DNA of 64,000 nt from Candidatus Falkowbacteria bacterium GW2011_GWF2_43_32 (GTDB lineage Bacteria > Patescibacteriota > Patescibacteriia > Patescibacteriales > UBA12465): positions 44,289 to 108,288 of the forward strand of contig LCGL01000004.1 of assembly GCA_000999715.1 (NCBI GenBank), read 5' to 3'. Below are positions 1-64,000 of this stretch, one piece after another. The notes under the pieces were generated by a model. The model was not told where the DNA came from and did not search any database. It was given only the letters and a program-made list of their open reading frames with translations. Positions within the stretch are counted from its first letter, which is position 1; every line of letters begins with the position of its first letter. The translations under genes and the position numbers were made by a program.

Positions 1-941
1 GCGGCATGACGCGTATGCCTTTGGTACTGCAGAAAGTCAAAGAATTCTTCGGCAAGGAACCGAACTTGACCGTGAATCCGGATGAAGTTGTAGCGATGGG
101 CGCGGCCGTACAAGCCGGTGTTTTGCAAGGGGATGTTAAAGATGTTCTATTGTTGGATGTTACTCCGCTGACCTTGGGAATTGAAACTTTGGGCGGCGTG
201 GCCACTCCTTTGATTGAGAGAAATACCACTATTCCGACTTCTAAATCGCAAACTTTTTCAACGGCCGCCGACGGTCAAACCGCGGTGGAGATTCATATTG
301 TCCAGGGCGATCGTCCGATGGCCAGCGACAATAAAACGCTCGGACATTTTACTTTGGACGGCATTCCGTCCGCACCGCGCGGCATTCCGCAGATTGAAGT
401 GAAATTTGATTTGGATGCCAACGGTATTTTGAATGTCGCCGCTACCGACAAAGCGACCAATAAACAACAGAAAATTACCATTACCGCTTCTTCCGGTTTG
501 TCCAAAGAGGAAATCGAGAAGATGAAAAAAGAAGCCGAGCTTCACGCCGAAGAAGATAAAAAGAAAAAAGAAGAAGCGGAAATAAAAAATCAGGCCGACG
601 CGGTTTCCTTCACGATGGAAAAAATGGTTAAGGAGTCGGGTGATAAGATGAAGCCGGAAGACAAGAAAGAATTGGAGGATAAGAACGAAGAGTTGAAGAA
701 AGCGAAGGAGTCCGGCAATCTTGAGGAGATGAAAAAGAAAATGGAAGAGATAAATACCATTGCCCAGAAAATCGGCGCGGCCATGTACCAACAGCCGGGT
801 GCCGGAGGAGTTCCGGGCGCGGAACAAGCGGGAGCGGCCGGTGCTGAGGCCGGGGCGGCGGGAGCCGGACCCGAGGGGGCTGATGCTAGTGCCAAGAAAG
901 ATGATAATGTTGTGGAAGGAGAAGTCGAGGAGAAGAAATAA
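1..941 (+). CDS. dnaK: Molecular chaperone DnaK (Hsp70), C-terminal two-thirds; 5' end lies upstream of the window
   Basis: Frame-3 ORF open to position 1. Contains the Hsp70 substrate-binding domain motif [14 protein letters not shown] and a Lys/Glu-rich lid. C-terminal tail ends in EEVD-like acidic residues. Confidence 0.9.
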
Positions 942-1046
942 TAATAAAAGAAGTAATATAGGAAAAATAAGAGAACCCGGATAGTTTTATTTTTTGTTTA
1001 GAAAATATTTATCCCCACTTCATAAGCAGTATGCTTATATGGAAGG

Positions 1047-1457
1047 ATGGATATATTTTATTCAAAATATAAAAGCTTACCCGGAACCAGTTATCGGGAA
1101 ATTAAGCATTGTGTCGATGTCTCATTCACGAAAATAAAGCGCAGGACTAGGCGGCGACCGTATTTAAGATCCGCTTATTTTCATGGAGAAAAAATATTTT
1201 TTGAATATTTTTGGGCGCATTTGAGACAAAAAAATTATAAGGATCAAATTAGACGACTTAAATTTTTCCGGGCTTCTTTAGAGTTATTACAGTATTCATG
1301 CCATATTGCAGAGACATCAATTAACCGCCACAATACAACAGATAAACTATATAGATTTCAAGGAAAAACCGCCGATAGTCGTTTGTTTATTGTGCAAGTA
1401 AAAGAAAATAAGAAGACGGGCCAAAAATTTTTTATGTCTTGCTTCCCTCGGGAATAA
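1047..1457 (+). CDS. Hypothetical small basic protein (136 aa) inserted between dnaK and dnaJ
   Basis: ORF in a markedly AT-rich ~700-bp segment. Arg/Lys-rich (KRRTRRRP). No family recognised. Coding status itself is uncertain. Confidence 0.35.
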   Translation: MDIFYSKYKSLPGTSYREIKHCVDVSFTKIKRRTRRRPYLRSAYFHGEKIFFEYFWAHLRQKNYKDQIRRLKFFRASLELLQYSCHIAETSINRHNTTDKLYRFQGKTADSRLFIVQVKENKKTGQKFFMSCFPRE

Positions 1458-1696
1458 AATCTAATAAAACAAAAAATCCCCGCCAAGTTGGAGGAATTTA
1501 CCGCTTGAGGCGATAAAAGTAAGCTCCGGCCGAGATTTCTTATTACTATTATAGCACAATATTTTTTTATGTCAATGCAAAAACTTTTCATCAAAAACCG
1601 CCATGATCAGAAAATCGCGGCCGTTGCCCGAGTAATCGATAAGTGGCTCAAGTCCCTTAATTAAATTTTTCAATTAAATTCGACTCTCAATTAATT

Positions 1697-2806
1697 ATGC
1701 CCAAAGACTATTACGATATTTTAGGCGTTTCCAAAAACGCCGGCGCCGCCGATATTAAAACCGCTTTTCGCAAGAAAGCGCACGAACATCATCCGGACAA
1801 AGGCGGCGATGAAGTAAAATTCAAGGAGCTTAACGAGGCTTATCAGGTTTTAGGTAACGCGGAAAAGCGTCAGCGCTACGATCAATTCGGCGCGGCTGCT
1901 TTTCAGCAAGGCGGATTCAACAATGCCGGCGGCCAGGGTGCGAGCGGTTTCGGCGGCCAGGGCTTTTCCGGTTTTCAGAACGGTGGTTTTAATGTTGATT
2001 TTGAGGACTTGGGCGATATGTTCGGCGGCTTTGGCGACATTTTCGGTTTCGGCGGCAGTTCGGGGCGCGGCAGTTCAAAAAGACAAACGCGCGGCCGCGA
2101 TCTGGAAATGAAAATCGGTTTGGAGTTTATGGAAGCAATTTTTGGCGGCGAGAAAGAGTTGAATTTTTCCAAAAATATCACTTGCAATCGTTGTCACGGC
2201 GAAGGAGCCGAACCGGGCGCGAAAGTGGAAACTTGTAAAACCTGCGGCGGTTCCGGACGTGTTGCCCATATTCAACGGACGATTTTGGGTAATATTCAAA
2301 CGCAAGCGACTTGCTCACATTGCGGCGGCGAAGGGAAAATTTATAGTCAAAAATGTACGAAATGCGGCGGCGCGGGCATTCATCACGAGGCGGTAAAATT
2401 AAAAATCCGCATTCCGGCCGGAATTGACGACGGCGAATCCATCAAGTTGAGCGGACAGGGCGAAGCCGGACAAAAAGGGGCGCCGGCCGGAGATTTATAT
2501 TTGCGCGTAAAAGTTGCCGCCCATAAAAATTTTATTCGCGATGGTTATGATATTCGGACCGAAGAAGTAATCAATATCAAACAAGCGATTTTGGGTGACA
2601 AGATTGAAGTGGCCACGATTCATGGTCCGGTAAAACTGAAAATTCCGGAAGGTACGCAGTCAGGTACGGTTTTTAAGTTGAAAGAAAAGGGTATAACTAA
2701 ATTACGGAACCGCGGTCTTGGTGATCAGTTCATAAAAATAACGGTCAAGATTCCGGCCGGCTTGAATCGCCGTCAAAAACAGATTTTGGAACAATTAAAT
2801 ATGTAA
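1697..2806 (+). CDS. dnaJ: Co-chaperone DnaJ (Hsp40)
   Basis: N-terminal J domain with HPD motif (AHEHHPDKGG). Gly/Phe-rich linker. Four CxxCxGxG zinc-finger repeats (CNRCHGEG, CKTCGGSG, CSHCGGEG, CTKCGGAG). C-terminal substrate-binding domain. Confidence 0.93.
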   Translation: MPKDYYDILGVSKNAGAADIKTAFRKKAHEHHPDKGGDEVKFKELNEAYQVLGNAEKRQRYDQFGAAAFQQGGFNNAGGQGASGFGGQGFSGFQNGGFNVDFEDLGDMFGGFGDIFGFGGSSGRGSSKRQTRGRDLEMKIGLEFMEAIFGGEKELNFSKNITCNRCHGEGAEPGAKVETCKTCGGSGRVAHIQRTILGNIQTQATCSHCGGEGKIYSQKCTKCGGAGIHHEAVKLKIRIPAGIDDGESIKLSGQGEAGQKGAPAGDLYLRVKVAAHKNFIRDGYDIRTEEVINIKQAILGDKIEVATIHGPVKLKIPEGTQSGTVFKLKEKGITKLRNRGLGDQFIKITVKIPAGLNRRQKQILEQLNM

Positions 2807-3187
2807 TATTTTGCCGTTATAGTCAATCAGTCTTATTCTTTATTTCGGTTGACTTTTACCGTTAAAATGCTAAAATTAAAGTGTTCTTATTATTAAATTA
2901 ACAGAAAAACTATGTGCTGTAATTGGCTCCAAAAGATTTTTGGCGGTAAAAATTGCTGCCAGCACGCAGAAGAGAAAGCGCCGTCGACAGATTCCGTGGT
3001 GAATGCCACCGCCGGACAAGAAGTCAAGCCGGAAGGCAATCATTCGGAGCACTCGGAAAACATCCAATAATTATTTTCCGACAGAACTTAGAAGACGCGC
3101 TTGACGCGTTTTTTAAGTATAAAATTAATTGCGCCTGACAGTCGGCCGGCAAACCGGCGGCTGATATCATCAAGGCGCTCCGATAAA

Positions 3188-4039
3188 ATGTTTATCGATA
3201 CTCATGCCCATGTTAATTTCTCCGCTTTTAAAGACGATGCCGACGAGGTAATTCGTCGCGCTTTTGATAATAATACTTGGATGGTTTTGGTGGGCTCGGA
3301 ATTAAAGACTTCCAATCGGGCTTTGAATTATGCCAATAAATACGAAAAAGGCGTTTATGCCGCTATCGGCTTACATCCGGTTCATTTGGAAGAGGGTTTG
3401 GTCGATACCGGCGAAACCGGCGATTTGGCCGGTTTTACGGCTCGGGCCGAGGAATTTGATTACGGCAGTTATGAAAAATTGGCCAAGTTTGAAAAAGTCG
3501 TGGCGATCGGCGAAATCGGCTTGGATTATTATCATCTGGATCCGACGAAAAATTTGCCGGCACTCAAGAAAAAACAGCAAGAAGTATTTGCCCAGCAATT
3601 GCTGTTGGCGCGTAGTCTGGATCTCCCGGCCATCATTCATTGCCGCCAGGCGCACGACGATTTATTGATGTTATTGCAGGAATTTAAAGAAGAATACGGC
3701 CGTCTGATTCCGAACGATCGCCCTTGGGGAGTGGTCCATTGTTTTTCCGGCGACGAAGATTTGGCTTGGAAATATTTTAAATTGGGATTATTGATTTCTT
3801 TCACCGGTCTCATCACTTTCAGCCAACAGTGGGACGATTTGATTCGCAAGACCTCTTTGGACAAGATAATGATTGAAACCGATTCGCCGTATATGACTCC
3901 GGAACCTTATCGCGGTCAGCGCAATGAGCCTCTTTTGGTGCAATATGTGGCTAATCATATTGCAAAAATCAAAAATATCAAGCTGGAAAAAGTGGCGGAA
4001 ATCACTACGGCGACGGCCAGAGCCTTCTTTAAGATTTAA
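3188..4039 (+). CDS. tatD: TatD-family metal-dependent hydrolase/DNase
   Basis: Starts MFIDTHAHV (TatD signature HxH). Conserved EIGLDY and HCF/SG motifs. The track ORF begins at 3101, but the conserved N-terminus begins at the Met at 3188. Confidence 0.8.
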   Translation: MFIDTHAHVNFSAFKDDADEVIRRAFDNNTWMVLVGSELKTSNRALNYANKYEKGVYAAIGLHPVHLEEGLVDTGETGDLAGFTARAEEFDYGSYEKLAKFEKVVAIGEIGLDYYHLDPTKNLPALKKKQQEVFAQQLLLARSLDLPAIIHCRQAHDDLLMLLQEFKEEYGRLIPNDRPWGVVHCFSGDEDLAWKYFKLGLLISFTGLITFSQQWDDLIRKTSLDKIMIETDSPYMTPEPYRGQRNEPLLVQYVANHIAKIKNIKLEKVAEITTATARAFFKI

Positions 4040-4074
4040 CCCTAAAATTAGAGTAAATTATAAAAAGAGCAGGG

Positions 4075-4103
4075 TTGACACGTAAACCCTTTTGCGGTAT
4101 AAC
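4075..4103 (+). promoter_or_regulatory. Sigma70-like promoter for the atp operon (TTGACA-17-TATAAC)
   Basis: TTGACA at 4075-4080, 17-nt spacer, TATAAC at 4098-4103, about 45 nt upstream of atpZ. It overlaps a weak hairpin (AGGGTT..AACCCT+TTTT) that may terminate tatD. Confidence 0.4.
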
Positions 4104-4146
4104 TGAGTTGTCTTAATTTTAGAAAGACAGTCGATATTTTGACGAT

Positions 4147-4497
4147 ATGAATTTAGGAAAAATTATTGATCCCAAAAGCGTGAAAACGATGGCTGTCGCG
4201 ACGTTTTATTACGCCAGCGGCGCTATTTTCGGACCTTTATTGCTTTTTGGCGGTTTAGGATATTTGTCGGATAAATGGTTTTCATCCAGCCCGCTGGGAT
4301 TGATTATCGGCGTATTTTTGGCTTTCGTAACGACCAATTTTCTATTATTGAAGAAACTGGGCAAAATTAATCGTTTGATCGCTTCCTACGCCCCGAAACC
4401 GATTGATGAAGTAAAGATCGATCAAGAAAAAGACGATCGTCAGCCGGCGATTGATTCAAGCGCCGCCGATAAGGCTCGCGCCGCCAAACAACAATAA
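4147..4497 (+). CDS. AtpZ/AtpI-like small membrane protein preceding the F-ATPase genes
   Basis: 116 aa, two hydrophobic helices, positioned immediately upstream of atpB as in atpZ/atpI arrangements. Confidence 0.55.
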   Translation: MNLGKIIDPKSVKTMAVATFYYASGAIFGPLLLFGGLGYLSDKWFSSSPLGLIIGVFLAFVTTNFLLLKKLGKINRLIASYAPKPIDEVKIDQEKDDRQPAIDSSAADKARAAKQQ

Positions 4498-4499
4498 AT

Positions 4500-5243
4500 A
4501 TGAGTTTGAATATTTCACTTTCTCCGGAAATTTTATTTTACCTCGGCACTTGGCCGATTTCCAATACTTTTTTTTGGTCTGTTGTCGTAACGGTGTTTTT
4601 GATTATCGGTTCTTTTTTCTTGCGCCGCAGTCTTCGTTTGATTCCCGGCAAGTTTCAGAATATGATAGAAATTTTGGTGGAAGGCGGATATGATTTCGTG
4701 GAAGGCGTCGTCGGCGATAAAACCAAAGCGAAAAGAATTTTTCCTTTGGTGTTTACCATGTTTTTCTTTATTTTTTTCTGTAACTTGCTGGTTTACATTC
4801 CCGGACAGTCGGCCGTCACCATACAAACCGCCGGGGGAGCGGTGCCTTTGTTTCGGGCGATCATTTCCGATTATGGTTTGGTATTCATGATGACGATGAT
4901 TTCCGTGTTGATTACCCAGATCGTCGCGATTGTTGTAGCCGGCCCCTGGAAATATATCGGTAAATTCATCAATCTGAGAAGCCCTCTGAAATGTTTTTTG
5001 GGCATTATGGATTTGATCGGCGAATTGGCGAAAGTGATGTCCCTGTCTTTCCGTTTGTTCGGCAATATTTTCGCCGGTGAAATTTTGGGAGCGGTGATGT
5101 TATTTTTATTCCCGTTTTTTCTGCCTTTGCCGTTTTTGTTTCTGGGACTTTTAACGGCGGTGGTTCAGCCTTTCGTGTTTGCGGTCTTGACTCTGGTTTT
5201 CATTTCCATGGCTTCGGATATTTCCGTTCCGGAAGAAGCTTAA
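4500..5243 (+). CDS. atpB: F0F1 ATP synthase subunit a
   Basis: Polytopic membrane protein with the conserved LSLSFRLFGNIFAGE motif of subunit a (the Arg is essential for proton translocation). Confidence 0.9.
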   Translation: MSLNISLSPEILFYLGTWPISNTFFWSVVVTVFLIIGSFFLRRSLRLIPGKFQNMIEILVEGGYDFVEGVVGDKTKAKRIFPLVFTMFFFIFFCNLLVYIPGQSAVTIQTAGGAVPLFRAIISDYGLVFMMTMISVLITQIVAIVVAGPWKYIGKFINLRSPLKCFLGIMDLIGELAKVMSLSFRLFGNIFAGEILGAVMLFLFPFFLPLPFLFLGLLTAVVQPFVFAVLTLVFISMASDISVPEEA

Positions 5244-5282
5244 AAACTTATCATTTATAAAATTAATTATAATTTAATCTAA

Positions 5283-5516
<234 letters not shown>

Positions 5517-5590
5517 AAAGCGGGGAAGATCCGACTCTTTGCTCCTCGGAGATAAGGGGCGGATTTCTTTGTTTTTTAATTTTCCTTTTT

Positions 5591-6085
5591 ATGACTTTAA
5601 TCAGAGCTTTGGGAATCGACGGTAGAATTCTTTTGGCCCAATTTTTTAATTTTGCGGTTTTGGCTTTTGTTCTCTGGCGTTTTGCTTATCGCCCGCTTTT
5701 TAATATGTTGGAAGAACGGCGTCGCAAAGTCGCGCAAGGAGTGGAGGACGCCGAAGCCGCCACCAAAAAATTAGTGGCCGCCACCGACGAAAGTCGGGGA
5801 TTGGTAACGGGCGCCAAAAAAGAAGCGGCGCTGATCGTGGAAGAAGCCAAAAAACAAGCCGAGATTCGATATAAGGAAATAATCAATAAGTCGCGGGAAG
5901 ATATCGGCGTGATTATCAACGAAGAAAGAGAAAAAATGAGAATTGAAAAAGCCGAAACTTTGCGGGCGATTAAAAATGAAATCGCCGGCTTGGTCGTTTT
6001 ATCCGTAGAAAAAGTTTTGGGAGAAAAAATTGATGCCGTCAAAGATCAGGAATTGATTGAACGGACGGTTAAAAAATTAAAATAA
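5591..6085 (+). CDS. atpF: F0F1 ATP synthase subunit b
   Basis: N-terminal TM helix followed by a long charged coiled-coil. Position between atpE and atpH. Confidence 0.8.
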   Translation: MTLIRALGIDGRILLAQFFNFAVLAFVLWRFAYRPLFNMLEERRRKVAQGVEDAEAATKKLVAATDESRGLVTGAKKEAALIVEEAKKQAEIRYKEIINKSREDIGVIINEEREKMRIEKAETLRAIKNEIAGLVVLSVEKVLGEKIDAVKDQELIERTVKKLK

Positions 6086-6487
6086 ATGAAAGCCAGCGAT
6101 AAACAATATGCGCGCGCACTTTTTGACTTGACGCAAAATCAAAAGGGCGCGGAGTTGAATAAAACGATTAAAGATTTCGCTCGTCTTTTGCTTAAGCACA
6201 ATCGGGCCGTCAGTTTGAATCGCATCATCGATCGTTTTCAAAATATTTGGAATCAGGAAAATTCCGTGGTGAAGGCGGAAATAATCAGCGCGCATAAGTT
6301 GAACGATAAGACGAAGGAATTTTTAGACGAACACATTAAAAAATTGGCTCAGGCCAAAGAAGTGGCCGTCGACAGCAAGGTGGATCCCGGCATTTTAGGC
6401 GGCTTGATAATAAAATACGGCGACCGTATCATTGACGCCGGCTTTAAATCCAAATTGCGGTCGTTGAAGCAAAGTATTCAAAATTAA
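6086..6487 (+). CDS. atpH: F0F1 ATP synthase subunit delta (OSCP), unusually short (133 aa)
   Basis: Position between b and alpha. OSCP-like helical N-terminus. Short relative to the usual ~175-180 aa. Confidence 0.7.
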
Positions 6488-6504
6488 TTAATATTTACAA
6501 GCAT

Positions 6505-8043
6505 ATGTCCAGTCACGCCAAGGATTTCATCGTGGAACAATTAAAAAAACAGATTCAAGATTTGGAATTTGATAATCAGGAACGCTCTTTCGGCAAAGTC
6601 ATCGAAGTCGGCGACGGTATCGCCAAAGTTTCCGGATTGTCGGAAGCGATGATGTCGGAAATGTTGGAATTCAAGACCGAACGGGGATCCGTTTACGGCG
6701 TGGTGTTGAATTTAAACGAGGACAGCGTCGGCGCCATCGTTTTGGGCGATTCCAGTTGGATTAAGGAAGCCGATGAAGTGATGGCGACAAAAAGAATTTT
6801 GGAGGTTCCGGTCGGCGAAGATTTGATCGGCCGGGTGGTCAATCCTTTAGGGGCGGTTTTGGACGGCAAAGAAGAATTGAAATCCGATAAACATTATCCG
6901 ATTGAAAAAATCGCTCCGGGCGTTATTACCCGCGAATCGGTGAAACAGCCGGTTCAGACCGGTATTAAGGCCGTTGATGCCATGATTCCGATCGGCCGCG
7001 GACAAAGAGAATTGATTATCGGCGATCGCCAGATCGGCAAAACCGCTATCGCCATCGATACGATTATCAATCAAGCCGGACAGAAAATGAAATGCGTTTA
7101 TGTGGCTATCGGACAAAAAGAATCCAAGGTGGCCAATATTGTGGCTAAATTGGAACAATCCGGCGCCATGAAATATACTATTGTCGTTGTCGCCGGGGCG
7201 AGCGATCCGGCTTCCATGTTATATATCGCGCCTTATGCCGGGACGGCGATGGCGGAATACTTTTTGGATCAAGGCGAGGACGTGCTGGTCGTTTATGATG
7301 ATTTGTCCAAGCACGCCGTATCTTATCGCGAGATTTCTTTATTGTTGAAACGTCCGCCGGGCCGCGAAGCGTATCCGGGCGACGTCTTTTATTTGCATTC
7401 CCGTTTATTGGAAAGATCTTGCAAGCTGAACAAAGATTTTGGCGGCGGGTCAATCACTTCCTTGCCGATTATCGAAACGCAAGCCGGCGATGTGGCCGCT
7501 TATATTCCGACCAATGTCATTTCTATCACCGACGGACAGATTTATTTGGAACCGGATTTGTTTTATCAAGGCAATCGTCCGGCCGTCAATGTCGGTATTT
7601 CCGTTTCCCGTGTCGGTTCGGCCGCTCAGATCAAGGCGATGAAGAAAGTGGCCGGAAAAATTAAGTTGGAAGCGGCGCAGTATAGAGAATTGGCGGCTTT
7701 TGCCCAGTTCGGTTCCGATTTGGATGAAGCGACCAAAAAGCAATTGGAAAGAGGCAAGCGCTTATTTGAAATTTTCAAACAAGATCAGTACGCTCCGGTG
7801 GCCGTTGAAGACCAGGTGTTGATTTATTACGCGGTTTCCAACGGGTATATGGATGACGTGCCGGTAGAACGGATTAAAGATTTTGAACTCGCTCTTTTGA
7901 ATTATGCTCATGACAATGCCCGGGCGACTTTGGACAGGGTAAAAAAGAGCGGTCAGTTGGAAGAAAAAGATGAAAGCGATTTCCAGCAAGCCATTCAAGG
8001 CTGTAAAGATATTTTAGATTATTTGATCAAGAAAAATGATTAA
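6505..8043 (+). CDS. atpA: F0F1 ATP synthase subunit alpha
   Basis: Walker [10 protein letters not shown]. Alpha-subunit signature motifs. 512 aa. Confidence 0.95.
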
Positions 8044-8986
8044 TGCCAAAGAGATAAAAAAAAGAATAAAATCCGTTTCCAACACCAAAAAAATTACCAA
8101 AGCGATGGAGATGGTGGCGGCCGCCAAAATGCGCCGCGCCGTGGAAGCGGTGTTAAAAACCAGAACTTATGCCAATTTGAGTTGGATGACGATTTTGAAT
8201 ATCGCCCGTTCTCTCAATTCCGGCTCCGAGCGACATCCCTTGCTGACGCCGCGCCCGGAAAATAAAAGAACGGCCATTGTTCTGGTCTCTTCCAATCGCG
8301 GTTTATGCGGCGGATTCAATACCGCGCTTATTTCCAAAGCGATAAAATCGCTTAAAAAATACGATTCGGAGACGGATTTTATAGTCATCGGGAAAAAGGG
8401 CTTGGCGGTGCAAAATCGTTTCGGCTATAATGTCGTCGCCGAGTTTCCGAAAGCCGACGTGTTGTCCGATTCAACGGCGGTTTCCCCCATAGCTTCCATG
8501 ATCATCAAGGAATTTTTAAGCGGCCGTTATGATAAAGTCTTGTTGGCTTACAGCGATTTCGTCAATGCCGTTAAACAAGTGCCGCGCATCAAACAGCTTT
8601 TGCCCGTTGACATCGATTCCGAGGATGAATATTTGGGAGCGATCGGCACCAGCGAAAAGTTGGCGACCAGCAAGGAAATGATCAAACAGAAAGAAGAAAA
8701 ATATTTACAAACCGGAAAAAACAAATTTATTTTCACCTACGAACCGGAAGCGGAAGAAGTGTTGGAGGCGATGGTGCCGCGCTTGGTGGAAGTGCAAATT
8801 TTTCAGGCTCTTTTGGAATCCAATGCTTCCGAACACAGCGCCCGGATGGCGGCCATGCATCAAGCGACCGATGCCGCCGGAGACCTGGTTGACGAGTTGA
8901 CGCTTTTTTATAACAAAGCCAGACAAGCCAGCATTACCGCGGAAATTTCCGAAATCAGCGCCGGTGTTTTGAGTTTGAGCAGTTAA
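8036..8986 (+). CDS. atpG: F0F1 ATP synthase subunit gamma
   Basis: Conserved N-terminus ([29 protein letters not shown]) and C-terminal helix. Overlaps the atpA stop by 8 nt. Confidence 0.9.
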
Positions 8987-8998
8987 TAATTTTGCTAA

Positions 8999-10393
<1,395 letters not shown>

Positions 10394-10401
10394 TAAAAAT
10401 T

Positions 10402-10848
10402 TTGTTTATGTCGCAAAAGATTATCACATTTGAAATCGTCACGCCGGAAAGAGTTGTTTTCCGAGAGGAAATCAGACAGATAACCGTGCCGACGACCAGC
10501 GGCGAAGTCACTATTTTGCCGGAGCATATTCCTTTGGTTTCCATCTTGAAGCCGGGCGTGTTGGAAATCAAAAAGTCCGACGATACCTGGGAAATTATTT
10601 CAGTATCCGGCGGATTTTTGGAGGTGCTGCGGGACAAAATTGTTATTTTAGCGGATACGGCGGAAAGAGCGGTGGAATTGGATGAACAGAGAATTGAGGA
10701 GGCTAGAGCCAGAGCCGAGGAAGCCAAGAAGAATGCGATTAATGTTGATCAAATGGAATTTGCCCGTATTGCCGCTCAATTGGAGAAAGAATTGGCGCGG
10801 ACGCGCGCTTTGAATCGTTGGCGGAAGATTAAAGGTTTTTCCAAGTAA
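10402..10848 (+). CDS. atpC: F0F1 ATP synthase subunit epsilon
   Basis: N-terminal beta-sandwich (IVTPERVVF..) plus C-terminal helical hairpin. Last gene of the operon. Confidence 0.85.
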   Translation: MFMSQKIITFEIVTPERVVFREEIRQITVPTTSGEVTILPEHIPLVSILKPGVLEIKKSDDTWEIISVSGGFLEVLRDKIVILADTAERAVELDEQRIEEARARAEEAKKNAINVDQMEFARIAAQLEKELARTRALNRWRKIKGFSK

Positions 10849-10878
10849 GAGGTATTCAAGTGATATTTTTAAAATAAA

Positions 10879-10906
10879 AGCCTCGGCCTATCGGTCGGGG
10901 TTTTTG
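10879..10906 (+). terminator. Probable intrinsic terminator of the atp operon
   Basis: Short GC stem (cggcc/ggtcg with one G-U pair) followed by GGGTTTTT, directly after the atpC stop. Confidence 0.4.
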
Positions 10907-11183
10907 GTATTTGGAATCGGATTTTGATTTACGGGATTTACCAAGGATTTTTGATATTTTTAAGGCGGAAACTCGTCATTATTCATACTTTGTTGTTTAT
11001 TGGTCCTGTTGCATAAGCGAATAAAAGGAGATAAAATAAGATTATCCGAGTATTGACGCTTGATTCGAGAATTACGCGATATATTCGTATAATAGTCAAT
11101 AATTTGTATATATTGCGTATTTATGACGTATAAAAATGAGTTAGCTGAAATTTTGTCTGCCTAATCAATAATCCAATATTAAT

Positions 11184-11630
11184 ATGCCTGAAAAAGAACG
11201 ATTTAAACCGTACGCCGCCGCCTATCTCGTCTTAATAAAAGATGGGCAAGTTTTGCTCATGAAAAGAGCCAACACTGGCTATCAGGATGGAAATTACGGG
11301 TTAGTATCTGGCCATTTTGATGGCGGAGAAACAGCAAAACAATGTATAATTCGTGAATCAAGGGAGGAGGCTGGAATTACTGTTTTTCCGGAAGATCTTG
11401 AAGTTGTTCATGTTGTGCATCGTTTTAGACCGGCTAGGGAATATTTTGATATTTATCTTCGTGCAGAAAAATGGTCTGGTGAAATAAAAAACATGGAACA
11501 AGATAAATGTGATGAGTTTGGGTGGTTTAAAATTGACGATCTTCCGGAAAATGCGATTCCCGAATTAAAACTTGCCCTTGAAAATATTAGAAACAACGTG
11601 CATTATGGAGAGCTTGGTTGGGCGGCTTAG
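11184..11630 (+). CDS. Nudix hydrolase (island cassette 1)
   Basis: Nudix box GHFDGGETAKQCIIRESREEAGI (Gx5Ex7REUxEExGU). Confidence 0.85.
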   Translation: MPEKERFKPYAAAYLVLIKDGQVLLMKRANTGYQDGNYGLVSGHFDGGETAKQCIIRESREEAGITVFPEDLEVVHVVHRFRPAREYFDIYLRAEKWSGEIKNMEQDKCDEFGWFKIDDLPENAIPELKLALENIRNNVHYGELGWAA

Positions 11631-11664
11631 TGATATTAAAAATGTCGGCAGACAAAGCATCAGA

Positions 11665-11760
11665 TAACACGGTATATACAAAATTTTCTTTCGCTTCGCT
11701 TCAAAAAACTTCGTATGATACCGATACGTTGTACGCCATACACTTCGGCGCGCGGGTTAA
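11665..11760. repeat. Island intergenic repeat: imperfect palindrome with arms CAGATAACACGGTATATAC ... GTATGATACCGATACGTTGTAC around a CTTTCGCTTCGCTTC-AAAAAACTTC box
   Basis: The reverse complement of the right arm matches the left arm at most positions. The central box recurs at 13540-13560 and 16860-16875. Confidence 0.55.
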
Positions 11761-11774
11761 ATAAAGTTCACGAT

Positions 11775-12236
11775 ATGAACATTGAGGATTTGAAAAATAC
11801 AGTCAAAGATATAGTCGCCAAGGCTGATATTTTGAAAAGTAAAATTGTAAAAGAGCCAGTTCCAGTAAATTACGCATGTATTTTCTGCCAAAGTAAGGAA
11901 GAATATACGTCGTTTCTTGAAACAACAAAGCAAATCGGAACCGTAGTCCAAGAAACAAAAGCTGGCCCTGTATTTCAAATTGCTTCTTTGCCCACGATTG
12001 CAGGGAATTTGCAGCTACTTAAGATACGCAAGCCTGATCCAACACGGCCTGAACGTGGAGACGCTGATTTTACTCTCTTAAACTATGAAGAATTTAAAAA
12101 AGAGCATCTTTCACAACCAGGGTTTAGTCTCATTCAAAAGGAGCAACTCGAAATGATAGAGTATATGGAGCCAGATAGTTCTATTAGAGTGTATTTTTCA
12201 AATCCTCCATTAGATAAACAGTTGGGGATTATTTAA
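11775..12236 (+). CDS. Hypothetical protein (island cassette 2)
   Basis: ORF with no recognisable motif. Start placed at MNIEDL. The track ORF begins at 11715 but that extension runs through the intergenic repeat. Confidence 0.5.
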   Translation: MNIEDLKNTVKDIVAKADILKSKIVKEPVPVNYACIFCQSKEEYTSFLETTKQIGTVVQETKAGPVFQIASLPTIAGNLQLLKIRKPDPTRPERGDADFTLLNYEEFKKEHLSQPGFSLIQKEQLEMIEYMEPDSSIRVYFSNPPLDKQLGII

Positions 12237-12243
12237 GAGGCGC

Positions 12244-12290
12244 CTCGTGTACAGCGCACAACACCGGATATCCGATTCGTGAGCTAAGTA
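12244..12290. repeat. Island intergenic repeat copy (CACAACACCGGATATCCG box)
   Basis: Shares the AACAC-N3-ATATCCG core with copies at 13349, 16435 and 16915. Confidence 0.5.
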
Positions 12291-12302
12291 AAATTATTTT
12301 TT

Positions 12303-12761
12303 ATGCCCGACCACCAAAATAAACTGATCGCTGAAACTTCTTCCGAATTGTCTGCCGTGCTCAAGTTGTTACGCAGACATAGAGCTGATATTAAAAATAG
12401 CTATAAAGAAAAAAGGGGTGAGCGTCAGATATTAAGCCGTGAAGAGAGACGAGTAATACTAAATAAAACAGCTCGGCGCTGTCATATCTGTGGCGGTAAA
12501 ATTGAAGGAAACAAATTTGACGCTGATCATGTTATGGCGCATAGCAGCGGCGGCAAACATAACATTGATAATTATTTACCAGCTCATTCATTGTGCAATA
12601 ACTATCGATGGGATTATCTTGCAGAAGAGTTTCAGCTTATATTAAAAATAGGGGTTTGGTGCAGAACATTGATTGAGCATAATAAAACAACATTAGACCA
12701 AAAGATTGCCAAGAGTTTCATCGAATATGAAAAGAGTAGGTTAAAAAGAAGAAAAAAATAA
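12303..12761 (+). CDS. HNH endonuclease domain protein (island cassette 3)
   Basis: CHICGGK...DADHVMAHSSGG...NIDNY..HSLCNNYR: CxxC, DH, N and H of the HNH/His-Me finger. Confidence 0.8.
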   Translation: MPDHQNKLIAETSSELSAVLKLLRRHRADIKNSYKEKRGERQILSREERRVILNKTARRCHICGGKIEGNKFDADHVMAHSSGGKHNIDNYLPAHSLCNNYRWDYLAEEFQLILKIGVWCRTLIEHNKTTLDQKIAKSFIEYEKSRLKRRKK

Positions 12762-12779
12762 TTTTACTTATCTCGCTCA

Positions 12780-12895
12780 TTCAAATTGCTTGTCCGCTTA
12801 GGCGTTGGGTAGCGCTCCATTCCACTACGCGCTACAATTATACCGCCACGCGAACTGCGCAACTTCGAATATCCGCAAACGTTAGATGAAATAAT
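12780..12895. repeat. Island intergenic repeat copy (GTAGCGC..GCGCTAC inner palindrome; GAATATCCGCAAACGTTAGAT right arm)
   Basis: Contains the TTATCTCGCT and CACTACGCGCTAC boxes shared with 16870-16900. The right arm ends in GTTAGAT, a perfect GTTRRRY match. Confidence 0.5.
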
Positions 12896-12907
12896 AATCC
12901 ACCTAAT

Positions 12908-13327
12908 ATGAATAAAGAAACCAGTTTTAAAAAAATCTTGTATTCTAAATTGAATGCGAGACAACAAGAAAATTATAATTACCAAAAAGCGTCGGCAATT
13001 CTAGCTGACTATGGATTCAACACGCTTCGACTTTCGGATGACTGGCAGGGGGCTGATTTCATCGCAATACATATTAATGGTAAAGATTTTTTAAAAGTAC
13101 AACTTAAGGGTCGCCTCACATTTGAAAAAAAGTATATTGGTAGAGATATTTGGATTTGCTTTTCTTATCAAGACAACTGGTTTCTTTATCCGCACGATAT
13201 GCTACTTCAAATATTTGGAGATAAAATGAATTTCATCAATACGAAATCATGGACTGAAAAGGGTGGGTATAGCTGGAATCATTTAAATAAAAATCAAATT
13301 TTAGTTATCTCCAAATATAAGATTTAA
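12908..13327 (+). CDS. Hypothetical protein, possible PD-(D/E)xK nuclease fold (island cassette 4)
   Basis: GADFIAIHINGKDFLKVQLKG resembles a D...(E/Q)xK catalytic core. The assignment is weak. Confidence 0.45.
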   Translation: MNKETSFKKILYSKLNARQQENYNYQKASAILADYGFNTLRLSDDWQGADFIAIHINGKDFLKVQLKGRLTFEKKYIGRDIWICFSYQDNWFLYPHDMLLQIFGDKMNFINTKSWTEKGGYSWNHLNKNQILVISKYKI

Positions 13328-13344
13328 AGCCAGTGGATTATTAC

Positions 13345-13448
13345 ATCAGCTAACACGACATATCCGCAAGGGCGAAAGCCACATTTTGCCACTCTATTAA
13401 AAAAAATAAGGATGTGGCGAAACGTCGGATATGCCGTAACGTTATTTG
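13345..13448. repeat. Island intergenic repeat: nested imperfect palindrome (attC-like architecture)
   Basis: Outer arms CTAACACGACATATCCG and CGGATATGCCGTAACGTTAT are reverse complements with a few mismatches. Inner arms AGCCACAT and ATGTGGCG flank an A-rich centre. Confidence 0.6.
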
Positions 13449-13525
13449 AAATATTCCTTTTTTTTGGCTATCGTTCAATTGTTGTAAAAAATTTTAAAAT
13501 TTCTTTTTTATTAATTAAAGAGGGG

Positions 13526-13580
13526 TATATAGTGTTTTCTCCGCTACGCTACAAAAACTTCTTTTATCCCTGATGTTCTG
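13526..13580. repeat. Island intergenic repeat copy in reverse orientation (GGGTATATAGTGTT + CTCCGCTACGCTAC-AAAAACTTC + TTTTATCCCTGATGT)
   Basis: Reverse complement of the ACATCAGG...AACAC..TATATAC box, with the same central box as 11692-11725. Confidence 0.5.
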
Positions 13581-13585
13581 CAAAA

Positions 13586-14065
13586 TTGAAACTTTTACAA
13601 CTTTTCTTTTTTAATATGAAACAGACTTATTCTATCGGAGCATTTGCGATTATCCTTGATGACCAAGATCGTGTTTTGCTTTGTCATAGAAATGATTACG
13701 ATCTTTGGAATCTCCCTGGCGGAGGAGTGGAATTTAATGAGGCGCCGTGGGAATGCGTCGTTCGTGAAGTTAAGGAGGAAATCGGCCTTGATGTTGAAGT
13801 TGAGCGTCTTGCTGGCGTGTACAGTAAGCGCAACCAAGATGAGTTAGTTTTTTCTTTTGTTTGTAGGGTTGTTGGTGGAAAAATGACGCTCACAAATGAA
13901 GCCGACCAAATTGAGTATTTCCCAATCGAGGAGATTCCAAAGAATACGTCGCCTAAGCAAAGTGAGAGAATAAAGGATGTTCTTGCCGATAAAGGCAAAA
14001 CGCTAGCTATGAGAGTTCAAGAAGGTCCGTCATCAATAAGTTTGATAAAGGAGGGAAAGTTGTAA
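13586..14065 (+). CDS. Nudix hydrolase (island cassette 5)
   Basis: Nudix box GGGVEFNEAPWECVVREVKEEIGL. Alternative start at 13616. Confidence 0.8.
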   Translation: MKLLQLFFFNMKQTYSIGAFAIILDDQDRVLLCHRNDYDLWNLPGGGVEFNEAPWECVVREVKEEIGLDVEVERLAGVYSKRNQDELVFSFVCRVVGGKMTLTNEADQIEYFPIEEIPKNTSPKQSERIKDVLADKGKTLAMRVQEGPSSISLIKEGKL

Positions 14066-14130
14066 AAAATTTCAGTATCGCATACTCGGATATGTTATGT
14101 GAAATAAAGTTTTATTTTTAACTATAGTCT

Positions 14131-14544
14131 ATGGCTTATTTCAATAAAATCGGTTTGCTGTATCTTAATGACGATCAGTCAAAGTTTTTAGTGTGTGAAA
14201 AAGATAATTTTACTTCTGATTTCATTATGCCCGGCGGGCAAGTGGATGATGGCGAGAATAATGAAGAATGCCTCGTACGTGAAATTAAAGAAGAGCTCGA
14301 TGTAGATATGGATAAGACAAGCCTCATATTTATCAAGGAGTATGTAGATGTGGCGGCCGGTGACCCGACAAAAGACGTTTCTATAAAGTTGTACGAAGGT
14401 AAAATTATTGGCGAGCCTAAACCGTCTGCTGAAATAATCAAGTTTCACTGGGTTGGTAAGGACGACTTGTTTCATCCGCGACTTTCCCCGATTGTCAAGA
14501 ATAGAATTTTGCCTGATCTTATCGCAAAAAAAATACTAAAATAA
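14131..14544 (+). CDS. Nudix hydrolase (island cassette 6)
   Basis: Nudix box PGGQVDDGENNEECLVREIKEELDV. Confidence 0.8.
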   Translation: MAYFNKIGLLYLNDDQSKFLVCEKDNFTSDFIMPGGQVDDGENNEECLVREIKEELDVDMDKTSLIFIKEYVDVAAGDPTKDVSIKLYEGKIIGEPKPSAEIIKFHWVGKDDLFHPRLSPIVKNRILPDLIAKKILK

Positions 14545-14552
14545 AATTTTAC

Positions 14553-14578
14553 ATCGCAGAACACGGTATGGCTAATTA
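14553..14578. repeat. Island intergenic repeat, short copy (ACATCGCAGAACACGGTATGGCTAAT)
   Basis: Matches the ACATCAG-N-TAACACGGYATAT box. Lies 9 nt upstream of the next start codon. Confidence 0.5.
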
Positions 14579-14586
14579 CGACCTTT

Positions 14587-15207
14587 ATGCAAATACCAGC
14601 CAATATTTCGCTAAAACAAGAAGGGCAATATTGTATTCATTGTTTTTCGCAAAAAGTCGAAAAAACTGATCGGGATGGCTTAACATATTATCATTGTCAT
14701 TCGTGCGGCCAGATTGCAGAAAGAAGCTTGGTTATCGATAATAGTATTGTTTGGTGGATAGATAAAAAAACCAATGAGTATTGGCATGAGAGTGTGGGTA
14801 TTTTTGTTTTTAATTTTGAAAATAAAGCTCTTTTTTTCGAAAGGACCATTTATCCTTTCGCCTTTACTATTCCGGCAGGGCATCTTGACGTCGGAGAAAT
14901 TGCAGACGTCGCCGTAAAGCGAGAGTTGAAAGAAGAAACAAAAATTGAATCTGATAATGTTAAACTTTTTTCGACAGAAGATGTGAGCGGAGACAAATGT
15001 CGTCGCGGAGCCGATCATCATAAATGGCATCTTTATGTAGCTCAAATTGAAAATATCGGTAACATCAAAATAAACGACGAAGGAATAAAGCCCGTTTGGC
15101 TCACTTTTGATGAGGCGTTGGGAAAAAAATTGGTGTATCCGGTCCGATATTTTATTGAAAAATACGGAGAAAAACTGTTGAAATCGGCGCAAATAGTAGA
15201 AATATAA
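14587..15207 (+). CDS. Nudix hydrolase with N-terminal zinc ribbon (island cassette 7)
   Basis: CIHC...CHSCG zinc ribbon followed by Nudix box PAGHLDVGEIADVAVKRELKEETKI. This resembles the NudC-type domain order. Confidence 0.8.
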   Translation: MQIPANISLKQEGQYCIHCFSQKVEKTDRDGLTYYHCHSCGQIAERSLVIDNSIVWWIDKKTNEYWHESVGIFVFNFENKALFFERTIYPFAFTIPAGHLDVGEIADVAVKRELKEETKIESDNVKLFSTEDVSGDKCRRGADHHKWHLYVAQIENIGNIKINDEGIKPVWLTFDEALGKKLVYPVRYFIEKYGEKLLKSAQIVEI

Positions 15208-15288
15208 GAGGAAAATTGTTTGTACCAAAAAATTAAAAAAGGAGTTTTAGGCTCGAGCATTGACGCTCTTATATTTTCTGACCTTAAT

Positions 15289-15343
15289 TTGTTCCGATTT
15301 CTTTAATATGGTATACTGTAAATAATCAGCTAAACCATATTAA
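15289..15343 (+). promoter_or_regulatory. Candidate promoter (TTGTTC-17-TGgTATACT, extended -10) overlapped by a perfect 10-bp inverted repeat TTAATATGGT/ACCATATTAA, upstream of the fic gene
   Basis: -35 at 15289-15294. TG-extended -10 at 15309-15317. Inverted-repeat arms at 15303-15312 and 15334-15343 with a 21-nt spacer. Confidence 0.45.
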
Positions 15344-15352
15344 ATATTTTCT

Positions 15353-16318
15353 ATGACATATCTACCATCTATCATAAAAAATCGTCTGGAAGAAAAATTG
15401 TCTAAACTTAACAAACTTCGTCCCCTGCCCAAATCAGCGGTACAAAAACTTCGTGAAAAATTCCAGATAGAGATGACCTTCAATTCAAACGCCATAGAGG
15501 GCAACTCTTTAACTTTAAAAGAGACCTTTTTGGTTATTAATGAAGGCATAACTGTAAAGGGGAAACCCTTGAAAGACCACCTGGAAGCCAAAGATCATCA
15601 CGCCGCTTTGGAATATTTATACGAGTTAATAGATAAAGACAAAAGACACACTATTTCGGAAATGCTTATACGAAATTTGCATAAAATTATTATACAGGAA
15701 ACCGATAAGGATTGGGCCGGCCGATACAGAAATGCCAATGTAACTATAGGGGGAGCAAAACACACGCCGCCAGATGCGTTGCAAGCGCCACAAAAGATGC
15801 GAGATTTAATCAGTTGGTTGAATTTACAAAAAGGCAAGACTAATATCGTTGAATTGGCCGCCTTATTACATCACAAATTAGTGCATATCCATCCCTTTTT
15901 TGACGGCAACGGCAGAACGGCACGACTCACAATGAATTTACTGCTTATGCAGGCGGGCTATCCGTTGGTTATTATTATGAAAAATGACCGCAAGAAATAT
16001 TATGATGTATTGGATAAAGCGGATAGCGGTAAACTCGAACCTCTAATAAAATTTATTGCTCAATCTATAGAGCGCTCACTTGATATTTATCTAAAAACTT
16101 TGACTCCCTCAACCACCAAGCAAGAAAAATTTGTATCGCTTGCTGAAATATCCAAGACTATTAATTGTTCTGCCAAATACTTAAATCTGCTCGCCAGACA
16201 AGGAAAACTGGAAGCATACAAAGAAGGCAGGGATTGGTTGACATCGAAAGAAGCTGTTGAACGATATTTTAAAAACCGAACAAGACAAAGAAAAAGTTCA
16301 AAAAAGAAAGTTATATAG
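15353..16318 (+). CDS. Fic/Doc-family protein (AMP-transferase-type motif) with C-terminal excisionase/MerR-like HTH (island cassette 8)
   Basis: Canonical Fic motif HIHPFFDGNGRTARL. C-terminal LAEISKTINCSAKYLNLLARQGKLEAYKEGRDWLTSKEAVERYF matches the HTH_17/excisionase-type DNA-binding pattern. Confidence 0.85.
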   Translation: MTYLPSIIKNRLEEKLSKLNKLRPLPKSAVQKLREKFQIEMTFNSNAIEGNSLTLKETFLVINEGITVKGKPLKDHLEAKDHHAALEYLYELIDKDKRHTISEMLIRNLHKIIIQETDKDWAGRYRNANVTIGGAKHTPPDALQAPQKMRDLISWLNLQKGKTNIVELAALLHHKLVHIHPFFDGNGRTARLTMNLLLMQAGYPLVIIMKNDRKKYYDVLDKADSGKLEPLIKFIAQSIERSLDIYLKTLTPSTTKQEKFVSLAEISKTINCSAKYLNLLARQGKLEAYKEGRDWLTSKEAVERYFKNRTRQRKSSKKKVI

Positions 16319-16429
16319 GAGTTTTGGTCCTGGGGCATTTTTCCCCAGCTCATCTGCTCCTACGCCCAGACAAAAATAAAATTTGTTCATTAAGAAAAGT
16401 ATTTGACTATCGTCGGAAAAAAGAAAAGC

Positions 16430-16512
16430 ATACATCATATAACACGGCATATCCGGTTACGGCGTTTATACAAAAGCCGTAATCAGGCATGCCGAAACGT
16501 TATGCGCCGCCA
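16430..16512. repeat. Island intergenic repeat: nested imperfect palindrome (attC-like architecture)
   Basis: ATATAACACGGCATATCCGG | TTACGGCG-TTTATACAAAA-GCCGTAA | TCAGGCATGCCGAAACGTTATGC. Outer and inner arms are each reverse-complementary pairs. The right end GTTATGC lies 60 nt before the next ATG. Confidence 0.6.
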
Positions 16513-16568
16513 AAAGGATGCACTTGGCTTGCGAATATTTATAAACAAGAATAATAAACAACAACATT

Positions 16569-16835
16569 ATGGAAAATAATCATTTCAAAGATGCGGTTAA
16601 ATCACACAAACTGCTTGCGCAAGAAAGAACCATTCTTGCCAATGAGCGTAATACTCTCGCGTATATAAGAACGGGGTTTTCTTCATTTGTTCTCGGTATT
16701 GCAGTCATTAAATTATTTGAGAACGACGGTTTTTTGCTATATGCTGGATGGATAGCTGTCGTGATGGGAATATTATTTATTATTCTGGGGCTAGTTTATT
16801 ATCCAATACGGAAAAAGAAGATTAAGTCATATTAG
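16569..16835 (+). CDS. DUF202/YidH-family small membrane protein (island cassette 9)
   Basis: TILANERNTLAYIRTG motif typical of DUF202, followed by two TM helices. Confidence 0.7.
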   Translation: MENNHFKDAVKSHKLLAQERTILANERNTLAYIRTGFSSFVLGIAVIKLFENDGFLLYAGWIAVVMGILFIILGLVYYPIRKKKIKSY

Positions 16836-16845
16836 ATTGTGTCCT

Positions 16846-16945
16846 CCTGAAACTCACTCCGCTTCGCTCCGACTACGCCACGCTTTTATCTCGCTGCGTT
16901 ACGCTTCAGTCGAGTCGTATAACAAGGCATATCCCGGACAAGAAC
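16846..16945. repeat. Island intergenic repeat copy (CACTCCGCTTCGCTCCGACTACGCCACGC + TTTTATCTCGCTGCG + GTATAACAAGGCATATCCCGG)
   Basis: Combines all three recurring boxes of the family. Confidence 0.55.
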
Positions 16946-17008
16946 TACCAAACAAGGGGTCGAGTAAGAATTGAAACATTCACTAGCAGTTAATTAATTA
17001 AAATTATT

Positions 17009-17332
17009 ATGAAATTAGGAATAATTATCAGTCAAATAAATCCGGAAACAAATTGGAACGCTTTGCGTTTAGCGAATTTTGCTCTCAAACAAGGCGACGA
17101 AGTTAAAATTTTTCTCATTGGCGAAGGCGTAGAGTATGAAACGGGCAGTTCGGAAAAATTTAACCTCCAAGAACAAATAGCGGAATTTTTAAAATCTGAA
17201 AATGCTAAAATTTTGGCGTGCGGCACTTGTTTAAAATCGAGAAATCAAGAAGCGACCGATAGCTGCCCGCTGAGCACCATGAAAGATCTATATGCGCTCG
17301 TACAAGAAAGCGATAAAATTTTAACTTTTTAA
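17009..17332 (+). CDS. DsrE/DsrF/TusD-like protein
   Basis: 107 aa, fold and length typical of the DsrE/DsrF-like family (conserved Cys in ACGTCLKS). Confidence 0.55.
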   Translation: MKLGIIISQINPETNWNALRLANFALKQGDEVKIFLIGEGVEYETGSSEKFNLQEQIAEFLKSENAKILACGTCLKSRNQEATDSCPLSTMKDLYALVQESDKILTF

Positions 17333-17344
17333 TGAAATAATTTT

Positions 17345-17563
17345 ATGATGTATTATAATTTTGCGCCTTTTGGCTGGATTTTCATGATTTTTTTCTGGGT
17401 TTTGGCGATTGCCGGAATCATTGTTTTGATAAAATGGCTAGTCGGCCAAAATAAGACTGAAAGCGGAAAAAATAATATCGCCTTAGATATTCTCAAAGAG
17501 AGATATGCAAAAGGCGATATTAATAAAAAAGAGTTTGGAGAAAAAAAGAGAGATTTGGAATAA
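17345..17563 (+). CDS. SHOCT-domain small membrane protein
   Basis: One TM helix then [25 protein letters not shown], the SHOCT (short C-terminal) domain pattern. Confidence 0.6.
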
Positions 17564-17616
17564 GATATTTTGAGCTTCGGGTATTTTGTTTAGAAAATCA
17601 AGTCAAATGTGAGATA

Positions 17617-18453
17617 TTAAAATCTCAGCCAGATCATCACGATTAAGGCCAAAGCCATCCGATACCAGCCGAAAAAAGTGAAATTATGTTTTTGGATGAA
17701 ATTCAAGAAGAAGCGGATGCTGATAATGGCCGTAATGAAGGACATAACGAAGCCGATGGCCCAGACTGTCAAATCTTGGCCGACTAACAAGCCGAGCGTC
17801 GCTCGGCTTTTATATAAATCCAGGCCGGTGGCGGCTATCATGGTGGGGATGGCTAACAAAAAAGAAAATTCTACAATATTTTTACGGCCGATGCCGAGGG
17901 CCAATCCGCCGATGATGGTGGCGGCGGACCGGGAAACGCCCGGAATAATCGCCAAAGCTTGAAAAAAGCCGATGCCGGCGGCTTGTTTATAAGAGACATT
18001 CATTTCCAGTCCCCGTCCCTTGTCTTCCTTTTCTTTTTCGTTATTTTCTTCCTCGGCCGATAATATTTCGGCTGTTTGTTTTCGGGAATAATATTTTTCA
18101 AAAATAATCAGAACTAAGCCGCCGACGAAGAGCGAGCCGGCGATAACGTAATTATTGTCCAGCAGATAATTTTTGACGATTTTATAAAATATCAAACCGA
18201 TTAACGCGGTCGGCAAAAAGGCGGCGCCGATTTTGCCGAACAGTTCCCAAGAGTGCCAAATTTTTTTCCAATACAAAACCACCACCGCCAGAATCGCTCC
18301 GAGCTGGATGGAGATCGTGAAGGTTTTGAAAAACTCGGAAGAAGGGAGTCTGAGCCATTCTCCGGCCAAAATCAAATGAGCCGTGGAAGAAATCGGCAGA
18401 AATTCGCTTAAACCCTCTATCAGGCCCAAAATCAAACCATGAAATACAGTCAT
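17617..18453 (-). CDS. uppP: Undecaprenyl-diphosphate phosphatase
   Basis: N-terminus GLILGLIEGLSEFLPISSTAHLIL and PGVSRSAATIIGG motif of the BacA/UppP family. Eight TM segments. Confidence 0.85.
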   Translation of the reverse strand: MTVFHGLILGLIEGLSEFLPISSTAHLILAGEWLRLPSSEFFKTFTISIQLGAILAVVVLYWKKIWHSWELFGKIGAAFLPTALIGLIFYKIVKNYLLDNNYVIAGSLFVGGLVLIIFEKYYSRKQTAEILSAEEENNEKEKEDKGRGLEMNVSYKQAAGIGFFQALAIIPGVSRSAATIIGGLALGIGRKNIVEFSFLLAIPTMIAATGLDLYKSRATLGLLVGQDLTVWAIGFVMSFITAIISIRFFLNFIQKHNFTFFGWYRMALALIVMIWLRF

Positions 18454-18507
18454 ATTTTTATTTAGTTTACTTTAATATTCTACAATAAATACGCTTCTTA
18501 TAATATA

Positions 18508-18536
18508 TTGACAAATTATTATTTATGTTGTATAGT
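18508..18536 (+). promoter_or_regulatory. Candidate sigma70 promoter (TTGACA-17-TATAGT) in the uppP/hypothetical divergent region
   Basis: Near-consensus -35 and -10 with exact 17-nt spacing, about 60 nt upstream of the 18596 ORF. Confidence 0.4.
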
Positions 18537-18595
18537 GTGATAATTACTTCTTTGACAATCAATTAAACGTAAAAACAAATAAATACCAGTAAATC

Positions 18596-19201
18596 ATGAA
18601 AAAGATAATTTTATTGTTGACTCTGGCCGTTATCGCTTACTTTTCTGCCCTAGGACAGAAAAAAACTAAAAGCGCGGACATCTTTCAAAAGATTGACGGC
18701 GACACTTTGTTCATATCGGTTTCCAGAAATTTTACTTTGGACAAATATTTACCGCCTATCGGTTTGACACCCGGCGGCAATACAGTCTTTTACCTGAATG
18801 AAGGTATTAGCGATAAAAATTTTATCAACAGCGCATCGCTGGTTGCCGGACAAGAGAAAGTTTGTATTTACAGGTTGAGCGAATCCGTTTCTTCCGAAGA
18901 GTGCTTGCTGTTCATCGCCAAAGAAGACGGTATTCTGCCCAACGCCCAGCGATTGCTTATGGCCTTTATCCAATTGGATGAGTTTGAATTTCTTTCTTTG
19001 GAAAAAGATGAAATTGTCGGCTTGGATGAATCGTTCAGATTGTGGGCCAGCCCTTTTGGTTGTCATCAGATGATGGCGATCGGTAAAAATATTTTGGAAG
19101 AGCTTTGCTTCAGTCTGCGATGTTTTGAGGACAAAATTCCGCAGGGAAGTTATATCATTTTTACGCAAAGTGTTAAAGCAAAAAGGCGACATTTCAAATA
19201 G
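18596..19201 (+). CDS. Hypothetical secreted protein
   Basis: N-terminal signal peptide MKKIILLLTLAVIAYFSALG. No family recognised. Confidence 0.5.
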   Translation: MKKIILLLTLAVIAYFSALGQKKTKSADIFQKIDGDTLFISVSRNFTLDKYLPPIGLTPGGNTVFYLNEGISDKNFINSASLVAGQEKVCIYRLSESVSSEECLLFIAKEDGILPNAQRLLMAFIQLDEFEFLSLEKDEIVGLDESFRLWASPFGCHQMMAIGKNILEELCFSLRCFEDKIPQGSYIIFTQSVKAKRRHFK

Positions 19202-19228
19202 TCGAAATGACCTTTAAATAGCCATTGA

Positions 19229-19258
19229 ACCGCGGAATTATTTCTGCGGTTTTTTTAT
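19229..19258 (+). terminator. Intrinsic terminator
   Basis: ACCGCGGAA-ttat-TTCTGCGGT stem (one G-U pair) followed by TTTTTTTATT. Confidence 0.6.
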
Positions 19259-19289
19259 TGGTCCGGGTTTATCGGCCTCTTTTGCCGTC

Positions 19290-19318
19290 TTGACAATTAT
19301 TTTTTTAAAGATTAAAAT
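19290..19318 (+). promoter_or_regulatory. groESL promoter (TTGACA-17-TAAAAT)
   Basis: Consensus -35 at 19290-19295. -10 at 19313-19318. Immediately upstream of CIRCE. Confidence 0.5.
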
Positions 19319-19328
19319 GTTAATATAA

Positions 19329-19355
19329 TTAGCACTCTTATAATATGAGTGCTAA
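19329..19355. promoter_or_regulatory. CIRCE operator (HrcA binding site) TTAGCACTC-N9-GAGTGCTAA
   Basis: Perfect match to the CIRCE consensus inverted repeat, 29 nt upstream of the groES start codon. Confidence 0.88.
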
Positions 19356-19383
19356 CATAAATTAATTTAATATTAGAAAAAAT

Positions 19384-19674
19384 ATGAAGTTAAAACCATT
19401 ATCTAACAATGTTATTGTCAAGCCCTTGAAAAATGAAACTAGCACCAAATCCGGCATCGTTTTGCCGGAGACGATCGATAAAGAAAAGCCGGAGACGGGA
19501 GAAGTTGTCGCCGTCGGATCGGGACGTATTTTGGATAACGGGCAGACAGCGCCTTTGACGGTCAAAGTCGGCGACCGAGTGATGTTTAAAAAATATTCGC
19601 CGGATGAGATTAAAATTGACGAGGAAGATTATCTGGTTTTAAGTGAAAGCGATATTATCGCCATTATTGAATAA
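19384..19674 (+). CDS. groES: Co-chaperonin GroES
   Basis: 96 aa, KPLxxNVIVKP..[15 protein letters not shown] pattern of Hsp10. Confidence 0.93.
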
Positions 19675-21360
<1,686 letters not shown>

Positions 21361-21383
21361 AATATTAGCGAATTTGTAAATTA

Positions 21384-21410
21384 AAGGCCGGCCGAAGAGC
21401 CGGCCTTTTG
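21384..21410 (+). terminator. Intrinsic terminator of groESL
   Basis: GGCCGGC-cgaaga-GCCGGCC stem followed by TTTTG. Confidence 0.65.
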
Positions 21411-21569
21411 TAATAAAAAGGTTGAATTAGCGGTATCTTGGTTTAACGAGCGATATTTTGGTCGGATAGCTTGACATAAAATGAATTTTACGATATATAT
21501 TAAATCTAAACAATAAATGTTTTTTGAGTTAATCGAAAAATATTAATCACTTTCTTTAACAAACTATAA

Positions 21570-22241
21570 TTGCTAATGGAAACTATTAATCAATCTCGCG
21601 TGGCTGTTATTAAAAAGATAGTCGCCAAAGTTCAACCGGAAGGATCTTTGTTTTTTAAGGCTTTGGAGAAGCTGGTTGATTGTTCGGATGAAGAGTTAGA
21701 TAATTTTTTGCGTCAAAGTTTTAATTTGACTCCGAAAAACGGTTTGACTCGTCAAATTTTTACCGAACAGAATTTTTTATTGACTCATCGCCAGGGACGT
21801 CGTTTAATATCCTGCGCCAATCAGGTATTTAAAGCCGGCATCGATCCGGCTTTTACCGAGTGTCGAATCGAAAAGAATGAATTTTTTTTCCTTGAAAGTT
21901 CGATGCGTCTGCAGGAGATGATCAGCAACGGCATATTTATGAATCTGTTTTCTTGTCAGTCGGGGTCTTGGAATCAAAAATGGGTCTACCAATATCAACT
22001 GGTGGATTTTTGCGAAACTTTTCCGGAGTTATTTCGACAAAATTCTTGCGGTCTTATTTTTCTCATTAAAAAAGACGGTGACAAGACGATTGACGAAAAT
22101 AATCCCGGCGATAACCTTGTTGTTGCTCGCGTGATGGTGCGTGCCGGCGGTTTGTGCGCTTTATATTATCCTCTGGACAACCAACGGTTGTGGAGCGAGG
22201 ATAATTATTATTGGTTAGTTTTACCGCGGTTGATATTTTGA
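21570..22241 (+). CDS. Hypothetical protein
   Basis: 223-aa ORF with no recognisable motifs. Confidence 0.4.
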   Translation: MLMETINQSRVAVIKKIVAKVQPEGSLFFKALEKLVDCSDEELDNFLRQSFNLTPKNGLTRQIFTEQNFLLTHRQGRRLISCANQVFKAGIDPAFTECRIEKNEFFFLESSMRLQEMISNGIFMNLFSCQSGSWNQKWVYQYQLVDFCETFPELFRQNSCGLIFLIKKDGDKTIDENNPGDNLVVARVMVRAGGLCALYYPLDNQRLWSEDNYYWLVLPRLIF

Positions 22242-22390
22242 CAATCGTTCTTTTCCCTCGATTTTGCGAACTGATGTTCAGGCAATTTCGAGGGATTTTT
22301 ATTATTGACGGCGCGCTTAAACTCGAGTGCGTCTTTTTATTTTTCCCGTTAATCTGATATAATGAAGTTATCAATTTTTTATTATTTTTT

Positions 22391-22900
22391 ATGTCTAAAA
22401 TACAAAAAATCAAGTCCGGCAAGAAAGCTTCTCGTCAGCCGATTATCGTGGCCGTTTCCGGTTATTTCAATCCTTTGCATGTCGGTCATTTGGAGATGAT
22501 TCAGAAAGCGAAAAAATTAGGCGATAAACTGGTGGTCATCGTCAATAATGACAAGCAGGTCGCGCTGAAAAAACGTGTGCCGTTCATGTCCGAACAAGAC
22601 CGAATGACAATCATCAAGGCCTTGCGAGACGTGGATAAAGTGGTTTTGTCCGTTGACGATTATCAATTGCCCGACGGTGCGATTCCGGTTATCAAATCTT
22701 TGGCTAAAGTTAAGCCGCATATTTTCGCTAACGGCGGCGATCGTTATAGCGTCGGCGATGTTCCGGAATATGACATTTGTCAAAAATTAAACATTAAAAT
22801 GGTTGACGGTCTGGGCAAGAAAATCAGGGCCAGTTCAAAAATGATCGCTCGGGCGGCGCAGTTGAAAAAACGACAGACCGTTTCCGACAAGCGATCTTAA
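22391..22900 (+). CDS. Cytidylyltransferase-family nucleotidyltransferase (TagD/RfaE-domain-II-like)
   Basis: HxGH motif (FNPLHVGHLEMI) and overall (H/T)xGH nucleotidyltransferase layout. The exact substrate cannot be inferred. Confidence 0.6.
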   Translation: MSKIQKIKSGKKASRQPIIVAVSGYFNPLHVGHLEMIQKAKKLGDKLVVIVNNDKQVALKKRVPFMSEQDRMTIIKALRDVDKVVLSVDDYQLPDGAIPVIKSLAKVKPHIFANGGDRYSVGDVPEYDICQKLNIKMVDGLGKKIRASSKMIARAAQLKKRQTVSDKRS

Positions 22901-22906
22901 TAGCAG

Positions 22907-23782
22907 ATGAATATGAAAAGACCAATCAGGCGTTGTTCAACTTTGATTGTGGCTTTGCTGATAACGGCGGCAGTAGTTATTTTTTTATTGATCAATCGGG
23001 AACCGCCGCCTCCGCCCCCGGCGCCTAAATTGGAAGAGACCGTTCGAATCTTGGAGGGCTGGACGAGCCGGGATATCGGGCAATATTTAGAAAGCTTCGG
23101 CCAATGGTCCGGGGAAGAATTTTTGGATGCGGCCGGTTGGCCGCAAACGGATTATCGCCGCGATAAAACCAAACCGCCTCGGGAAGATTTATCGGATCAA
23201 TTTTCTTTTTTGGCCGACAAGCCGGAATATTATGGTTTGGAAGGTTATCTTTTTCCGGACACTTATCGCATTTACGCCAGCTCTATCGTTACGGAAATAA
23301 TCGAGAAAATGCTCGTTAATTTTGATCGGAAATTGACGCCGACCATGCGAGCGGAAATCAAGAAACAAGGTCGGACGATTTATGAAGTGATTACCATGGC
23401 TTCTTTGGTGGAAAAAGAAGCGCCGATCGATTATTCGACGGACGGTCATCGCGATGCTCGCATTATTGCCGGTATTTTTTGGCATCGTTTAAAAATCGGT
23501 CAAGCGCTTCAATCCGACGCGACTTTGTCTTATATTTTAAGCGACAATAATCCCCGGCATAGCGGGCAAGAACTGGAAATCGATTCTCCTTATAATACTT
23601 ACAAATATCGCGGTTTGCCGGCCGGGCCGATTTGCAATCCTGGTTTGGCGGCCATTGAAGCCGCCATTTATCCCTTGGATACCGATTATAATTATTTTTT
23701 GACGCCGACCGACAAGAAAGAAGTGATTTATGCCCGAACTTACGAAGAACATTTGTCGAATAAAAACAAATATTTAAGATAA
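22907..23782 (+). CDS. mltG: Endolytic murein transglycosylase MltG (YceG family)
   Basis: N-terminal TM anchor then YceG-like domain. Conserved GLPxGPIxNPG and ending ...YNYFLT..YA.T.EEH. Confidence 0.8.
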   Translation: MNMKRPIRRCSTLIVALLITAAVVIFLLINREPPPPPPAPKLEETVRILEGWTSRDIGQYLESFGQWSGEEFLDAAGWPQTDYRRDKTKPPREDLSDQFSFLADKPEYYGLEGYLFPDTYRIYASSIVTEIIEKMLVNFDRKLTPTMRAEIKKQGRTIYEVITMASLVEKEAPIDYSTDGHRDARIIAGIFWHRLKIGQALQSDATLSYILSDNNPRHSGQELEIDSPYNTYKYRGLPAGPICNPGLAAIEAAIYPLDTDYNYFLTPTDKKEVIYARTYEEHLSNKNKYLR

Positions 23783-23786
23783 ATTT

Positions 23787-26171
23787 ATGTTTGATAATCC
23801 GTCCACTATCGTTTCCTCGGAGTTGGAGGCGGAGAAGGAATCCGCCGGACAAGCGCCGTCGCCGCGATTCCCGAAAAAGAAAATTTTATTGTTCGCGGCT
23901 CTGGCTGTCGGCGTGTTGATTTTGATTGTCGGTTTTATTTTGGTCATCAAAAAATTATCCGTTCAAAAAGCCGCCCCGTTGCCGCCGGCTTTGACTAATT
24001 TGGCGGCCGATATTACGGAGACTGCCGTGCCGACCTCCACGGCCAAATTACCGGATTTAAATCAATTGACGGAAGATGCCGCCGCCACGACATCTTTAAC
24101 TTTTTCCGGAGAAGCGGTGGAATATTTGTCTTTCGTCGATTTTTACGAAGCGCCGGACAATCAGATTACGGCCAATATTGACGATTATTCCTTGCCTCTC
24201 AATATCAAATTGGACGTGATGAATTATTATGATGTTTCCCGAAAATTAAGTTTGGATCCGGCGGTGGACCGGTTGAATAACAACGGCTTTGCCGTGATTG
24301 ACAATCCTTGGACCTCGGCGGCGACCGATTTTTCCGCGGTATATAAAAATTTGGCCGACAAACAGATTCCTTTGTTGATTACGTCCGATTTTATTCTTTA
24401 TTATTATCAGGGCATCATGAAAAAAACGTTCAAGAGCGTGGAAGAGAACGTTTTTTACGATAATCTTTGGGAGATAAACAAGGAACTTTATACCATGGCC
24501 AAAAACCGCTATGAAGCGCGCTTGGCGGCCATCGGCAATATCAATGATTCTATTTTGGAGGGAGAAAGATTGGCCACGGCTTTTTTTGCCGTCGCCTTGG
24601 AGCTGTTGAAGCCGTCGGCCGATCAGATCGGGACGAAAAGCCTTAACGACGGGCAATTTACTTTTGCGGACAGCAATCGTTTTTATTTTATCGTGCCAAC
24701 CTATTTGCGCGATGATGTTTTGGCCGAAGTGGACTTGATTCGAAAAGCCGGTTCTGCCGTCGTCAAATCTCCGGTGCTGTTGTATTCCCGCGATTATGCG
24801 GAATTTGTCGTGCCGCCGGAATATAAAGACAACGCCAAATTGAAAAATTTTTATTTGACTGCCAAGTGGCTGAGTGCGGCGTTTCCTCTGCATTATCGGC
24901 AAGCGTCTTGTCCGGATTGTCTGTTGGATCAAGCGGATTGGCGCATTAGTCTGATCGCCGCCAGTTTGATTTCTTCGGATTTTTCCGATCGTCCGGAATT
25001 GAAAAATAAATGGGCGCGAATTTACAAAATCATGTCTTTTTTCCAGGGCTTGCAGGAAGATTTAAATTACGTCCATTATCGCGATGCCCTCGGTAAGCTC
25101 TTCGGCGCGGACTATCAAGTGGAAAAATTATTTGACGACCGCAATCAAGAGGCGGCCGGTAATTTGGAAAAACTGCGAACGGAATTGTCGGCTTATAAAT
25201 TTCCGGCCATCGCCGGAGCGATTGATCGGCAAGACGCGGCCGGTCGAGCTTTGGTCGGCTTGAGGATGTTGACCGAGCCGTATTGGCCCAATGACTATTT
25301 ATTCGGGCGCTTGGTAACGCCGGCGGTCGGTGCTTATTCGGCCAGCAGTACCGCCGCTTCCAATGTGACCTTTTGCAAAGAAAAAACCGGGCTGAATCGT
25401 TGTAACGGGTTCGCTTTGGATATTGTCAATTTGGTTTACCCCGTCGACAATAACGATTATTTTACGGAGAACACCGCTTATGCCAATTATCAGTCGGCTG
25501 TTGCGGCTTTACGTCAAGAGTTAAATACGGAAGTGATCTGGCAGTCGTCCAATTATTGGCTGACCTTGCACCTGATCAAGTCCGCTTTGGAGGTTGATAA
25601 AAAGAATCAGCCGATTTTTGCGGCTTCGGACGCTTGGAACGACCAAGCCCTGCGCACCGCGGTCGGCGCTTGGATAAATTTCCAGTTGCCTTTGGAGAAA
25701 TTTACGATTGTCCCGGCGTCCGACAGAAAAAGTCTGGATAATTTTTCTCGTTGGAGCGAAAATTCTTACGTGGAACCGAATTTGAATTTGATCAACGAGC
25801 TCTTGGCGAATAATGAGATGATATTAAAGATGTTTTCCGCCCTGGGATTGGAAACGGACGTCAAACTGGCTTTTCGGGAGATGCGCGATTTCTCCGCCAA
25901 TTTGGAAATGTTGAAGAAAATCGTAATTAAGGAATTGTCCGGAGAAAAGTTGACGGAGGCCGATAACGAAATCATTGCCGACTTTACCAAACAATTGGCC
26001 ATCAAGCCGGCGACCGTTGCCGATAAAAAGTTATTTTTACCTTTGTCGTCGCAAAAAAACGGCCTCAAAGAAGATTTAAGCCGTTTGAAATTGCTGTTGA
26101 TTATTCATCAAGAGGGAGACAATAAAGTTTTTTCGGTCGGTCCGGTCTGGGATTATCAAGAGGGAAGGTAG
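23787..26171 (+). CDS. Large membrane-anchored extracytoplasmic protein, unknown function (794 aa)
   Basis: Single N-terminal TM helix (ILLFAALAVGVLILIVGFILVI), then a long soluble region with no recognised catalytic motifs. Confidence 0.5.
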   Translation: MFDNPSTIVSSELEAEKESAGQAPSPRFPKKKILLFAALAVGVLILIVGFILVIKKLSVQKAAPLPPALTNLAADITETAVPTSTAKLPDLNQLTEDAAATTSLTFSGEAVEYLSFVDFYEAPDNQITANIDDYSLPLNIKLDVMNYYDVSRKLSLDPAVDRLNNNGFAVIDNPWTSAATDFSAVYKNLADKQIPLLITSDFILYYYQGIMKKTFKSVEENVFYDNLWEINKELYTMAKNRYEARLAAIGNINDSILEGERLATAFFAVALELLKPSADQIGTKSLNDGQFTFADSNRFYFIVPTYLRDDVLAEVDLIRKAGSAVVKSPVLLYSRDYAEFVVPPEYKDNAKLKNFYLTAKWLSAAFPLHYRQASCPDCLLDQADWRISLIAASLISSDFSDRPELKNKWARIYKIMSFFQGLQEDLNYVHYRDALGKLFGADYQVEKLFDDRNQEAAGNLEKLRTELSAYKFPAIAGAIDRQDAAGRALVGLRMLTEPYWPNDYLFGRLVTPAVGAYSASSTAASNVTFCKEKTGLNRCNGFALDIVNLVYPVDNNDYFTENTAYANYQSAVAALRQELNTEVIWQSSNYWLTLHLIKSALEVDKKNQPIFAASDAWNDQALRTAVGAWINFQLPLEKFTIVPASDRKSLDNFSRWSENSYVEPNLNLINELLANNEMILKMFSALGLETDVKLAFREMRDFSANLEMLKKIVIKELSGEKLTEADNEIIADFTKQLAIKPATVADKKLFLPLSSQKNGLKEDLSRLKLLLIIHQEGDNKVFSVGPVWDYQEGR

Positions 26172-26193
26172 ATTAATGGGCGATTGGCCGTTA

Positions 26194-28227
26194 TTATCGT
26201 GAATATTTAAAAATATAAATCTCTCCGTCAATCGTCCGCCACTCATCGGCCGTCAGTTTGGCTTCGTTGATAATGCGGCCGCTTTGATGCCAATATTTAT
26301 TGACAATCAAATAGGCTTCGTCAACCCCGACAAAATCCATCGCCGCCAAGGCGAATTTTTTGTCGGGTTTTTCATAAACCATTTTCAAATAATATTCATA
26401 AAGAGTTCCGCCGGTGGGTACGGGATAAAAATATGTTAATTCGGCAGGGGTATGATAATAACGGTCAAAACCAAAAATGTTTAACGCCGCCGCGCTAACT
26501 TGTTGGTTGGCCAGAGCGATGTACGGGACGGAGGACATTTGTTCCACCAATTTGACGGCTTGCCGATCATTGATGCTCGTGCTATAGCCATGACTGTTGA
26601 AATATTTATCAAAACGGGGGTAAGACAAATAAAGGCCGGCGCTTAAAAGCCCTAAGCCGAAAATCAACCAGATGGCTTGTATGGCCATTTTTTCTTGGCG
26701 AATTTTTATGATAATCATTTGCAGAGCCAAAGCGATGAACGGCAGGAAAAAGATGACGATGATAATCAAAATGCGGTCGGCATAGCCGTTTTGTTCGTAA
26801 TGAATCAAATCGTTAAAACGAATTTGACTGCTTAAAAAATAAGCGATTAGCAAGGCGAAATTAATGAAAATTATTCCTTGGCCGAGGGCTTTGTCTGTCT
26901 TCAATAATTGCCCGTCGTGTGTTTGGCGATACGACCGGCGTTGATAAAAATACCATAGAGTGGCGATGATAATAATAACGATCAGGAGGAGATTATAATT
27001 GTCCTTGAGCAAGTAAATAAAATTTAAGATGAAATTTTCTTGTCCGGCCGTTCCCGGATGAGCAAAAATATTTTTCAGCGCTTCCCGAAAAACAGTCGCT
27101 CCGCCGTCGGCGGAGAGGTTGCCGCCGCTCAAAAGCAAAGCTATCGGCAAAGACAAGGCGGTAAACAAGAAAATGACGAGTTTGATGATTTTGTCGGCCA
27201 GCGGTCGAAGATGATGATGATGTTTTTCAAAAATCAGCCAAGCCGTCCAACCCAGGGCCGGCAAACCGGTCAGAGGATGGATGGCCGCGGTCGCGAGAGC
27301 CAGTAATGATATTTTGGCCGGCGAGGCGCCGCTAAAACCAGCCAAAACGGTGAGAATTAAAAATAGGTAACTTAGATTTTGTGGTGTGGTCGCCACGAAA
27401 GGAGCGAAAGTCAGGCACAAGAGGAATAAGACGGTCAGAAAAGGCACGGCCGACACTTTTTCCTTTATTTGTTCTGCGGCATTTTTTAGAAAACGATAGA
27501 GAGCTAAAGGTAAAAATAGAGCGGTCAGACCGGGAACCAAAATTTTATTGAGCCAATAGATAGAAAGTCCGGTAATTTTATGAAGTGTAATAATTAAGCC
27601 GTACTCTCCCAGATAATAGGGGGTTTTGGGAAGCACCACTCCTTGCTTCGCGATTAATTCCATGGTCGCTTGGTGAATGAAAGGATCATACCCGTAACCG
27701 ATTTTATAAACGATGACCGCCACGGCCAAGGAAATTAGATAATGGCCGGCAAGAAATAATATTTTGAAGCCGGGGCTGATTGTTGTTGCGATTTTTTTAT
27801 GTCCCAAGATTAGAATCAGCAATAGGGAGGCCAGGCCGTAAAACCAGAAAAAATCCGACGGGACGGTTTCCCAAGGAGAAATCAGGGCGCGACCGCTTTG
27901 TCCGGCCCAAAGCCGAATGATAAGCAGTGCATAAACGGCGACGTAAGCGGCGATGAAAAAAGAAGCTTTTTTATTTTTATGGATTGAATTTTCTTCGGCA
28001 GAACTTATCTCTGTCGTGGCTCTTTCTCGGTTGGTCGCCGTTTTGACGAAAAGACGTCTCAGACAGACGAAACCGATGATGACCAAGATCAAAGACAGCA
28101 TAATCCCCACTCGGTTTAGAGAGTATAAATAATAGACTATGGCGCCGCTTGTCGTCGTCAACGAGGCAAGCAAGAGTAGGTAATCGTTTAAATTGCCGGT
28201 AATTTTAGCCCAATTCATTGTTTTCAT
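26194..28227 (-). CDS. Large polytopic membrane protein with C-terminal extracytoplasmic domain (possible glycosyltransferase/DUF2298-like)
   Basis: More than 12 predicted TM helices. The track ORF extends to 28377. The start is placed at an internal Met (MNWAKITG) to avoid a 185-bp overlap with the divergent gene. Start uncertain. Confidence 0.5.
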   Translation of the reverse strand: MKTMNWAKITGNLNDYLLLLASLTTTSGAIVYYLYSLNRVGIMLSLILVIIGFVCLRRLFVKTATNRERATTEISSAEENSIHKNKKASFFIAAYVAVYALLIIRLWAGQSGRALISPWETVPSDFFWFYGLASLLLILILGHKKIATTISPGFKILFLAGHYLISLAVAVIVYKIGYGYDPFIHQATMELIAKQGVVLPKTPYYLGEYGLIITLHKITGLSIYWLNKILVPGLTALFLPLALYRFLKNAAEQIKEKVSAVPFLTVLFLLCLTFAPFVATTPQNLSYLFLILTVLAGFSGASPAKISLLALATAAIHPLTGLPALGWTAWLIFEKHHHHLRPLADKIIKLVIFLFTALSLPIALLLSGGNLSADGGATVFREALKNIFAHPGTAGQENFILNFIYLLKDNYNLLLIVIIIIATLWYFYQRRSYRQTHDGQLLKTDKALGQGIIFINFALLIAYFLSSQIRFNDLIHYEQNGYADRILIIIVIFFLPFIALALQMIIIKIRQEKMAIQAIWLIFGLGLLSAGLYLSYPRFDKYFNSHGYSTSINDRQAVKLVEQMSSVPYIALANQQVSAAALNIFGFDRYYHTPAELTYFYPVPTGGTLYEYYLKMVYEKPDKKFALAAMDFVGVDEAYLIVNKYWHQSGRIINEAKLTADEWRTIDGEIYIFKYSR

Positions 28228-28291
28228 AAGGGTGTCTTTTAATGATAACAAATTCTTGCTAAAATTGGCAATTTCCGATAACATTAAAATA

Positions 28292-30067
28292 ATGAAAACG
28301 TTTGTCTTAAAACACGCTAATCTTCTTATCGTCATTGTTTTGGCGCTCGTTTTTTTTATCGCGACCGCCAGTTTCAATTATCTTTCCCAGGATACAGACT
28401 ATGTGAAATGGTCGTCTCCGGACGAAACCGCCAATTATTTTTTCGCCAAAAAATTCAGCGAAGCCGATTCTTTTAATCAGCGCTTGGCTTTTTTTGATTC
28501 GGCTAATGTCATCGGCGATAATTTAATCATGCCGCGCAGTATGCGCAGCGATTTCGGACAGGTCAAGCCGGTCAGCTTCTTGGGCATTATTTTGCTTTAC
28601 GGCGGGCTGGCCTCCATATTCGGCGTGGCCGTGATTCCGTTTTTGACGCCATTTTTTGCCGCTCTCGGTCTGATTATTTTTTATTTCATCGTTCGTCGTT
28701 TGTTTAACGAGCGCGTCGGGTTGTGGTCGGCTTTTTTACTGGCTGTTTTTCCGGTTTATGTTTATTATACGGTTCGGTCCATGTTTCATAATGTTTTGTT
28801 TATCGTTTTGGCCTTGATCGGCGTTTATTTGTTTATTTTGGCTTTGGGACCGAAGGGCGGTCGATTAAAGAAACCGTTTTTATCCCTGTCTTTGAGTCGG
28901 CCGGGGACAGAATTTCTGGCCGCTCTCGGCGCCGGCGCGTTCTCCGGTTTGGCGGCCATTACGCGCACCTCGGAATTGCTGTGGTTGATGCCGGCTTTTG
29001 TTTGTTTATGGATTTTTTATGTTCGTCGCTTGGGATTGGCAAAATTGGCTTTCTTTTTTGTCGGTTTGTTGGCCGCTTTTTTGCCGGTCGCTTATTATAA
29101 TCAAATTCTTTACGGTTCTTTTTTCCATGGCGGTTATAATGCCATGAATAAATCCTTGGACGAAATCGTGCAGACGGGCGGAGCGCTTTTGCAGTTTACT
29201 TGGGCCGGCCAATTTGATTATTATCACGCCTATCTCGGGCGCATTTTTCACAATATCTTTTACTTCGGCTTTGACTATCCGCAATCTATTTTAATGTTCA
29301 AACGTTATGTCGTGGAAATGTTTCCGGTCGTCTTCTATGCCGGCATGTTCGGTTTATTGTTGCTTCTCGGGCAGAACGTCCGTCGGTTCCGGAAAAAATA
29401 TTTGGTTTATGTTTTGGTCGGCTTGATCGTTAGCGTCTTTTTGGTGTTTTATTACGGCAGTTGGCAATTCAACGACAATCCCGATTTGACGCGATTTACC
29501 ATCGGTAATTCTTATACGCGTTATTGGTTGCCCATTTATTTGGCTTTGATTCCTTTGGCGGCTCTGGCGTTGACGCGCGTGAGCCGAGCGATTTTTTCGA
29601 TCGGTCGCCAAACGGCGGCGCGTTTGCGAAATTTATTGGCCACCGGATTGCAAATTTTGGCCGTAGCGCTGGTTGCCGCCTTGTCTATTCTGTTTGTTTT
29701 ATACGGCTCGGAAGAAGGCTTGATGTATTTGTATTATAATAATCGGGCGGAAAGAAGCAACACGGAAAAAGTTTGGTCTTTGACCGAGCCGGAAGCGATT
29801 ATCATTACCCGTTATTATGACAAGTTCTTTTTTCCGGAGCGACGGGTAATTATGGGCACTTTGCCCAATGAAGAGATTTTGACGGCGGCCTCTCAGCTGG
29901 TGAAATATTATCCGCTTTATTATTATAATTTTTATTTGAACGAAGCCGACGTCGCATATTTGAACGAACGTAAATTCGCTTCTTACGGTTTAACGATGAA
30001 ATTGGTCAAAAAGACCAACGCGCAATTCGGTTTGTATAAAATTGAACAAACCGGCGACGAGCGCTAA
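28292..30067 (+). CDS. GT-C fold membrane glycosyltransferase (PMT/ArnT family 39-like)
   Basis: N-terminal multi-TM region with periplasmic loops and a C-terminal soluble domain. Composition typical of dolichyl/undecaprenyl-phosphate sugar transferases. Start at MKTFVLKH, internal to the track ORF. Confidence 0.55.
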   Translation: MKTFVLKHANLLIVIVLALVFFIATASFNYLSQDTDYVKWSSPDETANYFFAKKFSEADSFNQRLAFFDSANVIGDNLIMPRSMRSDFGQVKPVSFLGIILLYGGLASIFGVAVIPFLTPFFAALGLIIFYFIVRRLFNERVGLWSAFLLAVFPVYVYYTVRSMFHNVLFIVLALIGVYLFILALGPKGGRLKKPFLSLSLSRPGTEFLAALGAGAFSGLAAITRTSELLWLMPAFVCLWIFYVRRLGLAKLAFFFVGLLAAFLPVAYYNQILYGSFFHGGYNAMNKSLDEIVQTGGALLQFTWAGQFDYYHAYLGRIFHNIFYFGFDYPQSILMFKRYVVEMFPVVFYAGMFGLLLLLGQNVRRFRKKYLVYVLVGLIVSVFLVFYYGSWQFNDNPDLTRFTIGNSYTRYWLPIYLALIPLAALALTRVSRAIFSIGRQTAARLRNLLATGLQILAVALVAALSILFVLYGSEEGLMYLYYNNRAERSNTEKVWSLTEPEAIIITRYYDKFFFPERRVIMGTLPNEEILTAASQLVKYYPLYYYNFYLNEADVAYLNERKFASYGLTMKLVKKTNAQFGLYKIEQTGDER

Positions 30068-30078
30068 TTTAAAAAATC

Positions 30079-31410
30079 ATGAAAACTTATCATATTATCA
30101 CCATCGGTTGTCAGATGAATTATGCGGACAGCGAACGGCTGGCCGCTTATTTGGACAGCCGGGGATTTAAACTCGGCAACGATGTTTATAAAACCGACGT
30201 CGTAATTCTCAATACTTGCGGCGTTCGCCAGGCGGCCGAGGATCGGGTTTACGGCCTGGTCAATCAGATTCGTAAATATAACGAAGCGGCGCAAATCGTC
30301 ATTACCGGTTGTTTAAGTCGTCGGGAAGATGTCAAAAAACGCTTGTCCGATCGGGCCGACATATTTTTGCCGATTAACGAGGTCTTAGCTTTGCCGAAAT
30401 TGTTGGACGGAAAAAAATTTCAACCGCGTTTCAGTTTGGAAGAAATTCGTTTGGAGCAAGGCGAAAAATATTTGGATATTTTGCCGAAACGATCTACCTC
30501 GTTTACGGCTTATGTGCCGATTGGCAACGGTTGTAACAATTTTTGTTCTTATTGCGTCGTGCCTTATGCTCGCGGTCGGGAAGTTTATCGTTCGGCCGCG
30601 GAAATTATCAAGGAAGTGCGCGGCTTGATTGCGGCCGGTTATAAAGAGATTGTTTTGATCGCTCAGAACGTCAACAGTTATCGTAGCGGCAGTTATGACT
30701 TTCCGAAATTATTGGCCAAGCTGGCCGCGATGCCGGGCAAGTTTTGGTTGCGATTTTTTTCCAGTCACCCCAAAGATATGAGCGTCGATCTGATTAAGGT
30801 TATCGCTACGTCGGCTAAAGTTTGCGGACATCTGCACCTGGCCGTTCAATCCGGAGATGACCGGATTCTCAAAGCGATGAATCGTCGTTATACGGCCGCT
30901 CAGTATAAAAAATTGATCAAGCAGGTCCGGGCGGCGCGCCCGGGAATGGCCGTTACCACCGATGTCATTGTCGGTTTTCCCGGAGAAACTAAAAAACAGT
31001 TCGCCAATACCGTTAAATTGTTTCGTGAGGTCGGATTTGATATGGCTTATATCGCTCAGTACAGTCCGCGCCCCGGCACGGCCGCCTATCGGCTGAACGA
31101 TGATGTCCCGGCCGTTGAAAAAAAACGGCGCGCGCGAATTTTAAACGATTTACTGACTAAAACCGCTCTGGCCAACAATCGCCGCTATTTACATCAAACG
31201 GTGGAGGTTTTGATAGACGGCCGAAACAGACGAGGGAAGTATTCCGGCAAAGCCGCCGCTTATCAAACCGTATCGGTAGAATTGGCGAAATCGAAAAAAA
31301 CAAAAAATCAAATCGGTCGGGGTGCCGGCGCGGATTTGATCGGCGAGTTTGTCGCCGTTAAAATAACCAAAGCGCGACCCTTCGGTTTGGAGGGAATTTT
31401 GGCGGAATAA
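30079..31410 (+). CDS. miaB: tRNA-i6A37 methylthiotransferase MiaB (radical SAM MTTase)
   Basis: UPF0004 N-domain (IITIGCQMN), radical-SAM CxxxCxxC (CNNFCSYC), C-terminal TRAM domain. Confidence 0.85.
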   Translation: MKTYHIITIGCQMNYADSERLAAYLDSRGFKLGNDVYKTDVVILNTCGVRQAAEDRVYGLVNQIRKYNEAAQIVITGCLSRREDVKKRLSDRADIFLPINEVLALPKLLDGKKFQPRFSLEEIRLEQGEKYLDILPKRSTSFTAYVPIGNGCNNFCSYCVVPYARGREVYRSAAEIIKEVRGLIAAGYKEIVLIAQNVNSYRSGSYDFPKLLAKLAAMPGKFWLRFFSSHPKDMSVDLIKVIATSAKVCGHLHLAVQSGDDRILKAMNRRYTAAQYKKLIKQVRAARPGMAVTTDVIVGFPGETKKQFANTVKLFREVGFDMAYIAQYSPRPGTAAYRLNDDVPAVEKKRRARILNDLLTKTALANNRRYLHQTVEVLIDGRNRRGKYSGKAAAYQTVSVELAKSKKTKNQIGRGAGADLIGEFVAVKITKARPFGLEGILAE

Positions 31411-31440
31411 CGCGGTGAGTTTATCTGTCCGATAAAATTT

Positions 31441-32412
31441 ATGTCCGATAAAACTAAGATGATAAAAAATAAAACCGATATTCGGTCGAGTCGACCCCAG
31501 GTTTTGGTTATTTTGGGCACGACTTCGGCCGGCAAGACCGCTTGGGGCGTTCGTTTGGCCGCCGAGTTAAACGGCGAGATAATCAGCGCTGACAGTCGTC
31601 AAGTTTATCGCGGTCTGGATATCGGTACGGGTAAAGATTTGGCCGAATATCGGTTGGGTCGCAAAAAAATTCCTTATCATTTGATTGACGTGGTTTCTCC
31701 TCAAGTCAGATTTGATTTGGCGCAATATCAAAAATTGGCTTTTCGGGCCATCGCCGATGTTTTGCAACGGGGCAAGTTGCCGATCATCGTCGGCGGCAGC
31801 GGATTGTATTTGCAGGCGGTCGTGGACAATTATAATTTGACGTTAACGAATGATATCTCGCCTCAACGACGGCAGTGGGAGCAATTGACGGCCGAAGAAT
31901 TGTTTAAAAAAATTCGGCGATTAAAACCGGACTTTGCGGATCATTTGAACAATAGCGATAAAAATAACGCCCGACGTCTGGTTCGCTATTTGGAAATAAT
32001 TCAATCGGGAGATTTGAGCACGGTCGGTCGCGGCGAAGCGCTTTATGATTTTTTATTGCTTGGCCTGGATTGTCCGAATGATATTCTGCGCGAACGAATC
32101 GTTCAACGTCTGTTGGATCAATTGGAAAAAGAGGGATTGATTGCCGAGGTGAAGCGACTTAATGGTCAAGGCGTTTCTTGGGAGCGGTTAATTTCTTTCG
32201 GTTTGGAATACAAGTTTGTCAGTCGGCATTTATTGGGAGAACTGACTTATCAAGAGATGACGGAACAATTGGGCCGGGCCATTTATCAATTTGCCAAGCG
32301 CCAGAAGACTTGGTTTAGGCGTTGGGAAAGACGAGGGGCAAAAATCAATTGGCTTAAAGACCAAAAAACCGCCCGAAAGAAAATTGCGGCTTGGCTCAAA
32401 GAATCTACTTAG
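31441..32412 (+). CDS. miaA: tRNA dimethylallyltransferase MiaA
   Basis: P-loop GTTSAGKTA. Motif ISADSRQVYRGLDIGTGK. Confidence 0.85.
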   Translation: MSDKTKMIKNKTDIRSSRPQVLVILGTTSAGKTAWGVRLAAELNGEIISADSRQVYRGLDIGTGKDLAEYRLGRKKIPYHLIDVVSPQVRFDLAQYQKLAFRAIADVLQRGKLPIIVGGSGLYLQAVVDNYNLTLTNDISPQRRQWEQLTAEELFKKIRRLKPDFADHLNNSDKNNARRLVRYLEIIQSGDLSTVGRGEALYDFLLLGLDCPNDILRERIVQRLLDQLEKEGLIAEVKRLNGQGVSWERLISFGLEYKFVSRHLLGELTYQEMTEQLGRAIYQFAKRQKTWFRRWERRGAKINWLKDQKTARKKIAAWLKEST

Positions 32413-33931
32413 CGAGCATTTTTTCCAATAACTCTTTGACTATTTTGGGATTAGCTTTCCCCTTGGTTTCGGCCATGACTTTGCCCAGCAAGAATTGCAA
32501 GACGTTGGTCTTGCCTTTTTTATATTGAGCGACTTGTTGCGGATTATCATTGATGATATGTTGCACCGTTTTCTCCAGCTCCGCTTCGTTATCCATTTGT
32601 TCCAGCCCCAGGTCAATCATAATCTGGCTGGGGTCGCCGCCTTTGTCATACATCGTTTCCAAAATTGTTTGTCCGGCCGAAGAATTGATCTTATCTTGAT
32701 AAATCAAGCAGACCAATTCCGCAAAGTTTTCCGCGGTCATTTTTAAATCGGCGACTTTTTGTTTATGACTGTTTAAATGTTTGTACAGTTCGCCGGTAAT
32801 CCAATTGGCGGCCGTTTTGGCCAAGCGTCTTTCTTGACGGGCGGCCTGGTCGCCGTTAGCTTCAATCCAGGCATCCAGTTCGGACAGCACTTTTTCCGTC
32901 CAGGCGGCCAAAGCTTTGTCGCCGATGATAATATCCACGGTCTCCGGTTTGAGTTGATATTCTTGAATGAAGCGCCGTCTTTTGGCCGCCGGCAATTCCG
33001 GCAAGTCGGCGTGGAGACGATTCAACCAATCTTCCGTAATTTCCAAAGGCGGAATGTCCGGTTCGGGGAAGTAGCGATAATCGGCCGAGCTTTCCTTCAA
33101 GCGTTGGCTGACGGTGGCATTTTTATTTTCGTCCCAGCCGCGCGTTTCGGCCAGAATTTTTTCGCCTTTTTTCAGCCGGTCCGTTTGTCGGGCGATTTCA
33201 AAGTTAATCGCTTTTTCCACGGCGCGGAAAGAATTGATATTTTTCACTTCCACTTTCGGATTCAGCGGCCGTTTAACGCCCAATAACCATTTTTTCTTGG
33301 CCAGGATTTGTCCCTGCTTGTATTCCCAGCCGCCAGGCGTTTGCAGGCTGATGTTAGCTTCACAGCGCATTTCGCCTTTTTCCATGTCGGCATTGCTGAT
33401 TTCCAGATAACGCAGGATTTGCTGATAGGCGGTGCAGAACTTTTTGGCTTCGGCGGCGTCTTTGATGACCGGCTCGGTCACCAGTTCCATCAACGGCGTT
33501 CCGGCGCGATTGAAGTCCAGGAGAGTATAGTCTTGATCTTTGAAGTGGAGGGATTTGCCGGTATCTTCTTCCAGATGAATGCGAGTAATTTGAATTTCGC
33601 GCCCGTCAATGTCCAGGCGTCCGTTATAAGCGAGCGGCAAGTCATATTGGGAAATCTGATAACCTTTCGGCAGGTCGGGGTAAAAATAATTTTTACGATC
33701 AAATTTTGACAGGCGGTTTATCCGGCAATGTAGAGCCAGGCCGGTCAAAATCGTCCAGTCAATCGCTTGTTTGTTGGGAACGGGGAGAGTGCCGGGATGA
33801 CCCAGACAAACGGGGCAAACCGTGGTGTTCGGCGCTTTATTTTCGGCGTCGTTACTGCAGGAACAAAACATTTTGCTTTTTGTCTTCAGTTCGGCATGGA
33901 TTTCCAGGCCGATGATAACGTCGTAAGTCAT
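32405..33931 (-). CDS. gatB: Asp-tRNA(Asn)/Glu-tRNA(Gln) amidotransferase subunit B
   Basis: N-terminus YDVIIGLEIHAELKTKSKMFCSC. GatB/YqeY C-terminal domain. 508 aa. Confidence 0.9.
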   Translation of the reverse strand: MTYDVIIGLEIHAELKTKSKMFCSCSNDAENKAPNTTVCPVCLGHPGTLPVPNKQAIDWTILTGLALHCRINRLSKFDRKNYFYPDLPKGYQISQYDLPLAYNGRLDIDGREIQITRIHLEEDTGKSLHFKDQDYTLLDFNRAGTPLMELVTEPVIKDAAEAKKFCTAYQQILRYLEISNADMEKGEMRCEANISLQTPGGWEYKQGQILAKKKWLLGVKRPLNPKVEVKNINSFRAVEKAINFEIARQTDRLKKGEKILAETRGWDENKNATVSQRLKESSADYRYFPEPDIPPLEITEDWLNRLHADLPELPAAKRRRFIQEYQLKPETVDIIIGDKALAAWTEKVLSELDAWIEANGDQAARQERRLAKTAANWITGELYKHLNSHKQKVADLKMTAENFAELVCLIYQDKINSSAGQTILETMYDKGGDPSQIMIDLGLEQMDNEAELEKTVQHIINDNPQQVAQYKKGKTNVLQFLLGKVMAETKGKANPKIVKELLEKMLAK

Positions 33932-33947
33932 ATGGGTATGAAAAATT

Positions 33948-34637
33948 TTATTCGTTGATTACCGATTTCACTTCTTGATTGACCAACCGGCCGATTTCTT
34001 CCCGACTGAAGAGTTTTCCGTTCGGAGCGCAGTCTATCAATTTGAAATTTGCGTCATCGGCGGCGATTTCCCGGTATACTTGGGCGGCTTTTTGAAGATG
34101 AATCAGGTTGTCTTCATGGATGTCTTGAGTTTTGCCGGTCCAATCTTCGCGTTTTCTTTGTTTGGCCAGTTGTTGGGCAATTTCCGGTTGCAAATAGAGA
34201 ATAATCGATAAGTCGGGCTTGGGCAGACCGAAAATATTGTATTCCAAGTCGTTCAACCAGGCGAAAAATTTTTTTCTTTCCGTCGGTTCGTCTATTTTTC
34301 CGCCCTGGTGACCCATATTGGCGCTGGTATAGCGATTGGCCAGCACGATTTTTCCTTCGTTTAGCCAGGTGCGGATTTTAAAGCTGGCGTCGTAACGGTC
34401 CACCGCATAAAAAATTGAAGCCTTATAAGGACCGACCGTTTCGGCCGAGCCGTATTTTCCGGAGAGATATTCTTCCACCGCCCCGGCCGACTTGGTGTTA
34501 TATTGAGGAAAGTCCGCGACGGCGACCGGATAGCCGCGAGCCTCCAAATCCGCCTTCAGCAATTGAAGTTGAGTGGTTTTGCCCGAACCGTCGGTGCCGT
34601 CAATGACAATAAATTTTCCGGCTTTGTTTGAATTCAT
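33948..34637 (-). CDS. tmk: Thymidylate kinase
   Basis: P-loop FIVIDGTDGSGKTTQ. DRY-like motif. LID region. Confidence 0.85.
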   Translation of the reverse strand: MNSNKAGKFIVIDGTDGSGKTTQLQLLKADLEARGYPVAVADFPQYNTKSAGAVEEYLSGKYGSAETVGPYKASIFYAVDRYDASFKIRTWLNEGKIVLANRYTSANMGHQGGKIDEPTERKKFFAWLNDLEYNIFGLPKPDLSIILYLQPEIAQQLAKQRKREDWTGKTQDIHEDNLIHLQKAAQVYREIAADDANFKLIDCAPNGKLFSREEIGRLVNQEVKSVINE

Positions 34638-34673
34638 AATTATATTTATTGCAGTCGCTGTAATCAGCTCTAA

Positions 34674-35000
34674 TCAGCGATTATCGCCACTGCCGCCGAT
34701 TTTGCCGCGTTCCAGGCGCGATGATAATTTTTCCAAGTTTCCGGCGGCGACGTCTTCCAGGTTTATTTCCAGTTCGGTGGCGATTTGCGTCAAATACCAG
34801 AGCACATCGCCGAGTTCTTTGCTTAAATCTTGCCGATCTTGCTCATCGACTAGGCCGTTCTTGTCTCTGATAATTTTTTTTATTTTTTCCGCCACTTCGC
34901 CGGTCTCGCCGGCCAAGCCTAAAGTCGGATAAATATATAAAGGTTGCTGAGTGTATTTGGCGGTGCGCCGTGATTCCCGTTGATATTCGGAGAAAGTCAT
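34674..35000 (-). CDS. mazG: MazG-like nucleotide pyrophosphohydrolase
   Basis: 108 aa. EExxE-type motif LAGETGEVAEK ... ELGDVLWYL. Confidence 0.7.
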   Translation of the reverse strand: MTFSEYQRESRRTAKYTQQPLYIYPTLGLAGETGEVAEKIKKIIRDKNGLVDEQDRQDLSKELGDVLWYLTQIATELEINLEDVAAGNLEKLSSRLERGKIGGSGDNR

Positions 35001-35017
35001 ATATTTGAAAATGTTGA

Positions 35018-35575
35018 TTATTTTTTAATTTTTTTTAAGATGGTATCTATTTGAACATACAATTCCGGCAGAGAACTGTCGTTATTCAAGCGGTATTCCG
35101 CCGCGGCCATTACCGTCGGGATTTCCAATTCCGCTTCTTTTTGGTCGTCAGCCAAAAATTGTTCAAAAGTTTTTTCCGCGTCGCCGATATTTTCATTTCG
35201 TTTGACCATGCGTTCGTAACGAATTTCGGCGGCGGCCTCCAGGGCGATGACGTGAAAATCAGAAAATTTTTCGGACAAACTTTTAATATCATCCAGTCGC
35301 CTGATGCCGTCAACGATGATGATTTGATGCTCGTCTCTGGCAATATCTTCAATAATTACTTGGGCCAACAAATCGCCGCCAAAGCGCGTGCGCAAGTCCA
35401 GGGACAGATTTTGCATATTTTCGCGATTGATCGGCAGATACAGGCGGTTCAAGATATCGCGTAGAGCGGTGGAATAGCGATGACTGTTCGCGCCGTGTTT
35501 TTCCATGATATATTTTTTGCAAACGTCTTTGCCGCTGGCGATATGACCGACGAAACCGAGGATTATTTTGGGCAT
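35018..35575 (-). CDS. P-loop nucleoside/nucleotide kinase (putative dNMP kinase)
   Basis: Walker A GFVGHIASGKD. Small size (185 aa). Context within the dTMP block. Substrate not determinable. Confidence 0.45.
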   Translation of the reverse strand: MPKIILGFVGHIASGKDVCKKYIMEKHGANSHRYSTALRDILNRLYLPINRENMQNLSLDLRTRFGGDLLAQVIIEDIARDEHQIIIVDGIRRLDDIKSLSEKFSDFHVIALEAAAEIRYERMVKRNENIGDAEKTFEQFLADDQKEAELEIPTVMAAAEYRLNNDSSLPELYVQIDTILKKIKK

Positions 35576-35576
35576 A

Positions 35577-36080
35577 TTAAGAAAGCACCTGATAGTGGAG
35601 CATTAAAGTATTATCGTTTAATTTTTTAACTTCCAATAGTTTTAAATTCGCCTCCAAATCTTTATTAAACAGAGATAAGCCGGCGCCGAAAATTTTTGGT
35701 TCTACGGTCAAAATGATTTCAGAAATTAGCTTTTTTTCCAGAAACAGCGAGTTTAGGGCCGCCCCGCCGCCCAAGAGAGCGGACGTATGGCCCATTTTTT
35801 CCAGTTCCGCCAAGACATCGGCCGGTTCGCCTTTGACCCATTTGACGCCGGTGATTGGTGGCGGGTTGTCTGCGCGTGAAAAAACTACGTTTAAACGTCC
35901 CGGCAAAGGAGCGGGAAAGGTTTTGAACGTGTTTTCGCCCATCATGATTACGCCGTGTTGTTTGGAAATCTCCACAAAAAATTTTTTGTCTTCGCGGCTA
36001 GTCCAATCGGCGAGCTGACTTTTGTCTTTGGCGATTTTGCCGTCGACGGTTATGGCCATCATCATTGTTACGGGAATCAT
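35577..36080 (-). CDS. Dihydrofolate reductase family protein (FolA/RibD-C-like)
   Basis: N-terminal MAITVDGKIA...PLPGRLNVVFSR pattern of the DHFR fold. Adjacent to thyA. Confidence 0.55.
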   Translation of the reverse strand: MIPVTMMMAITVDGKIAKDKSQLADWTSREDKKFFVEISKQHGVIMMGENTFKTFPAPLPGRLNVVFSRADNPPPITGVKWVKGEPADVLAELEKMGHTSALLGGGAALNSLFLEKKLISEIILTVEPKIFGAGLSLFNKDLEANLKLLEVKKLNDNTLMLHYQVLS

Positions 36081-36117
36081 ATTGTCCGGCCGATAGTGGT
36101 AATCGGCGATTAGTTAA

Positions 36118-36933
36118 TTAAATGGCGATGGGAGCTTTAATTCCCGGTTCCGGATCGTACCCTTCCAAAGTGAAATCTTCGTACTTGAAACTGAAAATAT
36201 CGTCGACTGTCGGGTTGATAATCATTTTGGGCAAAGTCTTCGGTGTGCGCGTTAATTGCAATTTCACTTGCTCCAAATGATTGTTGTAAATATGCAAATC
36301 GCCAAAGGTATGGACGAATTCGCCGAGCTGTAAATTGCTGACTTGCGCCATCATCATCGTGAGTAGGGCATAAGAGGCGATATTGAACGGCACACCCAAA
36401 AAAATATCGGCACTGCGTTGATATAATTGGCAGGATAATTTGTTGTCGTGAGAAACATAAAATTGAAAAATCGTATGACAAGGCGGTGGCGCGGTTTTTT
36501 TCCCGCCGATCAAAGCGCGCAAGTCGCCGACATTCCAGCCGCTGACGATAATTCTGCGGGAAGACGGATTTTTCTTAATCATTTCTACGGCTTCGGCGAT
36601 TTGATTGATTTTTGTGCCGTCCGGGGCCTCCCAGCCTGTCCATTGTTTGCCGTAAATCGGTCCGAGATCGCCGTTTGCGTCGGCCCATTCATCCCAAATG
36701 GTTACGCCGTTGTCGTTGAGATATTTAATGTTGGTGTCGCCTTTTAAGAACCAGAGCAATTCATGGATGATGGCTTTTAAGTACAATTTTTTTGTAGTCA
36801 ACAATGGAAAACCGTCGTTTAAATCGTAACGCGCTTGTCGCCCGAAAACACTGATTGTCCCCGTGCCGGTACGATCGTCTTTGCCTTGGCCGTTTTCCAA
36901 GACATCGCGTAGTAAATTAAGATATTGTTTCAT
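36118..36933 (-). CDS. thyA: Thymidylate synthase ThyA
   Basis: [15 protein letters not shown]...RTGTGT...; catalytic Cys in PPCH; 271 aa. Confidence 0.9.
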
Positions 36934-36975
36934 AAAAGCAGCGTAAAATTTATGAAATTAGTTAATCGATGTGGA

Positions 36976-37485
36976 TTATTGATCTTCATATTCGGTCATT
37001 TCTTCATTGGCCAAAGTATAGGCCACGCCCGCTTCTTGAAAGATTTCTTTGCTTCTCTGACCGGCGTGATAATCTTGAGCGCAGACCACCCGTTTGATGC
37101 CGGCATTGATAATCATTTTGGCGCAAGTATAGCAAGGTGTCATTTTGCAGTATAAAGTTCCGCCTTCAAGGGCAATGCCCATTCGAGCCGCTTCGCAAAT
37201 GGCATTTTGTTCGGCATGAGTGGTGCGAATGCAATGGCGGGAAGTCGTGCCGTCGTCGTTAACGACGGTATGCATCTCGTGGCCGACTTCATCGCAATGC
37301 GGCAGTCCGACCGGAGAGCCGGCATAGCCGGTGGCGACGATGCGACGGTCGCGGGTAATGACGCAACCGGCGCGACCGCGGTCGCAAGAGCCGCGGCTAC
37401 CGACCATATCCACTATTTTTAAGAAATACTCGTCCCAAGAAGGGCGTTTATAAATTTCTTTTTCTTGATCTTTTTTTTCACTCAT
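36976..37485 (-). CDS. dCMP deaminase (ComEB/Dcd-type cytidine/deoxycytidylate deaminase)
   Basis: Zinc motifs HAEQNAI and PCYTCAKMI. Confidence 0.85.
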   Translation of the reverse strand: MSEKKDQEKEIYKRPSWDEYFLKIVDMVGSRGSCDRGRAGCVITRDRRIVATGYAGSPVGLPHCDEVGHEMHTVVNDDGTTSRHCIRTTHAEQNAICEAARMGIALEGGTLYCKMTPCYTCAKMIINAGIKRVVCAQDYHAGQRSKEIFQEAGVAYTLANEEMTEYEDQ

Positions 37486-37671
37486 AAAATTAAATCAGTC
37501 GTCTAAACGAGTCGATGTTAATAAATTTAATCCATCTATATTCTAACCTATTATTTCAATAAAATAAATCTTGACAGATGTGATTTTATGTCCTGTTTGG
37601 GCTTTTAAAAAGTCCGAAAAGAGGTTAAACTATAAGCAGGGTTTAGTCAGGGCTCTTTATTACAGATCATT

Positions 37672-37941
37672 ATGATATTGGATAAATATATTGAAGATTT
37701 AGCTAATAATAAAGAAATTTATTTAAGAGTCAGAGTCTCTCCCGGGGCCGGTCGGACGGATTTTTTGGAACTTATGACTGACGGGACCATCAAAATCGCC
37801 CTGAATGCTCAGCCGGAGAAAGGCAAAGCCAATCAAGAGCTGATTAAATTCTTGGCGCTTGAGATGGGCGTGAGAAAATATCAAGTGAAAATCATCAGCG
37901 GTGCCGGAGAAAGGCTGAAATTAGTCAAGGTCAGTCGTTGA
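37672..37941 (+). CDS. DUF167/YggU-family protein
   Basis: 89 aa, LRVRVSPGAGRT...IKIALNAQPEKGKANQELIKFLA pattern of UPF0235. Confidence 0.65.
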   Translation: MILDKYIEDLANNKEIYLRVRVSPGAGRTDFLELMTDGTIKIALNAQPEKGKANQELIKFLALEMGVRKYQVKIISGAGERLKLVKVSR

Positions 37942-37984
37942 TTAAACCGAGCGTTCGGTGCCGACCCTTAATTTTTGGTCAAGT

Positions 37985-38821
37985 ATGGATTTATCAATTA
38001 TTATCGTTTCTTGGAACGTTAAAGATCGTCTTCGAGAAAATTTGACTGCCTTGTTGCAATCTCAAGGCGATTTTAAATTTGAAATATTCGTGGCGGATAA
38101 TAATTCCGGCGACGGCAGTGCGGTTATGGTGCGTGAAGAATTTCCGTCTGTTCGCTTGCTCGCCAATTCGGATAATCTCGGTTTTGCTCGGGCAAATAAT
38201 CAAGCGATTAAAGAGGCGACCGGCAAATTTGTTTTGCTTCTTAATCCCGATATGCGTGTCTGGCCCGATACTTTAAAAAATATTCTCGATTGGGCAAAAA
38301 ATAATCCGACGGCAACCGTTATCGGTTGTCGGTTAATTGACGGACATGGCCGAATTGTCAGACAAGCGCGTCGTTTTCCGAAATTTTTTGATCAATTGAT
38401 GATTGCCGTGAAAATTCCGCATTTGTTTCCCGGCATAGTCGATAAATATTTGGGGGCGGATTTTGATTATAACCATGACGCCAAGGTTGATTCCGTTCGC
38501 GGGGCCTTTTTTTTGATCAATGGCGAGAATTATAAAAAAATCAGCGGTCGGGAACGGCCGTTTTTGGATGAACGATATTTTGTTTGGTTTGAAGAGGTGG
38601 ATTTTTGCCGACAAGTTTATCAGTCGGGCGGAGAAGTTTGGTATACGCCGGCGGCGGAATGTTTGGATTATGTCGGACAAAGTTTCAGTCAGATAAAACG
38701 CGGACAGGCCCAAAAATACTTTAGCGACTCGATGTTAAAATATTTTAAAAAATGGGAAAAAAAATGGCAATACTTGATTTTAAAAATCGTTTGGAAAATA
38801 ATCGGAGTTTTTATAAAATAA
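37985..38821 (+). CDS. Family 2 glycosyltransferase
   Basis: MDLSIIIVSWN...VADNNSGDGS (GT2 DxD-type N-domain). The track ORF uses an upstream GTG at 37958. Confidence 0.75.
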   Translation: MDLSIIIVSWNVKDRLRENLTALLQSQGDFKFEIFVADNNSGDGSAVMVREEFPSVRLLANSDNLGFARANNQAIKEATGKFVLLLNPDMRVWPDTLKNILDWAKNNPTATVIGCRLIDGHGRIVRQARRFPKFFDQLMIAVKIPHLFPGIVDKYLGADFDYNHDAKVDSVRGAFFLINGENYKKISGRERPFLDERYFVWFEEVDFCRQVYQSGGEVWYTPAAECLDYVGQSFSQIKRGQAQKYFSDSMLKYFKKWEKKWQYLILKIVWKIIGVFIK

Positions 38822-38839
38822 ACATCAATAAAAGATAAC

Positions 38840-39907
38840 ATGAATAAATCGGTCGGTATAATTTTGGTCAATTATAAAGATTACGCCACTCGTTTTTTGA
38901 AAGGGTGCCGCGATTCTTTGCGCGCTCAGGATTATCCGGCGGATTTGGTGCATGTTTATATCATTGATAACGCCTCCACTCCGGAATCGGCCGTTTATTT
39001 GAAAGAAAACTATCCCGAGGCGAGGATTATGCCGCGTGTCGACGGTAATTATTGCGCCGCCAACAATTTCGGTTGCCGACAGGCGATGGCGGACGCTTGT
39101 GAATATTTGGTCAGCGTCAACCTGGATACGGAGATGGCGCCGTCATGGTTGTCGGAATTGGTTAAAGCTTTGGAGGAAAATTCCGCGGCCGGCATCGCTC
39201 AGTCCAAAATTCTGCTTTATCCCAAGAGCGAAACGGAAAAAAATAATCCGCGCATCAACAGCTTGGGAAACGTTTTTCATTTTTTGGGTTTTGGTTTTAC
39301 TTCCGGCTACGGGCAAGCGAATCGGGAGATAGCCGGTTATCCGGAAATAAACGGTTATGCCAGCGGTTGTTCTTTAATGATCAGGGCGGACGTCTTTCGA
39401 CGAATCGGAGGCTATAATGAAGAATTTTACATGTATCATGACGATATTGAACTGAGTTTAAAAACAAAATTGGCCGGTTATAAAATCATTTTGGCTCCGC
39501 AATCGGTTATTTACCATAAATATGAGTTTTCTCGCAGTGTCCGGATGTTTTATTATATGGAGAGAAATCGTTATCTGACTTTGTTTATTTTTTATCCGAC
39601 TTATTTTTTATTTTTAATCGGTCTGCCGCTCATATTCATGGATCTCGGTATGTTTTTCTTTTCGCTTGTCGGCGGCCGGTTTAAAGAAGAACTGAAAATT
39701 TACGGATATTTTTGCCATTATAAAAATTATGTTAAAATTAAAGAAGAGCGGCAAAAGATAAAAGCTTTCTCGGTCGTATCGTTTGCCGACATCGCCCGTA
39801 GTTTTGCCGGTCGGATTGAGTTTCAGGAGATTGACAATCCGATTTTGAAATATCTGGTTAACCCCTTGTTGGCCGGGTATTGGCGTTTGGTTAAATTATT
39901 TTTTTGA
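38840..39907 (+). CDS. Family 2 glycosyltransferase with C-terminal TM segments
   Basis: VGIILVNYKD...YIIDNASTPES GT2 N-domain. C-terminal hydrophobic helices. Confidence 0.75.
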   Translation: MNKSVGIILVNYKDYATRFLKGCRDSLRAQDYPADLVHVYIIDNASTPESAVYLKENYPEARIMPRVDGNYCAANNFGCRQAMADACEYLVSVNLDTEMAPSWLSELVKALEENSAAGIAQSKILLYPKSETEKNNPRINSLGNVFHFLGFGFTSGYGQANREIAGYPEINGYASGCSLMIRADVFRRIGGYNEEFYMYHDDIELSLKTKLAGYKIILAPQSVIYHKYEFSRSVRMFYYMERNRYLTLFIFYPTYFLFLIGLPLIFMDLGMFFFSLVGGRFKEELKIYGYFCHYKNYVKIKEERQKIKAFSVVSFADIARSFAGRIEFQEIDNPILKYLVNPLLAGYWRLVKLFF

Positions 39908-39963
39908 CGTCGTGTCGGCCGAAAATTCTTTTTGAATTGCTTGGCCGGCAAATTACAGTTAAT

Positions 39964-40779
39964 ATGGATTTATCGATTATCATCGTCAATTATAAAAGCA
40001 AATCGAAGCTCGTCAATTGTTTGACATCTATTTTTCGGGCGCGTTCGGCCGGTTTCAATCAAGAAGTGATTGTTGTGGATAACGCTTCCGGTGACGATTT
40101 GGGCGATTTGAGCGAACGTTTTCCGTCGGTTAAATTTATTTTCAGTCCGCGGAATTTGGGCATGGGTGGAGGCAATAATTTGGGCATTAAAAATTCCACC
40201 GGCGAATTCATTTTGATACTTAATCCGGATACGATTATTCTGGACGAAGCGATTGCCGTTTTATTTGATTATTTGAAAGGTCATCCCGCGGTCGGCATGA
40301 TCGGTCCGAAGTTGGTATATCCCGATCGTTCTTTGCAGTTTTCTTGTTCTCGTTTTCCGCAATTTTTTACGCCGATTTTGCGCCGGACTTTTTTGGGTGA
40401 TTATTTCAAAGCCAGTCGCGACAGATTTACCATGAACGATTTTGACCATAATTCTTTGAAGGAGGTTGATTGGCTGATGGGTTCTTGTCTGCTATTTCGC
40501 AGTAAAACCGTTAACGCCGCCGGTGAAATTTTTATGCCCCGATTTGACGAACGTTATTTCATGTATTTTGAAGATACCGATTTGGGCCGTCAGATGAGAG
40601 CCGCCGGCTTGAAAACAATTTATAATCCTGAAGCGACAGTGGTTCACGATCATGCTCGCGAGAGCGCCAGATATCCTTGGTATTGGGCATTGTTGCGGGA
40701 TAAACTGGCTTGGCGGCATATCGCTTCCTGGCTTAAATATTTTTTGAAGTGGGGCTTGAAAGTTGAGAATCGCGAATAA
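39964..40779 (+). CDS. Family 2 glycosyltransferase
   Basis: MDLSIIIVNYKS...VVDNASGDD. A paralogue of the 37985 gene. Start at the internal Met. Confidence 0.75.
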   Translation: MDLSIIIVNYKSKSKLVNCLTSIFRARSAGFNQEVIVVDNASGDDLGDLSERFPSVKFIFSPRNLGMGGGNNLGIKNSTGEFILILNPDTIILDEAIAVLFDYLKGHPAVGMIGPKLVYPDRSLQFSCSRFPQFFTPILRRTFLGDYFKASRDRFTMNDFDHNSLKEVDWLMGSCLLFRSKTVNAAGEIFMPRFDERYFMYFEDTDLGRQMRAAGLKTIYNPEATVVHDHARESARYPWYWALLRDKLAWRHIASWLKYFLKWGLKVENRE

Positions 40780-40818
40780 AATGTTTAAGGTTTTGATTAA
40801 TATAATTCGATTAATTTT

Positions 40819-41691
40819 ATGAAAAAAATTAAAAAAGCGATTTTTCCGGTGGCGGGATTCGGTACGCGATTTTTGCCGGCGACCAAAGCTCAGCCCAAGG
40901 AAATGTTGCCGGTATTGGATAAACCGATCATCCAATATTTGGCGGAAGGGGCCGTGGCCGCCGGCATCGAAGAAATCATTTTCGTTACCGGACGCGGCAA
41001 GCGGGCGATTGAAGATCATTTTGATTACTCTTTCGAATTGGAAAAAAATTTGGTGGAGAAGAATAAGTTGGAATTGTTGAAGAAGGTCAGATCAATTGAG
41101 GGCTTGGCCAAAGTAACTTATGTTCGCCAACCGATTCCTCTCGGTGACGGTCATGCGCTTAATTGCGCGGCGCATTTGATCAGCGAAGACGAGGCGGTTT
41201 TGGTGTGGTTCGGCGATACGCTGTATGCCGATTGCGCCGCCGCCGCCAAACAGGTTATCGGAGTTTACGAAAAATACGGCGATACGGTGATCGGTTTATC
41301 CGAAGCGGCCGACGAGGATTTGAGCAAATTCGGTGTTATGGGCGGAGTTGATTTGGGCCAGGGTGTTTATGAAATCAGAGAATTTGTGGAGAAGCCGCCC
41401 TTGGGCACCGCGCCCTCTAATCTGGTGCAGGTTGGCCTTAACGTTATCGCTCCCGATGTCATCAAAACTTTAAAAGGCATGAAATCCGGAAAATCCGGAG
41501 AAATTCGTTTGGCGGACGCTTATAGCGAATTATTGGAACAAGGTCATTTGCTTTATGGTCGCAAGATAGACGGCGAATGGTTGGATACCGGAAACAAATT
41601 CGGTTTTCTCAAAGCCAATTTGAAATTCGGTTTGAAAGACAAAGAAATTAGCGCCGATCTTCAAAAATTAATCAACGAGTTGAGCAAATAA
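40819..41691 (+). CDS. galU: UTP-glucose-1-phosphate uridylyltransferase
   Basis: AIFPVAGFGTRFLPATKAQPKEMLPVLDKP signature. Confidence 0.85.
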   Translation: MKKIKKAIFPVAGFGTRFLPATKAQPKEMLPVLDKPIIQYLAEGAVAAGIEEIIFVTGRGKRAIEDHFDYSFELEKNLVEKNKLELLKKVRSIEGLAKVTYVRQPIPLGDGHALNCAAHLISEDEAVLVWFGDTLYADCAAAAKQVIGVYEKYGDTVIGLSEAADEDLSKFGVMGGVDLGQGVYEIREFVEKPPLGTAPSNLVQVGLNVIAPDVIKTLKGMKSGKSGEIRLADAYSELLEQGHLLYGRKIDGEWLDTGNKFGFLKANLKFGLKDKEISADLQKLINELSK

Positions 41692-41761
41692 GATATTTGA
41701 TTGATAATTTTCGAAAATAAAAACACCCGTGAATTGCTCGCGGGTGTTTTTTTATGTTTTG

Positions 41762-43099
41762 TTATTGCAACAATAATTGATAAATTCCGGCTTGTTGGCC
41801 GATTTGCGCCCAAAAATACAAGAGATCGTTTTCGTCGTCCAGGACCGGCGAGGCGATTTCTTTCGTTTGCAGGATGGTCGTAATGGTTCCGGTTTGCAAA
41901 TCAAGGGCGTTCAAACTGCCGGCGCTCGAGAAAATCAGATATTTTTGATTTTTGTTCCAGATAATTTTTTTGATTTCTTCGCCGACGCGGGTAATCAGGG
42001 AGGCATTCTTCTGGTTTAAGTTTAGAAAATATATTTCCCAGGCGTTGTTGTACAGCAAAGATTCTTCGTCCAGCCATTGCCAACTGATGACGTTTTTTAT
42101 CGTGATAGTGTCGCCGAGATCGTTCGGATTAATCAGATAAAGAGTGCTGTTTTGATCATCGTAAAGGGCTAAACGATTTCTGCCGTCGGTGACAAAGCGA
42201 TAAGTGCCGACGCCGGGTAAAGAGATTTCTTGTTCCGTTTGGCGATCTGGCAACGAATATTTTCTGAGGACGATTCGTCCGTCAGCGGCGGCGACCAAAA
42301 ATAAGTCTTCGCCGCGCGGCTCGTAGGACAGATAATCTTCGCCGCTTAATAATCGGACAACTGTATTTTTATTCGTGTTGAGATAATTTAAAGAATTTTC
42401 ATGCCGAAAGTACAAGCGATCGGTATTTTCGTCGTTGTACCAGTAATCGGCGCCGGCGCCGATCAATTGCCGGTAATCAATATCTTTGGCGGCGTTAAAA
42501 TCCAACAGCCGTCCGGCCAGCAGTAATTTTTCTTCGTTTTTTTGCCAAGAGCTTTCCGGCGAAGACAGCACCGTCGCTTTTTCCAGGAGTCTTTCTTGTC
42601 CGGTTTTGACATTAATGATTTTTTCGGCGCCGCTCAGATAAAGATATTTGCGGCCGCGGCTCAACTGCAACTCACCGGTTTCGGCGGACGTCAGTAAGAG
42701 CGGCAAATCTTTTCGGAACAGGTTGATATCTTCCACAAAAGTCGTTTGACCGGAATAAATATTAATTCTTTTTTGAAAGGCCCAATATCCTTCCCGCTCC
42801 AAAACCAAATCATATTCGCCCGGAGCGAGATTTTTGATTTTAGCGGCCGTGGTTAAGGTCTCTTTTTTCCACGGCGCCAGAGCAAATTGAGTTTGTTCCC
42901 GGCCGTTTAAAGAAACGGTGGCACCGGCGGGAATAGTGTCTACCGCCAGCATGCCCGTTTTTAACAACAAACGATTGAAACTCGGCGGCCAGCCGAAATT
43001 TATTTTGTAACCGGAAGCGTAAAGGGAAACAAAAAACGTTGTTATCACGAAAACAACGATAAAACTGATAAAGAGATAATCTCTAACTTTTTTGGACAT
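41762..43099 (-). CDS. Membrane-anchored PEGA-domain protein with beta-rich C-terminal region
   Basis: N-terminal TM helix. The PEGA-like segment is LAPGEYDLVLEREGYWAFQKRINI. Confidence 0.5.
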   Translation of the reverse strand: MSKKVRDYLFISFIVVFVITTFFVSLYASGYKINFGWPPSFNRLLLKTGMLAVDTIPAGATVSLNGREQTQFALAPWKKETLTTAAKIKNLAPGEYDLVLEREGYWAFQKRINIYSGQTTFVEDINLFRKDLPLLLTSAETGELQLSRGRKYLYLSGAEKIINVKTGQERLLEKATVLSSPESSWQKNEEKLLLAGRLLDFNAAKDIDYRQLIGAGADYWYNDENTDRLYFRHENSLNYLNTNKNTVVRLLSGEDYLSYEPRGEDLFLVAAADGRIVLRKYSLPDRQTEQEISLPGVGTYRFVTDGRNRLALYDDQNSTLYLINPNDLGDTITIKNVISWQWLDEESLLYNNAWEIYFLNLNQKNASLITRVGEEIKKIIWNKNQKYLIFSSAGSLNALDLQTGTITTILQTKEIASPVLDDENDLLYFWAQIGQQAGIYQLLLQ

Positions 43100-43101
43100 A
43101 T

Positions 43102-44364
43102 TTAATCAAGACGTTGGATGTCGGCGCCTAATTTTTTGAGCCGTTCGTCCAATTTTTCGTAACCGCGATCCAACTGGTAGATATTGTCGATCTCTGTCGT
43201 GCCGTCGGCAATCAGCGCGGCAATTACCAAAGCGATGCCTGCCCGAATATCCGGGCTGATCAGTTTTTTGCCGTGCAAGCCGGTCGGTCCGGAAATGACC
43301 ACGCGATGCGGATCGCACATAATGATATTGGCGCCCATTTGAGAGAGCATGTCTGTCCAAATCAGCCGGCGATCGTAAATGGTTTCTTGAATCAGCGACA
43401 AGCCGTGTGCTTGGGTCATCAGGACCGCATAAGGTGATTGCAAATCAGTCGGAAAACCGGGATATTCATGAGTTTTAATATTGTAAGAACGAATGTTTTT
43501 CGACGGTTTCATCAATAGCCAGTCGGCGCCTTCCTCGTATTTTACGCCGATTTTATCAAAGACGGTCAGCAAACTTAGAATATGATCGGGATTGCAAGCG
43601 GTTATTTTTATTTCCGAATTGGTGGCCGCGGCCAACAAAGCGAAAGAACCGGTTTCGATTCGGTCGGGGATGATGTCAAAAGTGCCGGCGCTTAATTCGG
43701 TGACGCCCTCTATTTTAATGATTGGTGTTCCGGCGCCGCTGATTTTGGCTCCTTGTTCGTTTAAGTAGTCAGCCAAGGCTTTTATTTCCGGTTCCATGGC
43801 GCAGTTTTTCAAAATTGTTTCGCCGGGAATCAAACAAGCGGTCATCATCAAACTTTCCGTGACCGTGACGCTCACCGTAGAAAAAAAATAAGTCGTTCCT
43901 TGCAGTTTTTTTCCTTTGACCCGATAGCATTTGCCGTCTTCTTCTTCCACCGTCGCGCCGAAAGCCTTGAAACCTTCCAGAAACAGATCAATCGGCCGAC
44001 TGCCGGCGCCGATAACACAGCCGCCCGGGTGAGGGAAGCTGACTTCGCCGAAGCGGGCCAACAGCGGCCCGACAAACATGACCGATGTGCGAAATTTATC
44101 GGCCAGTTTCGAAGAGAGTTCGGTTTTATTGATATTTTTGGTATCAATTTCCGCGCTGGAACCGCGGTGAGTGATTTTTGCCCCCAAGTCGGTCAATAAA
44201 TCAAAAGATTTGCCGATATCTTCGATACCGGGAAGATTATTGACAGTGATAGTCTGCTCGGAGAGAATCGCGGCGGGGATAATTTTTAAAGCCGCGTTTT
44301 TGGCGCCGTTGATTTTGATTTCGCCGCTTAATCGGCGGCCGCCGGTAATGATGAATTTTGGCAT
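43102..44364 (-). CDS. murA: UDP-N-acetylglucosamine 1-carboxyvinyltransferase
   Basis: FIITGGRRLSGEIKINGAKNAAL N-terminus. 420 aa EPSP-synthase fold. Confidence 0.9.
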   Translation of the reverse strand: MPKFIITGGRRLSGEIKINGAKNAALKIIPAAILSEQTITVNNLPGIEDIGKSFDLLTDLGAKITHRGSSAEIDTKNINKTELSSKLADKFRTSVMFVGPLLARFGEVSFPHPGGCVIGAGSRPIDLFLEGFKAFGATVEEEDGKCYRVKGKKLQGTTYFFSTVSVTVTESLMMTACLIPGETILKNCAMEPEIKALADYLNEQGAKISGAGTPIIKIEGVTELSAGTFDIIPDRIETGSFALLAAATNSEIKITACNPDHILSLLTVFDKIGVKYEEGADWLLMKPSKNIRSYNIKTHEYPGFPTDLQSPYAVLMTQAHGLSLIQETIYDRRLIWTDMLSQMGANIIMCDPHRVVISGPTGLHGKKLISPDIRAGIALVIAALIADGTTEIDNIYQLDRGYEKLDERLKKLGADIQRLD

Positions 44365-44482
44365 ATTAGTAAAGCCCGGTTAAGATTATTTATAAGATAA
44401 CTATAGCCCATTTGTTGACATTTTTCAAATATTTGTTATTATTGAGTAATGTTAAGTAAAAAGGGATAATTTTTCAAATTTT

Positions 44483-44791
44483 ATGGCAAAAATTGCAGTA
44501 GTTAAAACAGGCGGCAAACAGTATAAAGTCCGGGAAGGGATGACTTTCAAGACGGAAAAATTGGAGGCGGCCCCGGGACAAAAGGTTAAATTGGAGACGC
44601 TTTTGATTGCCGATGGCGATAAATTAGACTTAGGTCAGCCGTCTTTGGGAGAAAAAGTGGAGGCGGAAGTTTTACAAACCGCCAAGGGCGATAAAGTGAC
44701 GGTCGTGAAATATAAGAATAAAACTCGTTATAAGAAAACGGTCGGTCATCGTCAGCAATTTACCGCTTTAAAAGTTTTGAAGATTGCTTAA
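44483..44791 (+). CDS. rplU: 50S ribosomal protein L21
   Basis: MAKIAVVKTGGKQYKVREG... bL21 signature. 102 aa. Confidence 0.85.
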   Translation: MAKIAVVKTGGKQYKVREGMTFKTEKLEAAPGQKVKLETLLIADGDKLDLGQPSLGEKVEAEVLQTAKGDKVTVVKYKNKTRYKKTVGHRQQFTALKVLKIA

Positions 44792-44828
44792 ATCGGAGAT
44801 TGTTAAAAAAATATTAGAAAATAAAAAA

Positions 44829-44858
44829 GCCCGTTGTTATCATGCAACGGGCTTTTTG
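44829..44858. terminator. Bidirectional intrinsic terminator between rplU and recR
   Basis: GCCCGTTG-ttatcatg-CAACGGGC perfect 8-bp stem, flanked by AAAAAA on one side and TTTTT on the other. Confidence 0.8.
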
Positions 44859-44891
44859 AGTTTCGGGTTTGATGATCGGCGTTTTCATGTT

Positions 44892-45479
44892 TTAATGCCG
44901 ATTTTTTAACGCGCTCGCCAAAGTCAGTTCGTCGGCATATTCCAAATCGGAACCGGCCGGCAGGCCTTTGGCCAGGCGGGTTACTTGGAGATGATTTTTT
45001 AGAATCTTATTGAGATATAAGGCGGTGGTTTCGCCCTCCAAAGTGAAGTTGAGCGCCAAAATTATTTCTTTGATTTTGTCCGTTCGTATTTTCTTGAGCA
45101 ATTGATCAATATTCAAATCTTCCGGTCGGACTTCGTTGATGGTGTTTAAGAGCCCGTCGAGAACGAAATAGCGACCGTGATATTGTCCGGTCGCTTCCAA
45201 GGCCGATAAATCTTGGGTGTTTTCCACGACACACAATAGATCGGTCTGGCGATTTTGATCGGCACAAATCGGACAAGGATTGTTTTCCGACAAGGCAAAA
45301 CAGGTTTGACAAACGGTCGTTTTCGATTTTAATTCGTTGATGGCCGTGGCCAAAGTTTTTAATTTTTCGCCGCTTTGTTTAAGCAGATGGAAAACATAGC
45401 GTTCGGCCGTTTTGGGGCCGACGCTGGGCAGTCCGGAAAGCTCGTTTATCAAGTTTTGAATCGCGGCGGGGTATTTCAT
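44892..45479 (-). CDS. recR: Recombination protein RecR
   Basis: HhH motif LPSVGPKTAERY, C4 zinc finger CQTC...CPIC, Toprim domain. Confidence 0.9.
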   Translation of the reverse strand: MKYPAAIQNLINELSGLPSVGPKTAERYVFHLLKQSGEKLKTLATAINELKSKTTVCQTCFALSENNPCPICADQNRQTDLLCVVENTQDLSALEATGQYHGRYFVLDGLLNTINEVRPEDLNIDQLLKKIRTDKIKEIILALNFTLEGETTALYLNKILKNHLQVTRLAKGLPAGSDLEYADELTLASALKNRH

Positions 45480-45513
45480 TTGAAAAGCGATAAAAATATT
45501 TATCGGTTATTTT

Positions 45514-45789
45514 TTAGTTCATCCCCGGTAAACCGCCCATATCCTGCAGCTTTTTGGCCATGATTCGTTGCGCGCGTTTGAGCGCGTCGTTAAAACAACT
45601 TTTCACGGTATTTTCTTGCGCCTCTTTTGACAAGCTGTCGCTGAGTTTTAATTCAATGATTTCCATATTGCCGTTTAAGACAATTTTAACGCCGTTTTTT
45701 TCTTCGGTGACAGTCTCCTGCGCCAAGGCGCTTTGCATGGTTTTCGCTTGGGAACGCAAATCTCTAAATTGTTTCAGTTTACTGAACAT
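45514..45789 (-). CDS. ybaB: Nucleoid-associated protein YbaB/EbfC
   Basis: 91 aa. Typical KQ...MQ... N-terminus and C-terminal GLPGM. Confidence 0.8.
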   Translation of the reverse strand: MFSKLKQFRDLRSQAKTMQSALAQETVTEEKNGVKIVLNGNMEIIELKLSDSLSKEAQENTVKSCFNDALKRAQRIMAKKLQDMGGLPGMN

Positions 45790-45805
45790 AAGATAAAAAT
45801 TAATT

Positions 45806-47254
45806 TTAAAATTCTATCGGTTTTGATTCGGCCTCGCTATTGCCGTCGACGCTGGTGTTGCCGCCGCCGGATTTTTTGCTCAAACTTTTGAAATTGACGG
45901 TATTTTCGTCAAAAAATAAATCGATTTTTCCGGTCGGACCGTTGCGATGTTTGGCGATATGGATTTCCGCTTTATGGCGTTCTTCCAGCGGCAAGTCATT
46001 GGGATTATAACCGCGATCGGCCGCTTTGCGGTAAATGAACATTACAATATCAGCGTCTTGTTCAATGGAGCCGGAATCGCGCAAGTGCGACAATTTGGGA
46101 ATCGCCGGATGAGTAAGTTCCACGGCACGGGACAGCTGAGCCAAAGCGAGAATGGGAATATTCAATTCTCGGGCGATGGCTTTCAAGCCGCGGCTGATTT
46201 CGGCAATTTCTTGGACGCGATTGTCGCCATATTTGCCGCGACCCTCCATTAATTGCAGGTAATCGATGACAATCAGGCCCAGGCCTTTTTCCATTTGTAA
46301 ACGTCGGGCTTTGGCGCGGATTTCCATAATGGACAGAACGCCGGAATCGTCAATATAAATCGGCGCTTCGGCCAATTTGCCCATCGCTTCGCCGATGCGG
46401 GCGAAATCGTTATCCTCTTCTTTGTCGGACAAATTGCCGGTGCGCATCTTCCATAAACTGACATTGGCTTGAGCGCAAAGCAGACGATCCACCAGTTGTT
46501 CTTTGCTCATTTCCAAGGAAAAAATGCCGACGCCTTCTTTGCTTTTGATGGCCGCTTGGCGGGCGATGTCCAAAGCCAAAGCGGTTTTACCGACAGACGG
46601 ACGGGCGGCCAAAATTATCAAATCCGATTTTTGCAAACCGGCCAAAAGATTGTCCAAGTCCGGGAAACCGGTGGGCAGTCCCCGCAATTTTCCGCTGTAT
46701 TTATGGAGTTCGTCAATACGATCAAAAGCAGCGGTGAGCAAATTGTCCAAAGGCAGAAAGGCGTTTTTTAAATATTTGCGGGAAACGCCGAATACTTTTT
46801 TTTCGGTTTCATCCAGAATTTCGTCAATATCTCTTTCTTCGTTAAAGCTTAAGCTGGAAATTTCCGCCGCGGTTTGCTGTAAACGGCGCAGAGTCGCCTT
46901 GCGTTGGATGATGCTAGCGTAATTGGCGACATTGCCAGAAGTGGCAACGGTGTTACTGAGTTGGGCAAGATAGGTGCGACCGCCGACAGCGGCTAATTTA
47001 TTTTTTTCTTCCAAGCGGTTAACGATGGTGATAATATCAATCGGTTCTTGATGATTATATAATTCTTTGATGGTTTCGTAGATGATTTTATGGCCGTCTT
47101 TATAAAAATCCTGAGGCATGATGTTGTCGGCCACCTTGATAATCGCGTCTTTATCAATCAAAAGAGAGCCCAAGAGAGATTCTTCGGCTTCCAAACTGTG
47201 CGGCGGCACTTTAGCCATTAAGTCGCTGGTGATGTTTTTGTTATTGTCAGACAT
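45806..47254 (-). CDS. dnaB: Replicative DNA helicase DnaB
   Basis: N-terminal DnaB domain (PPHSLEAEESLLGSLL). Walker A ARPSVGKTALAL. RecA-like C-domain. Confidence 0.9.
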   Translation of the reverse strand: MSDNNKNITSDLMAKVPPHSLEAEESLLGSLLIDKDAIIKVADNIMPQDFYKDGHKIIYETIKELYNHQEPIDIITIVNRLEEKNKLAAVGGRTYLAQLSNTVATSGNVANYASIIQRKATLRRLQQTAAEISSLSFNEERDIDEILDETEKKVFGVSRKYLKNAFLPLDNLLTAAFDRIDELHKYSGKLRGLPTGFPDLDNLLAGLQKSDLIILAARPSVGKTALALDIARQAAIKSKEGVGIFSLEMSKEQLVDRLLCAQANVSLWKMRTGNLSDKEEDNDFARIGEAMGKLAEAPIYIDDSGVLSIMEIRAKARRLQMEKGLGLIVIDYLQLMEGRGKYGDNRVQEIAEISRGLKAIARELNIPILALAQLSRAVELTHPAIPKLSHLRDSGSIEQDADIVMFIYRKAADRGYNPNDLPLEERHKAEIHIAKHRNGPTGKIDLFFDENTVNFKSLSKKSGGGNTSVDGNSEAESKPIEF

Positions 47255-47334
47255 TATTTTCAGCTTAAGGTTTTTTTATTTTAACTCATTTCGGCTGGCT
47301 TTTCAAGCACAGTTTGTACGCAGTTTGTCCCCAA

Positions 47335-47378
47335 TTAAAAAAGCCGCCTGGACGCCGGGGCGATTTGGGCGGTTTTAT
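47335..47378 (-). terminator. GC-rich hairpin + T-tract downstream of the tRNA-Thr gene (minus strand)
   Basis: Minus-strand read CCGCC...GGCGG stem with inner GC pairs, followed by CTTTTTT. Confidence 0.5.
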
Positions 47379-47380
47379 TG

Positions 47381-47453
47381 AGCCATCTGTCGGATTTGAA
47401 CCGACGACCTGCTGTTTACAAGACAGCTGCTCTACCAGCTGAGCTAAGATGGC
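47381..47453 (-). tRNA. tRNA-Thr (anticodon UGU)
   Basis: Hand-folded cloverleaf: 7-bp acceptor GCCATCT/AGATGGC, D-arm GCTC/GAGC, anticodon stem GCTGT/ACAGC with loop CTTGTAA, T-arm GTCGG-TTCAAAT-CCGAC. No encoded CCA. Confidence 0.85.
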
Positions 47454-47485
47454 TTGATATGATTTTAGATAGGTTTATGGCAAGA

Positions 47486-47561
47486 TGGTGCGCCCAGCAG
47501 GATTCGAACCTGCGACCATCTCCTTAAAAGGGAGCTGCTCTACCAACTGAGCTATAGGCGC
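47486..47561 (-). tRNA. tRNA-Lys (anticodon UUU), CCA encoded
   Basis: Hand-folded cloverleaf: acceptor GCGCCTA/TGGGCGC, anticodon loop CTTTTAA, T-arm GCAGG-TTCGAAT-CCTGC, 3' ACCA. Confidence 0.85.
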
Positions 47562-47582
47562 TTGATTGTAAATAAAACGGCT

Positions 47583-47611
47583 TAGATAACAAAAGATTTT
47601 TATTTTGACAA
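47583..47611 (-). promoter_or_regulatory. Candidate promoter for the tRNA-Lys/Thr transcript (minus strand TTGTCA-17-TATCTA)
   Basis: The -10 lies about 21 nt upstream of the mature tRNA-Lys 5' end. Confidence 0.3.
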
Positions 47612-47790
47612 GCGTTGATCTTATCTTTTTATTTATAATTCCATTTTTCGCGATTGGCCGCCGGTTTGCCGGAATTCTCGGAAAAACAATAAATGGGTAG
47701 GTATTTCGGTTAAGATAGCCAAGGTTGATTTTTATATTTATCCGTGTTATTATATTGCCTAAGTTCGTTAAATAAATTAAATGTAAAATC

Positions 47791-48105
47791 ATGAGATCCT
47801 TTGGAAATAAATTCGAACGGTCGGCCACAGACGATAGTGCTTTAGTGGCGATAGCCGAGGACGGCGTTGATATCTTGGCCAAAGATTTGGCGAACAGAAA
47901 TTGGACTAAAATTTGGGATAGCCTGTGCAATTCCGAGTTAAGTAGTCCTCCCATCACCGCCAAGATGTCACCTGAAGCCCAAGAGAAATTTAAAAGTATT
48001 GTTAAGGAAACTAAAGAAGCCTTTGTCGAGGAAAAAGAAAATATGGCTAAATATTTAGTTAATCCTCTCCGACAAGCTTTGGAAAAAATGCTTGAAAAAC
48101 TTTAA
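47791..48105 (+). CDS. Hypothetical protein
   Basis: 104-aa ORF ending 25 nt before a strong terminator. No motif recognised. Confidence 0.4.
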   Translation: MRSFGNKFERSATDDSALVAIAEDGVDILAKDLANRNWTKIWDSLCNSELSSPPITAKMSPEAQEKFKSIVKETKEAFVEEKENMAKYLVNPLRQALEKMLEKL

Positions 48106-48129
48106 ATGACTCCTGGTGCTTGAAAGTTA

Positions 48130-48160
48130 AAGAGTGTGTTGAACCACACTCTTTTTTATT
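48130..48160 (+). terminator. Intrinsic terminator
   Basis: AGAGTGTG-ttgaac-CACACTCT perfect 8-bp stem followed by TTTTTTATTT. Confidence 0.65.
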
Positions 48161-48177
48161 TGTAGTCCCTAGGGGAA
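48151..48177. repeat. Direct repeat copy A: 27 nt identical (1 mismatch) to the tRNA-Glu 3' end plus trailer at 48363-48389
   Basis: TTTTTTATTtGTAGTCCCTAGGGGAAT versus TTTTTTATTaGTAGTCCCTAGGGGAAT. The last 16 nt correspond to the tRNA-Glu acceptor and T-stem 3' strand. Confidence 0.8.
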
Positions 48178-48362
48178 TTCCGCCTCACTCGCGGACCAGT
48201 CCGCTCGTTCGTTGTCGCGGTCAGCGTCCGAAGCTCCCCCGGAGCTTCGTCCGACGCTCGCTACGGTGCCACTCTGCTGAGCGGCCCCTAAGCTCGCTTC
48301 TGACCTGTTTGCTTCCCCTAGTTGCGAATTAATAATAAAAAATATCCAGTATTCACTGGATA
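48178..48362 (+). other. 185-bp GC-rich structured element bracketed by the tRNA-Glu 3'-end direct repeats; candidate integration scar or small ncRNA
   Basis: Markedly GC-rich (about 60%+ by eye) in AT-rich context. Contains long imperfect hairpin AGCGTCCGAAGCTCC-ccc-GGAGCTTCGtccGACGCT. 5' CTAGGGGAA can pair with 3' TTCCCCTAG. Preceded and followed by + strand terminators. Confidence 0.4.
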
Positions 48363-48370
48363 TTTTTTAT
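48342..48370 (+). terminator. Intrinsic terminator
   Basis: ATATCCAGT-attc-ACTGGATAT perfect 9-bp stem followed by TTTTTTAT. Confidence 0.55.
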
Positions 48371-48389
48371 TAGTAGTCCCTAGGGGAAT
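48363..48389. repeat. Direct repeat copy B (tRNA-Glu 3' 16 nt + 11-nt trailer)
   Basis: See copy A at 48151-48177. Confidence 0.8.
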
Positions 48390-48445
48390 CGAACCCCTAT
48401 TACCAGGATGAGAACCTGGCGTCCTAACCGTTAGACGAAGGGACC
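48374..48445 (-). tRNA. tRNA-Glu (anticodon CUC as folded)
   Basis: Hand-folded cloverleaf: acceptor GGTCCCT/AGGGACT, D-arm GTCT/GGAC, anticodon stem CCAGG/CCTGG with loop TTCTCAT, T-arm AGGGG-TTCGATT-CCCCT. No encoded CCA. Confidence 0.8.
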
Positions 48446-48453
48446 AAATATCG

Positions 48454-49374
48454 TTAAATTTTATGTCCATTCAAGAATTCTGTCGCGGTCATGATTTTTT
48501 TGCCGGCCGGTTGCAATTTCAGTATCAATAAAGCGCCTTGTCCGCATTGAATCGCCAGTTTTCCTTCATGGAGAAATAAGGTCCCGATCGGCCAATTGTT
48601 TCCCGATAAAATTTGGGGAGAAACTTCGATTATTTTTAGAATTTTTCCGTTGTTCTCGCCGTAGGTTCCGGGCCAGGGATTGTAAGCACGAATCATCCGT
48701 TCAATTTTTGAAGCCGATTCTTGCCAAACAATTTTCCCGTCTTCTTTTTTCAAAACCTTGATGTAACTGGCTTGAGATTCGTCTTGCGCTTGCGGCACGA
48801 GTTGTCCGTTGATGAAATCACGGAGAGTCGGTGACAGTAATTTTGCGCCGGCCTTGGCTAATTTATCATGAACCGTTTCCAGGGTTTCTTGGCCGTTCAA
48901 TTTTATTTTAGCTTGCCGTAAAATCGGACCGGTGTCAAGCCCGGCGTCCATTTTCATGATGGTCACTCCGGTTTCCGCATCGTTATTCAAAATCGGCGCA
49001 TTTAAACAAGCCGCGCCGCGATATTTGGGAAGCAGGGAGGCATGAACATTGATACAACCGAAAGTCGGTATGTCCAAAATTGCTTGAGGAATAACTTGTC
49101 CGTAAGCGATGACGACGATAATATCCGGTTGCAGATTGTCGATAATTTCCGTGGCGGTTTTAATTTTATCCGGCTGAAAGATTTTTAAATTGTTTTTTAA
49201 AGCCAGTTTTTTGACCGGGGAAGCCGTCAAAACCTGTTTTCGCCCCACCGGTTTATCCGGTTGCGTAAAAACGCCGACGATTTCATAAGTCGGCTCGTTC
49301 AACAAGGCGCTGAAGCCGGGCAAAGAAAATTCCGGCGTACCCATGAAGATCAGTTTATATTTTTTTTCCGACAT
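48454..49374 (-). CDS. fmt: Methionyl-tRNA formyltransferase
   Basis: N-terminal formyltransferase domain (LIFMGTPEFS..., HASLLPKYRGAA). C-terminal Fmt domain. Confidence 0.9.
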   Translation of the reverse strand: MSEKKYKLIFMGTPEFSLPGFSALLNEPTYEIVGVFTQPDKPVGRKQVLTASPVKKLALKNNLKIFQPDKIKTATEIIDNLQPDIIVVIAYGQVIPQAILDIPTFGCINVHASLLPKYRGAACLNAPILNNDAETGVTIMKMDAGLDTGPILRQAKIKLNGQETLETVHDKLAKAGAKLLSPTLRDFINGQLVPQAQDESQASYIKVLKKEDGKIVWQESASKIERMIRAYNPWPGTYGENNGKILKIIEVSPQILSGNNWPIGTLFLHEGKLAIQCGQGALLILKLQPAGKKIMTATEFLNGHKI

Positions 49375-49389
49375 GATATTATTAGAAAT

Positions 49390-50019
49390 ATGTTTATTGC
49401 TTTCATTACCTGGTTATTAGCGCTGACCGCCAATCTCGGTTATTGGGGGGTTTTTATTTTAATGACGGTGGAAAGTTCGTTTTTTCCTTTCCCTTCGGAA
49501 TTGGCCGTACCGCCGGCCGCTTGGCTGGCCAGTCAAGGACAGCTGAATTTGATATTGATTATTTTGGCCGGCACTTGTGGCAGTTTGCTCGGAGCCCTGT
49601 TTAATTATTATTTGGCTTTATGGCTCGGTCGGCCCCTGGTGTATAAATTATTGGATACGCGCGTCGCCAAAATATTGAGAATCAAACAAGTTGACCTGGA
49701 AAGGGCGGAGGCGATGTTTTTGAAAAATTCCCGGCAGGCGACTTTTATTGGCCGCTTGATTCCGGTGGTGCGTCAGTTGATTTCCATTCCGGCGGGTTTT
49801 ACCGGCATGCCGCTCGGCCCCTTTGTCGCTTTGACGGCTCTGGGTGCTTTTATTTGGACTTCCATCCTGGCTTTATTGGGTTATATTTTGGGATCGAATC
49901 AATCGCTGTTGATCAGATATTATGACGAATTACAGCTGTTTATCTTCATTGCCGCCGGTTTGTGGTTGGCTTCTTTCCTGTTGAAAAAACGGCGAAAATA
50001 TTTAGCCGGAAAAAAATAG
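49390..50019 (+). CDS. DedA/SNARE-associated family membrane protein
   Basis: YWGVFILMTVESSFFPFPSE...RLIPVVRQLISIPAG, typical DedA motifs. Start taken at MFIAF. Confidence 0.7.
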   Translation: MFIAFITWLLALTANLGYWGVFILMTVESSFFPFPSELAVPPAAWLASQGQLNLILIILAGTCGSLLGALFNYYLALWLGRPLVYKLLDTRVAKILRIKQVDLERAEAMFLKNSRQATFIGRLIPVVRQLISIPAGFTGMPLGPFVALTALGAFIWTSILALLGYILGSNQSLLIRYYDELQLFIFIAAGLWLASFLLKKRRKYLAGKK

Positions 50020-50022
50020 ATT

Positions 50023-50499
50023 TTATTTTTTTTCCACCAACTTATCAATGAATAAAATGCCGTCCAGATGATCGATCTCATGCTGGATGACGCGCGCCAA
50101 TATTTTTTCGGCGCTTATTTTTTTTACTTTGCCTTTTTCATCAAGATAGGCGCAGCTGATTTTTTTATGTCTGGCCACCGGACCGTAGATGATTTCTCCT
50201 TTGTCGTTTAAGACCGAAAGACAACCCTCGTCTTCAATTTCCCGCGCCCAGGACTTTTTGGTCAGACGGGGGTTGATCATAAAGAGGGTTTTATTTCCTT
50301 TCTGTACGACGATTGCCCGAATATTTTGTCCGACTTGCGGCGCGGCCAGACCGGCGCCGTCCTTTTTGATCATCGTTTCCGCCATATCTAAAAGAAGCTG
50401 GCGGAATTCGGCTTGAACAAATATTTCCTCGGAGATTTCTTGGGATTTTTTTCGTAGAATCGGATGAGGATTGAGAACTATTGGTAATTCTTTAGGCAT
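50023..50499 (-). CDS. def: Peptide deformylase
   Basis: Motifs GLAAPQVG, EGCLS, HEIDHLDG. Confidence 0.9.
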   Translation of the reverse strand: MPKELPIVLNPHPILRKKSQEISEEIFVQAEFRQLLLDMAETMIKKDGAGLAAPQVGQNIRAIVVQKGNKTLFMINPRLTKKSWAREIEDEGCLSVLNDKGEIIYGPVARHKKISCAYLDEKGKVKKISAEKILARVIQHEIDHLDGILFIDKLVEKK

Positions 50500-50530
50500 A
50501 TATATGGAAACCGTCTTGAAAAGATCGGTG

Positions 50531-50791
50531 TTATTTTTGATCGATAATTTTAAAAAAGTATTGCCACTTTGTGCCGGCTCGGCACAATTCTTTGGTGTCG
50601 TTTAAAGCCAGTTCAACCTGATGAACCGGTTTTTCTTTGCAGATTTTGAATACGGCGCTTCTTTTGAAGCCGGGGATTCCCAATTCTTTAATGATGCGCA
50701 AAGCCAGTTCTTGCCAGGGATAGGCCGGCGGCTTAATCGTTTTTTTGTTTTTTATTATTTCCGCCAGAGATTGCGGTTTGTCGTTAAACAT
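50531..50791 (-). CDS. Hypothetical protein
   Basis: 86-aa ORF packed tightly between neighbours. No motif recognised. Confidence 0.35.
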   Translation of the reverse strand: MFNDKPQSLAEIIKNKKTIKPPAYPWQELALRIIKELGIPGFKRSAVFKICKEKPVHQVELALNDTKELCRAGTKWQYFFKIIDQK

Positions 50792-50793
50792 AA

Positions 50794-51591
50794 TCAGATT
50801 TGAAATTCAAAACTCAGATAGCCGATACCGAAATCGGTTTGATAGGCGAGTACTTCCGGTTGCCAATTACGGTCGGCCAGCATGCCCAAAGCGAAAACCA
50901 AGGGTCGGAGGCCGCACTCGCCGGCGTCATTGACGAGCTTCATGTCCATTTTGGTAATGTTTTCCTTGGCCGTCAGGGGATTATTCAAATACTCAATGAG
51001 TTTGTTATCAAATTTTGCGCCTTTGGGAGAATAGCCGCCGGGTGATTTTTTCTTTAAGCGATGAGACAGGTCGCCGGAAACGATGACGGCGATTTTTTTG
51101 GTGCTGGCGGAAATAACAGTTTGCAAAGCGATGCCGCCGTCAGCTAAAGTTTCCAAACTTAAATCGTGGGCCGGAGAGACGGTCACGATTTTGAAGTTAT
51201 CGGTTAAAGATTTCAGGAGGTATAAAGGAACGGCACTGCCATAATCCAGAATCGGTTCGGAAATCAAACGCAGCGGATGAGCGACTCTGAGAGCGGCGGT
51301 CATTTCATCGGCGAGAGGAATGTCGCCCGTTAAAGTGGTTTTCGGATTGATGAAGCCGAAATTTTTCAGGTTGATTTCCATTTCCGGCGCGATATTGATG
51401 GTGAAGGCGTCGGCTTGAGCAAAGCCGTGTTGGCTGATCAAAATTATCGTTTCCACTCCGGCCGTTTTTAGCCGGGCGCCGATGGTTTCGTAAGCGGCGA
51501 CGGTTTTGGCCAGGAAGCCATAGTTAACCCGGCCGATTTCCGGAATCAGCAAAGGAGAATGAGGCAATAGAGCGGCGGCGATTAAAGCCAT
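50794..51591 (-). CDS. Class III extradiol dioxygenase-fold protein (LigB/MEMO1-like)
   Basis: 265 aa, N-terminal AALLPHSPLL and overall similarity in pattern to the MEMO1/AmmeMemoRadiSam-B family. Weak call. Confidence 0.45.
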   Translation of the reverse strand: MALIAAALLPHSPLLIPEIGRVNYGFLAKTVAAYETIGARLKTAGVETIILISQHGFAQADAFTINIAPEMEINLKNFGFINPKTTLTGDIPLADEMTAALRVAHPLRLISEPILDYGSAVPLYLLKSLTDNFKIVTVSPAHDLSLETLADGGIALQTVISASTKKIAVIVSGDLSHRLKKKSPGGYSPKGAKFDNKLIEYLNNPLTAKENITKMDMKLVNDAGECGLRPLVFALGMLADRNWQPEVLAYQTDFGIGYLSFEFQI

Positions 51592-51600
51592 ATGCGTTAA

Positions 51601-53082
51601 TTATTTAACCGCTTCGCCCATATCGTAGTTATAGAGAAATTGCGAAGAAACGGTAACCACGTTTTGAGGATTATAATTTAATTTACTGAACATCGCATCA
51701 TCCATCGGTCGTTTTTTCCCGCCGGAAATAAGATAGACCAAAGGGAAATTTTGAGTTTTGACCAAAGTGCCTTCATCCAACAAAAGCGGAGTGGTGGTGG
51801 CGTAAGCGGTCAGCTCTTTGGTGGTTTTTTTGATAATTTGATCGCCGGCAAATTTTATGTCCAAAAGAACTTTATCCACGGGAGCTTTAATGCCGTTTTC
51901 TACGTAATAAATATCGTTGGTGCGACTGTCTTGCAGAAGCGCGCCGGTGACGTAAGTGGAAGTGGCATTAATGGTGGCACCGACTTTATAGCCGGCCAAG
52001 TCATCAATTGTTGCGGTTTCCACTTCTTCGGGATTGAAACCGAATTTTTTGAAAACCGTGGCGCTGGCGAAGGGCCGTTTTTCTTGATCAACCAACAGAT
52101 AGATGGTTTTGTCGGGCACTTGCACCAAAGAATAATTGGCGAATTTGATTTCCGAACCGATCGGGTAGTTGTCCAGCTCGCCGGAATCCACCTCAACGAT
52201 TTGTCCCGGCTTAAAGCGGGAAATATAGGAAGACCAATTGGAGAAATGCCTTTTCTGTCCGTTTTCTATCAGCCAAACCCGCGGATCGCCCGACGCTTTA
52301 ATGATAGAACCGTTCGGATAAAGTCGGGAAACTTTCGGGAAGTAACGGTTCCAAAGTTTATAGGTATTGTAATTTCCGTTGAAAACATGAGGGGTGTAAT
52401 TATATAGAGCGGCCGTGGCTTGATTGGCCGGTGTCACGATCATAGATTCTTGAGAGATGGTGCCGTAAGGGTTGCTGAAAGTATAAGTTTGGCCGGCTTT
52501 GTAAGAATAATTTTGCGGCTCTTGCATGTAAGCCAGAAATTGAAGAGCGGCGCTGTTCACTTGTTTGCCGAAACCTTTGTAGTATGGATTGCAGACCCAA
52601 TTGTCCGGACAGCCATAACCGGTCGCCCAATCCAAACGATTTTGCGACGGGTTGGCGTCCTCGATCAAGCTGGCTTCTTTTTGCAAAAGGACCAAGAGAA
52701 ATTTAGGATTGATGGTGGTGATATGTCGGCATTTGGTGAATTTTTCCGTCTCGGTCGGCGTTTCGCTAAGTGTAATACCCTCGCAATCGTAATTATTGTA
52801 GGCGGCGTCATGAATTATTTGAGCGGCGGTTTTTAGGTCGCCGTGAGTGTTGGTGGTGGTATAATTAGCCAAATAACTCCCTTTATTTTGGAGAAAAGTT
52901 TGGATTTCCGGCAGAGTCATACTGCTGTAATTCAGAATATCCCAATCTTCCAAAATACGATTAGGATTGAAGGCCGGATCAATGCCGGTTTGTGCTTGAG
53001 CGCCTTTAACTAGCGGAAAAAACATTAAAAACGCTATTATAAGCGAGATAGCTATATTTTTCATATTAAATTGGTTAGTCAT
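51601..53082 (-). CDS. Hypothetical secreted protein (493 aa)
   Basis: Signal peptide MKNIAISLIIAFLMFFPLVKGAQA. No catalytic motif recognised. Confidence 0.5.
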   Translation of the reverse strand: MTNQFNMKNIAISLIIAFLMFFPLVKGAQAQTGIDPAFNPNRILEDWDILNYSSMTLPEIQTFLQNKGSYLANYTTTNTHGDLKTAAQIIHDAAYNNYDCEGITLSETPTETEKFTKCRHITTINPKFLLVLLQKEASLIEDANPSQNRLDWATGYGCPDNWVCNPYYKGFGKQVNSAALQFLAYMQEPQNYSYKAGQTYTFSNPYGTISQESMIVTPANQATAALYNYTPHVFNGNYNTYKLWNRYFPKVSRLYPNGSIIKASGDPRVWLIENGQKRHFSNWSSYISRFKPGQIVEVDSGELDNYPIGSEIKFANYSLVQVPDKTIYLLVDQEKRPFASATVFKKFGFNPEEVETATIDDLAGYKVGATINATSTYVTGALLQDSRTNDIYYVENGIKAPVDKVLLDIKFAGDQIIKKTTKELTAYATTTPLLLDEGTLVKTQNFPLVYLISGGKKRPMDDAMFSKLNYNPQNVVTVSSQFLYNYDMGEAVK

Positions 53083-53127
53083 GGATATATTATAGTATAG
53101 ATTGAAGCGAAAGACAAAATTATTGTC

Positions 53128-55767
53128 TTATCTATTTACTTTCATCACCACCGCTTCTTTTTCGCCCAGATCAATTTTAACTTTATCGCCTTCTTTGATT
53201 TTGCCCTCAATGATTTCCAGCGCCAATTCGTCCAAAATCATGGTTTGAATGATACGCTTCAAAGGCCGGGCGCCATAAGTGATGTCGTAGCCTTTATCCG
53301 CCAGCAATTTTTTGATTTTCGGACTGATTTTGATGGCGATATTTTTATTGCCCAAACGTTTCTCCACTTTCAACAATTCCAAATCGACGATTTTTTCCAA
53401 GGCTCCCGGAGTCAGGCTTTGGAATAAGACAATTTCGTCAATCCGGTTCAAGAATTCCAACTTGAAATGATTTTTTAGAATTTTATCTATTTTTTCTTTC
53501 ATTTCTTCGGCGCGCATTTTAACCGCTTGGTTTTTGTCGCCGGCGTCGGCGAAACCGATGGAGTATTGTTTGATGATTTCGTTGCCCAGATTGGAAGTCA
53601 TGATGACAATCGTATTTTTGAAATTGACCGTGCGACCCTTGGAATCGGTTAAACGGCCGTCATCCAAAATTTGAAGCAACATGTTGAACATATCCGGATG
53701 AGCTTTTTCCACTTCGTCAAACAAGACGACCGAATAAGGATGCCGGCGAATCTGTTCGGTCAGTTGTCCGCCTTCGTCATGGCCGACATATCCCGGAGGC
53801 GAGCCGATCAGTTTGGCGACCGAGTGTTTTTCCATAAATTCGCTCATGTCCAGACGGATGAGCGCTTTTTCGTCATCAAACATGAAACGGGCCAAGGCTT
53901 TGGCCAGCTCGGTTTTGCCGACGCCGGTCGGACCGACGAACAGGAAAGAGCCGATCGGTTTTTTTTCTTCGTTAATGCCGGCGCGAGAACGGCGCAGGGC
54001 ATTGGCGACCGCTTTGATCGCTTCGTCCTGGCCGACGACTTCTTTATTCAATTCACTTTCGGCATCGCTCAGTCTTTTGATTTCATCCTGCAGCATTTTA
54101 TTGACGGGAATGCCGGTCCAACGGGCCACGACTCGGGCGATATCTTCTTCGTCCACTTCTTCTTTCAAAATTCGTTGACCTTTTTTCTGGATTTTCAACA
54201 AGGCGGTTTGCGCTTCTTGAATCTTTTTTTCCAATTCCGGAATCAGGCTGTAACGGATTTTGGCCACTTCCGTCAGATCGGCGCCTTGGCGTTGAGAAAT
54301 TTCCGCTTTGATTTTCAAGTCTTCTATTTCTTTTTTGGATACGCGGATTTGGGAAATGATGTTTTTTTCGTTATTCCAATGCAATTCCAATTGGTCGGCT
54401 TTTTCTCGCAATTTGGCCAATTCGGCATTCAGCGTTCTCAGTTTCGGAGATTTTTTGTCTGCGGTCATCAAACCGGCCCGGTTCAATTCCAATTGTTTTA
54501 TTTTGCGTTTTAATTGATCCAATTCATCCGGCATGGAATCGATTTCCATGCGCAGGGAAGAGGTCGCTTCGTCTATCAAATCAACGGCCTTGTCCGGCAG
54601 AAAACGATCGCTGATATAGCGGTTGGACAATTTGGCGGCGGCAATGAGGGCGTCGTCGGTAATGCGAACACCATGATGGACTTCATATTTTTCCTTGAGT
54701 CCGCGCAACATATCGACCGTATCGTCCAAGCTCGGTTCGTTGACGTAAATCGGCTGGAAACGGCGTTCCAGGGCGGCGTCTTTTTCAATGTATTTTTGAT
54801 ATTCTTTAGTGGTGGTGGCGCCGATGGTGCGCAATTCGCCGCGAGCCAGCGCGGGTTTCAGCATATTGGAAGCATCCATGGAGCCTTCGGAAGCGCCGGC
54901 GCCGATTAAGGTATGGAGTTCGTCAATGAACAGGATAATTCGGCCGTTTTGCGCTTTGACTTCTTTCAAAACGGCTTTCAGGCGGTCTTCAAATTCGCCG
55001 CGAAATTTGGCGCCGGCAACCAGCGCGCCCAAATCAAGCGTCACGATTTCTTTTCTTTTTAAATTTTCCGGCACGTCGCCGGCGATGATTCTTTGCGCCA
55101 GACCTTCCACGATAGCGGTTTTGCCGGTACCGGCTTCGCCGATCAGAACCGGATTGTTTTTGGTGCGGCGGAGCAAGACTTGCATGATGCGACGCACTTC
55201 CTGGTCGCGGCCGACGACCGGATCCAATTTTTCTTGTCGCGCCAACTCGGTCAGATTGGTCGTGTATTTTTCCAAGACACGAAATTTGTTTTCCGGGAAA
55301 GGATCGTTGATCGTTTGATTGCCGCGCAGTTCTTTCAAGATGTTTTTCACGGCTTGATATTCTACTTTAAAGTCCAGCAAAACGCTTTGCGCCGGCGAGG
55401 AAACGCCGATGAGCGCCAAAAGGATATGTTCGGTGGAGATATATTCGTCGTTCAAGCCGTCGGCTTCTTTTTGGGCGCGCTCCAGAATCAGCGCGGTTTC
55501 GGCCGTGCCGGAAACGGCTTGCACCGGACCGGTTTGAACATTGATTCGGACGCGCGGCAATTTTTGAATGGCTCTGACGGCATGATCTTCAATCCGATCC
55601 GGATCTATTTTCATTTTTTCCAAAACCGGCTTGATCAAGCTCTCATTTTGTTGGAGTAAGGCCAGCAGAATATGCACCGCTTCAATATTTGTTTGACCGT
55701 GAGCGGAGGCAATCATTTGCGCGTTGATAATCGCTTCTTGCGATTTGTCCGTAAATTTATTGAACAT
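53128..55767 (-). CDS. clpB: Chaperone disaggregase ClpB
   Basis: 879 aa. Clp_N repeats, D1 Walker [10 protein letters not shown] and Walker B ILFIDELH, long coiled-coil middle domain, D2 Walker [10 protein letters not shown] and Walker [11 protein letters not shown]. Confidence 0.9.
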
Positions 55768-55840
55768 ATTTTACCAAATTAATTATTTAAAAATCGTTTA
55801 CTTTTTTGCCAAAGTTATTGGTTGGCAAAACGTTTACTTT

Positions 55841-55867
55841 TTAGCAGTCCCGTTAAGAGAGTGCTAA
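55841..55867. promoter_or_regulatory. CIRCE-like operator TTAGCAgTC-N9-GAGTGCTAA (one mismatch) in the clpB / membrane-Hsp100 divergent region
   Basis: Matches the HrcA operator consensus at 17/18 positions. About 75 bp upstream of clpB and about 130 bp upstream of the 55994 ORF. An 8-bp inverted repeat TTTGCCAA-N9-TTGGCAAA lies at 55805-55829. Confidence 0.6.
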
Positions 55868-55993
55868 GCTTATGATAATATAGGACGGAGAAAGTGTAAA
55901 TATTGACAGTTTATTTTTTATGTGTCGTTGCGGCCAAACAACTAATTCGGATTGCGGTCGATTGTTTGATTATTTTTCTTGGATAATTGACGC

Positions 55994-56407
55994 ATGAATC
56001 GTCTTTCGGCTGTTGGTTTTTTTATTTTATGCTATAATAATCTTATGATTAATCATAATTTTTTCACTTACGCCGGTAAAATTATCGGTCAAATTTTAGG
56101 AGAAATTTTGTATTTCCCGGTTTGGTGGTATACGGTCGGTTTCGCGCGTACCGCTAAGGGCGGTTGGCGTTTTTGGCGCGGTCGGGAAAGCTCTCTCGGT
56201 TTCGGCGTTTGGGTGAAAAATATTTTTGTGCCGATGTACGGCCAGCGCGATTTAGCCAGCCGGTTAATCAGTTTTGTCATGCGTTTGGTGCAGATAATTT
56301 ATCGCGGCGCGATTTTGTTGTTTTGGTTGGTGTTGATTTTGTTGTTTCTGGTTCTTTGGTTGGCCGGACCGATATTGTTATTGTTGGCGCTGGCTTTTCA
56401 AATTTGA
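55994..56407 (+). CDS. Hypothetical membrane protein
   Basis: 137 aa with 3-4 hydrophobic helices. Immediately upstream of the membrane-anchored Hsp100 paralogue. Confidence 0.45.
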   Translation: MNRLSAVGFFILCYNNLMINHNFFTYAGKIIGQILGEILYFPVWWYTVGFARTAKGGWRFWRGRESSLGFGVWVKNIFVPMYGQRDLASRLISFVMRLVQIIYRGAILLFWLVLILLFLVLWLAGPILLLLALAFQI

Positions 56408-56456
56408 CCCGGGTCGTCATCATAAATTCTTAGAATCGTTTTTAAATTTCTAAAAT

Positions 56457-59156
56457 ATGTCCGAAATGTCTTCAGAAAAGTTGACTTTTACCGAAGAGCA
56501 GAATGTCGGCGGTCGCGGCGTTTGGTTTTTGGGACGATTTTTATTTTGGGGCCGGCCGTTCAAGAAGACTTTGATCGGCTTGGCCAGAGCCAGTCGGAAA
56601 ATTAATTTCTTTTTATCTTTTTTGCGTTGGTTGATTATTTTTGCCGGTTGGGCGGCTTTCGGTTATTGGTTGTTTTTACATCAGGCGTTGTGGATTGAAA
56701 ATCCCGTCAGGCTGTTGTTTTTTTGGCGCACGCCCGATATTTTAATTTTCATTTTTTTGTTTTCTCTCTGGTTTGATTTATTCTCCGTCTATGAATCCAG
56801 CCAAACCAAGGCGGCCGTCAAGAAAATCAAGCGTTCGGATTTTGATCGGGAAGGGGATAAAAAGAAAAAGTTGCGGCGAGGCGGCAAAAAATACGAAGTG
56901 GCGAACGCTTATGCGCCGGAAACGTGGCGAGCGGTTGAAGACGCATATTTGTTGGCGGCGCGTCTGCGTCAGACCGAGACCTCGGTTATTCACCTTTTCC
57001 GAGTGTTGTTGAAAGATAAAAAAATTCAAAATTTATTTATTCGTTTGGATGCGGATGTCAAAAAATTGGTGGAATTGGTGGATCGTCATTTATTGTCGCC
57101 CGAAAAAACGGAGTTTAAAGGCCGAAGCGCTTTATCGCCGGTTTTGCAAGAAGTTTTGGTTTTGGCTTTCGTCAACGCTTACGAACTGCGACAGGATAGC
57201 GTTGATGTTTTGAATGTGGTTTCTTTTTGCGCCGGCAAAGATCCGGTTCTTCGGGAAATTCTGTATGAATTGGAAATTGACGAAGATAAAATCAACAATA
57301 CCGTCGCTTGGTTTCGGGTCAATCGCCGCTTGGCGGAGAGTTATCGGTCTTACAGCCGTTCGGCTTTGTTAAAACCGGGCAACAATATGAATCGTTCTTA
57401 TACCGCCATCGCCACGCCGACTTTGGATCATTTTTCGCATGATTTGACCGTGCGGGCGAAATACGGAGATTTAAATATTTGCGTCGGCCGAAAAAGAGAA
57501 ATTTCTTCCATTTTTGAAGCTTTTTCCGGCGGCCATAACGGCGTTTTGTTGGTCGGTCCGGTCGGCGTCGGCAAGAGCGCCATTATCGACGGCTTGGCGC
57601 AATTGATGGTGGAAGAAAACGTGCCGGATTTTTTCAAAGACCGGCGCTTGGTGGAGTTGGACGTTTCGCGTTTGTTGGCCGGAGCCGCTCCGGCCGAAGC
57701 GCAGGAAAGATTATTGCTCAGTTTGAACGAAGTGAGCCGTTCGGGCAATATTATCTTATATATTGATAACATTGAAAATTTGATCGGCATCAGCGGCGGT
57801 GCCGAAGAAAGTTTGGATATCTCCGAAGTTTTGGCCGAAGCGATCGGGCGCAGAAATTTATATTGTCTGGCGGCGGCCACCACGGAAAATTATGCGCGGT
57901 ATATTGAAAACAAGGCGATCGGCAATGTCATGACGACGGTCGCGGTCAAAGAACCGGAAACCAACGAAGCGATTCAAATTTTGGAAAGCAAGGTGGGACT
58001 TTTAGAATCAAAATATGACATTTATATCGTCTACGGCGCTTTGGAAGCGGCCGTAACCATGTCCGATCGTTATTTGCATGATAAATTTTTGCCGTTCAAA
58101 GCTCTGGACTTATTGGAAAAAGCGGCCATCATTACCGGCAAGAACGCGCGGAATAATCCGGAAAAAAGTTTTTGCGGTCGGGAAGAGGTGGCCGCGGCCA
58201 TCAGTGAAATTACCGGTATTCCGGCCAGCAAAGCCAGCTTGTCGGAGGGTCAGAAACTTTTAAATTTGGAAGATGAAATTCATCAGCGCTTGGTCGATCA
58301 AGAAGAAGCGGTCCGAGCGGTGGCGGCCAGTTTGCGTCGCGCGCGCGCCGAAATGAAAGACAGCAAGCGGCCGATCGCCAGTTTCTTGTTTTTGGGACCG
58401 ACCGGCGTCGGTAAAACGGAATTGGCCAAATCAGTCAGCCAAGTTTATTTCGGCGATGAAGATTACTTGATTCGTTTGGATATGAGCGAATATCAAGACA
58501 CGGGCAGTGTGCGGAAAATGATCGGTGACGTGGACGGGACGCTCGGCTACTTGATCGAAGCGGTCCGCAAAAAACCTTTTTCCTTGATTTTGTTGGATGA
58601 AATCGAAAAAGCCAATCCCGATATTCTGAATTTGTTTTTACAATTATTGGATGACGGACGCTTGACCGACGGTCAGGGGCGAACGATCAGTTTTGCCGAA
58701 TCCATCATTATCGCCACTTCCAATATCGGCGCCGTTTATATTCAAGAGCAGATTGTCGTCAAAACGCCGCTTAATGTCATCAAACAGGGCTTGATCGATC
58801 AAGAGTTGAATAAATATTTGCGTCCGGAATTGATCAATCGGTTTGACGGAATTATTGTTTTCAAACCTTTGAGCGAAGAAGACGTTTTTGCCATCGCGAC
58901 TTTGATGCTGAAAAAAATCAAGAAGAATTTGGCGGCCAAGGGTATCGGCCTGAAGGCCGATAAGGACGGCGTGACCATTTTGGCGCACGAGGGCTATGAT
59001 CCGAAATTCGGCGCTCGTCCTTTGCGGCGCTTGTTGCAGGACAGAGTGGAAAATCCCATCGCCAATAAAATTTTGGCCGGAGAGCTGAAGCGTCGCGATA
59101 CGATTGTCATTAACAATCGGGCGGAAATAGAAGTGGACCAAGGAAAAGAATTGTAA
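56457..59156 (+). CDS. Membrane-anchored Hsp100/Clp-family AAA+ ATPase with degenerate first ATPase domain
   Basis: About 130 N-terminal residues with 3-4 TM helices. Clp_N-like repeats. D1 Walker A GPVGVGKSA, but Walker B is ILYIDNIEN (DN not DE) and the Arg-finger segment is IGNVMT (no Arg). D2 is canonical ([19 protein letters not shown]). No obvious middle coiled-coil or IGF loop. Confidence 0.8.
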   Translation: MSEMSSEKLTFTEEQNVGGRGVWFLGRFLFWGRPFKKTLIGLARASRKINFFLSFLRWLIIFAGWAAFGYWLFLHQALWIENPVRLLFFWRTPDILIFIFLFSLWFDLFSVYESSQTKAAVKKIKRSDFDREGDKKKKLRRGGKKYEVANAYAPETWRAVEDAYLLAARLRQTETSVIHLFRVLLKDKKIQNLFIRLDADVKKLVELVDRHLLSPEKTEFKGRSALSPVLQEVLVLAFVNAYELRQDSVDVLNVVSFCAGKDPVLREILYELEIDEDKINNTVAWFRVNRRLAESYRSYSRSALLKPGNNMNRSYTAIATPTLDHFSHDLTVRAKYGDLNICVGRKREISSIFEAFSGGHNGVLLVGPVGVGKSAIIDGLAQLMVEENVPDFFKDRRLVELDVSRLLAGAAPAEAQERLLLSLNEVSRSGNIILYIDNIENLIGISGGAEESLDISEVLAEAIGRRNLYCLAAATTENYARYIENKAIGNVMTTVAVKEPETNEAIQILESKVGLLESKYDIYIVYGALEAAVTMSDRYLHDKFLPFKALDLLEKAAIITGKNARNNPEKSFCGREEVAAAISEITGIPASKASLSEGQKLLNLEDEIHQRLVDQEEAVRAVAASLRRARAEMKDSKRPIASFLFLGPTGVGKTELAKSVSQVYFGDEDYLIRLDMSEYQDTGSVRKMIGDVDGTLGYLIEAVRKKPFSLILLDEIEKANPDILNLFLQLLDDGRLTDGQGRTISFAESIIIATSNIGAVYIQEQIVVKTPLNVIKQGLIDQELNKYLRPELINRFDGIIVFKPLSEEDVFAIATLMLKKIKKNLAAKGIGLKADKDGVTILAHEGYDPKFGARPLRRLLQDRVENPIANKILAGELKRRDTIVINNRAEIEVDQGKEL

Positions 59157-59263
59157 GACGAGGTGCGGAACGGATGGAAGTGCGAAATAAAGAGCGGATT
59201 AACTAAAAAAGCGGATTGAATATTAGCAGTTATCAATAATCAAAAAGTTTAAATTCGGCGGCT

Positions 59264-60835
59264 ATGTTTTACTTCGGAGTTTTTATAGCGGTTTTGGCTT
59301 TAACGGCGATTCTCACTTTATTGGTCAGAAGAATCGCTCTTTATTTTGAAATTCTGGACAAACCGGATCAAGGGATTTTGTCCGCCAGAAAAATTCATCG
59401 ACGGGCAACGCCGCTTTTGGGCGGGGTGGCGATTTTTATCGGTTATTTTGCCGGTCTTTTTTTCTTTTGGGAACGGTTTTTGTCCGGTGATCTTCATTGG
59501 CGACATTTAATCGGTTTTGCCGTCGGCGCTTTATTGATCATTATCGGCGGCATTTTGGACGACAAATATAATTTGCGGCCGCGCCGACAAATTATTTTTC
59601 CGCTCTTGGCTATCGTCGCGCTGATTTTGGGCGGCGTGGAAATCGCCAAAATCACCAATCCTTTCGGCGGATTTTTGGATTTGCAATCTTTGTTCTTTAT
59701 CTCGCCGCTTTTGATCGCCCTTTGGCTTTTGGGCATGATGTATACGACCAAATTATTGGATGGCGTGGACGGATTGGTTTCGGGCGTGAGCGTAATCGGC
59801 GGATTCATTATTTTTTTATTTACTTTAACGACACGGTATTATCAGCCCGACATCGCTTTGGCGGCAATTCTTTTTGCCGGCGCTTGCACCGGCTTTTTGA
59901 TTTTTAACTGGCATCCGGCGAAAATTTTTTTGGGCGAAGGCGGCTCTTTGTTGTTGGGTTATATCTTGGGGGTTTTAGCCGTTATTTCCGGCGGCAAAAT
60001 CGCCATTGCGCTTTTAATCATGGGTATTCCGGTTTTGGATGTCGCCTGGACGATTATTCGCCGTTTGTTGAAGAAAAAAAATCCTTTTCGTTTCGCCGAT
60101 CGGGAACATCTGCATCATCGTTTGTTGGCCTTGGGATTGAGTCAAAGAAAAACGGTGTTGGTTTTTTATTTTTTATCCCTTACTTTCGGATTGAGCGGTT
60201 TGTTTTTGCAAAGCCGCGGCAAATTTTGGGCCTTGATTATTTTAACGGTCATTATGCTCGCGCTGGTCATCAGTTTTTGGTATCTTGATCGGCGCCGGGA
60301 AAAAAATAAACCGAAGTTATTGTTGCACATTTGTTGCGCTCCTTGCGGTACCTATATCAGTCGCGATCGTCTGGCGGCAAAATATGATTTGACTTGGTAT
60401 TTTTATAATTCCAATTTGAATACTCGGGCGGAATATGACAAGCGCCTTTATTATGTGGAGATGATGGCGAAGAAATTTAATTTTTCTTTGCTGGTCGAAC
60501 CTTATGAGCATGCGGCCTGGCAAGAAAAGACTGCCGGCCATGCCGCCGATCCGGAACGCGGCGCGCGGTGTTTGATTTGTTATCGCGATCGTTTGGAAAA
60601 AACGGCTCGCTTGGCAAAAGAGCGGGGCTTTGATCTTTTCGGCACGACTTTGTTGGTCAGTCCTTATAAAGACAGCGCCGCCATTCGGTCCATCAGCCGT
60701 AATTTAGCCAAGGAATTCGGTATTGAATTTTTAGATGAAGATTTTCAGGCCGCTGACGGTTATCGTCGCTCGCAGGAAGTGGCTAAAGAGCTGGGTCTTT
60801 ATCGTCAAAAATATTGCGGTTGCGAATATTCTTAA
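59264..60835 (+). CDS. Fusion protein: MraY/WecA-family polyprenyl-phosphate glycosyl-1-phosphate transferase (N) + QueH/DUF208 epoxyqueuosine reductase-like domain (C)
   Basis: N-terminal 340 aa: 10 TM helices, HRRATPLLGGVAI and ILDDKYN motifs of GT family 4. C-terminal 180 aa: LLLHICCAPCGTY ... CLICYRDR ... YCGCEY, the HxCCAPC and terminal Cys-cluster signature of DUF208/QueH. Single uninterrupted 523-codon frame. Confidence 0.7.
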   Translation: MFYFGVFIAVLALTAILTLLVRRIALYFEILDKPDQGILSARKIHRRATPLLGGVAIFIGYFAGLFFFWERFLSGDLHWRHLIGFAVGALLIIIGGILDDKYNLRPRRQIIFPLLAIVALILGGVEIAKITNPFGGFLDLQSLFFISPLLIALWLLGMMYTTKLLDGVDGLVSGVSVIGGFIIFLFTLTTRYYQPDIALAAILFAGACTGFLIFNWHPAKIFLGEGGSLLLGYILGVLAVISGGKIAIALLIMGIPVLDVAWTIIRRLLKKKNPFRFADREHLHHRLLALGLSQRKTVLVFYFLSLTFGLSGLFLQSRGKFWALIILTVIMLALVISFWYLDRRREKNKPKLLLHICCAPCGTYISRDRLAAKYDLTWYFYNSNLNTRAEYDKRLYYVEMMAKKFNFSLLVEPYEHAAWQEKTAGHAADPERGARCLICYRDRLEKTARLAKERGFDLFGTTLLVSPYKDSAAIRSISRNLAKEFGIEFLDEDFQAADGYRRSQEVAKELGLYRQKYCGCEYS

Positions 60836-60841
60836 AATAAA

Positions 60842-61540
60842 ATGATCATAAAAATGTTTAAAACTATTTTTTCTGGCTTGGCCGTTTTGGCTATAGTTTT
60901 TTTGTTCGCGAAAGGTGTTGCCGCACAAGTAGCGACGGATACCGACGGCGACGGTTATAACGATGAAGTGGAATTAGCGCACGGATATTCGCCGTATAAT
61001 GCGGAGCCGGTAAAAATTGAAGAGAGTGATGCGGACGGCGACGGATTAAGCGATTATTGGGAATTGAAATTTAAGACCGACGCTTTAAATGCGGATTCCG
61101 ACGGCGATACTTATTTGGACGGACGGGAAGTGGATTATGCTTTCGATCCTTTATCGTCAACCGCGGAAAGATTGCCGCGGCGAATTGAACTTGATTTGAA
61201 AAATCAGCAATTGGTTTATTTGGTGGCCGAACAGCCTTGGAAAAGTTTTACGGTATCTACGGGCAAACCGAGCATGCCGACAGCCACGGGCACTTTCAAA
61301 ATCATCAATAAGATCGAGAAAGCCTGGTCCGGCACTTATAAGCTGTGGATGCCGTATTGGTTGGGTTTGGGAAACGGCAGTTTCGGCATTCATGAACTAC
61401 CGATTTGGCCGAGCGGTTATCGCGAAGGCGAAGATCATCTTGGTCAGCCGGTTTCGCACGGTTGCATCCGTTTGGGGATTGGCGCGGCGCAATATGTATA
61501 TGATCGGATGGATGTCGGCTCGGAAGTGATAATAAGATAA
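60842..61540 (+). CDS. L,D-transpeptidase (YkuD domain) with N-terminal Asp-rich calcium-binding-like repeats
   Basis: C-terminal YkuD catalytic motif SHGCIRL. N-terminal region has three DxDxDG-type repeats (DTDGDGYND, DADGDGLSD, DSDGDTYLD) resembling thrombospondin type-3 repeats. Confidence 0.8.
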   Translation: MIIKMFKTIFSGLAVLAIVFLFAKGVAAQVATDTDGDGYNDEVELAHGYSPYNAEPVKIEESDADGDGLSDYWELKFKTDALNADSDGDTYLDGREVDYAFDPLSSTAERLPRRIELDLKNQQLVYLVAEQPWKSFTVSTGKPSMPTATGTFKIINKIEKAWSGTYKLWMPYWLGLGNGSFGIHELPIWPSGYREGEDHLGQPVSHGCIRLGIGAAQYVYDRMDVGSEVIIR

Positions 61541-61561
61541 AAATATGATATAATTTAAAAA

Positions 61562-63955
61562 ATGGAAAACCAAGTAAGTTTTTATTTTATGTTACAAAAA
61601 TTTTTGAAATTATCCCTGATTTTATCGGTCACGGCGATTTTGGTCGGCGGCTGTTCTTTGCCTTCGTCAAAAAAGGCGGTCGCGCCGGCAGAAACTGCTC
61701 CGATCGTCGAAACGGCGCCGACAACGGAAGCGCCCAGCACCAATCGCTTGAAGAAATTTAACGATTATGACGAATTGGCCCAGTTCCTGATTGACAATAT
61801 TAATCCGGAAACGGTGTCCATTTCGAATACTCGCGAGTCGGCCGCTAGCGCCGGAGCGATTAAATCTTTAGCGTTGACGGCCGCGCCGCCGGCTGTTCCC
61901 GGTTCGACTGCCGCCGATATGCCGACGACCGACAGTTCCGTGCCGAACAATTCTTTGGATTATTCCGCCACCAATGTTCAAGTCGCCGGAGTGGACGAAG
62001 CCGATATCATCAAAACCGACGGTGTTTATATTTACGCCTTAGTCAAAAATGAATTGTCAATTATCAAGGCGACGCCGGCGAATGAAGCTCAAGTCGTCAG
62101 TAAAATCACTTTTCAGTCGCGGCCGCAGGATATTTTGATCAATGATAATTTTTTGGCGGTTTTCGGCAGTAACGATCAAATTCGTCGGGAGCCTTTTTAT
62201 CGGGATTTTCGTCGTCAAAATTCCTATACTTTTTTTAAAGTGTTCGATATTTCCAATCCGGTCAGTCCGCGGGCGGTACGCGATTTGAATTTTGAAGGTT
62301 CTTATTATGATGCCCGCTTGATCGGTGACTATGTTTATTTTCTGACCAATACTCCCGGCAATTATATCGCCGACGAACCGCTTTTGCCGCGCGTTTTGGA
62401 AAACGGACAAGTGCTGGCCACGAAATGCGACGCGACGCTTAAATGTTTCGCGCCGGATGTTTATTATTTTGATATTCCTTACGATTCTCAAAGTTTCTTG
62501 AACATTACCGCCATTAACATCGTCAATAACGCGGAAGCGATCGGCGGCCAAGCTTATTTAATCAGCCACAGTCAGAATCTTTATGTTTCGCAGAATAATA
62601 TTTACATCACTTACACGCAATATTTGAGCGAATATGAATTGGAGCAGGAAGTGAAGCAAGAATTGATTTTTTCCGAATTGTCCGACAGCGATCAGAATAA
62701 AATTACGGCTATTCAAGCGGCGCCCGGATTTGTGTTGAATAAAAACGAGAAAAAATATAAAGTGGCGCAAATCATCGATCGATATTGGAATTCTCTTGAC
62801 GCGGCGGCGCGTGCGGTTCTGGATAAACAGATTGATGCCGGTTTGGAAAAAAAATTGACCGAGAAAGCCAAAGACATGGAAAAAACCATTATTCATAAAA
62901 TTGCCGTCAGCGGTCGCAAAATTGAATATCGGGCGATGGGTGAAGTCCCCGGGCAACTTTTGAATCAGTTTTCCATGGATGAAAACGGCGCTTATTTCCG
63001 CGTAGCCACGACGCGTAATCCGCAAAACTCCCGTTTGTCGACCGCGACCGCGGACTCTTATAATAATATTTATGTTCTGGATGCCAATTTGAAAATTGTC
63101 GGCAGTTTGAGCAACCTGGCCACGGCGGAAAAAATTTATGCCGTGCGGTTTATCGGTAATCGCGCCTATTTGGTCACGTTTAAACAGATTGATCCTTTGT
63201 TCGTGATTGATTTGACCGATCCGAAGAAGCCGGCGGTTTTGGGCGCCGTTAAAGTGCCGGGATTTTCCAATTATCTTCATCCGGTCGATAAAGACGGCAA
63301 TCAGTTGATCGGTTTGGGACGGGAAGCGGAAGAAACGGACAGCGGCGGCGTTAAAATCAAAGGGCTCAAATTATCTTTATTCGATTTTACCGATTTGAAA
63401 AATCCCAAAGAACTGGACAGCTATTTGATCGGCGACGCCAGCAGCGATTCCATCGCTCTTTACGATCATAAAGCTTTCTTGTACGCTCCGGAGAAAAAAA
63501 TATTGTCTTTGCCGGCGACGCTTTATGAAAACGGTCGCTTGTCTTTCTCCGGCGCCTTGGTCTTCACTTTGGAAAATAACCAGCTCGCGTTGCAGGGGAG
63601 AATCGATCATTCGGTCGGCGGTTATTTTTCCCAGAACGATTATTGGAGCGGTTTCAGTTATCGCGACAATACCGTCAAGCGCAGTTTGTATATCGGCAAT
63701 CAGTTGTATACCTTGTCCAATAAATTTTTAAAGATTAACGATTTGACCGCTTTGACCGAAACGAAGAGTCTGGAGTTGACTGTCGGAGGCGATGATTATA
63801 TCATTACGTCGCCGGCCGCGGTTGAACCGATCGCCGAGATGCCGGTCGAGGCCGAAGGGACGGAAGTTCCGGAGGACCTGGTTGCTCCCGAGGAAGCCGC
63901 CGAGATTCCCGCGGAGACCCCGGAAGCTCCTGAAGAAACGGCCGCGCCCATTTAG
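61562..63955 (+). CDS. Secreted lipoprotein with beta-propeller-like domain and acidic Pro/Glu/Ala-rich C-terminal tail
   Basis: Lipobox-like LVGGC after a hydrophobic leader. Long beta-rich region with repeated hydrophobic/aromatic blades. C-terminus PEDLVAPEEAAEIPAETPEAPEETAAPI. Confidence 0.55.
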   Translation: MENQVSFYFMLQKFLKLSLILSVTAILVGGCSLPSSKKAVAPAETAPIVETAPTTEAPSTNRLKKFNDYDELAQFLIDNINPETVSISNTRESAASAGAIKSLALTAAPPAVPGSTAADMPTTDSSVPNNSLDYSATNVQVAGVDEADIIKTDGVYIYALVKNELSIIKATPANEAQVVSKITFQSRPQDILINDNFLAVFGSNDQIRREPFYRDFRRQNSYTFFKVFDISNPVSPRAVRDLNFEGSYYDARLIGDYVYFLTNTPGNYIADEPLLPRVLENGQVLATKCDATLKCFAPDVYYFDIPYDSQSFLNITAINIVNNAEAIGGQAYLISHSQNLYVSQNNIYITYTQYLSEYELEQEVKQELIFSELSDSDQNKITAIQAAPGFVLNKNEKKYKVAQIIDRYWNSLDAAARAVLDKQIDAGLEKKLTEKAKDMEKTIIHKIAVSGRKIEYRAMGEVPGQLLNQFSMDENGAYFRVATTRNPQNSRLSTATADSYNNIYVLDANLKIVGSLSNLATAEKIYAVRFIGNRAYLVTFKQIDPLFVIDLTDPKKPAVLGAVKVPGFSNYLHPVDKDGNQLIGLGREAEETDSGGVKIKGLKLSLFDFTDLKNPKELDSYLIGDASSDSIALYDHKAFLYAPEKKILSLPATLYENGRLSFSGALVFTLENNQLALQGRIDHSVGGYFSQNDYWSGFSYRDNTVKRSLYIGNQLYTLSNKFLKINDLTALTETKSLELTVGGDDYIITSPAAVEPIAEMPVEAEGTEVPEDLVAPEEAAEIPAETPEAPEETAAPI

Positions 63956-64000
63956 TTCGCCTATTTTATTTTATTATGAAATTTCAACGTTTGATTCCGT

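Follow-up and report, generated by a model that had tools for sequence, protein, structure and literature searches.

An attI-like site and gene cassettes without a nearby integrase in a Patescibacteria genome: evidence for a decayed integron of a putative CPR type

In the genome of Candidatus Falkowbacteria bacterium GW2011_GWF2_43_32, a member of the Patescibacteria (CPR), the region between atpC and bacA probably represents the cassette array of a chromosomal integron whose integrase is absent nearby. The array would consist of an attI site and about ten cassettes, and we assign this reading, drawn from sequence comparison, a probability of roughly 85%. The island appears to be an integron of a CPR-type variant that is in decay and without its integrase, because the recombinases of related loci resemble IntI/XerA without the IntI-specific domain and the sites are devoid of canonical extrahelical bases. 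A preliminary description of this DNA had favoured integron cassettes or a CALIN without intI, and this is supported by co-oriented attC-like hairpins, GTT boundaries, a recurring cassette, and the presence of a recombinase and attI in relatives. Its alternative of a 'lineage-specific gene-capture system' is partly right, given a recombinase without the IntI-specific domain and unpaired site features that differ from canonical attC.

The island between atpC and bacA

The analysed stretch of DNA, here called the window, is 64 kb long. In its atpC–bacA gap, about 11 small genes were called as ORFs on one strand, and together with the Pfam assignments they agree with the genes listed previously. 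The island is also AT-richer, as had been proposed, with a GC content of 0.37-0.38 at 11-17 kb versus ~0.44-0.48 across most of the window. A hairpin with a T-run can be read from the sequence 3' of atpC (~10880-10905), and an Rfam scan of the window returned tRNAs only. The features are as follows; bit scores refer to the covariance model R2, which is described in the next section.

10408-10848, +, atpC: left conserved flank (Pfam ATP-synt_DE_N; synteny with 64 relatives)
10849-11083, no strand, spacer at the place expected for the integrase; recombinase remnant undetectable
11084-11146, +, attI-like site: repeat TTCGTATAATA at 11084-11094, ACGTATAAAAATGA at 11126-11139, putative crossover GTT at 11140
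11141-11728, +, cassette 1: Nudix gene 11184-11630 (Pfam NUDIX) and attC1 11658-11739 (49.1 bits, E 2e-9); ends complementary over 22 nt
11729-12279, +, cassette 2: gene 11775-12236, no match in a family search including Pfam, and short attC2 ~12251-12290; ends complementary over ~85 nt (score 28 versus a shuffle mean of 3.8 and maximum of 9)
12280-12881, +, cassette 3: HNH nuclease gene 12303-12761 (Pfam HNH) and divergent attC3 ~12765-12892, which folds as a hairpin and scores with its right half alone (10.5 bits); inverted repeat I2, 22 nt at 95%
12882-13441, +, cassette 4: gene 12908-13327, no family match, and attC4 13344-13452 (55.5 bits, E 6e-11); inverted repeat I7, 22 nt, self-complementarity score 10 versus at most 4 for non-self
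13442-14094, +, cassette 5: leader 13448-13558, Nudix gene 13616-14065 (Pfam NUDIX) and short attC5 ~14066-14105
14095-16499, +, three-gene block with a single intact site at its end: Nudix 14131-14544, Zn-ribbon Nudix 14587-15207, Fic-HTH 15353-16318 (Pfam); the cassette ends of the first gene are complementary (inverted repeat I5)
14552-14586, +, attC6 left-half remnant (12.4 bits, E 1.5)
16433-16510, +, attC8, closing the three-gene block (52.4 bits, E 4e-10)
16500-16991, +, cassette 9: DUF202 gene 16569-16835 (Pfam DUF202) and attC9 remnant, left half 16914-16936, with left-half motif matches, a possible GTT at 16991 and no hairpin on folding
16992-17616, +, DsrE-like gene 17009-17332 and SHOCT-like gene 17345-17563 in the variable atpC–bacA gap
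17617-18453, -, bacA (uppP): right conserved flank (Pfam BacA)

The gene list and the extent given in the preliminary description require correction. The fourth gene had been labelled 'PD-(D/E)xK-like', and it has no match in Pfam, NCBIfam or PADLOC. The island had been ended at 17010, and we place its right edge at ~17616, because the DsrE-like and SHOCT-like genes lie in the variable gap and elsewhere an array contains a DsrE homologue as one of its cassettes. Both genes are probably the last cassette or cassettes of the island; an attC site is absent downstream of them, and none of the 64 relatives compared has a DsrE or SHOCT match in the atpC–bacA gap.

In most of these relatives, atpC and bacA are separated by 60 bp to 1 kb. 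The island region is missing at the locus in 62 of the 64 and differs in the closest relative. In that closest other species (L003), the same locus contains a similar attI remnant and different cassettes, and a DUF202 homologue (67%) adjoins bacA. This comparison bears on one alternative, namely that the small genes form an ordinary run passed on by vertical descent, with hairpins that are terminators or REP-like repeats and with no mobile cassettes. Such a run would agree with the fixed gene order within the strain population and with a promoter and terminator scan that is indistinguishable from shuffles, but it is already contradicted by the locus comparison and by the recurrence of cassettes: homologues of cassette 1 and of the DsrE-like gene are cassettes in other arrays. 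The GC content is also below that of the surroundings, and the island hairpins lack T-runs. We therefore give it hardly any credence.

The junction repeats are attC-like hairpins

The repeats at the gene junctions have the form …nnTAAC-A-CGGCATATCCGG…CGGATATGCCG-AAAC-GTTRnnY-GAAAT and are attC-like imperfect hairpins. The pattern TAACACGGCATATCC, allowing up to 3 mismatches, has 5 matches in the window, all within 11665-16934, versus 1.5 expected, and the direct and inverted repeat families of the window are concordant. The repeat family is thus real and, within the window, restricted to the island.

Searching metagenomes with a pattern taken from the left halves of the window sites placed the family on at least 118 contigs. 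The full element was present at 94 of 122 occurrences, yielding 86 unique sites of 63-179 nt among the matches listed. The covariance model R2 was built from metagenome sites alone, with no window site included. On the 118 metagenome loci listed it gave 264 matches at E ≤0.01, single contigs carrying as many as 12 sites in the same orientation, and on 1 Mb of atpC-region loci from relatives it gave zero. In the window, R2 recognized 13344-13452, 16433-16510 and 11658-11739, all on the + strand with E 6e-11 to 2e-9; the remainder of the window gave no significant match. The preliminary description had placed a repeat at nearly every junction. The family itself stands, while the roughly eight window sites divide into three strong ones, two short ones (~30-40 nt), one divergent and two left halves, and the junction between the Zn-ribbon Nudix and Fic-HTH genes has none. 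That only three of the ~8 window sites reach significance with R2 counts against the integron reading.

The structure of the family is supported by covariation. Across 36 sites, 89% of cells are paired, versus 23-42% with a slid partner, and pair 21-99 shows compensatory change (CG 19, AU 13). The L stem of 12 bp is 94% paired and covarying, which provides the canonical L''/L' hairpin feature, and the bottom strand is the more stable one in 82 of the 86 sites. In nearly all sites the arms are 20-140 nt apart, and each array keeps one orientation. The family consensus is CAnnTAAC and GTT[A/G][T/G/A][G/A/C][C/T], with AAC and GTT invariant. It conforms partially to canonical R'' RYYYAAC and R' GTTRRRY, as the fifth R' position is T in 47 of the 86 sites. 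A conserved bulge corresponding to the canonical extrahelical bases on the bottom-strand L'' arm is absent, which also counts against the integron reading; 18 of 72 sites have an additional G in the top-strand L' arm. The R/L box spacers show a constant asymmetry of 1 nt versus 4 nt, forming a 1 x 4 nt internal loop (A versus AAAC/ATAC).

Cassette boundaries and mobility

Within each cassette, the ~22 nt at the start and the ~22 nt at the end are complementary to each other, which locates the crossover at or beside G|TT. In the window, the start of a cassette pairs better with the end of that cassette than with any other, and among 53 cassettes from 15 arrays the mean self score was 11.1 versus 6.1 for non-self (Mann-Whitney p = 1.6e-19). 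At these ends, the R-box stem is extended by a cassette-specific 12-25 nt, once ~85 nt, with a conserved 2 x 2 mismatch. Such long self-complementary ends give a fresh hint as to the making or folding of cassettes.

Cassette 1 recurs in another array (L137) with 74% DNA identity from the GTT onward, preceded there by another gene and attC, and its terminal stem contains a compensatory change. Likewise, a DsrE homologue (61%) lies 3' of an attC in L086, ~1 kb from the recombinase of that locus, and the conserved non-coding leader of cassette 5 shares 71-84% identity with post-attC segments in at least 10 other arrays. By these comparisons, the cassettes appear to be independently mobile units bounded at a GTT core site.

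Paired ends around single genes could also suggest that each gene is a small transposable unit with terminal inverted repeats (GTTAnnTGAAAT... / ...ACATCAnnTAAC), moved by some transposase. The inverted repeats of 22-27 nt, once ~85 nt, and the conserved outer cores would suit such units, but the window encodes no transposase and no target-site duplications were seen. In addition, the units are always co-oriented and always parted by the L-box hairpin, and the arrays begin at an attI beside a tyrosine recombinase. We regard such elements as highly improbable.

According to the preliminary description, a conserved gene order in related genomes would speak against cassettes, and the outcome is mixed. 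All 9-11 contigs from the same strain population that span a given part of the array share one gene order, which argues against cassettes and provides no evidence for current activity, whereas the different cassettes of L003 at the same locus argue for them. The window array is a sedentary one in partial decay, with three intact sites, five that are short, divergent or halved, and an order fixed in the strain population.

The attI-like site and the missing integrase

The spacer before the first gene is attI-like and not an attC. Its motif is common to 13 complete loci, the window and L003, where it is degenerate. In the window it stands in the same register as in the recombinase-bearing loci, where the motif lies between the recombinase and the first cassette and is clearest in ~9 of 13. 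The head of the array thus appears to carry an attI, its function being assigned by homology. A TCGAGA-17-TATAAT match (11065-11093), the candidate for a Pc promoter of the array, falls inside attI, and promoter-like matches are no commoner than in shuffles.

The recombinase genes of complete loci start at a distance of ~100-125 nt from the GTT. As had been stated before, the window contains no intI-like gene: no tyrosine recombinase was found by Pfam (20 mid-size ORFs), phmmer (all ORFs of at least 80 aa) or tblastn. With 11 array-linked recombinases as queries, tblastn on the window gave a best E no better than 0.1 and no pseudogene remnant. The lack of an intI adjacent to the array counts against a complete integron. 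With three sites at E ≤2e-9 and five degenerate ones within 5.4 kb, called by our own model R2 and not by the attC model of IntegronFinder, the island would qualify as a CALIN, that is, at least two attC sites close together with no integrase nearby.

The recombinase of related loci

A tyrosine recombinase of ~270 aa is encoded divergently from the array, behind the conserved attI, in 12 of the 13 loci that contain both enzyme and array. It adjoins the array in L067, L069, L073, L075, L078, L085, L086, L100, L147, L149, L186 and L187; L185 has the attI and no R2 match. IntI1 matched 15 ORFs in 14 of the scanned loci (the reference itself scored 799 bits on PRK15417); NCBIfam scoring covered ten of these ORFs and the alignment eleven. 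The array-linked recombinases reach E 1e-36 to 1e-49 against IntI1 and 1e-25 to 1e-31 against XerD; their best solved relatives are IntI4 (2A3V, 8e-45) and archaeal XerA (5e-43), with XerD at 5e-24. The catalytic R, K, HxxR, H and Y motifs are present. In all 11 aligned recombinases, ~35-45 residues are missing at the IntI-specific additional domain (I2 helix, near patch III). The best 120 homologues listed are mostly ~270 aa long (range 242-295). The missing domain counts against the integron reading, as do two further observations: the integron-integrase model TIGR02249 is matched in two pieces with 201-239 bits, under the cut-off of 265, and Cury et al. (2016) judged such recombinases near attC sites in complete genomes not to be IntI.

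These properties favour, to some degree, an array of Xer-type modules, in which a housekeeping Xer-like recombinase would act on double-stranded dif-like sites in the manner of pdif or IMEX and no integron mechanism is involved. Besides lacking the IntI insertion, the array-linked enzymes mostly pass the XerA model NF040815 and belong to a very large family (at least 6856 clusters). Smyshlyaev et al. assigned the candidate-phyla recombinases related to Xer to a subgroup, 'Cand', that is regarded as Xer-like. The shortest sites, such as that of L090 (63 nt), have 12-nt inverted arms around ~8 nt and resemble a classical core site. Most sites, in contrast, have 40-140 nt between arms, paired and covarying, and therefore fit a hairpin and not a 28-bp duplex site. 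Neither the ~28-bp duplex with a 6-8 bp central region nor the alternating orientation of Xer/dif-pdif sites is found in the CPR sites; each array has a single orientation, a distinct attI adjoins the recombinase gene, and the L185 locus lies 6 kb from dnaA and not at the terminus. Xer-type modules thus seem an unlikely explanation.

Comparison with known systems

One close counterpart of the proposed integron is the CALIN or sedentary chromosomal integron (Cury et al. 2016; Neron et al. 2022), such as the Vibrio superintegron with its VCR sites. Shared features are the co-oriented, mostly single-gene cassettes, imperfect hairpins bounded by ...AAC and GTT... with the boundary at or beside G|TT, a homogeneous lineage-specific attC family, and a window copy without integrase nearby. 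As in sedentary integrons, complete relatives of the window array combine a divergent integrase with an attI that contains direct repeats, and the window cassettes code for Nudix, HNH, Fic and small unknown proteins. Different from classical integrons, the CPR-linked recombinase lacks the I2 domain, the 1 x 4 nt loop takes the place of conserved extrahelical bases, and the R-box stem carries the long cassette-specific extension and conserved 2 x 2 mismatch. Unlike a CALIN, where attI is dispensable, the window copy keeps it. Archaeal integrons, known from MAGs beyond the classical bacterial phyla in complete, CALIN and In0 forms, reportedly have IntIs with the additional domain (Ghaly et al. 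2022, PMC9668308), which the CPR recombinases do not possess.

In being equally close to XerA and IntI and free of the insertion, the CPR recombinase resembles single-recombinase Xer and IMEX systems (XerA/dif, XerS/difSL, the folded attP of CTX). XerS systems have their site next to the gene for the recombinase, and phage CTX integrates as a folded single-strand hairpin that is resolved by replication. Xer systems nevertheless use a single site per chromosome, located at the terminus, and lack arrays of dozens of hairpins in one orientation, and IMEX elements are phages or islands and not single-gene cassettes. Acinetobacter pdif modules likewise place discrete genes between recombinase sites and use a Xer-type enzyme without the IntI domain, but their sites are 28-bp duplexes in alternating orientation on plasmids, while those of CPR are 63-179 nt hairpins in one orientation behind attI.

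Proposed mechanism and implications

We propose that a cassette consists of a small gene (in some cases more than one) with an attC-like imperfect hairpin behind it, and that cassettes entered singly at the attI GTT (11140). For insertion, a circular cassette would recombine site-specifically with attI through its folded attC, which presumably folds as a single strand in vivo, and cleavage would probably occur at or beside G|TT. The likely catalyst is the ~270-aa IntI/XerA-like tyrosine recombinase encoded divergently beside attI in related contigs. As it is missing from at least 64 kb here, it would either have been deleted or act in trans on the window array from elsewhere in the genome.

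Our literature searches found no description of a CPR-type integron variant and no integron report for Patescibacteria. It is an even bet, in our estimate, that CPR carry their own very widespread integron class, with a ~270-aa I2-less IntI/XerA-like recombinase, an attI and hairpin arrays of up to a dozen or more cassettes, a 1 x 4 loop replacing the extrahelical bases and long cassette-specific terminal stems, of which the window island would be one decayed copy. Integrons are defined operationally by the unique extra domain of their integrase, which is thought to enable reading of the folded single-stranded attC. This I2 domain is held to be both defining and necessary for attC recombination, and the CPR loci show full integron architecture without it. 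If correct, they would represent a living Xer–IntI intermediate or an independent route to single-gene capture, and pipelines that depend on intI_Cterm would systematically overlook such integrons or call them CALIN. If the system is functional, the origin of IntI from Xer-like enzymes could be tested directly on a natural I2-less enzyme together with its sites, and present integron censuses would undercount a large share of bacterial diversity. It would also provide a means by which accessory genes could turn over in CPR, a lineage with very small genomes that are believed to rely strongly on gaining and losing genes.

With regard to cassette content, the Fic protein of the window (15353-16318) matches SoFic and PDC-S04 in PADLOC. 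Related arrays also carry restriction-modification and OLD-type defence genes as cassettes.

Extent of the insertion between atpC and bacA

The DNA between atpC and bacA is an integron cassette array with an attI site and without an integrase, i.e. a CALIN in IntegronFinder terms. It contains eleven small open reading frames (ORFs), all on the plus strand, and its GC content is 0.37-0.38 at 11-17 kb versus approx. 0.44-0.48 across most of the window. The preliminary description had recognized an island by its same-strand small genes, lower GC content and repeat family; these features are real, and the repeats are limited to the island. Its gene list also agrees with the Pfam assignments, but its right edge at 17010 has to be moved, because the genes for DsrE and a SHOCT-like protein lie inside the insertion as well. 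The corrected edges are 10849 and approx. 17616.

Genes of the island (g1-g9 in order) and its flanks, in window coordinates
10408-10848, atpC, left flank
11184-11630, plus strand, g1, Nudix (Pfam)
11775-12236, plus strand, g2, no Pfam match
12303-12761, plus strand, g3, HNH (Pfam)
12908-13327, plus strand, g4, no Pfam match
13616-14065, plus strand, g5, Nudix (Pfam)
14131-14544, plus strand, g6, Nudix (Pfam)
14587-15207, plus strand, g7, Zn-ribbon Nudix (Pfam)
15353-16318, plus strand, g8, Fic plus HTH (Pfam)
16569-16835, plus strand, g9, DUF202 (Pfam)
17009-17332, plus strand, DsrE
17345-17563, plus strand, SHOCT-like ORF
17617-18453, minus strand, bacA, right flank

A search with AtpC identified 64 related loci, and the labels of nearly all of them name Patescibacteria or CPR lineages. 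In 28 of these, bacA is located downstream of atpC in the orientation of the window: it is directly adjacent (approx. 60-200 bp) in seven (L013, L024, L030, L031, L033, L034, L038), separated by one conserved gene of approx. 270 aa in nine, and by other short content in the rest. These short gaps indicate that the 6.8-kb content, DsrE and SHOCT genes included, is an insertion at a variable spot. A conserved gene encoding approx. 256-282 aa follows atpC in L004, L006, L007, L010, L011, L012, L018, L019, L028 and L029; it precedes bacA in most of them and GroES in L019 and L029, and is absent from the window and from L003, in which the array takes its place. The DsrE protein maps to contig DNKM01000003.1 of the metagenome-assembled genome GCA_003489845.1.

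The locus of the closest species, L003 (AtpC 83% identical), carries a different low-GC insert of 1.7 kb, in which a 187-aa gene and a MazG-like gene are accompanied by one recognizable attC-like site and by a DUF202 homologue (67%) that abuts bacA. Within the strain population, gene order is constant in 9-11 contigs from several groundwater and other metagenomes, each covering part or all of the array. Thus, the variation expected of a cassette array is seen in the other cassettes of L003, but not in the strain population, where the partly decayed array is fixed as far as sampled.

No tyrosine recombinase was detected by Pfam among 20 mid-size ORFs elsewhere in the window, all of which are housekeeping genes, or by phmmer with IntI1 and XerD against all window ORFs of at least 80 aa, in agreement with the earlier reading that the window lacks an intI-like gene. 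Rfam returned three tRNAs and nothing else from the window, and a scan of the window for promoters and terminators gave the same result as shuffled sequences.

attC-like sites at the gene junctions

The motif TAACACGGCATATCC, allowing up to 3 mismatches, has five matches in the window versus 1.5 expected, all within 11665-16934. A repeat finder recovered the same family, together with inverted repeats that bracket single genes. On the plus strand, an intact junction consists of the gene, a short cassette-specific stretch, (A)CATCAnnTAAC, one A, CGGCATATCCGG, a variable segment, CGGATATGCCG, then AAAC or ATAC, and finally GTTRnnYGAAAT. Integron attC sites have the same layout: the boxes R'' (ending in AAC) and L'', a variable terminal structure, and the boxes L' and R' (starting with GTT).

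attC-like sites of the island, in window coordinates
attC1, 11658-11739, plus strand, complete; imperfect hairpin on both strands
attC2, approx. 12251-12290, 30-40 nt only
attC3, approx. 12765-12892, folds, divergent
attC4, 13344-13452, plus strand, complete; imperfect hairpin on both strands
attC5, approx. 14066-14105, 30-40 nt only
attC6, 14552-14586, left half only
attC8, 16433-16510, plus strand, complete; imperfect hairpin on both strands
attC9, 16914-16936, left half only

There is no site at the g7/g8 junction. The repeat family proposed earlier is therefore real, but its presence after nearly every gene was too generous a statement, with three sites complete and one junction without any. 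The predicted folding of the spacers is borne out by the imperfect hairpins of attC1, attC4 and attC8, and attC3 folds as well, in divergent form.

Cassette boundaries

Each R' GTT is directly followed by sequence that is reverse-complementary to the stretch directly before the next R'' AAC. Each gene is thus bracketed by its own inverted repeat, composed of a conserved 12-nt core and 10-15 cassette-specific nt. The ends of cassette 1 are GTTAGCTGAAATTTTGTCTGCC and GGCAGACAAAGCATCAGATAAC, those of cassette 3 are complementary to 95% over 22 nt, and those of cassettes 4 and 6 are likewise complementary. When all starts were compared with all ends, the self pair was best for cassettes 1, 2, 3, 4 and 6; after removal of the core, their self scores were 10, 5, 12, 10 and 11, respectively, versus at most 9 for non-self pairs. 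From these self-paired ends, the crossover maps to the interval from L' to the fourth base of R', at or beside G|TT. Hall and Stokes reportedly defined integron cassettes by the same boundary argument.

In cassette 2, the ends (11728-11812 and 12180-12262) are reverse-complementary over approx. 85 nt (score 28; shuffle mean 3.8, maximum 9), and this terminal inverted repeat takes in the first 12 and the last 17 codons of g2. For a possible single large cassette spanning g5-g8, the comparison of the cassette 5 start with the end before attC8 was not significant (score 37; shuffle mean 27, maximum 44).

The site family in metagenomes

Scanning public metagenome contigs with the pattern CATCAnnTAACACGRYATATMC returned at least 118 contigs, with approx. 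16 chance matches expected by a rough estimate. Of 122 occurrences, 94 could be extended to a right end, and these yielded 86 non-redundant full sites, 63-179 nt long (median 126). All of these sites share AAC and GTT, with GTT-R-K-R-Y-GAAAT as the consensus of R'. In an alignment of 36 short sites, pairing in the R and L stems reaches 89%, versus 23-42% when the 3' partner is slid, and one L-stem pair shows a compensatory change (CG 19, AU 13). Between the R and L boxes, the 5' arm invariably has a single A as spacer and the 3' arm has AAAC or ATAC; L' contains one additional G in a quarter of the sites. Structure prediction gives the bottom strand the higher stability in 82 of the 86 sites. 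A conserved extrahelical base on the L'' side was not found in this set.

The covariance model R2 was built from these 36 metagenome sites only and searched against the window with filters off. It matched the plus strand at 13344-13452 (55.5 bits, E 6e-11), 16433-16510 (52.4 bits, E 4e-10) and 11658-11739 (49.1 bits, E 2e-9), and no further match in the 64 kb was significant, with attC6 and the attC3 right half detected only weakly. An earlier model, R1, built from four window sites, was overfitted, matched only its own training sequences and was discarded. On the 118 metagenome loci, R2 produced 264 matches at E <=0.01, in co-oriented arrays of up to 12 sites spaced approx. 0.5-1.5 kb apart (L130, L184, L176, L098, L075, L090). 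It had no match at E <=0.01 in 1 Mb of atpC-region loci from relatives, and searches of the 64 atpC-region loci with window half-site motifs gave nothing convincing; the L003 site, like the attI of that locus, was seen only by eye and by register alignment.

The boundary rule also applies to these arrays. For 53 cassettes bounded by R2 matches in 15 arrays, the mean self score was 11.1 versus 6.1 for non-self pairs (p = 1.6e-19), and 74% of self scores exceeded the 95th percentile of non-self scores. The terminal extensions contain a conserved 2 x 2 mismatch, GAAAT opposite ACATC.

A recombinase linked to the arrays

Fifteen ORFs in 14 metagenome loci match IntI1. Eleven encode full-length recombinases, with phmmer E values of 1e-36 to 1e-49 against IntI1 and 1e-25 to 1e-31 against XerD. 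All catalytic motifs and the IntI-like N- and C-terminal motifs are present in an alignment with IntI1 and XerD, and the IntI-specific additional domain (I2) of approx. 35-45 residues is absent from 11 of 11. The ten tested match best to NCBIfam NF040815, "site-specific tyrosine recombinase/integron integrase" of the XerA type (200-242 bits, cut-off 220). On the integron integrase model TIGR02249 they score 201-239 bits, below the cut-off of 265 and in two pieces, because the additional domain is missing; the IntI1 reference is validated by its score of 799 bits over the full length of the integron-integrase model PRK15417. Among solved structures, VchIntIA/IntI4 (2A3V; 8e-45, two pieces) and archaeal XerA (5e-43, 6e-41) come closest, and the match to a bacterial XerD structure is far weaker (5e-24). 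The family comprises at least 6856 clusters at E <=1e-30. The top matches listed are mostly of approx. 270 aa, and among the matches listed, every organism-level name more specific than "bacterium" denotes a CPR lineage.

Alternatively, the arrays could be Xer modules of the pdif or IMEX kind, as Xer-related recombinases of candidate phyla were assigned to a Xer-like "Cand" subgroup by Smyshlyaev et al. Such modules are hard to reconcile with hairpins that are long and variable, with sites that all point the same way and with an attI, and we consider this explanation very improbable.

attI and array layout

The recombinase is divergent from the array in 10 of 11 aligned loci and co-oriented in L173; the first detected site lies within approx. 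1 kb in nine of these loci. Three homologues on long contigs (L185, L186, L187) were chosen without regard to repeats. L186 and L187 have R2 sites on the opposite strand beside the recombinase start, while L185 has no R2 match, though a clear attI. The adjoining opposite-strand genes of L185 (6192-9837, 16741-18105) include an HNH protein and an IS200/IS605-type Y1 transposase.

An attI-like motif is located approx. 100-125 nt upstream of the start codon in most of 13 loci, clearest in approx. nine. It consists of TTCGTATAATA, approx. 35 nt, TTCGTATAnAAACGA and then GTTAnnnGAAAT of the first cassette. The window has TTCGTATAATA at 11084-11094, ACGTATAAAAATGA at 11126-11139 and GTT at 11140, in the same register, and L003 carries a degenerate copy. 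Thus, the spacer after atpC is attI, and the expected place of the integrase, 10849-11083, is empty; tblastn of the window and of L003 revealed no integrase pseudogene. That attI is a chromosomal dif site is unlikely; L185 lies 6 kb from dnaA, near the replication origin, but this is a single case. Since the attI remnant is common to the window and L003 and their cassettes differ, either cassettes were turned over after the loss of the integrase, by a trans-acting enzyme, or the losses were independent.

Cassette mobility and comparison with known integrons

Cassette 1 (11140-11679) shares 74% DNA and 73% protein identity with 498-1038 of the metagenome array L137, and homology begins at the G of GTT. 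Upstream of the shared cassette, L137 has a different gene and a full attC, and the window has attI. The terminal stem varies in a compensatory manner (GTCTGCC/GGCAGAC in the window, GTTTGCC/GTCAAAC in L137). In L086, one of the cassettes, approx. 1 kb from the recombinase, is a DsrE homologue (61%). The mechanism adopted here is that of integrons, in which the folded attC of a circular cassette would recombine with attI at G|TT, with the IntI/XerA-like recombinase as the catalyst. The sequences show the site family with its structure, the boundaries, the shared cassettes, the linkage to the recombinase, the attI and the loss of the domain; folding in vivo, the bond that is cleaved, the enzyme responsible and any present-day activity are inferred.

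The integron or CALIN reading of the preliminary description is upheld by the attC-like sites, the GTT boundaries, the shared cassettes, the linked recombinase and attI. In architecture and in function, as deduced here from sequence, the array is an integron or CALIN (Cury et al. 2016; Neron et al. 2022). Two defining molecular features are missing, namely the IntI-specific domain, which Ghaly et al. (PMC9668308) report for archaeal IntIs, and conserved extrahelical bases. For these two reasons, we do not class the linked recombinase as a canonical IntI, nor do we regard the sites as canonical attC; the conclusion of an integron-like mode of action is unaffected. Neither integron arrays of CPR bacteria nor large arrays with I2-less integrases turned up in a literature search conducted mostly outside subscription journals, and the novelty of the CPR arrays is probable rather than certain. 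The island, itself a decayed copy, exposes an apparently CPR-wide integron type with an integrase devoid of the hallmark domain.

Cargo and minor sequence modules

A defence or stress flavour of the cargo is plausible: PADLOC assigns the Nudix cassettes to its candidate family PDC-S07 and the Fic protein to SoFic and PDC-S04, and HNH, restriction-modification, OLD-type and RadC genes are present in related arrays. Nucleotide "house-cleaning" enzymes are strikingly enriched, with four Nudix hydrolases of low mutual similarity in the window (within 11184-15207) and a MazG-like pyrophosphohydrolase in the sister locus L003 (11516-11821). Beside the recombinase and attI of L186, a 6-kb block without an internal R2 site (3769-9729) encodes a RadC-methyltransferase, an AlwI-type restriction enzyme, a methylase and an OLD-family nuclease; this block is a defence cassette of very large size, or else it was inserted into the array. 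An N6-methylase/specificity gene (503-3055) lies past the next sites.

Directly after R' of attC4, approx. 110 non-coding nt at the start of cassette 5 (13448-13558) are 71-84% identical to post-attC segments in at least ten other arrays (L067, L090, L091, L098, L145, L148, L151 and others). This segment, which may be a shared leader or promoter module, holds an A/T-rich promoter-like stretch, a strong Shine-Dalgarno-like AAAGAGGGG and a 13-codon GTG ORF. The 115 nt preceding attC8 (16317-16432) contain a hairpin CTGGGGCATTTTTCCCCAG, an A-rich run and a small GACTATCGTC hairpin, and are 81-88% identical to sequence preceding attC sites in L098, L069, L109, L145 and L149; they look like a 3' module conserved among cassettes, or like a subfamily of extended attC sites. 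The same arrays also contain a second attC type, rich in GC (GGCGGCGCCTG...CAGGCGCCGCC-GTT), on the minus strand of L086 (1120-960, 385-230) and also in L069, L098 and L140, often preceded by an approx. 33-nt "empty cassette" of self-complementary ends only (GTTATGACGCC-loop-GGCGTCATAAC). Just 5' of the Fic-HTH gene, a perfect 11-bp inverted repeat, TTTAATATGGT ... ACCATATTAAA (15302-15345), surrounds an R''-like AATCAGCTAAAC and a -10-like element, TGgTATACT, and may serve the HTH domain as an operator or be the remnant of a site.

Follow-up and report, generated by a model that had tools for sequence, protein, structure and literature searches.

The systems described so far that come closest to the locus reported here are integrons, the CTXphi-type IMEX, in which XerCD/dif acts on attP as a single-stranded hairpin folded from two inverted dif-like sites, and Xer-bounded gene modules such as the pdif modules of Acinetobacter plasmids. 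In single-recombinase Xer systems (XerS, XerH) the dif site adjoins the recombinase gene. Integrase genes can be scarce beside integron arrays; archaeal arrays contained only 6 IntI for 539 attC (PMC9668308). The simple recombinases of CPR bacteria have been presumed to be Xer substitutes (PMC8138268), and no description of an integron in CPR/Patescibacteria was found in the literature searched.

Here a 64 kb stretch of DNA (the window, to which all positions refer) from Candidatus Falkowbacteria GW2011_GWF2_43_32 was analysed. It contains an island at 11139-17563 with a GC content of 37%, against 45%, and 11 small ORFs all on the same strand. This island is very probably an integron-type cassette array in the chromosome, and in all likelihood it is composed of an attI-like head followed by about ten single-gene cassettes on one strand. 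With similarly high confidence, the boxes that recur within it are considered to be parts of folded recombination sites of attC-like type, namely their conserved arms (R''-L'' and L'-R') and internal modules. Three complete sites, one short variant and four truncated or decayed sites were identified. A tblastn search yielded no recombinase gene in the 64 kb window. Since this gene is gone and truncation, decay or an atypical form affects five of the eight sites, the array is a sedentary, decaying, integrase-less relic resembling a CALIN, and recombination activity cannot be claimed for the window.

Distribution and identity of the boxes

The first-pass annotation had described a main box and two companions recurring at gene junctions in both orientations, interpreted as modular parts of a mobile or recombinogenic repeat rather than a promoter. 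The main box is real. The 16-mer TAACACGGCATATCCG gave five matches with at most three mismatches where 0.44 were expected, all on the plus strand and within 11665-16935, and nhmmer profiles for each arm (5' and 3'), for which 53 foreign elements were the sole source, matched the window solely at 11657-16937, again on the plus strand only. Both the placement of the boxes at gene junctions of the island and their reading as a recombinogenic or mobile repeat are supported; across the 64 kb window profile matches were confined to the island, and the motif was not common at non-junction positions. The proposal that the boxes are free modules in either orientation did not hold, as together they make up a single hairpin site (two arms and an interior) that is always oriented with the genes. 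A single strand orientation was likewise found in 17 of 17 loci having at least three strong arm matches. What had been listed as reverse-complement copies proved to be 3' arms belonging to imperfect hairpins with the arrangement of an integron attC site (..TAAC-A-CGGCATATACG … CGTATATGCCG-AAAC-GTTAnnnGAAAT). The integron-type organisation of attI-like head, attC-like sites and cassettes had been missed.

Among the individual copies listed previously, those at 11665, 13349 and 16435 are genuine 5' arms and that at 12262 is a genuine variant 5' arm, 84% identical to foreign locus L063 over 50 nt. The copies at 12868 and 13420 exist, but as 3' arms of the same hairpins and not as independent inverted copies. 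The copy at 14553 is a truncated 5' arm that shares CATCGCAGAACA with the full site of L083 and then diverges, that at 16915 is a weak remnant only, and that at 13530 is no copy, being part of a different conserved 'leader' module. The ATATCCG 7-mer, put forward as the most frequent core, was not enriched by itself (14 matches, 10.4 expected). The companion CGCTWCGCTMC was found three times, each within the island, a count not above chance (2.8 expected), but it is real as an internal module because it is conserved in foreign elements. TTTTATCYC was matched nine times across the whole window and is thus not a specific box. The annotation had also raised whether the boxes keep a fixed distance from start or from stop codons; the 5' arm begins a median of 19 nt past the stop codon, and the site therefore belongs to the 3' end of the cassette. 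In the window, sites start 8-27 nt past the stop codon at five of the six junctions retaining a 5' arm.

The array head and a possible recombinase remnant

The attI-like head (11070..11151, plus strand) comprises two TTCGYATAA motifs and a core of ATGACGTATAA-AAATGAG-TTAGCTGAAAT, within which the crossover would fall between G11138 and T11139. It was the sole significant window match (E = 9e-8, 28.4 bits) to an 87-nt profile derived from 29 foreign sites, and a short profile also matched here (E = 0.018). In foreign loci the attI-like site lies 88-170 nt upstream of the start codon of a divergent recombinase gene. On the minus strand at 10938..10967, nine codons and a stop (RLKNIKNPW*) could represent the end of such a gene. 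The pattern L[KR][NRA]I[KRA][SN]P[LW] had no other match in a six-frame translation of the window, and comparison with recombinase C-termini (..LKNIKSPL*) by blastp-short gave E values of about 0.007-0.009 against a small database. Strand and position are as expected, upstream of and divergent from the attI-like site, and a recombinase HMM search of the spacer returned nothing beyond the nine codons. The sequence is suggestive of the C-terminal remnant of a tyrosine recombinase, the rest of the gene apparently having been deleted.

Cassettes and attC-like sites

All features of the array described below are on the plus strand. The first cassette encodes a Nudix hydrolase (11184..11630; Pfam NUDIX, E = 1.6e-17) and is followed by site 1, which is complete (11657..11737), with its 5' arm at 11657-11679 (profile match from 11658, E = 1.5e-5), its 3' arm at 11713-11737 (from 11707, E = 7.7e-3) and R' GTTG at 11728. 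It folds as an imperfect hairpin with a single bulged G, and its inner hairpin (11680-11712), carrying the CGCTTCGCTTC box, is about 84% identical to that of L042 and resembles that of L013. The ORF of cassette 2 encodes 173 aa from the first ATG in the ORF list (11715..12236), but more likely starts at ATG 11776, downstream of site 1; it had no Pfam or NCBIfam match. Site 2 (12254..12298) is a short variant, also present in L005 and L063, comprising R'' GCGCACAAC, the palindrome GGATATCC and then ATTCGTGAGCTAAGTAAAAT, and is 84-87% identical to L063:395-444 and L029:199-243. Read from the sequence, its R'' complements the preceding R' (GTTGTACGC) at eight of nine positions. Cassette 3 encodes an HNH endonuclease domain protein (12303..12761; Pfam HNH, E = 5.9e-7). 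Its site 3 (12768..12892) has lost the 5' arm and kept the interior (…CAAATTGC…TTATACCGCC…) and the 3' arm (12861-12892, E = 1.3e-3; R' GTTA at 12881); over 12836-12893 its identity with the long-form sites of L003, L006 and L017 is 81-83%. The 139-aa ORF of cassette 4 (12908..13327, from the ORF list) had no Pfam or NCBIfam match. Site 4 is complete (13343..13452), and both arm profiles match, the 5' arm at 13343-13366 (from 13343, E = 2.8e-4) and the 3' arm at 13426-13452 (from 13421, E = 2.9e-4), with R' GTTA at 13441. The z scores of its hairpin fold were -3.1 (bottom strand) and -2.7 (top strand), and over 112 nt the site shares 84% identity with L035:534-644.

The 5' end of cassette 5 is formed by the conserved leader module (13441..13585), consisting of an A/T-rich stretch, AGAGGGG and a hairpin (GTGTTTTC-TCCGCTACGCTAC-AAAAAC, 13532-13558) that accounts for the boxes previously placed at 13530 and 13540. 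Positions 13418-13558 are 81-83% identical to sequences directly after R' in L003, L009 and L036, as are 13418-13508 (81%) to L017. A second Nudix hydrolase follows (13586..14065; E = 2e-22), and then the remnant site 5 (14076..14105), of which only the 3' arm is left (profile match from 14077, E = 0.033; R' GTTA at 14094). Homology of the next cassette to L083 begins 7 nt past the R' G of this site. That cassette, the sixth, carries the third Nudix hydrolase of the window (14131..14544; Pfam NUDIX) and ends in site 6 (14551..14571), a 5' arm only (ACATCGCAGAACACGGTATGG) with the remainder deleted; its R'' is that of the complete L083 site (ACATCGCAGAACATCGAGTATGAGG … CTCATACTCGAAAACGTTAGTTGAAAT) and of the L022 5' arm. 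A further Nudix ORF with an N-terminal zinc-ribbon-like segment (14587..15207; Pfam NUDIX, E = 9e-17) is followed by no arm matches in 15208-15352.

The cassette encoding a Fic + HTH protein (15353..16318; Pfam Fic) recurs in other arrays, with 86% amino acid identity to L065:6835-7788 and 83% to L032:3-734. Between its stop codon and the 5' arm is a gap of 114 nt holding a decayed 'trailer' module (16321..16431) of a long hairpin, an A/T-rich stretch and a small hairpin, which groups with 18 foreign trailers and is 70-78% identical to L020, L009 and L030. The best copy is the complete site 7 (16432..16508; fold z = -3.1), with its 5' arm at 16432-16456 (from 16432, E = 5.5e-10), its 3' arm at 16484-16508 (from 16489, E = 4e-4) and R' GTTA at 16499. 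After a DUF202 membrane protein (16569..16835; Pfam, E = 1.7e-13), the decayed site 8 (16857..16937) consists of a CGCT-rich box (16857-16909) and a 5' arm remnant GTCGTATAACAAGGCATATCCCGG (16914-16937) containing the 16-mer with two mismatches; the profile match is weak (from 16918, E = 0.49) and no stable fold was found. The last ORFs of the island encode DsrE-like (17009-17332) and SHOCT (17345-17563) proteins by Pfam, with no site after them, and the array ends before uppP (17617-18453, minus strand).

Conservation of the fold and the boundary rule

A 23-nt degenerate box gave 69 exact matches in species-representative genomes, mostly of Patescibacteria, against about 4 expected by our own estimate. 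These 69 loci were ascertained with a window-derived pattern, so that the 5' arm sequence is fixed by choice. About 55 of 70 box matches are 5' arms of hairpins ending …CGTATATGCCGAAACGTTAnnnGAAAT, and site length ranges from 69 to 193 nt with a median of 122. Over 72 elements the 12-bp L helix was 90.7% paired, with compensatory changes at seven pairs, values reached by none of 500 shuffles, and the TAAC/GTTA core was 97.6% paired. The L box of L083 has a wholly different sequence and is still complementary. The fold of the site is under selection. Mismatches in the L box were mostly A·C on the top strand, equivalent to G·T on the bottom strand (21 vs 6), and the folded strand is probably the bottom strand, as used by canonical attC. 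The asymmetric spacer (A vs AAAC) places its extra bases on the R'-L' arm and could not be matched to the canonical extrahelical-base layout.

Adjacent sites are related by a boundary rule, in which the three variable bases after GTTA of one site complement those before TAAC of the next. Complementarity was perfect in 13 of 34 adjacent pairs, or 16 once register slips were fixed, where 3.7 were expected and the maximum in 10,000 shuffles was 10; the other 18 pairs lacked it. The pairing of R'' with the R' of the same site was at chance (7/72 vs 5.8). The step from attI-like site to first attC-like site obeys the rule in L036, L037, L054, L055 and L047. The strict consensus GTTRRRY / RYYYAAC was present in 15 of 72 R' and 13 of 72 R''.

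Cassettes have been exchanged between platforms. The first cassettes of L054 and L089 are 99.3% identical over 900 nt, limited by the attI crossover and R', while the recombinases of these loci are 57% identical; L036 and L084 share another cassette (95.7% identity over 1250 nt), which takes second place in the former and first place in the latter. By megablast and sequence view, 14101-14570 of the window is 89.4% identical to the first cassette of the metagenome locus L083, which adjoins an attI-like site and a recombinase gene.

The recombinase of related platforms and a proposed mechanism

A tyrosine recombinase was the most recurrent neighbouring protein (12 of 69 loci), and was encoded upstream and divergently in 11 of the 12. 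In the reverse direction, of 16 metagenome loci whose recombinase homologue was 50% or more identical and had 1 kb or more of sequence upstream, 11 had arm matches and 13 an attI-like site, always upstream on the opposite strand and never downstream. The protein, annotated XerD in public sources, has about 270 aa, scores like IntI and XerA, and has XerA as its closest solved structure (173.7 bits). It is without about 43 of the 66 residues of the VchIntIA additional-domain region, and its integron-integrase score was 152-226 bits in the ten members tested (185-226 in nine close family members) against a cutoff of 265.

From the observed site anatomy, covariation, boundary signature, recombinase association and cassette exchange, a scheme may be proposed. 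The cassette unit would be TTAnnnGA…ORF…TCnnnTAAC-L''-loop-L'-…G, each originally closed by an imperfect hairpin of 70-190 nt. It would be excised as a circle and re-inserted by a simple tyrosine recombinase cutting G|TT of the attI-like or another site, the hairpin, probably of the bottom strand, providing the second recombinase-binding arm. In intact platforms the acting enzyme would be the IntI/XerA-like protein of about 270 aa, without the IntI-specific insertion, encoded divergently 88-170 nt from the attI-like site.

Alternative explanations

It is quite unlikely that the island is an ordinary integron relic, with canonical attC served by a true IntI elsewhere and the short recombinases as bystanders such as a housekeeping Xer. 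In layout, orientation, length range and AAC/GTT cores the sites are compatible with attC, and arrays without integrases are common, but the short recombinase was present in 28 of 28 platforms, examined from either direction, at fixed distance and orientation to an attI-like site whose GTTAnnn matches the first cassette. An IntI with the insertion was not found in any locus, and the best 120 of more than 6,100 recombinase homologue clusters are all short (266-298 aa, mostly 270-273). Also unlikely is a system of double-stranded Xer/dif modules (pdif/IMEX), where each arm is a duplex dif-like site needing no folded strand and the platform is the cell's own Xer/dif locus, at which elements accumulate. 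The attI-like core does have dif architecture: a 7-nt centre is flanked by inverted arms of 11 nt (A[CT]TTCGYATAA / TTAnnnGAAAT), of which the right one agrees at 10 of 11 positions with the XerD arm of E. coli. The 3' arm of every site looks like this core in linear form, and the best solved-structure match is XerA. Against this, L'' and L' covary, retaining complementarity as the sequence changes, which fits a folded strand and not two independent protein-binding duplexes, and if only the 3' arms recombined, as direct repeats, the 5' arm would serve no purpose. No switch of GC skew is seen at the window island, nor is there a consistent one across 10 platforms, and the site is therefore not demonstrably at a terminus.

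A MITE or REP-type palindrome, spread by a transposase and tolerated in intergenic DNA, is already disfavoured and appears extremely improbable. As imperfect palindromes that are 70-190 nt long, modular inside and placed at gene junctions, the elements bear a superficial likeness to BOX, ERIC or Correia, and one platform (L155) has a gene for a Y1 transposase 3 kb away, but no recurrent transposase was found among neighbouring protein families. The sites are limited to one island and one strand in 64 kb, their R boxes obey a neighbour rule instead of an own-end rule, and the units exchanged are gene plus site, with ends at G|TT. There is hardly more chance that a transcribed regulatory element (terminator, attenuator or sRNA) is common to these small genes. 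Conserved intergenic hairpins, and leader and trailer modules with promoter-like and anti-SD-like sequences, would suit such an element; no Rfam family matched, terminator-like and promoter-like sites were not enriched, T tracts are absent from the sites, the spectrum of mismatches speaks for an antisense-strand fold, and the boundary signature and recombinase linkage would be left unexplained.

Comparison with known systems

The integron-type reading finds its closest parallels in integrons themselves, above all in sedentary chromosomal integrons and CALIN relics. Shared features are a recombinase gene divergent from a simple attI-type site, an array of same-strand, mostly single-ORF cassettes, and an imperfect inverted repeat at the cassette end with …AAC/GTT… cores, unpaired spacer, paired L box and variable tip. 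In both, crossover at G|TT means that R' of one site matches R'' of the next, sites of one family resemble each other, as is the case for the Vibrio cholerae repeats, different platforms can contain identical cassettes and bottom-strand folding is favoured. Integrase-less decayed arrays likewise exist in both. Unlike integrons, the system has a recombinase that is reduced in the VchIntIA additional-domain region and scores below the integron-integrase cutoff, meets the strict R-box consensus in only about 20% of sites, and conserves its arm sequence across many CPR lineages. Its attI-like site combines a dif-like core with two TTCGYATAA motifs, many cassettes bear leader and trailer modules of about 115 nt that extend the inverted repeat outward, and its hosts are CPR/Patescibacteria.

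With CTXphi-type IMEX the system shares two inverted recombinase-binding sites, 20-120 nt apart and foldable to one duplex site with an unpaired centre, a Xer-like recombinase, and tandem elements that pile up at one chromosomal site. The units here are single genes and not phages, the target adjoins the recombinase gene and is not demonstrably at a terminus, and the array has many units with a common site family. The Acinetobacter pdif modules and single-recombinase Xer systems (XerS/difSL, XerH/difH, archaeal XerA) are similar in having gene modules bounded by travelling Xer-type half-sites and a dif-like site adjoining the recombinase gene, and XerA is again the closest solved structure; they differ in that inverted-arm covariation here indicates a folded strand, the array is chromosomal and of uniform orientation, and no sign of a part in dimer resolution was obtained. 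Overall, we rate the system as a variant of the integron with a Xer-like recombinase that lacks the domain defining integron integrases.

The low-GC island and its repeated boxes

The island (11139-17563) lies between atpC (10402-10848, plus strand) and uppP (17617-18453, minus strand), with a GC content of 37.2% compared with 45% on either flank. It holds 11 small ORFs, in every case on the plus strand, which encode four Nudix hydrolases, an HNH protein, a Fic/HTH protein, DUF202, DsrE and SHOCT proteins and two proteins of unknown function. The host, Candidatus Falkowbacteria bacterium GW2011_GWF2_43_32, is a CPR/Patescibacteria MAG, the GroEL, AtpD and Fic proteins of the window being identical to KKT13039.1, KKT13021.1 and KKT13031.1, and a search with the window's own protein recovered the identical arrangement in the same genome from other samples.

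The first-pass annotation had described a recurrent box with inverted copies and two companion boxes at the gene junctions of the island. The main box is real: TAACACGGCATATCCG, allowing up to three mismatches, yielded five matches, all on the plus strand between 11665 and 16935, where 0.44 were expected. Its ATATCCG 7-mer, singled out as the most frequent feature, is not enriched by itself (14 occurrences against 10.4 expected). Each of the spacers 11657-11737, 13343-13452 and 16432-16508 folds into an imperfect hairpin (z approximately -3 for the latter two), and the supposed reverse-complement copies are therefore not separate boxes but the 3' arms of the same elements. The companion CGCTWCGCTMC was indeed confined to the island, its three matches being no more than chance would supply, and TTTTATCYC is scattered across the entire window and so is not specific to the island.

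Profiles of both arms, built from 53 foreign elements only, matched the window inside the island alone and on the plus strand alone (nhmmer). Arm profiles and folding together define the same three spacers as complete attC-like sites, each with a 5' arm (R''-L'', the main box) and a 3' arm (L'-R') on the plus strand. The profiles further located, also on the plus strand, a site lacking its 5' arm that ends at 12892 and a 3'-arm remnant at 14076-14105. Remnants of 5' arms occur at 14551-14571 and 16914-16937, and a short variant site at 12254-12298, all on the plus strand; sites in L063 and L029 match this variant at 84-87% identity, and L005 shows it as well (handles with L denote foreign loci, genome or metagenome stretches, compared with the window). 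The tally is three complete sites, one short variant and four partial or decayed sites. With truncation, decay or an atypical form in five of the eight, the array has the look of one that is sedentary and being eroded.

Nudix genes make up four of the first seven cassette ORFs (11184-15207), a cassette being an ORF together with its site, and recur in L015, L022, L029, L047, L050 and L064, which suggests that the pool of cassettes is functionally biased. The HNH cassette protein (12303-12761) gave a weak and partial match to the IscB model, in its HNH region (27.7 bits, cutoff 175), probably reflecting the common HNH fold only.

Distribution and structure of the element

Exact matches to a 23-nt degenerate form of the box, RCATCANNTAACACGRYATATMC, were found in 69 stretches of species-representative genomes, against approximately four expected by chance according to our estimate; the pattern by which these loci were collected derives from the window itself. 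Most are Patescibacteria MAGs. Taxon labels outside the CPR (Gammaproteobacteria and others) are doubtful for some loci, at least for L026, a "Gammaproteobacteria" MAG whose RpoC shares 61% identity over 1095 aa with the RpoC of L020, a Patescibacteria MAG. Several of the non-CPR labels among the 69 loci may be errors of binning or labelling and, because they look unreliable, spread across phyla is not claimed.

In approximately 55 of 70 box matches the box forms the 5' arm of an element of 70-190 nt, which runs from ACATCA-NN-TAAC-A-CGGCATATACGG through a modular interior to CGTATATGCCG-AAAC-GTTA-NNN-GAAAT; within this interior, a hairpin has the CGCT-rich box as its loop. Since the interior is modular, full-length alignment of 54 elements (MAFFT and RNAalifold) recovered the L helix alone, and structure statistics were therefore taken from arm-only alignments. 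Across 72 elements the 12-bp L helix was paired in 90.7% of cells with compensatory changes at seven pairs, values matched in none of 500 shuffles, and the TAAC/GTTA core was paired in 97.6% of cells. At L083 the site carries a wholly different yet complementary L box (TCGAGTATGAG / CTCATACTCGA). Sites ranged from 69 to 193 nt in length and contain an asymmetric spacer, with a bulged L-box base in a subfamily that includes the first site of the window. R' opens with GTT in 64 of 72 elements; the strict consensus RYYYAAC fits 13 of 72 R'' boxes and GTTRRRY 15 of 72 R' boxes, and a scan of the island with these strict patterns was uninformative, the matches falling mostly within genes.

Mismatches in the L box are mostly A·C on the top strand, equivalent to G·T on the bottom strand (21 versus 6). 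This ratio points to the bottom strand as the probable folding strand, and the mismatch spectrum argues against reading the element as a sense-strand RNA. A scan against Rfam, a collection that includes no attC family, returned nothing relevant, and promoter and terminator scans revealed no enrichment of promoter-like or terminator-like sites.

Other site classes were observed at L047:5917-6250 and L152:9600-9920. These are rich in GC (one pair of L boxes, for example, is GTGGAGCTTTGCG / CGCAAAGCTCCAC) and have in common with the main class only the logic of the R boxes and the …GTTnnnnGAAAT end. Narrow profiles miss such classes, so that array sizes are underestimated.

Cassette boundaries and orientation

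The three variable bases that follow GTTA of a site complement the three that precede TAAC of the next site downstream. Perfect complementarity was observed for 13 of 34 neighbour pairs, or 16 after correction of 1-nt register slips, where 3.7 were expected and 10 was the maximum in 10,000 shuffles. The match between a site's own R'' and R' was at chance (7 of 72 versus 5.8). Complementarity between neighbours is the outcome produced by crossover at G|TT, and the unit that moves would be TTAnnnGA…ORF…TCnnnTAAC…G. For the window, eight of nine positions match between GTTGTACGC (11728) and the next R'' box, GCGCACAAC (12254), and the two other neighbour pairs that could be tested match at two of the three variable bases. 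Sites begin a median of 19 nt downstream of a stop codon on the same strand, and strong arm matches lay on a single strand in all 17 loci with at least three of them.

The recombinase and the attI-like site

The commonest protein encoded near the elements is a tyrosine recombinase of approximately 270 aa, present at 12 of the 69 loci and, in 11 of these 12, upstream of the array and divergent from it. Between the recombinase gene and the array is an attI-like site with two TTCGYATAA motifs and the core A[CT]TTCGYATAA-(7 nt)-TTAnnnGAAAT, the GTTAnnn of which complements the R'' box of the first cassette in L036, L037, L054, L055 and L047. The association was also recovered in the reverse direction, starting from metagenomic homologues of the recombinase and taking the 16 loci with an identity of 50% or more and an upstream stretch of 1 kb or longer. 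Arm matches were present in 11 of these and the attI-like site in 13, at -88 to -170 from the start codon of the divergent recombinase, always upstream and on the opposite strand and never downstream. In the genome loci the attI-like site falls within the same range of distances. Two long CPR contigs (Wolfebacteria and Pacebacteria) carry the same attI-like site. In the Pacebacteria genome of L155, a Y1 transposase gene (PF01797; 6547-7218) lies approximately 3 kb from the recombinase and attI-like site, in a platform that seemingly has a leader module and lacks any cassette gene on the array strand.

Ten recombinases compared with NCBIfam models fell beside integron integrase and archaeal XerA. 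Scores were 152-226 bits for TIGR02249 (integron integrase, cutoff 265), always in two stretches and at 185-226 in nine close family members, 193-234 bits for NF040815 (XerA, cutoff 220) and lower for the XerC and XerD models. Alignment to VchIntIA (2A3V) was likewise in two pieces, residues 4-176 to 5-177 and 200-273 to 244-317. The recombinase thus has 23 residues where IntI4 has 66, and so lacks the IntI-specific additional domain around patch III. Its best match among solved structures is XerA (4A8E). Homologues comprise more than 6,100 protein clusters at E ≤ 1e-40; the best 120 of these measure 266-298 aa, nearly all 270-273, and bear source names of XerD or "tyrosine-type recombinase/integrase", never integron integrase.

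The platform of the window

An 87-nt attI profile built from 29 foreign sites gave a single significant match in the window, at 11070-11151 (E = 9e-8), immediately before the first cassette. By tblastn, the 64-kb window encodes no member of the recombinase family. The minus strand at 10938-10967 reads RLKNIKNPW*, the sole match in the window to the C-terminal motif of the recombinase (…LKNIKSPL*), in the place and on the strand expected for its gene; this stretch might conceivably be the leftover of a deleted recombinase gene. An HMM search of the 335-nt spacer for the recombinase detected nothing past the nine-codon C-terminus. A promoter-like sequence, TCGAGA-17-TATAAT (10 of 12 positions), at 11065-11093 points into the array and partly coincides with the beginning of the attI-like region; by analogy it could be the counterpart of the integron Pc promoter.

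Leader and trailer modules

In many arrays R' is followed by a conserved leader module of approximately 115-130 nt, found in the window at 13441-13585, at L009:111-240 and in L003, L036, L035, L053 and L019; L017 and L010 have no more of it than the A/T-rich half. It comprises GAAATATTCCTTTTCTTTTT, a small GC hairpin, an A/T-rich promoter-like stretch, AGAGGGG and the hairpin GTGTTTTC-TCCGCTAYGCTAC-GAAAAC, and the leader loop sequence is found again within some attC-like sites. A conserved trailer of approximately 115 nt separates the stop codon from the 5' arm in 19 of 80 elements, at 16321-16431 in the window and in 18 foreign elements (e.g. L020:1574-1723 and L030:773-922). The stem of its long hairpin covaries, and the C-rich loop (TTCACCCCTAACCCCTC) is conserved. 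The A/T-rich halves of trailer and leader are reverse complements of each other, and the inverted repeat can therefore extend approximately 80 nt past R'' and R'; the trailer loop ACCCCTCT complements the AGAGGGG of the leader.

Exchange of cassettes

Cassettes common to pairs of loci end at sites, with differing flanks and recombinases. L054 and L089, whose recombinases are 57% identical, share their first cassette at 99.3% over 900 nt, the identity ending at the attI crossover and at R'. L036 and L084 (recombinases 58% identical) share a cassette at 95.7% over 1250 nt, second in the former and first in the latter. The sixth cassette of the window (14101-14570) is 89.4% identical to the first of L083, where it lies beside a recombinase that the window lacks. 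For shared first cassettes, homology ends within 7-14 nt of the G of the attI-like site. The Fic cassette of the window occurs again in L065 (86% aa identity) and L032 (83%).

Two contigs of the same MAG (nzgw353), L009:1-130 and L040:1557-1889, have a site in common and diverge after R', so that the recombination site is a fork in the assembly. Immediately after its attI-like site, L040 has a tandem duplication of a 180-nt cassette that contains no ORF.

Proposed mechanism and relation to known systems

To the observed anatomy of the sites, selection for pairing, boundary rule, linkage to a recombinase and attI-like site and exchange of whole cassettes, we add a proposed mechanism. Cassettes would be excised as circles; one strand of a site would fold, its L and R boxes forming two recombinase-binding arms around an unpaired spacer; and the short recombinase would exchange strands at G|TT with the attI-like site. 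Such an exchange would resemble that of integrons and the integration of CTXphi by XerCD. A purely double-stranded mechanism of the Xer/dif type is less likely because the arms covary. Nor is the terminus position that a Xer/dif reading would imply borne out by GC skew, which is positive throughout the window and changes sign inconsistently among 10 platforms, a weak test on short stretches. Repeats of the REP or MITE kind, which are dispersed, occur in both orientations and have no link to a recombinase, were rejected, since the matches are confined to the island, lie on a single strand and are recombinase-linked.

What defines an integron is its integrase, whose extra domain is regarded as indispensable for acting on folded attC sites. 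In the system described here, all the genetic logic of an integron (an attI-like site, hairpin sites, the boundary rule and the exchange of cassettes) is tied to a short recombinase with the database label XerD, of a very large family (more than 6,100 clusters) with members in tiny CPR genomes. It is possible, though we hold it tentatively, that an integron-like system is widespread in the CPR, in which a plain Xer/XerA-like recombinase, devoid of the IntI additional domain, acts on a dif-like attI beside its own gene, and that this recombinase may be the cell's only Xer-type enzyme, a Xer/dif-type locus doubling as a platform for gene capture. If so, the system would be a present-day intermediate linking Xer/IMEX recombination to integrons, and folded sites could recombine without the IntI insertion. 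The system would also provide a testable model of the origin of integrons from Xer-type systems and, if the recombinase is active, a dedicated route of gene gain for CPR bacteria. The integron-type reading explains what the low-GC island of the window is, its small genes (Nudix, HNH, Fic and others) being captured cassettes of a platform since left without its recombinase, and would also explain the failure of integrase-based surveys to detect these arrays.

The literature searched held no description of integrons or attC sites in Patescibacteria/CPR or of the box sequence itself, and a search for the box sequence in papers and in the supplements of one of them gave no relevant match. In the parts consulted, the integron hosts named by the IntegronFinder 2 survey of complete RefSeq genomes include no candidate phylum. 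The IntIs of the archaeal integrons described to date possess the additional domain (PMC9668308), and simple recombinases of candidate phyla have been placed in a Xer-related 'Cand' subgroup, with the suggestion that class-specific enzymes may compensate for Xer function (PMC8138268). In a recent study, 97% of contigs with "integron-type" recombinases lacked attC sites detectable by IntegronFinder.

Compared with integrons, the sites described here are, like attC, imperfect inverted repeats with conserved AAC and GTT and a structure conserved over sequence. The distal part of an R' box goes with the next cassette and complements its R'', as at integron cassette boundaries; related platforms have an attI-like site adjoining the recombinase gene, with the probable crossover in GTT; and sequence comparison of shared cassettes indicates that they move independently. 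The integron-defining integrase with its additional domain is absent from the window and from related platforms alike. By analogy, its sites being attC-like, the array of the window corresponds to a CALIN, that is, at least two attC sites with no integrase nearby. We classify the system as a new variant of integron, and the window as a decayed, integrase-less member of it.

Follow-up and report, generated by a model that had tools for sequence, protein, structure and literature searches.

The region spanning ~11.1–17 kb of the window, the 64-kb stretch of DNA analysed here, likely belongs to an integron-like array in an ultra-small CPR bacterium, made up of single-gene cassettes that lie on the same strand and were acquired independently, and is not a single functional system. 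Its cargo comprises four divergent NUDIX hydrolases, a 153-aa protein, an HNH endonuclease, a 139-aa protein predicted to adopt a PD-(D/E)xK fold (p139), a DUF202 protein and a Fic enzyme (Table 1). The GC content of this "island" is below that of its surroundings (0.37–0.39 vs ~0.45), and a search of it for a tRNA and an integrase found neither; what truly marks it out is a series of attC-like sites. The window matches GCA_003489845.1 (Candidatus Falkowbacteria) identically over the region compared.

Table 1. Features of the cassette array (window coordinates)
Feature	Position	Strand	Details
First cassette start	11140..11161	+	Core GTTAGCTGAAAT + cassette-specific arm complementary to 11647-11668; inverted repeat I15
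NUDIX hydrolase 1, 148 aa	11184..11630	+	Intact Nudix box; Pfam NUDIX E 1.6e-17
attC-like site 3' of NUDIX1	11665..11740	+	TAAC-ACGGTATATAC ... GTATGATACCGAT-AC-GTTG; R1 17.7 bits, E 0.13; motif family D1-D3
153-aa protein	11775..12236	+	No family match; 27-nt inverted repeat (I1) inside its ends
Half-site resembling R''-L''	12256..12280	+	CACAAC-ACCGGATATCCG; read from sequence
HNH unit within 22-nt inverted repeats	12281..12774	+	12281-12302 vs 12753-12774, 95% complementary; repeat I2
Small stand-alone HNH endonuclease, 152 aa	12303..12761	+	Pfam HNH 30.0 bits vs cutoff 21.4, E 5.9e-7
L'-AAAC-R' site end, then p139 cassette start	12866..12892	+	GTTAGATGAAAT; three-genome homology starts at GTTAG
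p139, PD-(D/E)xK-like fold (predicted)	12908..13327	+	Invariant E21, D50, Q65-x-K67 in family
Complete attC-like site	13344..13444	+	CATCAGCTAAC-ACGACATATCCG ... CGGATATGCCGT-AAC-GTTA; ssDNA fold z -3.0 to -3.5
NUDIX hydrolase 2	13616..14065	+	Pfam NUDIX E 2e-22
NUDIX hydrolase 3	14131..14544	+	Bracketed by inverted repeat I6 (14093-14118, 14538-14563)
Truncated site, R''-L'' half only	14552..14575	+	ACATCGCAGAAC-ACGGTATGGC
NUDIX hydrolase 4, 206 aa	14587..15207	+	N-terminal zinc ribbon; Pfam NUDIX E 9e-17
Putative Fic promoter	15289..15317	+	-35 TTGTTC, 17-nt spacer, TGG-TATACT extended -10; cross-locus alignment
41-bp palindrome, putative operator for Fic HTH	15303..15343	+	TTAATATGGTA-N19-AACCATATTAA
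Class II (FICD-like) Fic-HTH protein, 321 aa	15353..16318	+	Pfam Fic E 8.3e-25; inhibitory motif nt 15485-15502, Fic motif nt 15890-15925, HTH_17 nt 16136-16279
Complete attC-like site 3' of Fic	16428..16504	+	R1 25.4 bits, E 0.002; ssDNA fold z -3.1
DUF202 membrane protein	16569..16835	+	Pfam DUF202 E 1.7e-13
Degenerate R''-L'' half-site	16915..16940	+	TCGTATAAC-AAGGCATATCC

attC-like sites and cassette boundaries

Hairpin sites of the form TAAC-stem-loop-stem-AAC-GTTA come after genes, and homology to other genomes begins and ends precisely at them. The repeated site motif is restricted to 11.6–17 kb and is always on the + strand. A strict scan recovered 26 attC-like sites versus 0–4 in shuffled sequences, with 25 of the 26 on the gene strand, and a covariance model (R1) trained on loop-trimmed sequences gave 51 matches across 86 loci, 48 of them on the + strand. 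Compensatory changes were present at 7 of the 11 stem pairs; because the sites were selected by a palindrome criterion, part of this covariation arises by construction. One related locus (L083) holds 10 sites within 10 kb, mostly one per ORF and placed after it, and at four others (L029, L020, L043 and L017) sites flank Fic on both sides. No site was detectable at most Fic loci (about 60/80), and in a comparison across loci the stretch from the upstream site to the Fic promoter was not conserved.

Each cassette begins with a GTTA..TGAAAT core and finishes with an attC-like imperfect palindrome, in which ..CATCA..TAAC is followed by a stem of 11 bp, a loop that varies from 20 to 146 nt, the returning stem, (A)AAC and GTTA. 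Three genomes carry the p139 cassette, with homology running from GTTAG.TGAAAT up to the site, and the NUDIX1 cassette shares 87% nucleotide identity with locus L014 over exactly 11140-11677, beginning precisely at the first cassette start. The two ends of one and the same cassette are mutually complementary, and a conserved leader of ~130 nt follows many cores. Just three sites are complete within the 64-kb window, the remainder being half-sites, which may mean that the array is fixed or in decay. The half-site upstream of the HNH unit may pair with 12866-12876; the spliced fold of the two was not significant. The site 3' of NUDIX1 overlaps the 5' part of a mechanically called 173-aa ORF, and the deposited gene call begins at 11775.

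We infer that a tyrosine recombinase encoded elsewhere would swap cassettes between AAC and GTTA; none was found in the 64-kb window. At related loci, IntI/XerA-like genes are associated with sites (6/20 vs 1/59, p 8e-4), are oriented divergently to the arrays and have an attI-like core ~100 bp from their start. The best PDB match of this recombinase is the integron integrase IntI4. The array resembles integrons and CALINs, which are clusters of attC sites without an integrase: its cassettes are short, lie on one strand, hold a single ORF each and precede an imperfect palindrome whose AAC...GTT ends are conserved, whose inner stems covary and whose loop is variable. The GTTA crossover core (GTTAGAT fits GTTRRRY), the complementarity of cassette start to cassette end and the divergent recombinase are likewise shared. 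Unlike in integrons, the recombinases of related loci lack ~43 aa at the position of the IntI-specific domain and score under the integron-integrase cutoff, the stems are paired almost perfectly with no evident extrahelical bases, the complementary arms reach ~22 nt into the cassette, the leader follows many cores, and the host is a CPR bacterium. The R-L spacers of canonical attC sites are ~5 nt each, whereas those found here are 1 nt and 3–4 nt.

Cassette cargo and its co-occurrence

The HNH domain proposed in an earlier, sequence-only reading of this DNA was borne out by a Pfam match above cutoff, and the protein contains CxxC at residues 60-63 as well as His76 and His95. It has 743 homologues of ~150 aa (closest non-self match 66% identical), and homologues were seen beside a phage terminase and beside an HsdR/NERD cluster. 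In length, in its CxxC...H...N...H beta-beta-alpha-metal core and in the proximity of its homologues to the terminase large subunit, it is akin to the small HNH endonucleases of phages and mobile elements (annotated McrA-like). In contrast to these, it stands alone in the window, without a terminase or methyltransferase, between two half-sites and surrounded by its own 22-nt inverted repeats.

For p139, searches of Pfam, NCBIfam, PADLOC and, by sequence, the PDB returned no match, and the PD-(D/E)xK assignment of the sequence-only reading instead found its support in structure prediction. The AlphaFold model was confident (pLDDT 93.7) and its best Foldseek PDB matches were the PD-(D/E)xK nucleases I-Ssp6803I, archaeal Hjc, RecU and EcoRV (E 3e-4 to 1e-3, prob 1.0, TM 0.45-0.53), so that on the model we confidently predict a PD-(D/E)xK fold. 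As in the Hjc and RecU resolvases and the homing endonuclease I-Ssp6803I, its closest structural matches, the model has an alpha-beta-beta-beta core with an acidic residue on helix 1, Asp on strand 2 and x-K on strand 3. It differs from them in that identity is just 13–18% at a TM of about 0.5, Gln stands for the second acidic residue (Q65-x-K67) and the C-terminal elaboration is distinct.

The cargo first listed was incomplete, as the three NUDIX genes within 12303-16318 (NUDIX hydrolases 2–4) had been overlooked; the gene for NUDIX hydrolase 1 lies outside those coordinates. The DUF202 gene is possibly the last recognisable cassette. Neither the HNH nor the 139-aa gene was present at any Fic locus (0/80), no neighbouring protein of 70 aa or more was common to these 80 loci, and no conserved small ORF was found downstream of Fic across them. 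Loci of p139 and HNH homologues were also without the other genes, and a Fic 93% identical and a p139 96% identical to those in the window occur elsewhere in entirely different genomic contexts. Since the HNH, p139, NUDIX and Fic genes are never together elsewhere, they are not the new multi-gene system that had been entertained, and are best read as independent cassettes. The nucleases may still be orphan mobile cargo.

The Fic-HTH protein and its promoter

The Fic catalytic motif HPFFDGNGRTAR, described earlier as complete, is indeed intact (residues 180-191). The suggested C-terminal HTH_17-like segment scored 25.1 bits in full-length Fic (cutoff 27) and was recovered when the C-terminal 71 aa were scanned in isolation (28.3 bits); the same family matched 24 of 27 diverse Fic-family members. 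The AlphaFold model of Fic (pLDDT 61.5) was too poor to use. No inhibitory alpha-helix had been obvious to the sequence-only reading, which allowed for a free toxin and held that an intramolecular inhibition motif would speak against one. Neither the missing inhibitor nor the free toxin is borne out, as a search for (S/T)xxxE(G/N) gave exactly one match in Fic, S45-N-A-I-E49-G, which aligns with TVAIE234GN of FICD and is invariant in 72 homologues. This places the enzyme in class II, with the inhibitory glutamate in the same chain. Human FICD is its best PDB match (E 2.9e-47, residues 17-251), and FICD E234, E242, K256 and L258, whose roles have been described (PMC6826200), correspond to E49, E57, K71 and L73, each kept in at least 71 of the 72 homologues. 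The Fic motif is that of the class II enzymes FICD/HYPE (PDB 6I7G/4U04) and BtFic (3CUC), and the inhibitory helix (SNAIE49GN), dimer relay (E57/K71) and interface residue (L73) of FICD have counterparts here. Unlike FICD, the protein has no transmembrane or TPR part, carrying the C-terminal HTH_17 domain instead, and the secondary interface residue G299 is not kept.

The -35 element of the putative Fic promoter is weak in the window (TTGTTC; TTGACC in most loci), and a simple promoter scanner did not call the promoter there. Overlapping it is a 41-bp palindrome that occurs once in the 64-kb window and not at all in shuffled sequences. There is one palindrome per Fic locus (69 loci), it measures 41 bp overall in 74 of 78 loci, and it is kept even at 61% Fic protein identity, with a spacer that varies. 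The HTH recognition-helix region is as invariant as the palindrome half-sites. This pattern of sequence conservation suggests that the palindrome probably serves the Fic HTH as its operator, with the C-terminal HTH_17 most likely binding it as a dimer, and since it straddles Fic's own -10 box and transcription start, we propose that Fic represses itself. A strictly conserved palindrome in this position agrees with the earlier suggestion of a role for the HTH in DNA binding or autoregulation.

Fic proteins with a DNA-binding domain that bind their own promoters have precedents (PMC9755527; bioRxiv 10.64898/2026.07.09.737422; PMC10628234). In CccR, SoFic and CbFic2, too, a DNA-binding domain comes after a class II Fic; CccR and SoFic each bind the promoter of their own gene, the activity of CbFic2 is switched by DNA-induced dimerisation, and the conserved operator suggests that the same logic may apply here. 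The DNA-binding domain here differs in being an excisionase/MerR-type HTH_17 of ~60 aa rather than a SoFic-type or DeoR-type winged helix. Fic also lacks DUF4172 and the N-terminal dimerisation helix of SoFic, and it resembles SoFic weakly (PDB E 2.5e-5; NCBIfam 34.8 of 550 bits).

It is very unlikely that the conserved 41-nt element is instead a 5' UTR RNA hairpin exerting translational or stability control. Its perfect 10-bp arms, the loop that varies and the symmetric changes seen in L069 and L071 are the pattern expected of an RNA stem or a dimer-bound palindrome alike, but in the conserved TTGACC-N16/17-TATACT promoter the left arm overlaps both the spacer and the TGn-TATACT -10 box and, being upstream of the expected transcription start, would not be transcribed. 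G-T wobble asymmetry is not evident, an Rfam search of the element gave no match, and the equal invariance of the recognition-helix region also argues for a protein-binding operator.

Defence and housekeeping readings weighed against independent cassettes

A rival reading, in line with the sequence-only one, is a defence or addiction island in which Fic would be an abortive-infection toxin of SoFic type and the HNH and PD-(D/E)xK proteins would be defence nucleases, jointly forming anti-phage cargo. Fic does match the PADLOC models SoFic (E 5.2e-37) and PDC-S04 (E 9e-37), SoFIC ranks second by frequency among DefenseFinder families in groundwater genomes (PMC12259885), defence and TA genes are abundant in integron cassettes (PMC9668308), and one p139 homologue adjoins an R-M/OLD-type cluster and one HNH homologue HsdR, NERD and Zeta toxin genes. 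However, we regard this reading as unlikely: the genes never co-occur, Fic reaches 34.8 bits with the NCBIfam SoFic equivalog, whose cutoff is 550, and the matches of the NUDIX genes to PADLOC PDC-S07 reflect generic NUDIX similarity. A small downstream gene like AS1 (described in PMC12249575) is not conserved at Fic loci, and no relative was found in viral contigs. Unlike fast-evolving defence genes, Fic was more conserved than its neighbouring protein in 30 of 30 ortholog pairs tested, these neighbours including RpoB (85% vs 71%), RpoC (85% vs 65%) and RF1 (88% vs 61%); across CPR lineages its conservation exceeds that of RpoB and RpoC. Such extreme conservation would suit a vertically inherited, near-essential CPR housekeeping regulator (e.g. 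of translation or chaperones), the palindromes being REP/terminator-like repeats with no role in mobility. The diverged synonymous sites, the conserved autoregulatory promoter, the many Fic loci with no detectable site and a window devoid of a recombinase are in keeping with this, as is host-adapted GC; Fic GC follows that of its host (r 0.84) and identity at third codon positions is only ~55%, so the transfers were not recent. This too seems improbable, as the context differs in each genome even at 93% identity, some genomes carry two Fic copies on separate contigs (L025 and L039, same assembly), and close relatives occur in Desulfobacterota and Omnitrophota. The p139 and NUDIX1 homology breakpoints at GTTA cores, the 25:1 orientation bias of the sites and an orphan operator without Fic in L096 also stand against it.

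As one of an array of independent cassettes, the Fic cassette would be self-contained, encoding a FICD-type class II AMP-transferase/de-AMPylase restrained by its own Glu49 helix. Because of this built-in inhibitor and a very probable DNA switch of its own, Fic appears to be an enzyme under its own control rather than a free toxin. If it behaves like FICD, CbFic2, SoFic and CccR, the choice between AMPylation and de-AMPylation of what would be a highly conserved target probably depends on dimerisation or DNA binding.

Gene content and repeated sites of the low-GC stretch

All genes of the low-GC stretch (GC 0.37–0.39, versus ~0.45 in the rest of the window) lie on the + strand, and the stretch is flanked by atpD/atpC and groES/groEL. 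The window proteins that we compared were identical to products of DNKM01000003.1 (GCA_003489845.1, Candidatus Falkowbacteria, CPR/Patescibacteria). The sequence-only reading had listed an HNH nuclease, a putative PD-(D/E)xK nuclease and a Fic-HTH enzyme between 12303 and 16318 as nuclease and toxin cargo of an island, and had left out the three NUDIX genes within that interval. All four NUDIX proteins of the stretch retain the REx2EE catalytic core of their Nudix box, and with a mutual identity of only 21–37% they did not arise by recent duplication. Neither a tRNA, nor an integrase, nor long flanking direct repeats, the classical marks of an island, were found here. The ORF of the 153-aa protein carries a 27-nt inverted repeat, 89% complementary, inside both of its ends; since the mechanically called 173-aa ORF begins at 11715, where it overlaps an attC-like site, 11775 is the likelier start.

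Features of the stretch and related elements in the window (R1, covariance model of attC-like sites)
Feature	Position	Strand
atpD/atpC (flank)	9011-10848
NUDIX 1	11184-11630	+
attC-like site, R1 match (17.7 bits)	11665-11740
153-aa protein, no assigned family	11775-12236	+
27-nt inverted repeat in the 153-aa ORF	11781-11807 / 12184-12210
HNH unit with flanking half-sites	12256-12892
HNH	12303-12761	+
p139, 139-aa protein	12908-13327	+
~130-nt leader copy	13420-13550
NUDIX 2	13616-14065	+
NUDIX 3	14131-14544	+
Zinc-ribbon NUDIX 4	14587-15207	+
Palindrome upstream of Fic	15303-15343
Fic	15353-16318	+
Structured segment after the Fic stop	16330-16400
attC-like site, R1 match (25.4 bits)	16428-16504
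DUF202	16569-16835	+
DsrE-like	17009-17332	+
SHOCT-like	17345-17563	+
groES/groEL (flank)	19384-21360
Weak R1 match (15.5 bits, E 0.48)	48317-48384	-

Repeat analysis of 10.7–19.5 kb revealed a motif, ACATCAG.TAACACGGCATATCC, that recurs after NUDIX1, p139, NUDIX3, Fic and DUF202, and inverted repeats of 22–27 nt that bracket each of NUDIX1, HNH, p139 and NUDIX3. The complete element is an imperfect palindrome consisting of ..CATCA..TAAC, an A, an 11-nt stem, a loop of 20–146 nt, the complementary stem, (A)AAC and then GTTA..TGAAAT. Folded as single-stranded DNA on the gene strand, it beat 200/200 shuffles (z about -3). A strict pattern scan of the window and of loci from other genomes returned 26 elements, 25 of them on the gene strand, versus 0–4 in shuffles. 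Among 22 aligned elements TAAC/GTTA was invariant and 7/11 stem pairs had compensatory changes, a covariation that is partly by construction because the scan demanded a palindrome. The covariance model R1, built on loop-trimmed elements, recovered two sites in the window (table) plus the ends of the others, among them the attC-like site at 13344-13444; in 86 loci it gave 51 matches, 48 on the + strand, and R1 sites flanked Fic on both sides in L029, L020, L043 and L017. When the model search was run with filters off, the long-loop sites were lost. At most Fic loci no site was detected. The window has just three complete sites, the remainder being half-sites, so its array may be old and in decay. 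No sequence conservation was seen from the upstream site to the Fic promoter. The weak R1 match at 48 kb, which lies beside tRNA-Glu and outside the low-GC stretch, is probably an unrelated hairpin.

It is the boundaries of the cassettes that argue most strongly for an array. The p139 cassette occurs in three unrelated contexts, with homology that starts at GTTAG.TGAAAT and ends at the site (over 12861-13452, 91% identity with L096 and 82% with L083), while the NUDIX1 cassette shares 87% nucleotide identity with a Buchananbacteria contig over exactly 11140-11677. Judged from these alignments, both cassettes appear to be discrete mobile units bounded at the core site, as are those of integrons and CALINs. 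A circular cassette would enter by crossover between AAC and GTTA, and the complementary arms do flank one and the same cassette, the pattern expected of a circular unit inserted in this way.

The clearest array that we saw is in a patescibacterial locus (L083 1-10420), where ten attC-like sites occur in 10 kb, mostly one per small ORF and 3' of it. The ORFs encode two NUDIX proteins, a p139 homologue and others without assignment, and a HigB/HTH_3 pair stands just upstream of the first site. In addition, a ~130-nt leader, GTTA..TGAAATAT.C.TTTT ... GGGGTATATAGTGTTTTCTCCGCTACGCTAC, follows the crossover core and precedes several different cassettes, some of them Fic; besides the window copy, it was seen at L014 4454-4590, L018 4782-4870, L004 254-374, L096 97-184 and L008 7071-7133. 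It may be a promoter, a recombinase-binding region or a small RNA.

Recombinases of related loci and comparison with integrons

No recombinase of the IntI/Xer-like tyrosine type is encoded in the 64-kb window. In related loci, tyrosine recombinases of 270–290 aa are encoded upstream of the arrays in the opposite orientation, and a recombinase was present at 6/20 Fic loci with sites versus 1/59 without (p 8e-4). Their best NCBIfam model was XerA / integron integrase NF040815 (249 and 213–215 bits, n=3; with a cutoff of 220, one passes), and TIGR02249 gave 200–213 bits against a cutoff of 265. The best PDB match was the Vibrio integron integrase IntI4 (E 2.5e-40, in two stretches), in which ~43 residues within 183–243, the position of the IntI-specific domain, had no counterpart. 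The IntI-specific domain contacts extrahelical bases of attC. The stems of our elements are 98% paired and show no evident bulges (extrahelical bases), which is consistent with the absence of this domain. In L094 and L019 an attI-like core, GTTATAT(G/A)AAATATGCTTTTCTTTTT, was located ~100 bp from the start of the divergent recombinase.

The sites match the attC layout of integrons and CALINs, R''(..AAC)-L''-loop-L'-R'(GTT..), with conserved structure and variable sequence. In contrast to an integron, which has an adjacent IntI with the IntI-specific additional domain, the window array has no recombinase and the related recombinases lack the domain. By its sequence features the island of this CPR genome is best described as a cassette array that resembles an integron but is of a variant kind. 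No paper on CPR integrons, or on attC arrays in these bacteria, was found in the literature searched, which is absence of evidence only.

The Fic-HTH protein and its upstream palindrome

The Fic assignment held, with a Pfam Fic match at E 8.3e-25 and an intact HPFx[D/E]GN[G/K]R catalytic motif of Fic/Fido AMP-transferases (HPFFDGNGRTAR, residues 180-191), of which HPFFDGNGR (180-188) was invariant or nearly so among 72 homologues. The proposal that this Fic is a toxin without an inhibitor did not survive: an intramolecular (S/T)xxxE(G/N) motif, the feature that the sequence-only reading itself had named as speaking against a toxin, has exactly one match in the protein, S45-N-A-I-E49-G, and is present in 72/72 homologues. 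The best PDB match was human FICD (E 2.9e-47, query residues 17-251), with S45-NAI-E49-G aligned on TVAIE234GN, and an ungapped count along this alignment equates FICD E242, K256 and L258 with Fic E57, K71 and L73. In FICD the dimer interface is linked to Glu234 by a relay of E242 and K256, and the main contact of the dimer is made by L258 (PMC6826200). E49, E57 and K71 were invariant in the 72 homologues, and L73 was Leu in 71/72. These residues place the window Fic in class II, with a predicted inhibitory helix within the same chain. It resembles FICD in its catalytic core (~45% identity) and in this regulatory relay, but lacks the N-terminal membrane anchor and the BiP-docking TPR repeats of FICD/HYPE, only 16 residues preceding the FICD-aligned core, and instead carries a DNA-binding domain fused to that core. 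An AlphaFold model of the Fic from 42 close homologues was unusable (pLDDT 61.5).

Other known Fic systems fitted less well. A class I toxin-antitoxin module of the VbhT/VbhA or FicT/FicA type was not supported, as no conserved candidate for an adjacent small antitoxin gene turned up: across the loci, neither a neighbour of 70 aa or more nor a small ORF in the 500 bp downstream was conserved, and NCBIfam VbhT gave 20.5 bits against a cutoff of 800. The lack of a conserved small downstream ORF matters because an E. coli Sofic has been described with a small antitoxin, AS1, encoded downstream of it (PMC12249575); an AS1-like partner was rejected on the same ground. The PADLOC SoFic HMM does match the window Fic (E 5e-37), and since SoFIC is reported to rank second in frequency among the defence families of groundwater genomes (PMC12259885), automatic tools will probably call this protein SoFic. 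Orthology to SoFic was nonetheless ruled out by a score of 34.8 bits for the equivalog model NF046030 (cutoff 550) and by a PDB alignment to SoFic confined to the Fic core (E 2.5e-5). No Fic relative was found in the viral contigs searched.

The C-terminal HTH call was also upheld. The excisionase-type domain HTH_17 (PF12728) scored 25.1 bits on the whole protein and 28.3 on the isolated C-terminal 71 residues (cutoff 27), and it matched 24/27 diverse Fic relatives; a profile of the domain found only a weak BlaI winged-helix match in the PDB (E 0.08). Directly upstream of the Fic start codon lies a palindrome, TTAATATGGTA-N19-AACCATATTAA, which is unique in the 64-kb window and absent from shuffles. 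An exact form of it occurs once per locus in 69/96 loci, just upstream of Fic wherever Fic is present; at most one mismatch in both half-sites was seen in 77/79 loci, and the total length was exactly 41 bp in 74/78. The half-sites stay constant down to 61% protein identity, including in Desulfobacterota and Omnitrophota, with a variable spacer, and in L069 and L071 both half-sites have a mirror-image change. The HTH recognition region, KYLNLL..GKLEAHKEGRNW, varies as little as the half-sites do.

Most loci have TTGACC 16–17 nt upstream of a TGG-TATACT box that overlaps the left half-site, and transcription is expected to start just before the right half-site. The transcript would in that case not include the left arm, which favours a DNA operator over an RNA hairpin; Rfam gave nothing at gathering score in the island and nothing at E<=1 in 15150-17050. 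A simple promoter scanner misses the Fic promoter in the window (-35 matches 3/6), and its assignment there is drawn from the other loci. We propose that a Fic dimer would bind the two half-sites, which are 31 bp apart centre to centre, or three helical turns, and so repress its own gene. Comparable behaviour has been reported for CccR, which represses its own promoter (PMC9755527), for SoFic, which binds its own promoter (bioRxiv 10.64898/2026.07.09.737422), and for CbFic2, in which DNA binding toggles between AMPylation and de-AMPylation (PMC10628234).

Three further observations concern these flanks. At L069 9949-9987, in a gracilibacterial locus, the half-sites are changed symmetrically to TTAACATGGGA / TCCCATGTTAA and the HTH recognition region differs as well (LLAATNKLEAHKENRNW vs LLARQGKLEAHKEGRNW), a single case that may reflect protein-operator co-variation. 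L096 7650-7688 has an orphan Fic promoter/operator palindrome with no Fic gene and a methyltransferase-like ORF of 300 aa ~120 bp on; it is either the remnant of a lost Fic cassette or an operator reused by another gene. After the Fic stop, ahead of the attC-like site, a structured segment (CTTGGC..GGGGCATTCACCCC..GCCAAGAC) with an A-rich run is common to 9/76 loci (including L011, L015, L027, L042, L043 and L048); as it has no T-tract, it is not a classical terminator.

Over its full length the Fic is 84–98% identical to more than 120 protein clusters, which come from Uhrbacteria, Magasanikbacteria, Buchananbacteria, Doudnabacteria, Falkowbacteria, Kerfeldbacteria, Kuenenbacteria, Peregrinibacteria and Roizmanbacteria. 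Where two loci shared another orthologue, Fic was the more conserved protein in 30/30 cases (85% vs 71% for RpoB, 85% vs 65% for RpoC and 88% vs 61% for RF1). Third codon positions of Fic are only ~55% identical and its GC tracks that of the host (r 0.84), a pattern that reflects strong purifying selection and not a recent sweep; older transfers may or may not have contributed. The JAZDOC01 assembly has two Fic-HTH copies (contigs L025 and L039), 85% and 84% identical to the window Fic. Within the array lies a self-contained, probably self-repressing FICD-like Fic-HTH cassette under exceptional constraint.

Nucleases, gene neighbourhoods and meaning

Both nuclease domain calls were borne out, that for p139 at the level of fold. 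The HNH protein scored 30.0 bits against PF01844 (cutoff 21.4), and its sequence has the expected beta-beta-alpha-metal residues (C60/C63 as CxxC, D75-H76, N88/N91 and H95). No Pfam, NCBIfam or PADLOC model, PD-(D/E)xK clan HMMs included, and no PDB sequence matched p139, and a profile of its family found only chance matches among PDB sequences. An alignment-based AlphaFold model (pLDDT 93.7) had as its top 27 PDB matches Hjc, RecU, I-Ssp6803I and the N-terminal domain of the restriction enzyme Eco15I, all PD-(D/E)xK enzymes, with EcoRV and the SPARDA nuclease domain lower. As modelled, p139 adopts a restriction-endonuclease-like alpha-beta-beta-beta-alpha-beta fold of the PD-(D/E)xK type. The family, ~1,480 clusters from CPR bacteria, Methanoperedenaceae, Pandoraea and others, has the invariant residues E21, D50 and Q65-L-K67, a variant signature in which the second acidic residue is replaced by Gln.

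The HNH gene has its own 22-nt terminal inverted repeats and sits between R''-L''-like and L'-R' half-sites. The arrangement looks, speculatively, like an insertion into the loop of an attC-like site with the half-sites still visible; the spliced sequence without the HNH unit folded no better than shuffles (z 0.42).

The earlier suggestion that these genes might form a new multi-gene system found no backing. In 80 loci of other genomes that encode a Fic relative (61–89% identity), HNH, p139 or any other window gene was at a conserved position in 0/80, and clustering of every ORF of 70 aa or more in the surrounding 6 kb left nothing but Fic itself common to the loci. The neighbourhoods of a 93%-identical Fic and of a 96%-identical p139 were wholly different. 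A functional link between NUDIX and Fic was rejected, as a Nudix-box ORF lay within 6 kb of Fic at only 6/80 loci. An HNH-p139 pairing was likewise rejected after comparison of the loci of their homologues: relatives of p139 adjoin NUDIX genes, a UDG gene or an R-M/OLD-type cluster, and relatives of HNH adjoin a phage terminase or an HsdR/NERD cluster. The cargo finding is largely ordinary and partly mistaken, with the domains right, the Fic by its motif self-inhibited and a joint system without evidence.

A broader reading, which we put forward tentatively and consider somewhat more apt to be wrong than right, is that CPR bacteria have an integron-like capture system of their own, in which a short IntI/XerA-like recombinase and bulge-free attC-like hairpins shuttle single-gene cassettes across distant CPR lineages. 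Among its most widespread passengers would be the self-repressing FICD-like Fic-HTH, more constant than RNA polymerase, which would imply an important conserved target. As a distinct, apparently autoinhibited and probably autoregulated FICD-like enzyme, this Fic affects how defensome counts from groundwater and CPR genomes are read. Together with its 41-bp candidate operator it offers a compact model for oligomerisation or DNA binding as a switch between AMPylation and de-AMPylation. If the sites truly recombine, they would constitute a cassette-exchange platform of CPR bacteria, related to integrons and mechanistically simpler, and such a platform would help to explain the exchange of accessory genes among reduced genomes.
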